In this document: positions 1 through 32,015 of the stretch, piece by piece
Numbering within the stretch: position 1 is the stretch's first letter
Layout: each line of letters begins with the position of its first letter
Source of the DNA: an uncultured delta proteobacterium
Lineage (GTDB): Bacteria > Myxococcota_A > Polyangia > Polyangiales > Ga0077539
Assembly (NCBI GenBank): GCA_903860995.1
Contig: CAIOSS010000681.1
Span: 1 to 32,015, forward strand
DNA length: 32,015 nucleotides
Direction: 5' to 3'
Position numbers and translations under genes: made by a program
Notes under the pieces: generated by a model
What the model was told of the DNA's origin: nothing
Database searches by the model: none
The model's input: the letters and a program-made list of their open reading frames with translations, nothing else

Positions 1-474
1 ACCGCCCTCGCCGCCAAGGCGCTGATCCCGCGGCGCGCGGTGGAGAAGATCCGCGAGGGCTGCGGCAACATCGACGCCGCCACCGACTGCGTCGCGCTCA
101 ACGCGCTCTTCATCCGGCACGCCGCCGCCATCAAGGGCCGCCACCCGCTGGCCAGGTCCGACATCGTCGAGGCCGGCGACGTGGGCAATGCGCTGCTCAA
201 GATTCTCCAGCCGAAGCGCGCCCGCGCCCGCGCCACCTCCGCCGACGTCGCCCGCGCCGTCGACCACCGCGACCGACTCTGGACCCTCCTCGTGCAGCGC
301 TTCGAGGGCCCCCACGGACTCGAGCGCGCCGCCATGCACCTCTGGGGTCGCGACGACGCGCAGCACGTTGCGCCGCTGCTGTCGTTCACGCCGAACGCCG
401 CGCGCGAGGGCCGCCGCGAAGCCCACCGACGGACCTCTCCCTACGCCTGCTCCCACACGCTCGGGACCGCGTAG
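1..474 (+). CDS. Hypothetical protein, C-terminal part (open at the window edge)
   Basis: Frame is open from base 1 with GC3-rich codons (IDAATDCVALNALF...RDRLWTLLV). The 3' end overlaps the convergent toxin gene. Confidence 0.6.
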   Translation, partial: TALAAKALIPRRAVEKIREGCGNIDAATDCVALNALFIRHAAAIKGRHPLARSDIVEAGDVGNALLKILQPKRARARATSADVARAVDHRDRLWTLLVQRFEGPHGLERAAMHLWGRDDAQHVAPLLSFTPNAAREGRREAHRRTSPYACSHTLGTA

Positions 475-815
475 GCGGTCACCAGCACGTCGCGCGTGAC
501 GATCGTGAGCCCCTCGACGATCGCCTGCGCCACGAGGATGCGATCGAAGGGATCGCGATGGATCAGCGGCAGCGTGCGCACCAGCTCAGCATGCGCGACG
601 CCGACCGGCAGCTCGCGGAAGCCGTAGTCGGCGACCGCCTCGGCGAACGAGCCCCTCACGGCGATCTTGCCGAGCCCCGCCTTGATCGCCACCTCCCACG
701 CGCTCGCCGCGCTCACCAGCACTTCGTCGGCCGCGCGGATGCGCCGCACGACCTTCGCGGGCAACGTCCCCTCGTCCCACCAGAGGAAGGCGTGGGTGTC
801 GAGCAGCAGCCTCAA
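441..815 (-). CDS. vapC: PIN-domain VapC-type toxin
   Basis: Motifs RLLLDTHAFLWW, SAASAWEVAIK and HRDPFDRILVAQA...TRD. The TTG start at 815 overlaps the antitoxin stop (TTGA). Confidence 0.92.
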   Translation of the reverse strand: MRLLLDTHAFLWWDEGTLPAKVVRRIRAADEVLVSAASAWEVAIKAGLGKIAVRGSFAEAVADYGFRELPVGVAHAELVRTLPLIHRDPFDRILVAQAIVEGLTIVTRDVLVTAYAVPSVWEQA

Positions 816-1075
816 CGCGCGCTTCCCTCGAAGGCGGCGAGGACGTCGTCGGGCAACGGATCGTCGAAGTCGCTCGCGACCACGAAGCGCCCCTTGCCCT
901 TCCCGGGCACGCGCAGCTTCACCGCGCCATCCTCCAGCGGGACGAGGCGCGCCCGCGGCTTCCCGGCGCGCGCCAGGATGATGGTCTCCCCCGCGCTGGC
1001 CCGCTCGACCAGCTCCGGCAGATGGGCCTTGGCCTCGGCGATGTTGTAGACCGCTGCCTTCGTCCGATCGCTCAT
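812..1075 (-). CDS. Phd/YefM-family antitoxin
   Basis: YNIAEAKAHLPELVERASAGETIILARAGKPRARLVP...DFDDPLPDD. Translationally coupled to the PIN toxin. Confidence 0.92.
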   Translation of the reverse strand: MSDRTKAAVYNIAEAKAHLPELVERASAGETIILARAGKPRARLVPLEDGAVKLRVPGKGKGRFVVASDFDDPLPDDVLAAFEGSAR

Positions 1076-1108
1076 CCGCCGACGGTAGCAACCTGACCAC
1101 CCTGGTCA

Positions 1109-1508
1109 ATGCAGCCGCCGTCCGTCGCCGCGATCGCGCCGCTCCCTCCGCCCGCCTCTTCGGCCATCCCTCCCTTCGTGAACCTCACGCGCGCCGAGAC
1201 CGGCGCCCTCGCCGACCTCTGCGCCACCGTTCGCACCCGCTTCGGCCCATGCCTGCGCGAGCTCCGCCCTCTTCGGCTCGCGCGCCCGCGGTGAGGGCCA
1301 CGAGCACTCGGACCTCGACGTGCTCATCGTCGTCGACGACCTCGCCGGCTCCGGGGCTCGCGCGGTCGCGCAGGGCTGCGGCGACCTCCTCACCGCCTAC
1401 GACGTGCTCGTCTCGCCCTTCATCGTGAGCACCGAGCACATCACGCGCCTGCGCTCCCGCGAGCGCCTCATCGCCGCAGAGATCGCCCGCGACGCGGTGC
1501 CGCGGTGA
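1109..1508 (+). pseudogene. Minimal nucleotidyltransferase (MNT) with a +1 frameshift
   Basis: Removing one C at ~1267-1269 restores RELRLFGSRARGEGHEHSDLDVLIVVD, the GS...DxD motif of MNTs. Confidence 0.8.
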
Positions 1509-1576
1509 CCGGCGACAACCGCCGCCGCAACATCGCCGAGGAGGTGGCCCGCGCCGAAGAGTCGCCGCGCGCGGCG
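1505..1576 (+). pseudogene. 5' fragment of the probable HEPN partner of the MNT
   Basis: GTGA-coupled to the MNT. MTGDNRRRNIAEEVARAEESPRAA resembles the first HEPN helix, then switches abruptly to transposase-like sequence. Confidence 0.5.
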
Positions 1577-1909
1577 CACGGCGAGGCCGTCGTGCGCGAC
1601 CAGGTGTCGGGCTACTACATCGCGCAGTTCGGGCGCGACGCCGTAGGGGCCATCGACGACCTGATCGAACCGGACGACTGGAAGCTGTGGCAGCAGCTGT
1701 CGATGCCCGCCGCGGCGGCGTTGCTCAAGGCGATCGCGGCGCGAATCGACCTGCGAATGATCCGCAAGCACAAGCGAGTACCCAAGAAGCCCGTCCCCAA
1801 GAGGAATCGCTTCAAGAACGAGCCTCACGTCTCGACCAAGAAGCTGCTGGATGGGACCGCGAAGGAGAAACCGAAGAAGGCCTCATCAAAGGCACGTTGA
1901 AAGGGCTGG
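1577..1909 (+). mobile_element. 3' remnant of an IS4-family transposase with probable terminal sequence
   Basis: HGEAVVRDQVSGYY...RKHKRVPKKPVPKR...PHVSTKKLL matches my recollection of IS4 transposase C-termini. CACGTTGAAAGGGCTGG at 1893-1909 is a plausible IS end. Confidence 0.65.
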
Positions 1910-1941
1910 TTGGTAGACCAACCACCGGACAACCCAACCGG

Positions 1942-2769
1942 TCACTCCCCCGAGGCACCATCGGAGGCAGCCGCAGGGTTCGCCTGCCGTCGCTGGCGGA
2001 ACCGCTCGAAGCGCGCGGCCATGGCGGCCTCATAGGCTGCGTGCCGCGCGGCGTCCCGAGACCGCGACCGCAGGCTCAAGGCGTAGGCCGACGATGGCGC
2101 CGCTGCCACAGGTGCGGAGCCCGGCGATGGCGCGGCTGCCACCTCGAGAGACCGGCTCATGAGGAGCGCCCGCCCCTCCCACTCGGCTCGAAAGCAGGCG
2201 GTCCCGCTCGCGACGGCCTGCGCCAGCTCGGGCGCGTCTCCCGGGATACCACCAGGGTTCGCGGCCAGGGCCTCCTGCATCGCCGCCTGGACGATGCAGC
2301 CCTCGCCGAACATGAACACCCGGTCCGGCCCGAGGCGAGACTCGACGTGGCGGCCGCGCACGAAGGTGAACTGCACCCGGCGGTCTGGGGCGCCGAGCGC
2401 CCTCGTCAGACCCGCCAGGGCCTCCTGGAAGCCCGCCGCGAGGCCCTCTGGAGCGACCTGCGCCGTCGCCTGGTCGTACAGGGCCACACCTCCTACGAAG
2501 GTCACGCAGCGCGCCACCTGCGACGCGACCGGACCGGGTGCCGTCTGGCCCGACGAAGGCGCCCTGACGGAGAAGCAGGCCACCTCCACCCCGGGCGTGC
2601 TCGTGTCCCGCGAGACCGGCGCTCCGAGGTGCGCCACGACCTCCTCCCACGACCGATCCACCACCGCGTCCACCCACGCCGCCTCGCGACCCACCGACGT
2701 CGGCCTGACCGACATCCCAGCCCCGCAGCCGCCCAGGAGGGCCATCATCGAAATCAGCAGTCGCTTCAT
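1942..2769 (-). CDS. Hypothetical lipoprotein
   Basis: MKRLLISMMALLGGC signal peptide and lipobox; GA-rich RBS upstream of ATG 2769. Confidence 0.7.
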   Translation of the reverse strand: MKRLLISMMALLGGCGAGMSVRPTSVGREAAWVDAVVDRSWEEVVAHLGAPVSRDTSTPGVEVACFSVRAPSSGQTAPGPVASQVARCVTFVGGVALYDQATAQVAPEGLAAGFQEALAGLTRALGAPDRRVQFTFVRGRHVESRLGPDRVFMFGEGCIVQAAMQEALAANPGGIPGDAPELAQAVASGTACFRAEWEGRALLMSRSLEVAAAPSPGSAPVAAAPSSAYALSLRSRSRDAARHAAYEAAMAARFERFRQRRQANPAAASDGASGE

Positions 2770-2886
2770 ACCCTCGCTCCTCTTCCAGCCGTCACCCGAC
2801 GCGCGGACCCTGCCGGATTCCCCTGCGCCTGTCACCCGCTCCCCGCCCAACGACCGCTCACCGGCGCAGGGGCCCAGGCCTCCCCG

Positions 2887-3010
2887 GTGCACAGGGCGTC
2901 CAATGAGGCACCCCGGCTGGCACGGATTCACCCGGGTTTACAGAGGATCCATGATCAGCAGGACACCGTCCCGCGAGCGCCGCCAAGAGCTTCCGGGACG
3001 CCGCCCTGGC
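2887..3010 (-). repeat. ~125-bp repeat copy 1 (putative non-autonomous IS91/ISCR-like module)
   Basis: GTGCACAGGGCGTCCAATGAGGCAC...CATGATCAGCAGGACACCGTC...GCCGCCCTGGC aligns end to end with copies 2-4. It is the most diverged copy. Confidence 0.93.
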
Positions 3011-3166
3011 CCGAGGCGCACATCGCCGCGTAGCGCAGCGCCGGGTCGAGGGTGACGCCGCCCCCGCGGGCGTCTGTGGGCGGACTCGCCGGGTCAGCGT
3101 CGGTCGTGGTCCAGCGGAGCGGTTCGTCCCGGACGAAGGTGAACCGACCAGGTCGTCGGGATGGGT

Positions 3167-4087
3167 TCAGTAGGCGTCGGGCCCGAGCCAGCGCACCCGT
3201 CCCTCCTTTTCGAGCACCGCGAGCATTCCGCTGCACGCGACGACCGCGCGCAACCCGCCGAGTTCGAGACGCACGCGCTGCCAGCGTCCGCGCTCGGCCC
3301 CCGTCGCGACGTCGAAGATGGCCACGATGCCGGTCGTGTCCCATGCCACAACGTGCCTCGCGTCCGGGGTCAGCCGCAGTGGGACGCTCGCAAACTCTGG
3401 GATCCGCAGCGTCGTGCGGGCTCCGTCTGGCGCGCGGACGATGAGGGCCCCATCGTCGCTGGTGCGCAGGATCAGCCATCCCAGATCATCCACGCTGACG
3501 AGCTCGCCACGCGGCAGACCGAGCTTCTCGCGCGCCGTGCCCCCGAGTGGAACCCGCTCGTGGTCTGGGTAGGCGTACTCGTAGGTCGCCGCGAGCGACC
3601 AGGGAGGCAGGACGTTCTGGCCCAGCGCGAGCTGACGTGGTGGCGCCAACGGGGCCGACAAGCGGAACTCCAGGAGCCGAGCGACCCGGTCGGTGGGGTG
3701 CCCGCCGCGCTCCTGGGTCTCGGCCAGCACGCGATCCGGTCCGGCGATGGCGGCGCACACGAAGACGTCGTTGGAGTAGGTGGTCGGCCAGCGGGCGCGC
3801 ACCGCCCCGTCGTCGAGCCCGCGCACTTGCAACTCGTGGTCGGCCCGCACGATGGCCGCGAGGCCGTGGCCCGCCGCGAGCGCCACGACGGGACCTTCGC
3901 CCGCGAAGGTTCGCGCGACCGCGGGGCCGCTCCACACGGCGAGGAGGCCGTCGGCGCTCACCGACACCAGCCGTGTGCCGTCCACCGCGAGAAATGCCGC
4001 GGGCCTCCCTCCAGGGGCGTCGCAACTGGCCTGCAACCCCAGAACGCCGTCCGTCTCTTCTCCCGCGCGAGTCACATGTCCTGCCAT
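3167..4087 (-). CDS. WD40/beta-propeller-like hypothetical protein
   Basis: Propeller-like strands LVSVSADGLLAVW, LRLTPDARHVVAWDTTGIVAIFDVATG and EKEGRVRWL. Start position uncertain. Confidence 0.6.
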   Translation of the reverse strand: MAGHVTRAGEETDGVLGLQASCDAPGGRPAAFLAVDGTRLVSVSADGLLAVWSGPAVARTFAGEGPVVALAAGHGLAAIVRADHELQVRGLDDGAVRARWPTTYSNDVFVCAAIAGPDRVLAETQERGGHPTDRVARLLEFRLSAPLAPPRQLALGQNVLPPWSLAATYEYAYPDHERVPLGGTAREKLGLPRGELVSVDDLGWLILRTSDDGALIVRAPDGARTTLRIPEFASVPLRLTPDARHVVAWDTTGIVAIFDVATGAERGRWQRVRLELGGLRAVVACSGMLAVLEKEGRVRWLGPDAY

Positions 4088-4390
4088 GGGGCGGACTCCA
4101 GCATGTCTCCGTGACAAAGGTCCAACCGACACCCGACTCGTGCGGAGTGCGGTGCACCCGGAAAACAAGGATCCGTGGGCCGAAGACGAGGACGGCGGGC
4201 CGTACCCCGACGACATCGGTCCAGAGGACTTCCCGTTTCCCGAGGAAGGCGCCGGACCGAAGGGCGCCGATCCCTCCATGACCTGGCCCGAAGATGCGGG
4301 CGAGCCGCCTGATCCTCCGCCGCCGCTCGCCGAGGACCGGGGCGATCCGCCAGTGCCGCCGGTTGGCTACGAGGGGCGACGCACCGGGCG

Positions 4391-5086
4391 GAGACCTTCC
4401 GCGCATGGCACTGGGCGCGGCGGTCGACGATCACGAGCGCGCTGGTGGTCGACCACGACTGGACCCGGCCGAGCTACGACCGCAACGCGGCGACCGGGTG
4501 CGAGGCCAACCTCCCGACCAGCCCGACGTACTGCGCCGCGTGCGGCACCGTGTGCCCGGCGGTCACCAACGGCGTCCCGGCGCGCACCGCGGGCGTCATC
4601 GGGTTCGCCTTCAACGCGACCGGCATCAGCGCGACGGCGTTTCGGGCGGACACCCACGGCAACCTCCTGCTCGGCACGACCGGCGGGTCGTCGTCGCTCA
4701 CCAACGCGTGCCCGCTCACGGGCACGTCGCGCGCGTTCACCATCGCCCCGCTGTGGGGCGACATGAACCTCAACCGCGTGCTCACGCCCGCCGGGCGGCA
4801 CCGCATCTGCACGGTGAACACTGGCAGCGCGCCGAGCCGCCAGTGGGCCGTCACCTGGGAGGAGGTGCCGTTCTACAGCTCCACCATCACCACGGCGGCG
4901 ACGTTCTCGGCGGTGATGTCCGAGGCCACGTCGGCGATCACCTTCCAGTGGGCGACCGGCTGCGTCTCGACCTCGGCGACCATCGGCGTGCAGGGCGCGA
5001 CCACCGCGCAGTCGACCACCGTCGGCACCTGCAACGTCGCGCAGAGCCTCAACGGCAACCAGGTCACGCTCACCCTCGTCCCCTGA
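4391..5086 (+). pseudogene. Chimeric fragment: short unrelated segment fused to the C-terminal part of a Cys-rich secreted protein
   Basis: ETFRAWHWARRSTITSALVVDHDWTRPSY (weakly VgrG-like) runs into DRNAATGCEANL..YCAACGTVC and a nidogen-like IAPLWGDM...VTWEEV domain. No signal peptide. Confidence 0.5.
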
Positions 5087-5205
5087 TCCCTGCGTCGGTG
5101 CACACCCTCTGAACGGCGTTCGTCCCCCACTGGACGGGCGCCGCGAGGGCGTGCAACGGTCGACGTCCGACAGTCCTGTCGCCGTTCGGGGAGCCCGTTC
5201 AGCCG

Positions 5206-6342
5206 ATGAAAAGAAGCGTCCTCTGGTTCGCGTTGCTCTTGCCCGCCTGCGATGCCGCGGGTGGAGACAGCATCTTCGTGGTCGAAGACGACGTGCCCGA
5301 AGAGGTCGACGCGGGCTTCGCGCCGATTGACACCGGCGTCGCCCGCGACACGGGCATCGTGCGCCCGACGGACAACGGCGTCGTGCCGCGCGACCTGGGC
5401 TCCCCCGTCGACGCGGGCTCCCCCGTCGACGCGGGCTTCCCCGTGGACAACGGGTTCGAGCGCGACGTGGGCTTCCCCGTGGACGTGGGCTTCCCCCGCG
5501 ACGCGGGCTTCGCGCTGGACACCGGCGTCACGCCCGGGCGCACCACCGTGATCGCCGGGCGGCGCTGCACCGTCGACGGCGACTGCTTCGGCGCCGCGTC
5601 CGCCCTCGCGTGCGTCACCACCATCGGCGGCAACGTGTGCACCGTCGGCGCGGGCTGCGACCAGGGCTCCGTCGCGGCGGAGGAGGCCGCCTGCGGGGGC
5701 CGCTACGCGACGTGCCTCGTGTACTCGACCCCGGCCACCGGGCCGCAGATCAGCCTGTGCAGCCGCGCGTGCGTCTCCGGGGCGCGCACGGAGGCCACCG
5801 GCGCGTGCCCCGCCAGCTCGATCTGCACCACCAACTGGCTGCAACTGCAGACCGCGCAGACCGAGGCGCCGGGCTGCCTGCCGTTCTGCACCTCCGACGC
5901 CGACTGCGCCGGGGCCCTCGCCGGCGACGCCTCCGTCATGCGCTGCAACACCCGCCTCGGGCGCTGCACGACGGCGCCCGTCAACCCCGCGCTGCGCGCC
6001 GACGGGTCGCTCTGCAACCCGATGATGATCCAGTCGACCGGCGTCGCGCAGTGCCGCGGCACGTGCTTCTCGCTCTCCACGGCGCGCCCGGCGGAGGGCC
6101 TGTGCGGGTCGTTCATCAACGTCCGCACCGCCCCTGCGGGGTGCACCGACGACCCGATGATGACCCCGCGCGGCCCGATGGGCGACGAGCTGGGCGTGTG
6201 CATCTTCCGCGAGTGCACCAACAACGTGGGCTGCACCGGCGGGTCGTACTGCGTGTACCCCGAAGACGCGTCGGGTGTGCGCCGCGACGCGGTGCCGTAC
6301 TGCGCCTACCGCACGACGCTCCAGCCGAGCGGCATTCCCTGA
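5206..6342 (+). CDS. Cys-rich lipoprotein with DxG linker repeats
   Basis: MKRSVLWFALLLPAC lipobox, repetitive PVDAG linker, then a Cys-rich C-terminal domain. Confidence 0.85.
   Translation: MKRSVLWFALLLPACDAAGGDSIFVVEDDVPEEVDAGFAPIDTGVARDTGIVRPTDNGVVPRDLGSPVDAGSPVDAGFPVDNGFERDVGFPVDVGFPRDAGFALDTGVTPGRTTVIAGRRCTVDGDCFGAASALACVTTIGGNVCTVGAGCDQGSVAAEEAACGGRYATCLVYSTPATGPQISLCSRACVSGARTEATGACPASSICTTNWLQLQTAQTEAPGCLPFCTSDADCAGALAGDASVMRCNTRLGRCTTAPVNPALRADGSLCNPMMIQSTGVAQCRGTCFSLSTARPAEGLCGSFINVRTAPAGCTDDPMMTPRGPMGDELGVCIFRECTNNVGCTGGSYCVYPEDASGVRRDAVPYCAYRTTLQPSGIP
5398..5526 (+). repeat. Degenerate 18-bp coding tandem repeat (G-F/S-P-V-D-x)
   Basis: GGCTCCCCCGTCGACGCG twice, then GGCTTCCCCGTGGAC variants, encoding GSPVDAGSPVDAGFPVDNGFERDVGFPVDVGFPRDAG. 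Confidence 0.8.
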
Positions 6343-6499
6343 TTCACGCGGCCTGGTCGCGGCGCGCGGCGGGCGGCGCGAGCGAGAGTCCCGTTCGAAT
6401 CCGGGGCGCCCGCCCACGCCGACGGTCGACGCCTCACCGGAGCGAAGCGACGGCGCGACCGCCCACGCCCACAGTCCCCGGCGTTTCGATCTGCGCCCG

Positions 6500-6603
6500 C
6501 GACGATCGGAGATGAGATCGAGCACGTAGTCTTCGGCCATCACGTCGGCGACGCGGCCGAGGCCGACGAGGCCGAGGGTGATCCAGACGGCGGTGAAGGC
6601 CGC
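6500..6603 (-). pseudogene. Fragment resembling a K+ channel inner helix
   Basis: Minus-strand AFTAVWITLGLVGLGRVADVMAEDYVLDLI with GC3-rich codons and no start of its own. Confidence 0.35.
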
Positions 6604-6610
6604 GCACCCC

Positions 6611-6703
6611 GGCGTGCGGGCCCGCGGGGTGACCCGGCGGTACCTCATGGGCGACGTGTCCATCGACGCGCTGCGCGGGGTCGACCTGAGCCTCGACGAG
6701 GGG
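6611..6703 (+). pseudogene. N-terminal fragment of a LolD/MacB-type ABC ATPase, cut by repeat copy 2
   Basis: GVRARGVTRRYLMGDVSIDALRGVDLSLDEG is the typical segment before Walker A. Walker A is absent and the repeat starts here. Confidence 0.8.
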
Positions 6704-6828
6704 GTGCATAGGGCGTCCAACGGGGCACCCCGGCCCGGCATGGATTCGCTCGGGTTTACTGAGAATCCATGATCAGCAGGACACCGTCCCGCGAGCGCTG
6801 CAAGGAGCTCCCTGGACGCCGCCTTGGC
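6704..6828 (-). repeat. ~125-bp repeat copy 2
   Basis: GTGCATAGGGCGTCCAACGGGGCAC...CATGATCAGCAGGACACCGTC...GCCGCCTTGGC. Confidence 0.95.
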
Positions 6829-6989
6829 GCGTGGCGGAGATCCACGTGCGCCGCTCGGTCGAGGCGGTCTTCGAGCAGAGCGTCGTCCTGCGCGAGATGA
6901 TCGAGGGCGGCCACATCGCCCTCGTGGGCGCGATGTACTCCGTGGAGACCGGCGGCATGGACCCATTCGATCAGAGCGCTCGTGCGTGA
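6829..6989 (+). pseudogene. C-terminal fragment of a beta-class carbonic anhydrase
   Basis: VAEIHVRRSVEAVFEQSVVLREMIEGGHIALVGAMYSVETG...stop matches the beta-CA C-terminus. The zinc-binding part is missing and the fragment begins at the repeat edge. Confidence 0.8.
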
Positions 6990-7377
6990 CCGCGGCAACG
7001 GCTGCGTCGCCAGGGTTCCGCGTTGACGGCGCGCGGTCGCTCCGCCCTCCGGAGGGGAGCGCGCGCCCACGTCGTCAGTCCCTGCCTCGCGGGCGGTGGC
7101 GTCGCCGGCTGCGTCGCTCATGATGGCGCTCGGCGAGATGCAGCAGTCGGGCGCGGTGCTGATCATCGAAGCGCCCGAGGGGGACCCCTCAACTCAAGGA
7201 GGTCGACTTCATCAAGTATCGCCTGCCGGACGGTGCGCCGTCTGCCACCGGAGCCTGAGCAGCACGGCCGTCGCGGGGCGGCGTTCCACGGTCGGGCCTG
7301 GACCGTTTCAAAGGCGTTGCTCGTCGCGCGGGGTGGCCCGCCGGCGTGGTGATAGGTTGGTGCGAAGGAGCCACCGC

Positions 7378-8754
7378 ATGCCCTTCCGCGCCTCGGTCAT
7401 CGGGTCACTCATCGCCCTGTGCGTCGCGTGTTCGTCGTCGGCCCCGATGGGCTCACCAGGGTGCCTCGCCGGCGCTTCGCTGGCCTGCGCCTGCACCGAT
7501 GGACGCGCGGGTGCCCAGGTCTGCGGCGACGACGCACGCCTCGGTCCCTGCTTGTGCACAAGCGGAGATGCGTCGCTCGCGCCCGCCGACGTCGCGTCGC
7601 CCGATGTCCCCGCGTCGCCCGATGTCCCCACGTCCCTCGCTGACGTGGTGACGCCCGATGTCCCCACGCCGCGCGACGCGCCTGCCGCCGATGTGCCGAC
7701 GTCGTCGACGCGGCCGGGCTTCCTCCACACGCAGGGCAGCGCGATCGTCGACGCGACCGGGCGCACGGTGCGGCTCACCGGGCTCTCGTGGTTCGGCTTC
7801 GAGACCTCGAACTACGCGCCGCACGGGCTCTGGCGGCGCTCCATGAACGCGATGCTCGATCAGGTGCGGACGCTCGGGTACAACGTCATCCGCGTCCCCT
7901 GGTGCAACCAGATGCTCGACGCGGGCAGCACGCCCAACGGCATCGACTTCGCCCAGAACCCCGACCTCCGCGGGCTCACCGCCGTCGAGGTGCTCGACCG
8001 CTTCATCGCCGCCGCGCGGGCGCGCGGACTCAAGGTCATCCTCGATCGGCACCGGCCCGATGCGAGCGGACAGTCCGATCTCTGGTACACGGGCGCGTAC
8101 GACGAGGCGCGCTGGATCCGTGACTGGGTCATGCTCGCGCGGCGCTACCGCGACGATCCGACGGTGATCGGCGTCGACCTCCACAACGAGCCGCACGGCG
8201 CGGCCACCTGGGGCGACGGCAACCTGGCGACGGACTGGCGCCTCGCGGCCGAGCGCGCGGGCAACGCCGTGCTCGCGGTGAACCCCGACCTGCTCATCGT
8301 CGTCGAAGGCATCGAGCGCTACGCCGGAACCTCCTACTGGTGGGGCGGCAATCTCCGCGGTGCGCGCACGGCCCCGGTGCGCCTCACGGTGCCCGGGAGG
8401 GTGGTGTATTCGCCGCACGACTACCCGTCCTCGGTGTCCGCGCAGGCGTGGTTCGGCGCGGCGGACTACCCCGCCAACCTGCCGCGCGTGTGGGGCGACG
8501 CGTGGGGATACCTCGCCGTCGAGGGCCTCGCGCCGGTCTGGATCGGTGAGTTCGGCACGCGCCTCGCGACGACCTCCGACCGGCAGTGGCTCACCGGGAT
8601 GGTGTCGTACGTGCGCGCGCACGACCTGAGCTTCGCGTTCTGGTGCCTCAACCCCAACAGCGGAGACACGGGCGGCATCCTCCAGGACGACTGGCAGACG
8701 GTGAACACCGCCCAGCAGTCGGCCCTGATGCCCTTGCTCGCTCCGCCGCTGTAG
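7378..8754 (+). CDS. Lipoprotein with a GH5 endoglucanase (cellulase) domain
   Basis: Lipobox CVAC, Cys module and D/P-rich linker. GH5 motifs GLSWFGFET, LDRHRP, HNEPH (acid/base), YSPHDY, IGEFG (nucleophile) and FWCLNPNSGDTGG. Confidence 0.93.
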   Translation: MPFRASVIGSLIALCVACSSSAPMGSPGCLAGASLACACTDGRAGAQVCGDDARLGPCLCTSGDASLAPADVASPDVPASPDVPTSLADVVTPDVPTPRDAPAADVPTSSTRPGFLHTQGSAIVDATGRTVRLTGLSWFGFETSNYAPHGLWRRSMNAMLDQVRTLGYNVIRVPWCNQMLDAGSTPNGIDFAQNPDLRGLTAVEVLDRFIAAARARGLKVILDRHRPDASGQSDLWYTGAYDEARWIRDWVMLARRYRDDPTVIGVDLHNEPHGAATWGDGNLATDWRLAAERAGNAVLAVNPDLLIVVEGIERYAGTSYWWGGNLRGARTAPVRLTVPGRVVYSPHDYPSSVSAQAWFGAADYPANLPRVWGDAWGYLAVEGLAPVWIGEFGTRLATTSDRQWLTGMVSYVRAHDLSFAFWCLNPNSGDTGGILQDDWQTVNTAQQSALMPLLAPPL

Positions 8755-8840
8755 GGTCGCTCGAGCGCACAGCGGCACCTTCTGGTCGTGGCGCGACGCC
8801 ATGTTCGCCGCCGCTGCCGCGCTCTGCCGCACGATCGCGG

Positions 8841-10037
8841 TCAGCGCTCCGACGCCGCCGCGGCCTTCGTCGCGTGCGGGAGGCCTGGCATGCCGACGGA
8901 GGGCGCCCACCGGGACTTCAACCGCAGCACCGGCGACTCGAAGAAGCGAAACGTGAACGACGCCACCGCCAGCGTGGCGAGCACCCACGCCGGGACCAGC
9001 AGCTCGAGCCCTGCGCGCGGGATCGCGAGCGGGCGCAGCAGCGCTGCGAGCGCGGTGCCCACGAGCACGTGCCAGATGTACATGCCGTAGCTGACGCGGC
9101 CGATGTGGCGCACGAGCGGGCGCGCGCACACGCTGCGGAGGAGGCCCTGCGGGTCTGTCGCGACGACCACGAAGACGCCGCCGCAGAGGGCGATCACGGT
9201 GTACCCGAGGGCCGAGAAGACCGCCCCGCCGCGCGCGGGCTCCCAGATGCCGAAGGGGGTCGCGACGAAGACCGCGAAGGTCGCGAGGGCCACCGCCGAC
9301 CATCGGGCCGCGGCGGCGCGCACGCGCTCCCACGCCGGCGCGGAGGTCGCCTGCACCGCGAGCCAGGCGCCCAGCGCGAGCCCGTCGAGGCGAAACGGGG
9401 TGAGGAGGTAGACGCCGTTCTCGCCCGCGTACGGCAGCGCGACCCAGCGGAGCAGCGGCGAGAGCGCCACGATGGCGACGCAGAGTCGCTCCAGCCCGCG
9501 GGCAGACAGGCCGCGCGCCGCGAAGGGCCAGAGGAGATAGAAGTGCTCCTCGATGGCGATGCTCCAGAGGATCGCCGCCGCCATGCCGGGGTAGTGCCCG
9601 ATGGCCTCGGGCACGTTGCCGAGGAAGCACAGCACCCGGGGCACGTCGTCGTCGTGGAGGTTGATGAGGTGCGCCGTGAGGTGCCACGCGTCGCGGTGCG
9701 CCTGCAGCGTCAGCAGCAGACCCACGTAGAGGAAATACAGCGGCATGATGCGCAGCGCGCGGCGGATCCAGAACGCGCTCAGCCCCTCCGTGGCGCGACC
9801 CTTCAGGAGGGTCCCGGTGACGAGGAAGCCGCTCAGCACGAAGAAGAGGTCGACGCCCACCCAGGCGCCGCGGCTCCAGCGCTCGAGCGCGGTGACGTAG
9901 TCCATCGGCAGCAGCGCCGGGGCGTGGAAGACCATCACCAGCAGCACCGCGACGGCACGCAGCGCGTCGAGGCCGGGCAGGTCACCGATGCGGCCCTTCG
10001 AATCCAGCGCAGGGAGGGACGTCGGCTCGGCAGCCAT
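8841..10037 (-). CDS. Acyltransferase-3 (OafA/YrhL-like) membrane O-acyltransferase
   Basis: LDALRAVAVLLVM, GVDLFFVLSGFLVT, FWIRRALRIMPLY, WSIAIEEHFYLLWP and GRVSYGMYIWH. Confidence 0.93.
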   Translation of the reverse strand: MAAEPTSLPALDSKGRIGDLPGLDALRAVAVLLVMVFHAPALLPMDYVTALERWSRGAWVGVDLFFVLSGFLVTGTLLKGRATEGLSAFWIRRALRIMPLYFLYVGLLLTLQAHRDAWHLTAHLINLHDDDVPRVLCFLGNVPEAIGHYPGMAAAILWSIAIEEHFYLLWPFAARGLSARGLERLCVAIVALSPLLRWVALPYAGENGVYLLTPFRLDGLALGAWLAVQATSAPAWERVRAAAARWSAVALATFAVFVATPFGIWEPARGGAVFSALGYTVIALCGGVFVVVATDPQGLLRSVCARPLVRHIGRVSYGMYIWHVLVGTALAALLRPLAIPRAGLELLVPAWVLATLAVASFTFRFFESPVLRLKSRWAPSVGMPGLPHATKAAAASER

Positions 10038-10141
10038 CGAGGTCGGAGCGTAGTCGACGCGCCCGCGCGCCGAAAGGCGCGGCCGCCTTGAGAGAAATGT
10101 GAGCACTGTTCACTTTTCGGACGTGATTCACGAAGAGGTGG

Positions 10142-10240
10142 ACGGCGAAGGCGGCGGGCGGCGCGCGCACCCAGGCGCGGCGGCTCGACGAGATCACCAC
10201 CGCGGCGTCCGACATCGTGCGCGACGAGGGCATCGTCCCG
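10142..10240 (+). pseudogene. Possible N-terminal fragment of a TetR-family regulator
   Basis: ARTQARRLDEITTAASDIVRDEGI resembles TetR helix 1. The HTH does not follow. Confidence 0.25.
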
Positions 10241-10368
10241 GGACGCTCCCGCCAACGCCCGCGGGAGCGCGTACTGCAGATGACAGGCGATCCGGTAGCT
10301 GGAGCGGGTCCGTGCCGACACGGCTCTCGCAGCACTGCGCCGTCGCGTCGCCTGATCCCCCGGAAGGG

Positions 10369-10840
10369 TCAGCGCGTGCGGTCGTCCTGCCAGAGCAGCG
10401 TGCAGCTCGCCCGCGTGAAGTCGGTGCACCGCCCGTCGCCGCCGCCCGCGAAGCCGCCGTCGGGCGAGCAGATCAGCTCGCAGTCCGACGAGATCAGCGA
10501 GCTGAACTGATCGCAGCACTGCGGCGGGAGGTAGAAGACCGTCGCGCCGCGGTACGTGCACCGGTAGATCGAGCGGGGAGGGTTTCCCACGGGCTGACTC
10601 GCGGCGGTCGTGATGAGCGTCTGGACGCACGCGGGCGTCGCCGGGGGGGGCGTCGGCGGGCGTCGGCCGGTCCTCCGTGGCGGTGTCCGCCGTGGCGGTG
10701 TCCGCCGGAACGTCGGCGGCCCCGGCGTCGACGCAGCTCATGCGCCCACCCGAGTCGTTGGGGCACACCGCCACGGGGCCAACACCGCCGCCATCAGAGC
10801 AGGCGACGAACCCGACACCCAGCACGAAGAGCCACCGCAT
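10369..10840 (-). pseudogene. Lipoprotein with a small Cys-rich domain (DUF6970-like), frameshifted in a G8 run
   Basis: MRWLFVLGVGFVAC lipobox. A shift at G8 (10643-10650) joins it to TPACVQTLI..NPPRSIYRCTYRGATVFYLPPQCCDQFS...CSPDGGFAGGGDGRC. Confidence 0.7.
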
Positions 10841-10900
10841 CTGTCCACGCGACTCCCCTCCGCGGCGACGCGTCCTGTCGGCGGTCAGCGCCCCGCATCA

Positions 10901-10964
10901 GCGCTCGACGTCTTCGGCATGGAGCGCTGCTTCTTCGCGTCGAACTCCCCCAATGGACAAGGTC
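10901..10964 (+). pseudogene. Internal fragment of an amidohydrolase-2 family gene
   Basis: ALDVFGMERCFFASN(S)P-MDKV resembles the conserved FGxxRxxFxSNFP motif. Confidence 0.6.
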
Positions 10965-10965
10965 G

Positions 10966-11042
10966 GCGGTGGCGAGCGGCCGGGTGAGCGTGCTGCCCGA
11001 CGGCAACGTGGCGTACCGGGTGAAGTCGTCGCGCAGCGCGAG
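10966..11042 (+). mobile_element. Internal fragment of an IS91-family (Y2/HUH) transposase
   Basis: AVASGRVSVLPDGNVAYRVKSSRSAR resembles the segment after the catalytic Y..RP motif of IS91/ISCR transposases. It ends at repeat copy 3. Confidence 0.6.
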
Positions 11043-11169
11043 GCGCATAGGGCGTCCAATGGGGCACCCCCCGCCCGGCACGGATTCGCTCGGGTTTACA
11101 GAGAACCCATGATCAGCAGGACACCGTCCCGCGAGCGCTGCCAGAAGCGTCCCTGGACGCCGCCTTGGC
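11043..11169 (-). repeat. ~125-bp repeat copy 3
   Basis: GCGCATAGGGCGTCCAATGGGGCAC...CATGATCAGCAGGACACCGTC...GCCGCCTTGGC. Confidence 0.95.
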
Positions 11170-11734
11170 CACGGTGATCTTCGCCGTGTGCTCGATGATC
11201 TCCGTGCGCATCACGCCGGTCATCGGGTCGTCGCAAAGCACGACGCTGCCGTGCCGCGCCAGCATGAACGCCTCGCACCCCGTGGCCACCACCGCCGCCA
11301 CCGCGTCGGGCACGTCGGAGGTCGTCGGCGACGCGTACGGCACCGTCGGCACGCGGCCCATCGCGAAGAGAATCTCCGGCACCACCGGCGGGTCGAGCCC
11401 CCAGCCCGCCGCCGTGAGCCCCACCGCGGCCGGCGGGTGCGCGTGCACCCCGCACGCGAGCCCCGGCCGCTGCGCGTAGAGCGCGAGGTGCAGCTTCAGC
11501 TCCGTCGAGGCCTTAGCCCCCGCGGATGACCCGCCCGGCCAGGTCGAGCAGCACCAGGTCGCCCTCGCGGAGCATCCCCTGGTGCACGCCCGACGGCGTG
11601 CAGAGCAGCCGGCCGTCACCGACGCGCGCGGACAGGTTGCCGTCCGTGGGCCCGATCAGCCCGCGCTCATAGAGCACCCGCGCGGCGTCGCAGAGGGCCT
11701 TGCGCAACGCGGGCTCGGTGACGGGTGGGCGCAT
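11170..11734 (-). pseudogene. Class II aldolase/adducin family gene, frameshifted and 3'-truncated by repeat copy 3
   Basis: DGNLSAR, TPSG, STELKLH, VHAHPP and ARHG motifs. Frameshift at ~11517-11521. The frame runs into the repeat after EHTAKITVA. Confidence 0.85.
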
Positions 11735-11749
11735 CGCGCGGCACCTCGA

Positions 11750-13717
11750 TCACAACTCCGTGGCGGCCTCGGTGTCGGCGCCAGACCCGCCCCGCAGGCG
11801 CATCGCGAGCACCAGGATGACCACCATGAGCCCGCCCTGCAGGTCGCTCACATACTCCGGCAGCGCGACGCCCGCGGCGGCCCCCGCGAGGCTCAGCACC
11901 ACCCAACCGAGCATCGCGCGGTGCACCATCATCGCGCCCACCGCGGATGACACCGCCGTCAGCAGCATGTCGTTGACGAGCACCGCGTGCACCGGCGTCT
12001 CGAGCTGCGCCGCGAACACCCGGTTGACCAGCGAGGCCACCGCGATGGCCACGAAGGCCCCGACCACCCGGTGCCCGATGCTGTTCTGGAGCAGCCGGCG
12101 GCGGGCCAGCACGATCATCGCGGTGAGCACCGCCACCACGATGCCCTCGTACAAGATCAGGTCGTCGTGCGTGAGCTGGCCCGGACCGCCCGGCTGCAGG
12201 TGCGGCACCGCGGCCAGCACCGCGCCGAACACCAGCACCACTGAGAAGAAGGCGGTGCGCGAGCCCGCGCCGACGGCGAGGTCCTGGTCGCGCTCGAGCT
12301 GACGCAGGCGGTCCTGCGCCGCGCGGCGCGCCTCGAGCCGGGTGCCGAGGGCGTCGAGCTTCGCCGCCAGGTCGGGCCGGTCGCCGCCGATCTCCGCCAG
12401 CGTCGTGCGCGCGGCGTCCTCGCTCTCGTTCCGTAGATTCACCTCGAACATGCGCTCGAGGCAGACGCCCATGCCCGCCCGCGCGTCCGGGTTGTCGGGC
12501 CACTCGCGCAGCGCCTGCGCGAACCCGAACCGACACTCTGTCAGCAGCGTGTGCAGGCGCCGCCGATCGTCCGGCGTCTCCGCGGCGGCGAGCGGCCCCA
12601 GGGCCTCCGCCAGGCGGGCCGCGGCGGTCGCGCCCAGGGCCGTCGACGCGCGGTGCCGGAGGTAGTCGGTCACCGCCTGGCGAAACGCCAGCACCGTCGG
12701 GTACCGCTCCGACGGGTTCGCCCGCGTGGCCCGGTTGCAGATCGTCGCGAGCTCCGTCGGGACGTCGTCGCCGTAGACGTACGGCTCCGAGCGCAGCGCC
12801 GCGACCACGACCAGCGAGAGCGTCGCGCCGCTGTGCCGCGGCACTCCGGTGACCACGCAGTGCAGCGTCGCGCCGAGGAGGTAGACGTCCGAGCGGGCGT
12901 CCATGGAGTCGGCGCCGTCGCCGATCATCTCCGGCGCGAGGTAGCCGGGGGTGCCCGCCACCGCGGCGCCCTGCGTCCGCGCGCAGCCGTCGGGCCCGGT
13001 GCGCAGCGCGATGCCCCAGTCGCAGAGGTACACCTCCCCGTACTCGCCGATCATCACGTTCTCGGGCTTGATGTCCCGGTGCAGCACGCCGTGGCGGTGC
13101 GCGAAGTGCACGGCGTTGCAGACCTGCACCAGCACCTCGAGGTGCGCCACGAGGCGGTCGTCCGAGAAGGTCTCGAGGCGCGACCAGTACGGGTGCGCCG
13201 CGTCGCGCACGAGGTCGTACCAGGCCACCCCGACCACCCGCTTCATCACCAGCACCGGGAGCCCGTCCGGGCCGACGCCCAGCGCGTGCACCGGGACGAT
13301 GTTCGGGTGCTCGAGCGAGCCCATCAGCACCGCCTCGCCCATCAGCGCGTTGGCGGCGACGAGCCCGCCGTCGGGCCGCGCGATCTTCACCGCGACGTCG
13401 CGCTCGAGCGACTGCTGCCAGGCGCGATGTACGGTCCCCATGCCGCCCTTGCCGAGCACGCCGAGCAGCACGATGTCGGGGTCGGAGTCGAGCGCCGCAT
13501 CGACCGGTCGAGGGACCACGGAGAGCATCGGGAGCCGTTGGCCGCTCGGCGACGCCGGCGCGGTCTCCGACGAGGACGCCGGCGCGGGGGCCATCGACAC
13601 GAAGCGCCGCGTCGCGCTGTGGGCGTCGAAGGGCGCGTCGGCGAGGCCCAGCGCGCGCAGAGACTCTTGCAGCCCGCCCGCGTGAACCGAACCGCCGTCA
13701 CCAGACCCTTCGTGCAT
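11750..13717 (-). CDS. Hanks-type Ser/Thr protein kinase with C-terminal membrane helices
   Basis: LGKGGMG, VAVK, HPNIVPVH, HRDIKPEN, DWG, GTPGYLAPE and SDVYLLG, followed by several hydrophobic helices. Start approximate. Confidence 0.93.
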   Translation of the reverse strand: MHEGSGDGGSVHAGGLQESLRALGLADAPFDAHSATRRFVSMAPAPASSSETAPASPSGQRLPMLSVVPRPVDAALDSDPDIVLLGVLGKGGMGTVHRAWQQSLERDVAVKIARPDGGLVAANALMGEAVLMGSLEHPNIVPVHALGVGPDGLPVLVMKRVVGVAWYDLVRDAAHPYWSRLETFSDDRLVAHLEVLVQVCNAVHFAHRHGVLHRDIKPENVMIGEYGEVYLCDWGIALRTGPDGCARTQGAAVAGTPGYLAPEMIGDGADSMDARSDVYLLGATLHCVVTGVPRHSGATLSLVVVAALRSEPYVYGDDVPTELATICNRATRANPSERYPTVLAFRQAVTDYLRHRASTALGATAAARLAEALGPLAAAETPDDRRRLHTLLTECRFGFAQALREWPDNPDARAGMGVCLERMFEVNLRNESEDAARTTLAEIGGDRPDLAAKLDALGTRLEARRAAQDRLRQLERDQDLAVGAGSRTAFFSVVLVFGAVLAAVPHLQPGGPGQLTHDDLILYEGIVVAVLTAMIVLARRRLLQNSIGHRVVGAFVAIAVASLVNRVFAAQLETPVHAVLVNDMLLTAVSSAVGAMMVHRAMLGWVVLSLAGAAAGVALPEYVSDLQGGLMVVILVLAMRLRGGSGADTEAATEL

Positions 13718-13882
13718 CGCCGTCCGCGTGAATGTCGCACGGCGACGCCCGCCGTGTCGCCTGTGCGCGCACCTCGTCCGGAAGGACGTCCGGCGCGCGC
13801 GGGCGTTGCGTGGGCGCGAGGCCGTCGCCCATGGTGGGGAAGGTCGCGGGCTCATGGCCCGACGCGAAAGGTACGATCGCTG

Positions 13883-14077
13883 ATGGCGCGCGAAGACCGC
13901 GTACGGTTCCCAGGGCGAACCCTGTTTCTCACCGAAGACCCGTCGCTGCTGGCGCAACAGCTCCAGGGGGTCGACCTCGCGTGGGACCCGGCGCGCCCGC
14001 TCGTCGACAACATCTCCACCGACGAGATCACCCCCGGGTGGGTCTGCTACCACTACGATGAGACCCTCGCGGAGTAG
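13883..14077 (+). pseudogene. N-terminal fragment of an aconitase/isopropylmalate dehydratase-like gene, cut by repeat copy 4
   Basis: MAREDRVRFPGRTLFLTEDP...DNISTDEITPGWVCYHYDETLAE carries the swivel-domain DNISTDxIxP motif. The stop coincides with the repeat edge. Confidence 0.8.
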
Positions 14078-14201
14078 CGCATAGGGCGTTCAATGGGGCA
14101 CCCCCGCCCGGCACGGATTCGCTCGGGTTTACAGAGAACCCATGATCAGCAGGACACCGTCTCGCGAGCGCTGCCAAGAGCTCCCGGGACGCCGCCTTGG
14201 C
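14077..14201 (-). repeat. ~125-bp repeat copy 4
   Basis: GCGCATAGGGCGTTCAATGGGGCAC...CATGATCAGCAGGACACCGTC...GCCGCCTTGGC. Confidence 0.95.
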
Positions 14202-14388
14202 GATCCAGACGGCGGTGGGGTTCGTGGGCACCGTCGACTCGCGCACGACCATCACGCCGCGCTTCGCGTCGACCACGCCGGGCGCCGCGGAGACCCGCCG
14301 CGTCGCGCAGAACTGGGTCGATCAGGCGCTGAAGTCATCCGTGTTCCTGCCGACGGTCTCGCTGTCGCTGGGGTACCGGCTCTTCTGA
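14202..14388 (+). pseudogene. C-terminal fragment of a probable outer-membrane beta-barrel protein
   Basis: IQTAVGFVGTVDSRT...FLPTVSLSLGYRLF-stop has a terminal beta-signal pattern. It begins at the repeat edge with no signal peptide. Confidence 0.6.
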
Positions 14389-14465
14389 CGGGCGTCTGGC
14401 CGGGTGAAGCCGCTTGCGCGCGGCGCCGAGTCGATGTCAGCAGTCAGTGCCTCCCACCCCGTTAG

Positions 14466-15254
14466 ATGCCCTGCAAGATCTGCCGCGCGCCCGCGGACTA
14501 CTTCGACGCCGTCGACTTCGCCAAGAACTGCTGCGAGCTCGCGGGGGTCGTGCTGCCCCGCACCGGTCGTACGGTCACGTACCTTCGGTGCGGCGCGTGC
14601 GGGTTCATCTTCACCACGTACTGCGACGCCTTCACCCCCGTGGACTTCGCGCGCGAGATCTACAACGACGACTACGCGCGGGTCGACCCGCTGTACCGGT
14701 CGATCCGCCCGGCGGCCAACGCGCGCCTGCTGCGCGAGGTACTCGCCGACGCGTGGGGCCTCGCCGCGCCGCCGCGCCTGCTCGACTACGGCGCGGGCGC
14801 CGGCGTGATCGCCGGTCTGCTCGGCGACCGCGCCGTGGTGCGCAGCTACGACCCGTTCTCCGCGGAGCACGCGGCGCGGCCCGAGGCGCGCTCGGAGATC
14901 GTGTTCTCCGCCGAGGTCATCGAGCACGTCACGGACCCCCTCGCGACGCTCGGCGCGATGCGCGACCTGCTCGCGCCCGGCGGCATGATTCTCTTCTCGA
15001 CGATGATGGCGCCCGCCGACGTCGCCGTGGTGCGCGCGGCATGGTGGTACATCAGCCCCCGCAACGGGCACGTCAGCATCTACACGCACCGCGCGCTCGA
15101 GGTCGCCTGCGCGCAGACCGCGCTCCGCTACACCCCGCTCAGCGTCGAGTGGCACCTCGCCGAGCACCGCGACGCGCCGTGCGCCGTGCTCGACCGCGCC
15201 GCGCTCGGCGCCATCGTCGCGCGCCTGCCCACGGGCTTCGTCGTCGTCGAGTGA
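14466..15254 (+). CDS. Class I SAM-dependent methyltransferase with N-terminal Cys (Zn-ribbon-like) motifs
   Basis: CKIC and CGACG, LLDYGAGAG, EVIEHVTDP, LAPGG and WWYISPRNGHVSIY. Confidence 0.9.
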   Translation: MPCKICRAPADYFDAVDFAKNCCELAGVVLPRTGRTVTYLRCGACGFIFTTYCDAFTPVDFAREIYNDDYARVDPLYRSIRPAANARLLREVLADAWGLAAPPRLLDYGAGAGVIAGLLGDRAVVRSYDPFSAEHAARPEARSEIVFSAEVIEHVTDPLATLGAMRDLLAPGGMILFSTMMAPADVAVVRAAWWYISPRNGHVSIYTHRALEVACAQTALRYTPLSVEWHLAEHRDAPCAVLDRAALGAIVARLPTGFVVVE

Positions 15255-15584
15255 AGGGCGGGCGAGACGGTGCAGTTTCGGCCGCGAGGCCACAGCATGG
15301 TCGGCGAGATCTCGAGCGGCGACCTCTGCACGGTGGCGGTGCTCGCGGCGGGCGACATCGTCCTGTGCCGCGTGCACGGCAACCAGTACCTGCACCTGGT
15401 GAAGGCGATCCAGGGCGAGCGCTTCCAGATAGGCAACAACCGCGGCGGCATCAACGGCTGGATCACCCGTCGACAGATCTTCGGTCGCCTGCTCGCGGTC
15501 GAGCCGGGACGCGCGCGCGCCGGCTCGCCATCGCGCCTCGCGGCACACCGCGAGGCCTCGGGCGCTTCGCCAAGGCGCGGTTGA
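15255..15584 (+). pseudogene. S24/S26 peptidase-like small protein, probably 5'-truncated
   Basis: RAGETVQFRPRGHSM...GDIVLCRV...YLHLV...IGNN. The frame starts directly after the methyltransferase stop with no clear native N-terminus. Confidence 0.55.
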
Positions 15585-15697
15585 ACGAAGCCGCGGAGCC
15601 TCCGGGCGGCCGGCAGTCGTCGATGTGGGAAGAGGGTTGGCCATCGATCCACGGCTGCACCCGCCGCGGGGCAGTCGATGGCGGCCCCCACGGGCCG

Positions 15698-15990
15698 CTA
15701 CCCGAGGCGCTTACCCTCCTCGGTATTCAGCAGGTCCAGCGGGCTGCGCAGCGTCGCGCGACGCGCCTCGGAGAGGTGCGTGTAGCGGGCCGTGCTCTGG
15801 AGCGACCGATGCCCCAACAGGATCTGCACGGTGCGCAGGTCGGTGCCGATCTCCAGCAGATGGGTCGCGAACGCGTGACGCGGGAGGTGGGGATAGACGC
15901 GGAGCTTGAGGCCCGCGCGCTCGACCGCCGCCCGCAGGGAGAGCTTCACCGCCGCGCGCGTCAGCGCATTGCCCCGGGCCGGAACATAGA
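15698..15990 (-). pseudogene. C-terminal remnant of a tyrosine recombinase/integrase
   Basis: [13 protein letters not shown] (HxxR), LLGH, TARYTH (catalytic Tyr) and SPLDLL. The N-terminal part with the first Arg box is missing. Confidence 0.9.
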
Positions 15991-16210
15991 GACTGGCGAA
16001 CAGCAACTTCCCCTTCGGACGACTCTCTCGCCAGTAGGTGCGGAGCGACTACCTTGTCTGCGATTTTCGCCCTGCTACTCGTCATCGGGAGTTCCCGACC
16101 CATCGTGGGAGGAGTTCGCTTGCACCGGGCGATGGGTCACCGTAGGCACAGAGGGTGTTGTGCTGCCCTGAGGGGTCACATCCCTTCGTTTTATCGGAGG
16201 CTAAGGCGCG

Positions 16211-17173
16211 TTGAACTTCTGGCTCGAGCAGAGCGGCCATCGCATTTTCGTCAGCCCTGTGGGCGTGCTCGTCGGCCGCGATGCGTGTTGCGACGTGGTG
16301 CTGTTGGCGCCGCAGATCAGCCGACGGCACGCGCTCCTTCGTGCGACCGACGACGGCCTCGAGATGTTGACCTTCGGACGACACCCGACGCGACTCAACG
16401 GTGACCCCTGCGCTCCCTCGGTCTGGGTGCAGTTCGGCGACGAGATCGACTTCTGCGGACAGGTGTTCAGGGTGGTGCCTGGCGCCGCTCCGAGAGGTTC
16501 AGAGCCCGATCTTTCCTGGGGCATCGAGCGCTGCGCGGGGGTGCTGTTTCCCCTTTCCGAGCAGACTGTTCGCGTCGGCGGATCGGCGAGCGACGACCTC
16601 GTCATCGTCGGCTGGGAGCCCTCGGTGTTTCTCATCCATCGGGTGGCCAACGGCGTCGTGCTCGAGGCCATGAGGGATGGCATCGTCCGCGGGGTACCAC
16701 TGCCCGCCGGGGAGTGCGTGACGCTCGCTTCCGGCGATCGCATCGCATACATGGGGCAATCCCTCAAGGTCATCGCGCTTCCACGCGATCCGACCACGAT
16801 CACCGAAACGATGCTCGGCGCTGACCTCGCCACGGGCGTCGAGCTGTTGTTTCTCCCCATCGGCGGGCGGCTCACCGTGCGCTACGGGTCGCGCGTGTGT
16901 GCGGTGTACCTGCCCGAGCGCCGCTGTGACCTCATCGCGTCGCTCCTGCGTCCGGGGACTAACCTCGCGTGCGGCGATCCGATCCCCGTGGCAGTGCTCG
17001 TCGAGCGCATCTGGCCGGGCGGCAACCAGACCCGCATTGACCTCAACACACTGATCTTTCGTACCCGAAAAGACCTCTTGAGGAGCGAGATCGACGGAGC
17101 CACGCTCATCGAGCGAACGGGCGGTGGCGTGCGCCTTCGACTCGCCGCGGGCGCTCCCGTGGACATCGTGTAG
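16211..17173 (+). CDS. FHA-domain protein with a probable C-terminal winged-helix domain
   Basis: VGRDACCDVVL...ISRRHA...TRLNG (FHA), a degenerate second FHA, and ERIWPGG...LNTLIFRTRKDL. GGAGG precedes the TTG start. Confidence 0.8.
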   Translation: MNFWLEQSGHRIFVSPVGVLVGRDACCDVVLLAPQISRRHALLRATDDGLEMLTFGRHPTRLNGDPCAPSVWVQFGDEIDFCGQVFRVVPGAAPRGSEPDLSWGIERCAGVLFPLSEQTVRVGGSASDDLVIVGWEPSVFLIHRVANGVVLEAMRDGIVRGVPLPAGECVTLASGDRIAYMGQSLKVIALPRDPTTITETMLGADLATGVELLFLPIGGRLTVRYGSRVCAVYLPERRCDLIASLLRPGTNLACGDPIPVAVLVERIWPGGNQTRIDLNTLIFRTRKDLLRSEIDGATLIERTGGGVRLRLAAGAPVDIV

Positions 17174-17312
17174 AAGCCGTCGGAAGTGCCGGTGCAGCCC
17201 GCGGTGATATCGCGGTGACATAGACCGCGACGAAGTCGCCCGGCTATGTCTTCGATGCCGCCCCGCAGCCGCAGGGGCGCATTCGTCTCCCTCTGCACCC
17301 GAGAACATCACC

Positions 17313-17837
17313 ATGAAGCGCACCGCCCTCCTCCTTGGCACCCTCCTCCTCGGAGCGTGCTCATCCGACAACTCCACGCCCACGACCGCCGACGCGGCAT
17401 CCGCGAACACCGACGCGCCTCCCGGTCGTTGCACCGCGCGGCTGGTTCGACTGCGCACGGGCCCCGACTCGGCGTGCGGCGGCCAGAGCGCCCACTACTG
17501 GCCCATCGGCCTCGCCGCCACCGACTGCCATGGCTGGCGCGCCCTCGACACCGGCGGCCGCTCGCACGACAACTCCGCCAACACGATCCGCTGCAACGCC
17601 GACGGGTCGTTCTCGTTCATGCAGTTTGCGGGCAACCTCAACTGCACGGGCACCGGCACCGTGAAAACCTATCGGCTCAACATGTGCGCGCAGGACACCC
17701 CTCCGTCGCTCTACACCGTGGCCGACGACCTCACCTGCTGCAGCGCCCCCGACAGCGCCGCGTGCACCACGGGCAACCCCTCGGTGAGCGTGGCCGGGGC
17801 GACGATCTACCTCAACGGCACTACCTGCGCGAACTGA
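17313..17837 (+). CDS. Small Cys-rich lipoprotein
   Basis: MKRTALLLGTLLLGAC lipobox; similar to 19685-20125. Confidence 0.85.
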   Translation: MKRTALLLGTLLLGACSSDNSTPTTADAASANTDAPPGRCTARLVRLRTGPDSACGGQSAHYWPIGLAATDCHGWRALDTGGRSHDNSANTIRCNADGSFSFMQFAGNLNCTGTGTVKTYRLNMCAQDTPPSLYTVADDLTCCSAPDSAACTTGNPSVSVAGATIYLNGTTCAN

Positions 17838-17850
17838 CCACGGGCGTTGT

Positions 17851-19551
17851 TTAGCGAGCGAGCGCGGCCCCGAAGCCAGGGGTCGCGTCGTCGAAGGTGA
17901 CATCGGGCGCAGGGCCCGGACCTCGGCCCAGGCGACCGAAATACACATGCACTCTCCCCGGTTGGGGCGATCGTGGAGAGGTCACCGCGAGGTCGGGAAG
18001 GCCGTCGCCGTTGACGTCTCCCGGCCCCGCGACCGCCGCGCCGAAGGCCACCTCGCCCATCGGCGGCAACGCCACGCCCACAGGCATCTCGAAGCGCGGC
18101 AACTCCGTCTCCGGGAGCGTCGTCGGCGATGACCCCGGCGGGCTCGCGCGACCGAAGAACACCGCGCCGCAGTGGCCCGCGATGAGGCTCGCGACGTCGT
18201 CGAGGCCGTCACCGTTGATGTCACCCAGGGGCGTGGTGGCGGCCTCGAGGCTCATGAGCGCCCCCGCCGGGAGCACGCACGGCAAGGGGTTCGGCTGCGC
18301 GCTCGCCCACCCGCCGACCCCGCGCGTCGCAGGCCCTCGCAGCACGAGCGAACTGCCCGCGGCGAGCCCCCCGAGCAGCAGGTCGGCGACGCCGTCGCCG
18401 TCGATGTCTCCCGCGGGATAGAGCCTGCGCCCGGCGCTCGCGAGCCCGACGCGCGTGGACTTGATCGCCCCGAAGACACCGCTCGGAGATCCTGCAAAGA
18501 CCATCACGAAGCCGCGGCCGGCGTTGGTCGGGTCGCCGGGATCGGTGTAACCCGGTAGTCCTACCGCGAGGTCGGTGTACCCGTCGCCGTCGCGGTCGCC
18601 CGCGCTCGCGAGCGCCATCGTGGGCTCGCGGCTCGACCCCGCCCCCAGCAGCGCGCCCGTCGGCCGCGCGGGCGTCCCCGTCGCAGCGCCGTGAAAGATC
18701 AAAACCCGCGTGTGCGTCGCGGTTTGCGACGACACGGCGATGTCGCCGTAGCCATCGCCGTCGAGGTCGCCCACGCCCGCCGCCGCGGCGCCGAGCACCT
18801 CGTCGGGCTGCGTGGCGGTGAGCGTCACGTGGCGGGTGTAGCGCCCGCTCGCATCGGCAAAGAGCACGTACACCCGCGACGGCAGGTCGGTGACCATCAC
18901 CTCCTGTCGCCCGTCGTCGTCGGTGTCGCCTGCGACGGCGACCGCCTCGGCGAAGCGAGGCCCCGCCCCGTCGGGCGCGAAGGTCACCGCCCGGGTGCCC
19001 GTCCGTGGATCTACGATCACAAAGGCACCGCGCGCCGCGCCGACCGTCGCCGCGGGGAGCGGCGCGCCGACGAGAAGCTCCGTCTGCCCGTCGCCGTCGA
19101 GGTCAGGCAGCGCACGATCGCCCGCGGTGATCGAGCCTGGCGCACGGGCGCTGGGCACTTCGAACCACCGCGGCGTCGTCGCCATCGCGCCGCGCGCGAG
19201 CGACCACCAGTAGCGCCCCGGAGCCATGGGCGTAGGAGCGGTCCACGCGCAGAAGCGCACGCCGCGCACGAAGGGGCCGGTCTCCTCGCGCGCCGCGTCG
19301 CCCGCGGGACAATCCCGCGTGCGGCAGATGCGCAGCGTCGCCGTGCAGCCCTGGTCGTCGATCCACGTGAGCTTCGGTCGCGCCGCGCTGAGCAGGGTGG
19401 CGGTCGGCGGTTGCACTGCCGCGAGGGGCCGCAAAGCAGGTCGCGGCGGTGCGTCGATGGAGGCGTCCGCGGAGGCGGGGCGAAGGGTCCAGCTGTCAGG
19501 TACGCAGCCCAGCACGACCGTCAACAGCACCGGACTCAAGACGACCTTCAC
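17851..19551 (-). CDS. FG-GAP repeat (integrin-alpha-like propeller) lipoprotein
   Basis: VVLGC lipobox; repeated GDxDGDGxxD and FGAAVAG motifs. Confidence 0.88.
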   Translation of the reverse strand: MKVVLSPVLLTVVLGCVPDSWTLRPASADASIDAPPRPALRPLAAVQPPTATLLSAARPKLTWIDDQGCTATLRICRTRDCPAGDAAREETGPFVRGVRFCAWTAPTPMAPGRYWWSLARGAMATTPRWFEVPSARAPGSITAGDRALPDLDGDGQTELLVGAPLPAATVGAARGAFVIVDPRTGTRAVTFAPDGAGPRFAEAVAVAGDTDDDGRQEVMVTDLPSRVYVLFADASGRYTRHVTLTATQPDEVLGAAAAGVGDLDGDGYGDIAVSSQTATHTRVLIFHGAATGTPARPTGALLGAGSSREPTMALASAGDRDGDGYTDLAVGLPGYTDPGDPTNAGRGFVMVFAGSPSGVFGAIKSTRVGLASAGRRLYPAGDIDGDGVADLLLGGLAAGSSLVLRGPATRGVGGWASAQPNPLPCVLPAGALMSLEAATTPLGDINGDGLDDVASLIAGHCGAVFFGRASPPGSSPTTLPETELPRFEMPVGVALPPMGEVAFGAAVAGPGDVNGDGLPDLAVTSPRSPQPGRVHVYFGRLGRGPGPAPDVTFDDATPGFGAALAR

Positions 19552-19684
19552 TGCGCGGCACCTTCTCAGGTCGGTGCGAGAACTTCCACTGGCAACACCA
19601 CCCGGTGCGAGCGGTCACTCTCCCGCCGGGGCTGCTGGGCATCGGATCACCGCCCAGGGCGCCCTTCCGCGCAGGTCCGCGGGG

Positions 19685-20125
19685 CTACATGCACCCGCTG
19701 AAGTCCGTGATGCGGCCCCAGGTGCCCGGCGGCGTGTCCTCCGTACAGTCGGTGAGGGTGTACGCCTTGACGACACCGGCGGGGTTCGTGCCGCCGCTGC
19801 ACGTCAGCGAGGTCCACTGGGTGTACGTGAACGTGCTCGCGCCGCAGGTGAAGCGGCTGCTCGAGTTTTCGTGGCCTGCTCCAGTGGTGCTCGAATGGCA
19901 ACAGGTGCTCCCGTAGTGAACCGGGAGCCGCTGCGAGGCGACCATGGTCCCCGTGCAGGAAGCGTTGCGCCAGCGACCGATGGTGACCCAGCGCTCGAGC
20001 GCGGCGTCGCAGGTCCCCGCGGTGCCGCTGTCAGCTCCGCCGGTGACGCTGTCTGTAGAACATCCCGCCAGCTGCGAGGCCGATAGAAAAAGGCATACAG
20101 AGATCGCGCGGGAGTGGGTATTCAT
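19685..20125 (-). CDS. Small Cys-rich lipoprotein
   Basis: LAGC lipobox; HENSS..C...C.G...VKAY.L..C.EDTPP is shared with 17313-17837. Confidence 0.8.
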   Translation of the reverse strand: MNTHSRAISVCLFLSASQLAGCSTDSVTGGADSGTAGTCDAALERWVTIGRWRNASCTGTMVASQRLPVHYGSTCCHSSTTGAGHENSSSRFTCGASTFTYTQWTSLTCSGGTNPAGVVKAYTLTDCTEDTPPGTWGRITDFSGCM

Positions 20126-20230
20126 GACTTCTTCCTGGTGCCAACGGCACCCGTCGAAAGATGCTGACTGTAATGTATCCGATACACCTTGAATGGCCTG
20201 TACCGAGAACCTCCTGGCACTCGCCCGCCG

Positions 20231-23200
20231 CTACCGGACCACGGCAGCGCCGAACTCGTCACTCACGGCGCTGCCGCTGCCGAGCGTGGCCGACACCGAC
20301 GACGTGGGAAAGCCCGTCGGGCTCGACATGTACAGGTACGCGCGCGACCGACCCGGGGCTCCCACCAGGATGTCTGCATAGTTGTCTCCATTGACATCGC
20401 CTACGCCTCCTACGCTGGCGCCATAGTCGACGTCCTGCTCGCTGACCTCATGGGTCCACCATGCAGTCTCAGAGATGCCACTCGGCATTCCGCGGTAGAT
20501 GTTCACCCGTCCCCCTGTCCGGATCCACTCAGGCGCCGAGAAAGTCCGCGTGTCCTTGGTTCCCACCACAATGTCAGCATAACCGTCTGCGTCGAGATCC
20601 CCGGCTCCTGCCACAAATGACCCATGCTCATACAGAGACGTCCCTCCCTGGTCTATCATACTCTGAGGATAGGACAATAGGCCGGAAGTCCCACCTAGAT
20701 ATAAACTAAAATAGGGAATGTTGTAGCCAATAGTAGCATAAGCGCTCATCAGGACATCTGCGTAGCCATCGCCGTTGACGTCGCCGGCTCCGGCCACCGA
20801 ATAGCCGAAAAAATCAGATGCACCGCAGTATCTGTTGGGGGAGAACTGCAGGCCTGTCATGCTTCCAAGATAGAGGACAACTCTTCCGGAATTGCCGCGC
20901 CCGGTACCACAATCATCTAGATATGTGCCGATCAAGATATCGTCGAAGCCGTCTCCGTTGACGTCTCCCGCCCCGGCCACCGAGAGTCCGAAACCGAGGT
21001 AATCCTGGCTCAGGCGGTACCCGGCGGTATTCGGAAGCCCCGTCGCGCTCCCCACGTAGATGTTGGCGACCTGAGCCGCAGAACGGCCAACAATGATGTC
21101 CGCGTAGCCGTCACCGTTGACGTCGCCCGCGCTTGCGACGCTGTCGCCCGTGGTGATCGTCGTGGCAGGGCTCGCTGGCAGGGTTCCGCTTCTTCCGAGA
21201 TAGATGAGTGTTTGGCTAGTGGCCAGTACCGCAAGGTCGCCATAGCCGTCGCCGTTGACATCGCCCGCGCTGGCCACCGAAGAGCCAAAGCGAGAGAGCC
21301 CCGTAGGTGGGTGGAGGGTGACCGAGGGAGTTGTCGAGATGCCTGACGCGCTGCCAAGGTACACCGTGACGCGCCCCCCTCCCGCGTAGCCAGGCGCGCC
21401 CACCGCCACGTCGGAGTAGCCGTCGCCGTTGACGTCGAGCGTGGTCCCGCCGCTGGTGTTCACGGGTGCGCTGCGGTGACCCACCCGAAACCACCACGCG
21501 GGCGAGTAGCCGGTGCTGAAGCGACCCGTGTTGGTGCGCCCGCGCAGACGCCACCAGTGGATCCCTGGTGTGAGGGTGAGTCCCACGGTGACCGTGCCGC
21601 CCTCGGCGTCCTGGCTCCATTCCACGTTGCCGCAGGTTCGCGTGGAGCAGACCTGAACGCGCGCAAGGTCAATGCCGCGAGGCATCGCCCACCGCAGAAG
21701 CGGTGTTTGCGAGCTTACCGTCGCCATCGCGAGCGGCCTGATCGCCCGCGGCGTGGGGATCTGCGAGCAGCCGTTGGCAGGATTGCCATCCAGGTAGTCG
21801 TATCCCGAAGAGCAGGTCGTACTGGCATTGACGCAAGTCCCTGCCGTGCAGACCTGATCGGCGAGGCAGGTGTTGCCGCAGGTCCCGCAGTTGTATGGGT
21901 CTAGAGAGAGGTTACGGCACGTCCCTGCGCAACCCGTGGTGCCCGCCGCCGAGCACGACACTGCACATGCTCCCCCCTGGCACACCCGGCCCGCGGGGCA
22001 CACCACGCCGCACCCGCCGCAGTGGTTCACGTCGTTCACCAGGTCGCGACACACCCCCGTGCAGGTCGCCATGCCGCTCCCGGTACAGGCCGCGCACGCG
22101 CCGTTCGTGCAACTCTGATCCGTCGGGCACACCCGACCGCACGCGCCGCAGTTGGAGCGATCCGTGAGGAGGTTCACCTCGCAGCCGTTGGTGCCCGTCG
22201 CGTCACAGTTGGCGTAGCCCGCGGAGCAGGTTCCGCCGGAGCAAACGCCGATCCGGCAAGCGGCTGTGGCGTGCGCGGAGGCAGGGCACACATTTCCGCA
22301 GGCACCGCAGTGTTGAGTGTGGGTTTCGAGCCGCACTTCGCAGCCGTTGGCCGCGTCGCCGTCGCAGTCGGCGTAGCCTGTACGGCAGATCGCAAAGGAG
22401 CGCAGGACCTCTGCGTTGGGGGGGGTTGCAGCCCCGCGGTACACCGTCGCGCGCCGTGCAGTGCCCGCCGAAGTGCTCTGGTCGAAGAGCACGAAGTCGG
22501 TGTACCCGTCGCCGTTGACGTCGCCGAGCGCATCCCCGCTGCGAAACTCTGCAGTTGTGGCCTGGAAAGAGAAAAGGTAAGTGCCGGACGGTCGTCCTGG
22601 CGCGATGGAGACAATGTTGCTCCGGACCCCGCCGAGGTCGGCAAAGCCGTCACGGTTTACGTCCCCCGCGGAGAAGCCCTGAGGTCCGTTGTAGAAGTCG
22701 TGTGGGGAACTCCCGGGAATTCCGGTCGCAGACCCGTACCAGGTTCGCGTTTCGCCGCGGTCGGAGGGGGCAACGTCGCAGTAGCCGTCTCCGTTGAAGT
22801 CCGCCATGGCCACCGTTTGGCCAAAGAAGTCTTCTGTGGTGGAGAAGCTGAGCGTGCGATGGACCGTCGCACTGATCCCGGCGGAGCCGCCGAGATAGAT
22901 CCTGACCATCCCATAGGCATGATTGCGCGGGACGCCGACGCTGAGGTCTGCGTAGCCGTCGCCGTTGACATCGCCCGCGGCCAGTCCGGCGCCGAAGTTG
23001 TCGTCATTGGTATCAGAGGAGGTCCCGTTCAGGGTGCGCGCAGGGCTGGTCGAGAGGCCCGTGGCCGAGCCGTGATAGATCCGAACCGTTCCGCTCAAGG
23101 TCGTGCCGCGACCCGACACGGCCACGTCGGCGTAGCCGTCGCGGTTGGCGTCGCCGATGCCCTGCACCTGCTGGCCGTAGTGCATGGTGGTGTCCGAGAG

Positions 23201-24883
23201 AACATCGCCCTCTACGGTCCATGTCGGCGTCGTGGCGAGACCCGTGGCGCTCCCGAGATAGACCTCGGCCCGCCCCCGCTCTCCATTGGAGTCCGGCGCG
23301 CCCACGATCAGGTCGCCGAAGCCGTCACCGTTGGTGTCTCCCGCGCTCGCCACCCACGAGCCGAATTTGTCTCGCAGCCCAGCGCTCGTCAGCGTTGTGG
23401 TCGGCGTCGCAGCGAGGCCCCCGGAGCCTCCGAGATACACTTGCACGACGCCGCGATCGTAGGCGTACTCCTCGGCCCCGATGGCAAGATCGCCGTACCC
23501 GTCACCGTTGACGTCGAGCGTCGCCCCGTTGCTGCTATCGACCGCGAGGGAGGTTCGGGCCCCGACACGGAAGTTCCACACGGGGGAGTAGCGCGTGCCG
23601 ACGCGCCCGGAGGCGGTACGCCCCGCGAGGCGCCAGAAGTGAATTCCGGTCGTGAGCGGCGCGGGAACCGTCGAGCTCCCCGATGTCACCGAGAGCGTCT
23701 GCTCCACCGACGCGCAGGCCCGGTCGGCGCAGATCTGCACCTGTGCGCCCGTCGTGAGGGATGCCAGCAGCCAGGTGAGGCGTGGGGCCTGCCGCGTGGT
23801 GGTCGCGGTCGAGAGCGGCGCGACGGGCCTCGGCGGAAGGATTCGCTCGCAGCCGTTGGCTTCGTTGCCGTCGAGGTTCTCGTAACCGGTGGGACAGGTC
23901 ACGGCAGGGCCGACACAAACCACGCCCATGCAGGTCTGACCGTCCCAACAGGCACGGTCGCAGGCGCCGCAGTTGAGGCGGTCGTTGTAGGCGTACAGTT
24001 CGCAGCCGTTGGCCGCGTCGCCGTCGCAATTGGCCCAGTAATTTAAGCATTGGCCGACGCCGCAACGGCCTCCGGAGCACCCGGCGGTGGCATGCGGAGG
24101 GACGGGGCACACGATGCCGCACGCGCCGCAGTTGGAGAGACCCGTGAGGAGGCTCACCTCGCAGCCGTTCCGATTGCTTTGGTCGCAGTCGGCCCAGTCG
24201 TCCTGGCAGCCCGTCCATATGCAGTCATAGAAACATGACAGCCCCCAATCCACGTGGCTGCGGTCCGTGCAGATTGCGTCGCAGTAGTGGCTCCGCGTGC
24301 CGCAGTCGACGCCGGGGGTTTCGCAGGAGACGCAGGCGCCTGCGAGGCATCCCTGAGCCGCGGGGCACACGTTGCCGCAGGCGCCGCAGTGCGAGGCGCT
24401 CCTGGCCGTGTCGATGCATCGCCCGCCGCACGCCGCGAGAGGTGACGGACACGTCGCACGACAAGCGCCCGCGACGCAGAAGGGCTCGGTGGCACTGCAC
24501 GAGACGCCACATGCAGCGCAGTTCGCGGGGTCGCCGGTGAGGTCGACGCAGGTTCCGCCGCAGAGCGTACGGTCGCTCGGGCACGCGCAGGCTCCCGCGG
24601 AGCACGTCTGCGTGGCCGGGCACGCCGCCTCGCATGCGCCGCAGTGGAGCGCATCGCGCGTGAGGTCGGTGCAGACGCCCTCGCAGCGCACCTGACCGGG
24701 GCCACATGCGGCAGCCTCGGCCGAAAGGGCGTCGAAGGTGACATCCACAAGCACCGCGTCGTCGGGCGCAACGCCCTCGGCGGTGGCGTCCATCGGCGCG
24801 AGGCCCTCGCTGGCACAACCGAGGGCCAGAACGGCGGCGACGGTCAAGCGCCAGAGCGAGAAAGAAGATGCGGATCGTTGCAT
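20231..24883 (-). CDS. Large (~1550 aa) Cys-rich / double FG-GAP propeller lipoprotein
   Basis: LALGC lipobox with GAGG RBS before ATG 24883. Many CxDL..D..HCGACG..C and CDG..ANGCE repeats, and two blocks of GDVNGDGYAD repeats. Confidence 0.9.
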   Translation of the reverse strand: MQRSASSFSLWRLTVAAVLALGCASEGLAPMDATAEGVAPDDAVLVDVTFDALSAEAAACGPGQVRCEGVCTDLTRDALHCGACEAACPATQTCSAGACACPSDRTLCGGTCVDLTGDPANCAACGVSCSATEPFCVAGACRATCPSPLAACGGRCIDTARSASHCGACGNVCPAAQGCLAGACVSCETPGVDCGTRSHYCDAICTDRSHVDWGLSCFYDCIWTGCQDDWADCDQSNRNGCEVSLLTGLSNCGACGIVCPVPPHATAGCSGGRCGVGQCLNYWANCDGDAANGCELYAYNDRLNCGACDRACWDGQTCMGVVCVGPAVTCPTGYENLDGNEANGCERILPPRPVAPLSTATTTRQAPRLTWLLASLTTGAQVQICADRACASVEQTLSVTSGSSTVPAPLTTGIHFWRLAGRTASGRVGTRYSPVWNFRVGARTSLAVDSSNGATLDVNGDGYGDLAIGAEEYAYDRGVVQVYLGGSGGLAATPTTTLTSAGLRDKFGSWVASAGDTNGDGFGDLIVGAPDSNGERGRAEVYLGSATGLATTPTWTVEGDVLSDTTMHYGQQVQGIGDANRDGYADVAVSGRGTTLSGTVRIYHGSATGLSTSPARTLNGTSSDTNDDNFGAGLAAGDVNGDGYADLSVGVPRNHAYGMVRIYLGGSAGISATVHRTLSFSTTEDFFGQTVAMADFNGDGYCDVAPSDRGETRTWYGSATGIPGSSPHDFYNGPQGFSAGDVNRDGFADLGGVRSNIVSIAPGRPSGTYLFSFQATTAEFRSGDALGDVNGDGYTDFVLFDQSTSAGTARRATVYRGAATPPNAEVLRSFAICRTGYADCDGDAANGCEVRLETHTQHCGACGNVCPASAHATAACRIGVCSGGTCSAGYANCDATGTNGCEVNLLTDRSNCGACGRVCPTDQSCTNGACAACTGSGMATCTGVCRDLVNDVNHCGGCGVVCPAGRVCQGGACAVSCSAAGTTGCAGTCRNLSLDPYNCGTCGNTCLADQVCTAGTCVNASTTCSSGYDYLDGNPANGCSQIPTPRAIRPLAMATVSSQTPLLRWAMPRGIDLARVQVCSTRTCGNVEWSQDAEGGTVTVGLTLTPGIHWWRLRGRTNTGRFSTGYSPAWWFRVGHRSAPVNTSGGTTLDVNGDGYSDVAVGAPGYAGGGRVTVYLGSASGISTTPSVTLHPPTGLSRFGSSVASAGDVNGDGYGDLAVLATSQTLIYLGRSGTLPASPATTITTGDSVASAGDVNGDGYADIIVGRSAAQVANIYVGSATGLPNTAGYRLSQDYLGFGLSVAGAGDVNGDGFDDILIGTYLDDCGTGRGNSGRVVLYLGSMTGLQFSPNRYCGASDFFGYSVAGAGDVNGDGYADVLMSAYATIGYNIPYFSLYLGGTSGLLSYPQSMIDQGGTSLYEHGSFVAGAGDLDADGYADIVVGTKDTRTFSAPEWIRTGGRVNIYRGMPSGISETAWWTHEVSEQDVDYGASVGGVGDVNGDNYADILVGAPGRSRAYLYMSSPTGFPTSSVSATLGSGSAVSDEFGAAVVR

Positions 24884-25018
24884 GAGCACCTCGGTGAGGC
24901 CCTGGTTGCGGTCCGCGGCAAAACCCTGTTGGGGTGCCGCGCCACGGAGAGGCTGAGCGAGGTAAGCCAGCGCCGTCGCCGACGGCAATGTCGCGCCGAT
25001 ATCACCGGCGCGGTGCCA

Positions 25019-26983
25019 TCACGGCGCGGGTGCCACGCCCGCCTGGCGGGCAGCGCGCACGTCCACAGTGTTGAAGTACTCCGCCGTCAGCGGGATCGAC
25101 GCGAGCTGCTGGCGGCCGGCGTTGAAGGCGACCTCGAAGGGCTGCGACTCGAGCAGCGTGGTTTCGAGAGGCCAGAGCACCGCGGCGCCCGCGCTCGCGG
25201 GGCGAGAGCGCAGCGCGACGAGGGCGTGGGTGTTGGTGTAGACGAGCACGGGATCGAGGCCGAGGCGCTCGAGGAGGCTCGCGAAGAGAAACGCGCCCTC
25301 GATGCAGTTGCCGGTGCGGGTGGCGAGCACCTCCGCGGGCGTGCGGAGGTGTTGCGCGCCGGCGTAGAAGCTGGCCGAGATGTCGGTGTAGGTGATGCCC
25401 CGTGTGCGAAGGGCGTCGTACACGGCGCGCAGGGCGTCTTCGGCGACGTCTTCACGCGAGTTCGAGCGCGTCCAGGCGACACGTACAGCGGCGGAACCGG
25501 GCGCGTTGAGCACGAGCACGTACCAGCCGCCGCTCGTCGAGGTGAAGCTCTGCGTCGCGCCCTGCTCGCTCGCGGGCCACGCCTGCGCGGCGACGCCCGA
25601 GCGATCGCTCTGCCATGCCGCGTAGGCGCTCGCCCGAAAGAGCGCCACGTCCACGGAGCGTGCGCCGTCGATCGCCCCGACCTCGAGCGCCAGCGTTTCG
25701 CCGGGCTCGAGATAGACGTTTTCGTAGGCGTAGCTCCCCGGCGCAATGGCATGGCTTCGGGGGCGGCGCGGCCGCTCGTAGCCGTGCAGTGCGCCGGGCC
25801 ACGCACTTCTCGCTTCGACAGCGGCCTGGAGGGAGACCACCGAGGGGTCGTCGGGGCGCACGAAGACCGCGCTGAGCGCGTCCATCGCCGGCTGCGAGAC
25901 ATGGTCGCTCGGGGGCCCCCACACGATGTCGCCCGCGGGCAGCAGGTCGAGCGCGAGGTAATCGCTGAGCGTAAACCCCGCGCCGATCATCTCGACGCTG
26001 TAGGTCACCTGCCCGCGCGTCGCCTCGGTGAGCGCCCGGACACGCGCGGCGGAGAAGGTCGGGCTCACGCACGCGCGGGTGGTTCCCGTGGCGGGCACGG
26101 CGACGCTACGCACGGCCGCCGCGTCGGTGTACCCTGGCACATCGACGGTGATGCGGGCAGTGTGGGGCGCGCCGTCGAGGCTCGCGAGGGTGAAGCACGC
26201 GACCTCCATCTCGATCGGGTGTCGCACGGTGGCGCTGCCGATGAGGTGCGAGAGGTACAACGGGAGCGAGCGCGAGCCGAGCGCGGGCGGACGCACGACA
26301 GGGTGCGTCACGCTGACGTTGAAGGGGAGGGCGGCGCTCAGGCAGTTGCGACGGAAGCACATGCTCCCGGAAGGGCAGGCGCGGCCGCAGGCCCCGCAGT
26401 GGGCGGGGTCCGACGCGGTGAGCACGCAGGCCCCGCCGCACGACGTCTGCGGGGCTTCGCAGCTCGGCGCACAGCGCCCCGTGAGGCACGTTTCACCCGC
26501 GGCGCAGGCCCGGCCACACGCGCCGCAGTGGGCCTGATCGCTCGTGGTGTCGACGCAGCGGTCCGCGCAGAACACCCGCGCCTCTGTGCAGCCGCCGCCG
26601 CACGAGCCGTCGTTGCACCACTGTCCCGCGCCGCACGCGCGACCGCAGGCCCCGCAGTGCGCGGGGTCGCTCTGGAGGTTCACGCAGCGACCGCAGTGGG
26701 TGAGCCCTTCGGCGCAGTGGGCGTCGGCGATCTCGCCCAGCACGGCAGGGCTGCCGTCGGACGGTACCGAGGCGTCGAGGCTGCCGTCACACCGACACGC
26801 CAGGAGCGCCGTGCTCGTCGCGTTGCACACCTGCGTACCCACACGACCATTCGTGCATGTACACGGACGTTCGACATCGGCCGGGCAGGCCGAGGGCGCG
26901 GGGTCGGAGCATCCGAGGGTGGCGCAGAACCACAGCCCGAGCGCCAGGGAGGCGAGCCGAAAGGCGAAGGTGGCGGTTTTCAT
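25019..26983 (-). CDS. Cys-rich lipoprotein with a C-terminal transglutaminase-like domain
   Basis: ATG 26983 overlaps the upstream stop (ATGA). TLGC lipobox, HCGACG repeats, and TGNCIEG...THALV...PLETT (Cys-His-acid). Confidence 0.85.
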   Translation of the reverse strand: MKTATFAFRLASLALGLWFCATLGCSDPAPSACPADVERPCTCTNGRVGTQVCNATSTALLACRCDGSLDASVPSDGSPAVLGEIADAHCAEGLTHCGRCVNLQSDPAHCGACGRACGAGQWCNDGSCGGGCTEARVFCADRCVDTTSDQAHCGACGRACAAGETCLTGRCAPSCEAPQTSCGGACVLTASDPAHCGACGRACPSGSMCFRRNCLSAALPFNVSVTHPVVRPPALGSRSLPLYLSHLIGSATVRHPIEMEVACFTLASLDGAPHTARITVDVPGYTDAAAVRSVAVPATGTTRACVSPTFSAARVRALTEATRGQVTYSVEMIGAGFTLSDYLALDLLPAGDIVWGPPSDHVSQPAMDALSAVFVRPDDPSVVSLQAAVEARSAWPGALHGYERPRRPRSHAIAPGSYAYENVYLEPGETLALEVGAIDGARSVDVALFRASAYAAWQSDRSGVAAQAWPASEQGATQSFTSTSGGWYVLVLNAPGSAAVRVAWTRSNSREDVAEDALRAVYDALRTRGITYTDISASFYAGAQHLRTPAEVLATRTGNCIEGAFLFASLLERLGLDPVLVYTNTHALVALRSRPASAGAAVLWPLETTLLESQPFEVAFNAGRQQLASIPLTAEYFNTVDVRAARQAGVAPAP

Positions 26984-29076
26984 CGGGGTAGTGGGGCGAT
27001 GCCGTGCGCGCGCGCGGTCGCGATGTCCTGTGCGTGGAAGTAGGGTGCCCGGCTGCGGGCGTTGGCGACGGCACGAAGCCCGTCGTCGAACGCCGCGTCG
27101 AAGCCGCCGGGCCTGAGGTTCGAGAGGTCGAGGGCCCACACCAGGGGCTCCGAGGCCGCGCCCAGTACGAAGCGCGAACGCACGCCGAGGTAGACCTGTT
27201 CGTCGGTGTAGAGCAGCACGGGCTCCATGCCGACGAGTTCGACGAGGCTCGCGGCGAGCATCGCGACATCGACGGTAGAGCCGCTTCGCGTGCTGAGCAC
27301 CTCGACGCTGCGGCGCATCTGCGTGAGACCGTGGAAGGTCGCCGCGGTGACGGGCGTGACTGCGACACCCCGCGCGACGAGCGTGTCGTACACCGCGCGG
27401 AGGAGGTCTTCGACGACGTCTTCGCGGGTGTTGGAGCGCGACCAACGGACCTCGACAGGCGTCGCGGAGCCCGCCGAGGCTGTAAGCGCGAGCACGTACC
27501 ACCCGGGCGTCCCAGGACGGCGCGTGAGCGCGGCGCCGACCCCGACGCCCGACCAGCGCGCGCTCGCGGCGGCACCGTGGTCGGTGCGCCACGCACCGTA
27601 CTGCGCGGGTGTCAGGAGCGTGAGATCGACCGCGTCCCCGGTGGCCGACAGGATCTGGATGTCGAGCGCCTCTTCGCCCTCGAGGTAGAGGTTCTCGTAG
27701 GCATAGCCCTCGATGGGCACGGTGGCAGAGCGGGTCCAGGTGCCGCGATCGTAGGCCCGCAGGCCAAAGCCGCCGGGAAAGACGCTCAGCGCCTCGACGG
27801 TGCGAAACAGCCCCTCGATCGGTCGCGCGTGCGGCATGACCCAGACGGCGCTGAGTTCGTCCATCGCTTCGCGGCCCACCGCGGCGAAGGGAGGATCCCA
27901 GGTGAAGACATTGCCCGGCAGCAGCGTGGCGGACTGCACGGCGCGCGTCATGGCCGCGGCGGACCCCTGCGCGTCGCGCACGGAGGCCGCGAGCGTGATG
28001 GGCATCGGGGCCCGCAGTTGCGCGAGGTCGGCCACGGCGAAGACCGGGCTCATGCAGGGCGAGGCGTTGACCCGCGGGTTGAGAAAGAACGTGCGCTGCA
28101 CGGCGGCGGAGTACGGCGTCGCTTCGATGGCGAGGCCGACGGCGCGGGGCATCGAGGCCGCCGAGGCCGCGAGCGAGAAGCACACGGACGCGGGCACCAA
28201 GGCGCGGCTGGTGACCTCCGCGTCGCCGTACAGGTGGGCCAGAAACGTCGGAAAATACGGCGAACCACCGGGGTTTGGCAGCAGTCCCGAGCCGAACCGC
28301 ATACTCGCCGCGAAGGGCAGCGCGGCCGCGACGCAGGCGCCGCCCACGCAGTCTTGCCCCGCCGCGCAGGCGTTGTCGCAGCGCCCGCAGTGCCCGAGCG
28401 TTCCGCTCACATCGATGCACGCCGCGGCCGACGCGCACCATGACTGCCCCGGAGCACAGCCGGGCACGCACGCTCCGCCCGCGCAGGTGAGCCCTGCGCC
28501 GCAGTGCTCGCCGCAGATGCCGCAGTGGGCGATGTCCGTAGCCGGATCGACGCAGTGGTTGTCGCAGACGGTGCGCGGCGCGACGCAGCCCCGCGCACAC
28601 GCGCCATCGAGACAGTAGTCTCCCTCGCTGCACGCATGGCCGCAGGCGCCGCAGTGGAGCGGGTCGGCGGTCACATCAACGCACCGACCGCAGTGGGTGC
28701 GCCCCGAGGCGCACGAGGTCGCGGTCGCCGTGCGGGCGTCGCGGGGCGGCGCATCGAGGATGGCCATGCTCGCATCGGCGACGCGCGCATCGCCGTCAGC
28801 AACGGTCGCGTCGGAGCGGCCCCCGCCGTCGCCGGTGCTCGCGTCGGAGATCGATGCGTCCTCCGCGGTGCGGGGCTTACACGTGCACGGGCCGAGGCCA
28901 TCGCCCGAGGGCGCGCAGACCGAAGCCCCCACGGCCCCGCCATCGCAATGGCAAGCCGTCGATTCTCCCGGGATGCACACCCTTTCCCCGTTGCACGCCG
29001 AGCCGCAGATGCTGGATGTCAATACAACAATAACAGCCGCCCAAAAACGTCGCGCCACCTGCGAATGCACGTCCAT
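26980..29076 (-). CDS. Paralogous Cys-rich protein with a degenerate transglutaminase-like domain
   Basis: Same architecture as the neighbour (YAYENxYLE, GWYVL, RSNxREDV..D.LRAVYD), but GSTVDV and DEQVY replace GNCIEG and NTHAL. Confidence 0.85.
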   Translation of the reverse strand: MDVHSQVARRFWAAVIVVLTSSICGSACNGERVCIPGESTACHCDGGAVGASVCAPSGDGLGPCTCKPRTAEDASISDASTGDGGGRSDATVADGDARVADASMAILDAPPRDARTATATSCASGRTHCGRCVDVTADPLHCGACGHACSEGDYCLDGACARGCVAPRTVCDNHCVDPATDIAHCGICGEHCGAGLTCAGGACVPGCAPGQSWCASAAACIDVSGTLGHCGRCDNACAAGQDCVGGACVAAALPFAASMRFGSGLLPNPGGSPYFPTFLAHLYGDAEVTSRALVPASVCFSLAASAASMPRAVGLAIEATPYSAAVQRTFFLNPRVNASPCMSPVFAVADLAQLRAPMPITLAASVRDAQGSAAAMTRAVQSATLLPGNVFTWDPPFAAVGREAMDELSAVWVMPHARPIEGLFRTVEALSVFPGGFGLRAYDRGTWTRSATVPIEGYAYENLYLEGEEALDIQILSATGDAVDLTLLTPAQYGAWRTDHGAAASARWSGVGVGAALTRRPGTPGWYVLALTASAGSATPVEVRWSRSNTREDVVEDLLRAVYDTLVARGVAVTPVTAATFHGLTQMRRSVEVLSTRSGSTVDVAMLAASLVELVGMEPVLLYTDEQVYLGVRSRFVLGAASEPLVWALDLSNLRPGGFDAAFDDGLRAVANARSRAPYFHAQDIATARAHGIAPLPR

Positions 29077-29264
29077 GTCTTCCTATCTGGGCTGACACAT
29101 CGATGCGGCCTCGAGGTCGCTCCGCCGTGGCGCAACCGTCGATGGAGCGCCCGTCGATTCAACGCGAGCCGTGGCGCGTGGCGCAATGTCACCCCGATAT
29201 CACCCGCTCCCCTTCGACGAGCGGACGCGTGAAGGCTACGTTCCTAACGTGGAGGTGGTTTAGG

Positions 29265-30623
29265 ATGCCGCGCGTGGTGGAGCGCTGCGCCGACGACGTG
29301 TTTCAACTCTCGGGTCATCTGCTCGAGGGGCGGTACGCGGTGCATGGAGTCGTCGCCCGCGGCGGTTCGGGCGTTGTCTACAAAGCCACGCGCCTCGACC
29401 TTGGGGTGCCCGTGGCGCTCAAGGTGCTGCACATTCCGCCGCGGCTTCGGGGCGCTTCCGAGGATGCGCTCGTTGAGCGCTTTCGCGTCGAGGCGCGCAT
29501 CCTCGCGGGGCTGCGTCACCATGCCATCGTGCGGGTATACGAGCTCGGCGCGCTCGCCCACGCAGTGGCCCCCAACGGGGGCGTGTGGATGGCCCTCGAG
29601 TGGCTCGACGGCGTCACCCTCGACCGCGATCTCGCCGCTCGCGATGGCCTCGGGCGCTCGCCGCGCGCAGTGTTGGCGCTCCTCGCGCCGGTCTTCGATG
29701 CACTCGCATGCGTGCATGCGCAAGGCATCGCGCACCGCGATGTCAAGCCCGCCAACCTGATGCTCGCGGCCACAGCGCGCGGTGACATCGATCTGCGCGT
29801 GCTCGATTTTGGCATCGCAAAAGTGATGCTCCCCGATGAGTGCGCGGGCACGGGAGTCACCGACACCCGGAGCGATCACGCATCGTTCTCGCTGAGCTAT
29901 TCCGCACCCGAGCAGGTGGCACGCGCGCGGACGGGCCCATGGACCGACGTCCACGCACTCGGCCTGCTCGTGATCGAACTGCTGCTGGGCACCCGCGCCT
30001 ACGCGAGCACGGACAGTTTTTCTCTCTACGGCGAGGTCATGTCTCCCGCGCGCCCCACGACGGCCCGCGGCGGCCGCGATCTGGGCCCGTGGGAGCCGGT
30101 GCTCCGCAAGGCGCTGGCGCTGCAACCAGGCGATCGGTACGCCGCGGCGGGCGCGATGCACGAGGCCCTCGCCGCCACCGTAGACGAAGCCGAGGCGCGC
30201 TGGGCGCGTCGCCTGACGCTCGACGCCGCCCCGCACGGCGGTACGACAGAGGGTTTCGAGGCTCGACGCCGCGGTCCCAGCGCTCGCATCGTCGCGGCGC
30301 TCGCCATCGTGGCGCTCGTGCCGATGGGCTGGCGCGTGCCTCGCGCCCCAGAAAGGCTCGCGACGCCCCGCGTGAGCGTCGCGCCATCCAACGCATACGC
30401 AGCGGTCGCCGATGGGCAAGGCCCCGTGGAGCCCGCCGCTCCAGCGGCTCACGGCCTCGCGACGGGCGGGGCATCCATGGAGCGTGCGGGTGTCGTCCGG
30501 CCCTCGGCGTCGCGTGCTGCGCGTCCCAGAGGCCGACGCACCGCACCCTCGCGCGGGGCGACGACGACGCCGCGGAGCACACCCTCCGTCGAAGTCGTTG
30601 AGCCGGATATCGAGATCGACTGA
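29265..30623 (+). CDS. Hanks-type Ser/Thr protein kinase with one membrane helix
   Basis: GGSGVVY, VALK, HRDVKPAN, LDFGIAK, YSAPEQ and WTDVHALG. GGAGG RBS at 29251-29255. Confidence 0.92.
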   Translation: MPRVVERCADDVFQLSGHLLEGRYAVHGVVARGGSGVVYKATRLDLGVPVALKVLHIPPRLRGASEDALVERFRVEARILAGLRHHAIVRVYELGALAHAVAPNGGVWMALEWLDGVTLDRDLAARDGLGRSPRAVLALLAPVFDALACVHAQGIAHRDVKPANLMLAATARGDIDLRVLDFGIAKVMLPDECAGTGVTDTRSDHASFSLSYSAPEQVARARTGPWTDVHALGLLVIELLLGTRAYASTDSFSLYGEVMSPARPTTARGGRDLGPWEPVLRKALALQPGDRYAAAGAMHEALAATVDEAEARWARRLTLDAAPHGGTTEGFEARRRGPSARIVAALAIVALVPMGWRVPRAPERLATPRVSVAPSNAYAAVADGQGPVEPAAPAAHGLATGGASMERAGVVRPSASRAARPRGRRTAPSRGATTTPRSTPSVEVVEPDIEID

Positions 30624-30624
30624 G

Positions 30625-31482
30625 ATGCGCGAGCCTCTGCGGATTGCGCTCGGGTTCTGGCTTGGGCTCGCTCCCGCTGCGCTCGGCGCCAGGTCGTCGT
30701 ACGCGCAGGAGGGGAGCAACGAGCGCGTGCGCCGCGAACTCATCCTGCGTGCGCAGCGCGCGCGCGGAGCAGGCGATCACCGCGAGGCCCTCGACGCCGC
30801 CACGCGGTCGATGGAGATGCGCAGCTCGCCGTCGATCGAGTATTTCGTCGCGCGGGAACACGACGCCCTCGGCCATCGCGACGAGGCGCACCGACTGGCT
30901 ACGCGCTGCGTACGTGCGGCCGAGACCGAACCCGCCCTGCGCGACCGCGACCTCTTGCTGCGCGCCTGTGCGTCCATCGTCGCGCGCACGGCTCCACCCG
31001 TGGTCGCGGTTCCGGAGCCCGTTCCATGGCCGCGGCCCCCGGTGGGAGCCCCCGCACCTGCGGTCTTCCCAGCCCTCGCGCAGAGCCGTGACCGATCCCC
31101 GACGCTCGCCCCGATGCCTCGACCGGGAGGTGCCCCGCGGCCCCCCGTCGCGGGTCCGTGGATACTGGGTGGCGCAGGCCTCGCGAGCGTCGTGGCATCG
31201 GGCGTACTCTTCGTTGTTGCCGCCGAGGCGCAGCGTGAGCGCGATGCGCTCTGTCCTGCAGCGCCGCTGCACTGTGATCCCGCGGCCGTGGCCTTCGACG
31301 ATCGGTACCGCGCCGCGCTCGTTGCGGGCGACGTGGCGAGCATCGTCGGTGGGGCCGCCCTGCTGACGGGTGCGCTCTGGTGGACCGTGCCCAGGGTGGG
31401 CCATCGCGCAGCCGCGCCGGTGCTCGTGACGGTGCAACGAGGCGGTGGAGCGTTTGCGCTGGGGGCGCGCATCGCGTGGTAG
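30625..31482 (+). CDS. Secreted TPR-like protein with C-terminal hydrophobic segments
   Basis: Signal peptide, helical GDHREAL...SPSIEYFVAREHDALG segment, Pro-rich linker and GPWILGGAGL helix. ATG lies 1 nt after the kinase stop. Confidence 0.7.
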   Translation: MREPLRIALGFWLGLAPAALGARSSYAQEGSNERVRRELILRAQRARGAGDHREALDAATRSMEMRSSPSIEYFVAREHDALGHRDEAHRLATRCVRAAETEPALRDRDLLLRACASIVARTAPPVVAVPEPVPWPRPPVGAPAPAVFPALAQSRDRSPTLAPMPRPGGAPRPPVAGPWILGGAGLASVVASGVLFVVAAEAQRERDALCPAAPLHCDPAAVAFDDRYRAALVAGDVASIVGGAALLTGALWWTVPRVGHRAAAPVLVTVQRGGGAFALGARIAW

Positions 31483-31659
31483 GGCGACGGGTCCGGATGT
31501 GCGGCGTGCACCACGCTCGACGCGCTCCCCAGCGCGACTCGCGGTGCCCGCGTAGGGGCTACTGAAAGGTCGCTCGTCCATCCTGCGGGGGTACGCGTAC
31601 ACCTGCTCGGCGCCGACAAAGGATGCCTTGGCGCAGGCCACCCAGTCGGTTCGGCAGCG

Positions 31660-32015
31660 CGCCGCGTGGATGGGCCGCAGCGTCGTGCGCGTCTACGAGA
31701 ACATCGCCAGCGAGGCCAACTGGACCACCCTCCGCCTCGTGGGTCGCGGCCCGGGCGGCGCCAACCACGCGGCCATCGGGGCCGCAGGTGCGGGTCACCA
31801 CGGGCTCGGTCACCCAGCGCCGCGACGTGCAGGGCAACTGGGGCCTCGCGGGCCTCGGCACCGAGCTCCCGGTGCACGTGGGCCTCGGAAGCAACTGCAC
31901 CCTCGACCGCATCGAGGTGCGCTGGCCCGACGCCGCCCGCACGGTCGAGACCTTCACCGACGTGCGGGCCCACTACGGCCTCGAGATCGTCCAGGGCGCC
32001 GGGCGGGTGCAGTAC
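31660..32015 (+). pseudogene. ASPIC/UnbV C-terminal domain fragment (5'-truncated, frameshifted, runs off the window)
   Basis: VRVYEN...NWTTLRLVG...ANHAAIGA, frameshift near 31783, then QVRVTTG..TQRRDVQG...VHVGLG...IEVRWPD. Confidence 0.75.

Follow-up and report, generated by a model that had tools for sequence, protein, structure and literature searches.

The window, by which we mean the whole 32,015-nucleotide stretch of DNA that was analysed, comes from a 7-Mb, 82%-complete MAG in 1467 contigs with 3.3% contamination (G000). It carries four repeats, R1 to R4, set among gene fragments and cargo genes as follows.

2887 to 3010, plus strand: mini oriIS element R1 (repeat search, nhmmer, covariance model)
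6578 to 6703, plus strand: N-terminal fragment of an ABC ATPase, left of R2, truncated at the 5' edge of R2, immediately ahead of the Walker A region
6704 to 6828, plus strand: mini oriIS element R2 (repeat search, nhmmer, covariance model)
6828 to 6989, plus strand: C-terminal fragment (last 53 codons) of a beta-carbonic anhydrase, right of R2, starting at its 3' edge
7005 to 7086, minus strand: terIS-side leader fragment of an IS91-type element, 88% to C793:1114-1193
7645 to 8754, plus strand: GH5 cellulase-family gene, cargo between R2 and R3 (Pfam)
8841 to 10106, minus strand: Acyl_transf_3 gene, cargo between R2 and R3 (Pfam)
10227 to 10320, minus strand: partial inverted copy of the repeat (HMM positions 29-121), inside a block at 10205-10968
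10966 to 11043, plus strand: internal fragment (78 bp) of an IS91-family tnpA, left of R3, 96% to C139, ending at the 5' edge of R3
11043 to 11169, plus strand: mini oriIS element R3 (repeat search, nhmmer, covariance model)
11173 to 11755, minus strand: class II aldolase without its last ~30 codons, right of R3; intact copy on C1445, 90% identical
11750 to 13717, minus strand: Ser/Thr protein kinase gene, apparently intact cargo (Pfam)
13802 to 14076, plus strand: upstream region and first ~65 codons of an aconitase-family gene, left of R4, cut at its 5' edge
14077 to 14201, plus strand: mini oriIS element R4 (repeat search, covariance model), with CTTG at 14196-14199
14202 to 14404, listed as plus strand (coding strand ambiguous): gene piece of ~210 bp, right of R4; fuller copy on C905, no Pfam family
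15541 to 15677, plus strand: oriIS-proximal fragment of a second IS91 lineage, 88% to C1077:5644-5780
15698 to 16006: C-terminal Phage_integrase fragment, part of a separately repeated sequence

An earlier note had described four co-oriented, diverged repeats, and all four were recovered here; it had overlooked the partial inverted copy, whose surrounding block shows 90-93% identity in G002 and G004. By covariance model R1-R4 are 124-127 nt long and all on the plus strand, with spacings of 3818, 4340 and 3033 in the repeat search. Their nhmmer matches (E 6e-38 to 2.5e-42) are far above chance, and their identity over match columns is 0.87-0.96. No ORF lies within the 124-nt element, which is intergenic in most cases. 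Its 3' end is CTTG, with borders ambiguous by 1-2 nt, and an imperfect 10-nt inverted repeat (CCAACGCGGC / GCCGCCTTGG) lies subterminally in the alignment, offset by 13 nt from the 5' end. Canonical IS91 targets are CTTG or GTTC; the left flanks of the present repeat end in a purine in 64/74 cases and follow a weak T-Y-S-R pattern, not CTTG/GTTC. The note had seen no target duplication, and a test at k = 2-6 with three registers at the 3' border and two at the 5' border likewise found no direct repeat of 2-6 nt above shuffled pairing among 44 genome copies, counts being close to the shuffled means.

Judged from homologues elsewhere, every testable junction in the window joins non-contiguous DNA. 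The mismatched sides of R2 that the note had reported, ABC ATPase and carbonic anhydrase, were confirmed by intact homologues: that of the ATPase (L092:149-892, minus strand) matches ABC_tran at 4e-34, and the carbonic anhydrase fragment, which covers positions 115-155 of 156 of the Pro_CA profile (E 2e-4, under the gathering score), is 96-97% identical to intact genes at G001:C11 and G005:C164. The pairing of a transposase piece with an aldolase at R3 also held, through the matches to C139 and C1445. At R4 the aconitase-family assignment stood; the claimed outer-membrane protein tail was left unconfirmed because the piece to the right has no Pfam family, and the left part of the gene cut at this junction is absent from the window. 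Pfam gave no match in 10 frames from the flanks of R1, nor in 20 frames around R1, R3 left and R4 right, and it bore out the GH5, acyltransferase and kinase genes that the note had named as cargo.

Sequence homology identifies the repeat as the oriIS terminus, ~124 nt long and standing alone, of a rolling-circle insertion sequence of the IS91/ISCR type. Of 25 loci with a matching tnpA, 15 carry repeat-like sequence that runs antisense to the gene and ends 114-274 nt beyond it, and at 3 of those 15 the match is full-length (HMM positions 2-125, E 3e-22 to 3e-25), with an inner flank that is the body found after CGCCTTG in C808, C1159 and C1160. The miniature ends at CTTG while the full element continues beyond it; in R4-like copies in reads, too, the IS body continues past the position equivalent to 14199. 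Read in the tnpA direction, the outer terminus is ...CGCCTATCCCC or ...TTTCCTATCC and resembles the ISCR1 oriIS end as passages of PMC13023784 give it. On G005:C164 six co-oriented copies come after a full element. The source genome has nine Y2_Tnp matches, mostly broken or cut by contig ends, and relatives encode full-length TnpA genes; the full-length TnpA of one relative has only the Zn_Tnp_IS91 and Y2_Tnp domains, with no helicase domain, and finds its best NCBIfam match in ISCR clade Ia. Since the 124-nt unit lacks an ORF while partner transposase genes exist, we regard the element as non-autonomous. The note had proposed such a derivative of an IS91-family element and had suggested looking for a copy beside a full transposase of that family; one was found, and each full-length element ends in the repeat sequence. 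Published excerpts on IS91 describe ~80-90 bp of each end as sufficient in cis, and right-end miniatures of IS801, 229-679 nt long, stop at a tetranucleotide (passages of PMC3189936).

Several other origins were considered and rejected. The terIS is not the source of the last 15 nt of the repeat, as the terIS side of the X lineage ends in (GGTGGCGGCGG)n and gives no match. Against a REP/RAYT or IS200/IS605 origin, the three Y1_Tnp matches are all on contigs without the repeat and the element is not palindromic. A classical MITE is contradicted by the lack of target duplication and by an inverted repeat that is imperfect, subterminal and only 10 nt long, and membership of the Helitrons by a TnpA without a RepHel helicase fusion. 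We agree with the note that the array is neither CRISPR nor an integron, and it is not a classical MITE.

The window repeats belong to a diversified family of ~100 copies with subfamilies that track parent elements. There are 99 HMM matches in the source MAG, many of them at contig ends. Adjacent copies form 22 pairs in the same orientation and 8 in opposite orientation; among pairs no more than 6 kb apart in three relatives the figures are 25 and 4, and by our own arithmetic random scatter would give ~1.6 such pairs. Neighbours are also more alike (identity 0.869 vs 0.772 for other pairs), a value reached in 0/2000 permutations. Co-oriented arrays with kilobase spacing recur in related genomes, arrays are co-oriented in at least six genomes, and the relatives' spacers hold mostly one or two ORFs, an arrangement that resembles ordered cassettes more than decay. 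Of the genera searched, a single one contained the miniature family. Searches for empty sites gave none for 38 of the genome's own copies, for 24 relatives' copies looked up in G000 or for the regions queried in the genus, so simple insertion of the miniature was never directly seen; G008:C3 matches one flank up to the junction and does not share the other. Among 19 blocks shared across genomes (at least 250 bp, at least 85% identity), none was a cassette with repeats at both sides and one abutted a repeat edge in both genomes (C848 vs G001:C205).

We consider the best explanation, with a probability of roughly 0.6, to be a miniature oriIS family amplified in trans, clustered and then recombined, with read-through probably contributing. 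The transposase of resident full-length elements would nick the 5' edge of the repeat, peel off one strand and terminate at CTTG, and because of this the miniature could multiply in trans, here to ~100 copies. Clusters of copies in the same direction would build up in dispensable, mosaic regions, where closely related co-oriented neighbours may recombine with one another and with copies at other sites; neighbours could delete the DNA between them, or segments bounded by repeats could be excised and re-integrated. As a result nearly every copy would join originally non-adjacent DNA, including pieces of genes that are intact elsewhere. Recombination is the step for which part of the evidence is in hand. 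R3 and a second copy on C901 differ over their first ~40 nt and then share ~98% identity through the flank, and C1390 and C1134 are alike only over the final ~20 nt of the repeat and in the flank. These two chimeric copies, with breakpoints inside the repeat, point to inter-repeat recombination; they are few (n=2) and could be strain variants in a fragmented MAG with its 3.3% contamination. A contig from an independent sample joins the 3' end of R2 (6828) to position 4477. The note had named recombination as the scenario that would speak against its own view, and the two shared blocks do bear that signature, with no empty sites to accompany it. Recombination alone leaves unexplained how diverged second copies of a housekeeping locus (87-90% to C1445) entered the array. 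The purine-ended left flanks and the ordered one- or two-ORF spacers of relatives are counter-points to amplification followed by recombination.

Read-through gene capture is plausible, and occasional passage beyond CTTG carrying downstream DNA, as with IS91, IS801 and ISCR, is a probable contributor. That it built the arrays on its own, with replication starting at oriIS, passing CTTG and stopping at a ter-like site or the next CTTG while units stack head to tail at a used target, is possible and distinctly less probable. Carriage of downstream DNA is just what one would expect of a solo oriIS whose terminator is weak. In published excerpts, ISCR1 is said to mobilise adjacent DNA with just the ~100-bp oriIS region, and in vivo IS801 picked up 290-1431 nt of neighbouring DNA (passages of PMC3189936). 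Within the present data, each of the five right junctions for which an intact homologue exists starts at the 3' edge of the repeat and the left side is never contiguous; a 789-bp carbonic-anhydrase block common to G001 and G005 begins, in G005, 4-5 nt past the 3' end of a repeat; and duplicated DNA is enriched in the flanks (22/76 vs 125/1500 random windows). The co-orientation of the arrays across genomes points the same way. However, no whole repeat with its cargo was found duplicated in a second context, both shared repeat-plus-flank blocks break inside the repeat, and the right ends of the cargo (GGGG, CGAG and AGTA) are unlike CTTG. Moreover, many mosaic boundaries, among them 10968, ~11755, ~13800 and 15667, lie away from the repeats. 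Of the interpretation offered in the note, the non-autonomous rolling-circle module stands; capture by read-through and stacking is a plausible candidate for which no duplicated repeat-plus-cargo unit was found.

An extension of this idea, more doubtful again, is a rolling-circle counterpart of the integron in an uncultured myxobacterial genus, in which solo oriIS miniatures of an ISCR-like element bracket single genes or gene pieces as cassettes, and the stretch between co-oriented copies is copied from the first origin to the next CTTG and set beside another copy. If true, arrays would grow, trade cassettes across strains and species, and reshuffle gene fragments as if they were exons, and they would be the first bacterial analogue of non-autonomous Helitrons.

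It is very improbable that the repeats are attC/CALIN-like recombination sites of a tyrosine recombinase and the arrays its cassette arrays. Their length of ~125 nt, their shared orientation, the short spacers of relatives, the Phage_integrase fragment in the window and the 10-nt inverted repeat would suit such a system, but the same sequence ends a Y2-transposase element at the 15 tnpA loci described above, and the integrase piece, the only recombinase nearby, derives from another sequence that is itself repeated, with no intI beside the repeat. The consensus core site of attC is GTTRRRY, which the 3' end of the repeat does not fit. The consensus RNA fold (alifold) reaches only -4 kcal/mol with 10 pairs, 0/10 of them compensatory, and the differing breakpoints of the two shared blocks within the repeat give no single crossover point.

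We give still less credence to an assembly artefact in which the metagenome assembler fused unrelated contigs through a shared repeat. The fragmentation of the MAG, with many copies at contig ends, would allow it, and none among the 32 Logan contig pieces listed (617 further pieces exist) runs through an entire repeat into the DNA on either side. The four copies differ by 4-13% from one another and also from other copies, so they share few long exact overlaps. Edges between flank and repeat are covered by contigs from runs of different studies, namely, among the pieces listed, the left edge of R1 in X1 and its right edge in X2, the left edge of R2 in X1 and X2 and its right edge in X1 and X3, and the right edge of R4 in X2 and X3; the same architecture is present in the relatives' better assemblies (40 to ~230 contigs). 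Equally hard to credit is a host-functional element, such as a structured small RNA, leader, terminator or REP-like regulatory site, since the mostly intergenic location and one short hairpin with variants that covary by eye are set against no Rfam match for the repeat at gathering thresholds, single-sequence fold z-scores of -0.6 on both strands, the lack of compensatory pairs, an orientation to neighbouring genes that varies within the window, and coding sequence cut by the repeat. A promoter or leader reading, raised by the CAT/CAC at the 5' end that gives minus-strand start codons in R1-R3, was rejected, since the genes around the copies follow no consistent orientation.

Passages of PMC6218425 state that no ISCR element has ever been seen to transpose in an experiment. 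What IS91-type ends require in cis is known from a few laboratory constructs; with ~100 natural, diversified solo origin ends, sequence comparison by itself defines the minimal functional oriIS, and members of the family could serve directly as substrates in a trans-mobilisation assay. If the arrays were built by read-through, they would represent rolling-circle gene capture at genome scale in bacteria; if by recombination, a high-copy miniature would make part of the chromosome a zone of cassette exchange. Either route would explain metagenome assembly breaks in such regions and the pile-up of gene fragments with intact copies elsewhere, and arrays between unrelated genes and gene pieces may show how rolling-circle elements shuffle bacterial DNA.

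Among known systems, integron attC arrays and CALINs share with the present arrays co-oriented repeats of ~60-140 nt that separate mostly single genes; here, in contrast, the repeat is a transposon end and not an imperfect palindrome, intI is not adjacent, and exchange points within the repeat vary. Non-autonomous Helitrons are alike by analogy in HUH rolling-circle mobilisation in trans, absence of duplication, asymmetric ends and gene fragments. Helitron ends are 5' TC and 3' CTRR with a hairpin; these motifs are absent from the repeat, as is a helicase domain from the TnpA examined here, and the analogy suggests a functional similarity, not membership. ISCR/IS91 elements, in passages of PMC13181058, PMC6218425 and PMC13023784, share a Y2 HUH transposase with the IS91 zinc domain, lack of target duplication, an oriIS downstream of tnpA with a ...CCTAT(A/C)CC-like end, and association with variable, captured genes. 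ISCR units differ in being single or few per replicon and in carrying tnpA (same passages), and the flank preference of the present repeat is, unlike theirs, not CTTG/GTTC; the excerpts of the ISCR/IS91 literature searched describe no high-copy solo-oriIS family and no chromosomal array. The miniatures of IS801 from one-ended transposition in Pseudomonas syringae (229, 360 and 679 nt) are likewise right-end (ori) fragments of an IS91-family element with a tetranucleotide stop and without duplication, moved by transposase in trans as proposed here, and IS801 also carries adjacent DNA; they are produced afresh from full copies, and genomes seldom contain them (passages of PMC3189936), whereas the present miniature forms a self-standing, diversified family with ~100 copies per genome, subfamilies and arrays.

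A repeat search of the window returned a four-member family of ∼124 nt, all on the + strand (2888-3011, 6706-6829, 11046-11169 and 14079-14202), whose borders were sharp in all four copies when aligned with MAFFT. The earlier note had reported four co-oriented repeats, and a covariance model reproduced its positions exactly; an HMM search added a fifth, incomplete copy.

2887-3010, + strand: repeat R1 (covariance model)
6704-6828, + strand: repeat R2 (covariance model)
11043-11169, + strand: repeat R3 (covariance model)
14077-14201, + strand: repeat R4 (covariance model)
10227-10320, - strand: fifth copy, partial and inverted (HMM search)

The four copies show identities of 0.87-0.96 over match columns and nhmmer E-values of 6e-38 to 2.5e-42, in a window with 66-75% G+C up to 20 kb. 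The source MAG (7.04 Mb, 1467 contigs including the window as C681) has a completeness of 82% and a contamination of 3.3%. An HMM trained on the four window copies matched 68 places in this genome and one trained on 42 full copies matched 99 (49 full copies, 33 matching the 5' part alone, 14 the 3' part alone and 3 others), counts that are rough in so fragmented a MAG because many copies lie at contig ends. Several subfamilies are present. The element starts with an invariant G, three subfamily-specific bases and ATAGG, and ends in ...GACGCCGCCTTG, usually followed by GC. The absence of a target duplication, noted previously by eye, held when 44 copies were tested, direct repeats of 2-6 nt at their flanks being no more frequent than under shuffled pairing. 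An Rfam search gave no match for the repeat, its single-strand folds were no better than those of shuffles, and across 19 copies compensatory pairs numbered 0 of 10, with a consensus fold of -4 kcal/mol.

In four copies of the source genome (C505:5381, C121:3180, C1071:13847 and C979:360) the final 13-20 nt are duplicated in tandem (...TCCCGGGACGCCGCCTTGGC twice), which looks like a second round of termination or joining. A second, separate miniature family of ∼190 nt has some ten near-identical copies in this genome (C75:6067-6250 and C75:11007-11141, also on C44, C491, C980, C1261, C894 and C865). It has the same 5' motif, G-NNN-ATAGG...CCAACGGGGCA, with a different 3' end (...GGAGCTCGCTG), and the near-identity of its copies suggests recent activity.

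The source genome has nine matches to Y2_Tnp, the IS91-family transposase, in two lineages, mostly broken or cut by contig ends. Full-length transposase genes (504-540 aa) were found in relatives; one encodes a TnpA with Zn_Tnp_IS91 and Y2_Tnp domains that scores best in NCBIfam against ISCR clade Ia (297 bits, under the model's strict cut-off). In four full-length elements from relatives the region downstream of tnpA matches positions 2-114 of the repeat HMM, antisense to tnpA (E-values 2e-10 to 4e-16). We examined 25 loci encoding related transposases, from MAGs labelled Myxococcales, Polyangiales or Deltaproteobacteria. A copy beside a full IS91-family transposase, which the earlier note had suggested looking for, has its counterpart in 15 of them, where repeat-like sequence lies antisense to tnpA with its outer end 114-274 nt past the gene. 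The 10 loci without antisense sequence past tnpA are distant (39-54% identity), run off the contig end, match only elsewhere in the locus (3) or simply lack the sequence (1). In three loci (L076, L080 and L085) the match spans the whole repeat (E 3e-22 to 3e-25), and the DNA inside their ends is the sequence that follows CGCCTTG in contigs C808, C1159 and C1160. Alignment of the ends revealed that full elements run on as ...GCTG or CTTG followed by ACCGA(T/A)TCCAACGC... exactly where the miniature stops; a read contig that ends in full-element body sequence directly after window position 14199 shows the same. In the direction of tnpA the outer terminus reads ...CGCCTATCCCC or ...TTTCCTATCC, close to the conserved oriIS end quoted for ISCR1 (PMC13023784). 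Because of the matches next to tnpA, the continuing bodies and the ISCR1-like outer terminus, we identify the repeat as a solo oriIS end, an oriIS miniature, with a probability of about 0.9.

Comparison of each window junction with intact homologues bore out the claim that flanking genes are cut and the two sides mismatched, as in no case did one flank continue the other. An ABC ATPase gene is represented to the left of R2 by its opening ∼40 codons (the homologue scores ABC_tran 4e-34), and a beta-carbonic anhydrase gene to the right by its final 53 (Pro_CA profile positions 115-155 of 156). R3 separates a 78-bp internal tnpA piece from a class II aldolase lacking its last ∼30 codons, and at R4 an aconitase-family gene breaks off after 65 codons and a ∼210-bp piece from another gene follows. 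Contig C1445 carries intact the locus (aldolase, plsB-like, gpsA-like, aconitase-family; 87-90% identity) whose two ends are the aldolase and aconitase pieces, which in the window are separated by a kinase gene. At 3' junctions 1-2 bases (GC, GT or AC) are common to the intact homologue and the last two positions of the repeat, so this border is ambiguous by 1-2 nt. The window is mosaic throughout 1-16.5 kb, adjacent segments mapping to separate contigs in every relative, and several mosaic boundaries lie away from repeats. Genome-wide, a repeat-free second copy exists elsewhere for 22 of 76 flanks of full copies, as against 125 of 1500 random windows.

Other features of the window were also recorded.

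441-1109, - strand: PIN-domain ORF, probably a mobile toxin-antitoxin module, since its DNA is 95% identical to G001:C71 (a related genome), far above the 77-83% of neighbouring segments
5370-5531 and 7584-7676: 18-nt tandem repeats within ORFs 5206-6342 and 7096-8754, with hexapeptide periodicity
6402-6480: ∼70-nt stretch matching many places in relatives, where it is tandem with a period of ∼47 nt (e.g. G004:C62:36065-36317, G002:C14:12183-12307)
15541-16050: oriIS-proximal fragment of a second IS91 lineage adjoining a C-terminal Phage_integrase fragment, both repeated on several contigs of the source genome and in relatives at 85-93% identity
17851-29082, - strand: very large ORFs that contain FG-GAP repeats and numerous Cys-rich repeat units and explain most other repeat families of the window

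Repeat edges were checked against Logan contigs of four runs that belong to three studies. These contigs covered the left edge of R1 (X1) and its right edge (X2), the left (X1 and X2) and right (X1 and X3) edges of R2, and the right edge of R4 (X2 and X3); a whole repeat was spanned by 0 of the 32 contig pieces among those listed (617 more exist). One X2 contig, from an independent sample, runs from a repeat 3' end (position 6828, 47 nt of the contig lying on this side) into position 4477, itself a mosaic boundary. Such a joint at a repeat border is a structural variant or circle-like, and suggests that the X2 population has an additional copy, a tandem duplication or a circle of segment 4477-6828.

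Arrays are not confined to the window. Adjacent copies on one contig of the source genome are co-directed in 22 pairs and opposed in 8. Three relatives, carrying 21, 37 and 29 hits, have 29 adjacent pairs <6 kb apart, compared with ∼1.6 expected at random by our own arithmetic, and 25 of the 29 are co-oriented. The arrays in related genomes include:

G005:C164: six + strand copies within 16 kb, following a full-length element
G005:C31: four - strand copies in 4.4 kb
G001:C205: three copies in 1.9 kb
G008 and G004: further arrays

In the inspected arrays most spacers contain one or two ORFs, the majority of them with no Pfam family. Among 91 genomes of the order, model hits with E <= 1e-10 are confined to this genus (38 in the source genome, 17 in G008 and 4 in G004) and absent from the other 88, among them G007 of the same genus and six other genomes from its family; one sister genus gave a weaker BLAST hit. 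Copies on the same contig are more alike than those on different contigs (0.869 versus 0.772, a difference reached in 0 of 2000 permutations).

Two pairs of loci have repeat and right flank in common. R3 and the second copy on contig C901 differ over the initial ∼40 nt of the repeat, after which they are ∼98% identical as far as the aldolase sequence. In contigs C1390 and C1134 the shared stretch is limited to the flank and the repeat's last ∼20 nt. Such in-repeat breakpoints at varied positions are expected of homologous exchange between copies and not of whole-unit transposition. We therefore rank first, as a moderately probable account taken whole, local multiplication with recombination between co-oriented copies. 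The earlier note had instead read the array as Helitron-like, with repeat and cargo stacked by read-through gene capture. Several observations do suit read-through well: a solo oriIS is its natural substrate, every right junction begins at the 3' edge of the repeat, and a 789-bp carbonic-anhydrase block common to G001 and G005 starts 4-5 nt after a repeat in G005. As the main builder of the arrays, read-through capture is the less likely account.

In openly accessible full texts, our literature search found IS801 miniatures and ISCR/IS91 biology but neither a high-copy solo-oriIS family nor a chromosomal array of solo-oriIS elements. IS91 is described as requiring in cis no more than 89 bp and 82 bp of its ends and as making no duplication (PMC13181058). 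IS801 is described as shedding miniatures of its right end, 229-679 nt long and stopping at a tetranucleotide, and also as transporting adjacent DNA (PMC3189936). Identification of the repeat as a solo oriIS fits both the known cis needs of IS91 and the miniatures of IS801.

Follow-up and report, generated by a model that had tools for sequence, protein, structure and literature searches.

A high-copy 123-nt repeat of an uncultured Myxococcota lineage as a probable miniature derivative of the IS91/ISCR origin end

Introduction

Interest in insertion sequences (IS) of the IS91 family and their ISCR relatives comes from the view that the origin end by itself suffices to mobilise adjacent DNA. 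The ISCR-type enzymes carry one catalytic tyrosine and the IS91-type enzymes two. As set out in passages of PMC13181058, elements of the IS91 family have terIS upstream of tnpA and oriIS downstream of it, adjoin a target tetranucleotide at oriIS (CTTG, GTTC or GTCC), are cleaved at CTCG or GTTC at terIS, and leave no target duplication. For ISCR1, an oriIS region of 232 bp is placed 3' of rcr1 in an excerpt of PMC6218425, and the 22-mer GTGGTTTATACTTCCTATACCC is printed as its oriIS-like right end in a part of PMC13023784. That same excerpt of PMC6218425 states that ISCR transposition has never been shown experimentally.

Short derivatives of such elements have been described for IS801 in Pseudomonas syringae pv. 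phaseolicola, where right-end miniature fragments of 229, 360 and 679 nt are ascribed to one-ended transposition. These are bounded, in the transposase sense, by GAAC, GGAC, CAAG, CGAC or GCAC (Bardaji et al.; excerpted text of PMC3189936).

Here we analysed contig CAIOSS010000681.1, a stretch of 32,015 nt that we call the window, in which an earlier note had proposed that one end of a repeat at 14077-14100 looks like an IS91/ISCR oriIS. Throughout, C-numbers are contigs of the same genome, and G- and L-numbers are relatives' genomes and extracted loci, respectively. Our analysis indicates that these 24 nt are probably the outer tip of a 122-125 nt non-autonomous derivative of the oriIS end of the host's own IS91/ISCR-family insertion sequences.

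Results

Four copies of a direct repeat in the window

Positions 14077-14095 of the plus strand read GCGCATAGGGCGTTCAATG, the reverse complement of the string CATTGAACGCCCTATGCGC that had been quoted for the fourth repeat copy. A degenerate pattern derived from the four quoted ends, GYGCAYAGGGCGTYCAAYG, matched exactly four times, at 2887, 6704, 11043 and 14077, always on the plus strand, with no match expected from 100 shuffles of the sequence. This confirmed all four quoted ends, including the variants listed with them. Each pattern site is the left tip of a copy of a direct repeat, 122-125 nt in length, and the right tips, GGACGCCGCCYTG, finish at 3008, 6826, 11167 and 14199; copies 1 to 4 therefore measure 122, 123, 125 and 123 nt. 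The proposed repeat boundary 4 nt past CCTAT proved real, with copy 4 starting at 14077 (here and below a slash marks a joint):

2887..3008, plus strand: repeat copy 1, 122 nt, with the variants CCTGT and CCCTG
6704..6826, plus strand: repeat copy 2, 123 nt
11043..11167, plus strand: repeat copy 3, 125 nt
14077..14199, plus strand: repeat copy 4, 123 nt, ori end left and CTTG end right
14077..14100, minus strand: outer (oriIS-type) terminus of copy 4, reading ...CCCCATTGAACGCCCTATGCGC/ in the transposase sense and then flank

Most other direct-repeat families of the window are supplied by large minus-strand genes at 17854-29082, which contain FG-GAP/VCBS-type repeats (63-nt periodic GTCGCCGTTGACGTC units) and cysteine-rich repeats.

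A genome-wide family with three subfamilies

Searching the genome to which the window belongs, a fragmented 7.0-Mb metagenome-assembled genome (MAG) of 1467 contigs that is 82% complete, with a four-copy profile (nhmmer) gave 68 matches on 49 contigs. Alignment of 46 long matches separated three subfamilies with the left tips GYGC-ATAGGGCG, GGGG-ATAGGCGA and GCCR-ATAGGAGG, and with a right end, ...GACGCCGCCTTG, common to all three. Each subfamily has its own 4 nt outside ATAGG (GYGC, GGGG/GGGT or GCCR), and the copies diverge beyond them. Both ends were located by motif in 45 rows, one of which was mis-anchored onto a neighbour and was dropped. The length is 122-123 nt in 35 of the remaining 44, a set in which two further rows are mis-anchored at the left end by the regular expression, and these copies end ...GCCGCCTTG; GC directly follows CTTG in 33 of the 44. 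The family is present in seven of eight congeners and, in two other genera of the same family, in one of two and one of three genomes, with no match in the other 27 relatives searched. Its presence explains why the MAG breaks into short contigs at such loci.

Two variants of the right end were also seen. At C505:5254, C121:3311, C1071:13972 and C979:487 the last ~11-20 nt are duplicated in tandem (...GGGACGCCGCCTTGGC twice), as if termination or joining had occurred twice. A ~42-nt piece consisting of the right end alone (query 86-127) occurs solo many times in congeners, for example at G005:C31, G001:C205, G001:C148, G001:C213 and G004:C59.

The repeat is the 3' terminus of IS91-family elements

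The Y2_Tnp domain (PF04986) was found at nine places in the MAG, all over cut-off, and Zn_Tnp_IS91 (PF14319) at six, four of them over cut-off. They represent two IS91-family lineages, type 1 (...LERLCRYMARP...) and type 2 (...VYAYLGRYTHRVGISN...). No complete tnpA is assembled in this MAG, where every piece is a fragment or runs off a contig end; congeners hold complete type-1 copies of ~1.9 kb with open frames of 481-540 aa. The 535-aa ORF at L062:1435-3042 matches Zn_Tnp_IS91 (7e-22) and Y2_Tnp (1.8e-29), and is 36-37% identical over 90-91% of length to plasmid-borne transposases of the ISCR1 and ISVsa3 families.

We aligned the DNA that follows the stop codon in L062, L059, L067, L057 and the MAG's own C1159 and C812 with window copies 2 and 4, both reverse-complemented. 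Over its full length the repeat is collinear with the final ~125-140 nt of the IS, whose very end, 3' of tnpA, is ...GTTG-N5-6-CCTAT plus 4 nt; complete elements finish ...GTGCC-N-GCGTTG-N5-6-CCTAT-NNNN. The MAG's type-2 elements (C656 twice, C806, C633 and C1077) end in ...GCGTTGGTTCGCCTATCCCC, like type 1, and combine another inner 3' region with the same ~70-nt terminal module. Solo copies consist of this ~70-nt origin module and ~53 nt of inner sequence, ending CTTG. Among 43 loci that encode transposase relatives in named MAGs (labelled Deltaproteobacteria, Myxococcaceae, Polyangiales or Myxococcales), 13 of 19 profile matches are on the expected strand immediately 3' of tnpA, and these 13 ends read ...CGTTG..CCTATnnnn, for example ...GCGTTGAAGCACCTATCCCC, ...CCGTTGGTTCGCCTATCGGC and ...CATTGGACGCCCTATGCAC. 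Because the repeat end is the actual 3' terminus of two host and congener lineages, the possibility raised by the earlier note, that host IS91-family elements have unrelated ends, falls away. In full-length copies oriented as in the window, tnpA lies to the right of the repeat and antisense, so strand displacement from the outer end would run rightwards, in the direction that had been predicted.

Further traces of these lineages are scattered through the genome and the window. The type-2 lineage (motif YAYLGRYTHR) has a ~335-nt repeated 3' region, seen on C1077, C386, C1141, C656, C806, C633 and C129, and the window itself contains two type-2 remnants:

15541..15677, plus strand: 137-nt internal piece of the type-2 3' non-coding region, without the ori tip, adjoining a phage-integrase gene fragment (15701-16048, minus strand)
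31590..31670, minus strand: 81-nt type-2 tnpA remnant (...GAEQVYAY...), 86% identical to C1165:41-121

On the presumed left (terIS) side of full-length elements, upstream of type-1 tnpA, two to six tandem copies of GCCGCCACCC were seen (C793 ~1060-1110, C1049, C296, L057, L059, L062 and L067), with short stretches of the array on about ten further contigs. We rejected the idea that the repeat is a fusion of terIS and oriIS: it aligns as a whole to the IS 3' region only, and the true left end of the full-length IS, made of the GCCGCCACCC units, is unlike the CTTG end of the solo copies.

Likeness to described origin ends

The oriIS motif that the earlier note had given agrees with real ends. 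The ISCR1 end, taken from a plasmid record, reads ...GGTGGTTTATACTTCCTATACCC and stops 4 nt past CCTAT, and the ISVsa3 end reads ...GGGCGTTTATTCTTCCTATACG; where the repeat has its terminal motif, ISCR1 reads GGTTTATACTTCCTATACCC. When anchored at the end, repeat-family ends match the ISCR1 22-mer at a modest 8-13 of its 22 positions, always retaining TT, CCTAT and the spacing to the end, and 455 of 200,000 random 22-mers from the MAG (0.23%) reached 11/22. The case for a putative oriIS is built on where the repeat lies and how it is oriented with respect to homologous transposase genes, the sequence likeness by itself being modest. In position, orientation and core sequence, the terminus is homologous to the IS91/ISCR oriIS end, as had been suggested.

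The subterminal imperfect palindromes typical of oriIS regions were looked for as well. Single-sequence DNA folds gave hairpins that differ among the three subfamilies, and suspected compensatory changes between subfamilies were not upheld when these folds were compared.

Flanks of the copies

The sequences beside copies 2 to 4 derive from several genes:

6827..6960, plus strand: right flank of copy 2, a 134-nt 3' fragment of a beta-carbonic anhydrase (Pro_CA) gene
7005..7086, plus strand: stretch 88% identical to DNA upstream of type-1 tnpA on C793
10966..11042, plus strand: left flank of copy 3, a 77-nt type-1 tnpA fragment (Y2_Tnp region), 96% identical to C139:11547-11624
11168..11771, minus strand: right flank of copy 3, a class II aldolase gene fragment
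13802..14076, plus strand: left flank of copy 4, an Aconitase_C (LeuD-like) gene truncated at ...GGAGTA and represented by its 5' part and the region upstream
14200..14404, plus strand: right flank of copy 4, the 3' end of an unnamed gene that is intact in relatives

An intact paralogue of the Aconitase_C gene is present on C1445 and in relatives, where homologues of the left and right flanks of copy 4 lie on separate contigs. The aldolase flank of copy 3 has repeat-free homologues on C1445 and in relatives, and a second copy of it on C901 stands behind a repeat with a different left half. The Pro_CA gene beside copy 2 is intact in relatives (97% identity to G001:C11). As a whole, positions 1-16050 of the window are a patchwork whose block homologues are scattered over different contigs in relatives, and conserved sequence resumes at 16049; the first 16 kb are debris of mobile elements and do not reflect native gene order. 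The left edge of the patchwork (815-1505) is occupied by genes for a Phd/YefM antitoxin (815-1105, minus strand) and a nucleotidyltransferase-domain protein (1182-1505, plus strand).

The element starts 4 nt beyond CCTAT and ends at CTTG

Uninterrupted targets are known for copies 3 and 4 and for a full IS nested in another tnpA, and in all three the element starts at the G of GYGCATAGG, within 1 nt:

copy 4, in the Aconitase_C gene: interrupted GGAGTA/GCGCATAGG, uninterrupted GGAGTA/CTGCC
copy 3, in type-1 tnpA: interrupted CGCGAG/GCGCATAGG
full IS on C812, nested in another tnpA: interrupted CCACCAG/GTGCATAGG

At copy 4, the left flank ceases to match the C1445 paralogue and relatives after ...GGAGTA, base 14076. 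Since the three origin-side junctions all fall at the G of GYGC, the 4 nt beyond CCTAT belong to the element, as they do in ISCR1. We had considered these 4 nt (GCAC/GCGC) as a target tetranucleotide and rejected this, as they are absent from the uninterrupted targets of copies 3 and 4 and the C812 IS. The tetranucleotides flanking the ori side (AGTA, CGAG, GGGG, CCCG, TCCG, ACCA, CAGA, AGGG, TGCA and CCAG) include no target of the CTTG/GTTC type, and their only recurrent feature is a purine at -1. The 10-nt flanks that we listed contain no flanking direct repeat, a weak test given that the flanks are unrelated at every copy examined.

On the inner side, the sequence of the C1159 IS copy continues (CTTG/ACCGATTCCAACGC), whereas solo copies read CTTG/GC and then unrelated DNA; the inner end is CTTG, with CCTG or CTCG in a few copies. 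Uninterrupted flank homologues are available at six inner junctions (window copies 2, 3 and 4, C1071_10460 and two in relatives), most of which already hold GC, often as G/GC, at the joint. Given this pre-existing GC and the read-on at C1159, the element proper ends at CTTG and the GC is part of the joined site.

The same boundaries appear in contigs assembled from four public runs (two studies), which may include the window's own source sample. In these contigs, depth over the element bins exceeds that of the flanks by a factor of 50-200, and agreement with the window is lost at 14077/14079 and at 14199-14203; a single contig, from run X2, continues past 14199 as the C1159 IS copy does. No circle, excision or element-skipping joint was found among the contigs of the four runs, an assembled form that drops rare variants.

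How the copies reached their sites

None of the seven copies for which the uninterrupted homologue of one flank is known is a simple insertion, the other flank being unrelated at all seven. Likewise, for 24 copies in relatives, no contig of our MAG contains both flanks together; at 82% completeness and with its fragmentation, the MAG yielded both flanks at all for only four. The copies may have arrived by discrete insertion of a miniature element followed by recombination, by capture of neighbouring DNA through read-through, or by both.

Ordinary insertion followed by homologous recombination or deletion between copies, with the chimeric flanks and the patchwork as scars of rearrangement, is a strong possibility that we place just short of probable. 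Flanking sequence is shared between copies by three right-flank pairs (C901/copy 3, C459/C241 and C1134/C1390) versus no left-flank pair, and within these pairs the left part of the element, or nearly all of it, differs. Two of them, C901_2970/copy 3 and C459/C241, are mosaics that share the right part and right flank, differ in the left part and left flank, and have different crossover points. Uninterrupted flanks on the ter side already hold a G/GC-like sequence, as expected for halves of genuine target sites, and recombination is the conclusion reached for most IS801 fragments in Pseudomonas syringae genomes in the excerpted text of Bardaji et al. (PMC3189936). Recombination alone leaves unexplained, however, the same-orientation clustering of copies and the packing together of blocks as small as 134 nt from many loci. 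It also needs a miniature element to account for the origin of the copies, and therefore complements that explanation rather than replacing it.

The earlier note had instead taken each repeat with its right flank as the mobile unit. Under such read-through capture, the solo repeat would be a working orphan oriIS that, as proposed for gene capture by ISCR, moves together with a variable right flank past a weak CTTG stop, and new units would land beside resident ones to give same-orientation arrays of captured fragments. The orientation logic is correct. All four window copies lie on the plus strand, and 16 of 19 pairs of adjacent copies in the MAG have the same orientation at spacings of 108-10546 nt. 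The homologues of the window's patchwork are dispersed in relatives, copies 2, 3 and 4 each have on the right a gene fragment that breaks off at the repeat and on the left DNA from another locus, and sharing is confined to right flanks. In addition, IS801 moved 290-1431 nt of adjacent DNA in vivo according to the excerpt of PMC3189936, and a passage of PMC13023784 describes ISCR1 as needing only a ~100-bp oriIS region to move adjacent DNA. We nevertheless consider this route unlikely. Nearly all copies have the same right boundary, CTTG, beyond which the DNA is unrelated, and the constant length of most copies (35 of 44, as above) does not support a unit of variable extent. We saw no captured segment that recurs together with a whole element, and the continuation of the interrupted Aconitase_C gene was found nowhere in the MAG or the window, nor was that of the interrupted tnpA. 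Because the copies that share a right flank differ in the element itself, element and flank were not copied together, and these pairs point to recombination or repeated use of one site rather than to co-transfer.

Two further observations concern orientation and flanks. A replication-strand bias behind the shared orientation was rejected when copy orientation was compared with contig G-C skew, a noisy proxy for replication direction at this level (8/7/9/9, 33 contigs, Fisher p = 1.0). The 620 nt to the right of the C42 repeat copy (L146 = C42:31500-37406, local 3031-3650) are multi-copy in relatives, with four places in G002, two in G003 and one in G008 at 78-83% identity.

That the repeat is not a transposon in function and is instead a structured RNA, a REP-like element or an integron attC-like site resembling an IS end is very improbable: its same-orientation arrays at 1-5 kb spacing recall cassette arrays and its two ends can pair (CCAAnGCGGC with GCCGCnTTGG), but the repeat is the physical 3' end of two IS91-family lineages, Rfam gave no match at gathering score in the window and none at E<=1 in 13900-14400, and alifold with DNA parameters found no consensus structure for 43 copies on either strand. 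An integron attC array in particular was rejected, with no integrase found in the 82% complete MAG (TIGR02249, none of ten matches over cut-off, best 83 versus 265 bits). A classical MITE was rejected too, as the tips GYGCATAGG and GCCGCCTTG are not inverted repeats and no duplication was seen; the sole inverted pairing is that of the internal CCAAnGCGGC with the right end.

Discussion

The reading that we prefer, a miniature element derived from the origin end of the host's IS91/ISCR-family insertion sequences, builds on observed homology, position, orientation, exact boundaries and copy number, and on the transposase genes present in the genome. From these we infer a mechanism of mobilisation. 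A transposase supplied in trans would nick the window plus strand just 5' of G-Y-G-C-ATAGG and bind the 5' end, replication from the 3'-OH of the flank would displace the strand rightwards, and cleavage after CTTG would free a single strand of ~123 nt, which would be circularised and inserted elsewhere. Repeated cycles, followed by recombination between copies, would yield dozens of copies in three subfamilies. This proposed process is the one to which the IS801 right-end miniature fragments are ascribed. The solo copies keep the ori end and stop at CTTG, and therefore match the "miniature" origin-end fragments of IS801. In the full-text literature we found no description of a high-copy, fixed-length miniature family derived from IS91, curated ISfinder entries lying outside that search.

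The family offers a natural minimal substrate for work on IS91/ISCR transposition: the element is ~123 nt long, its ends are exactly defined, it has diverged into three subfamilies, and there are two cognate transposase lineages. What sequence an origin and a terminator require can be deduced from the family and tested in vitro.

A bolder possibility, which we hold to be doubtful, is that the solo 123-nt elements are portable rolling-circle origins fired by the resident IS91/ISCR transposase and often reading through CTTG, so that units of an origin and a piece of a neighbouring gene would be reinserted at the nick site of a resident origin and same-orientation arrays would grow. If so, they would be a bacterial counterpart of gene-fragment capture by Helitrons and a builder of cassette arrays without an integrase. 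Helitrons belong to another kingdom, encode a Rep-helicase fusion protein and have defined 5'-TC/CTRR-3' ends. The likeness to non-autonomous eukaryotic Helitrons, which in excerpted accounts are rolling-circle HUH elements whose short derivatives outnumber autonomous copies and adjoin captured gene fragments, would be a resemblance of features.

Returning to the miniature origin-end element, the oriIS ends of ISCR1 and ISVsa3 (ISCR2-type) are among the closest systems known. As in these, the end lies 3' of a Zn_Tnp_IS91 and Y2_Tnp transposase (the 36-37% identity given above), carries the terminal motif GTT..(Y)CCTAT(R)C and is followed by variable, unrelated DNA. It differs from them in the small number of terminal positions held in common (8-13 of 22), in its host, a G+C-rich uncultured Myxococcota lineage, in involving no resistance genes, and in occurring also as dozens of solo 123-nt copies. 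As in one-ended transposition of IS91, where ori91 is essential and ter91 dispensable, an ori end and a terminator-like tetranucleotide would suffice, and the CTTG/GTTC/CTCG rule, as given in passages on IS91, applies. Unlike IS91, the solo copies have no IS91-type target tetranucleotide beside the origin end, a rule that is IS91's and may not be that of ISCR.

The IS801 fragments offer a direct parallel. Like these, as portrayed in the excerpted study, the solo copy is a continuous piece of an IS that keeps the intact right (ori) end, the copy on C1159 having the same inner module, and its inner boundary is a tetranucleotide of left-end or target type; CAAG, as CTTG reads in the transposase sense, is on the IS801 list. 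That excerpt presents the IS801 fragments as fresh products of full-length copies and as rare in genomes. The element described here, known from its sequence, has instead a single fixed 123-nt form, amplified to at least 44 full-length copies that fall into three subfamilies, and it persists across the genus. It is a new, high-copy form of a known type of rolling-circle derivative.
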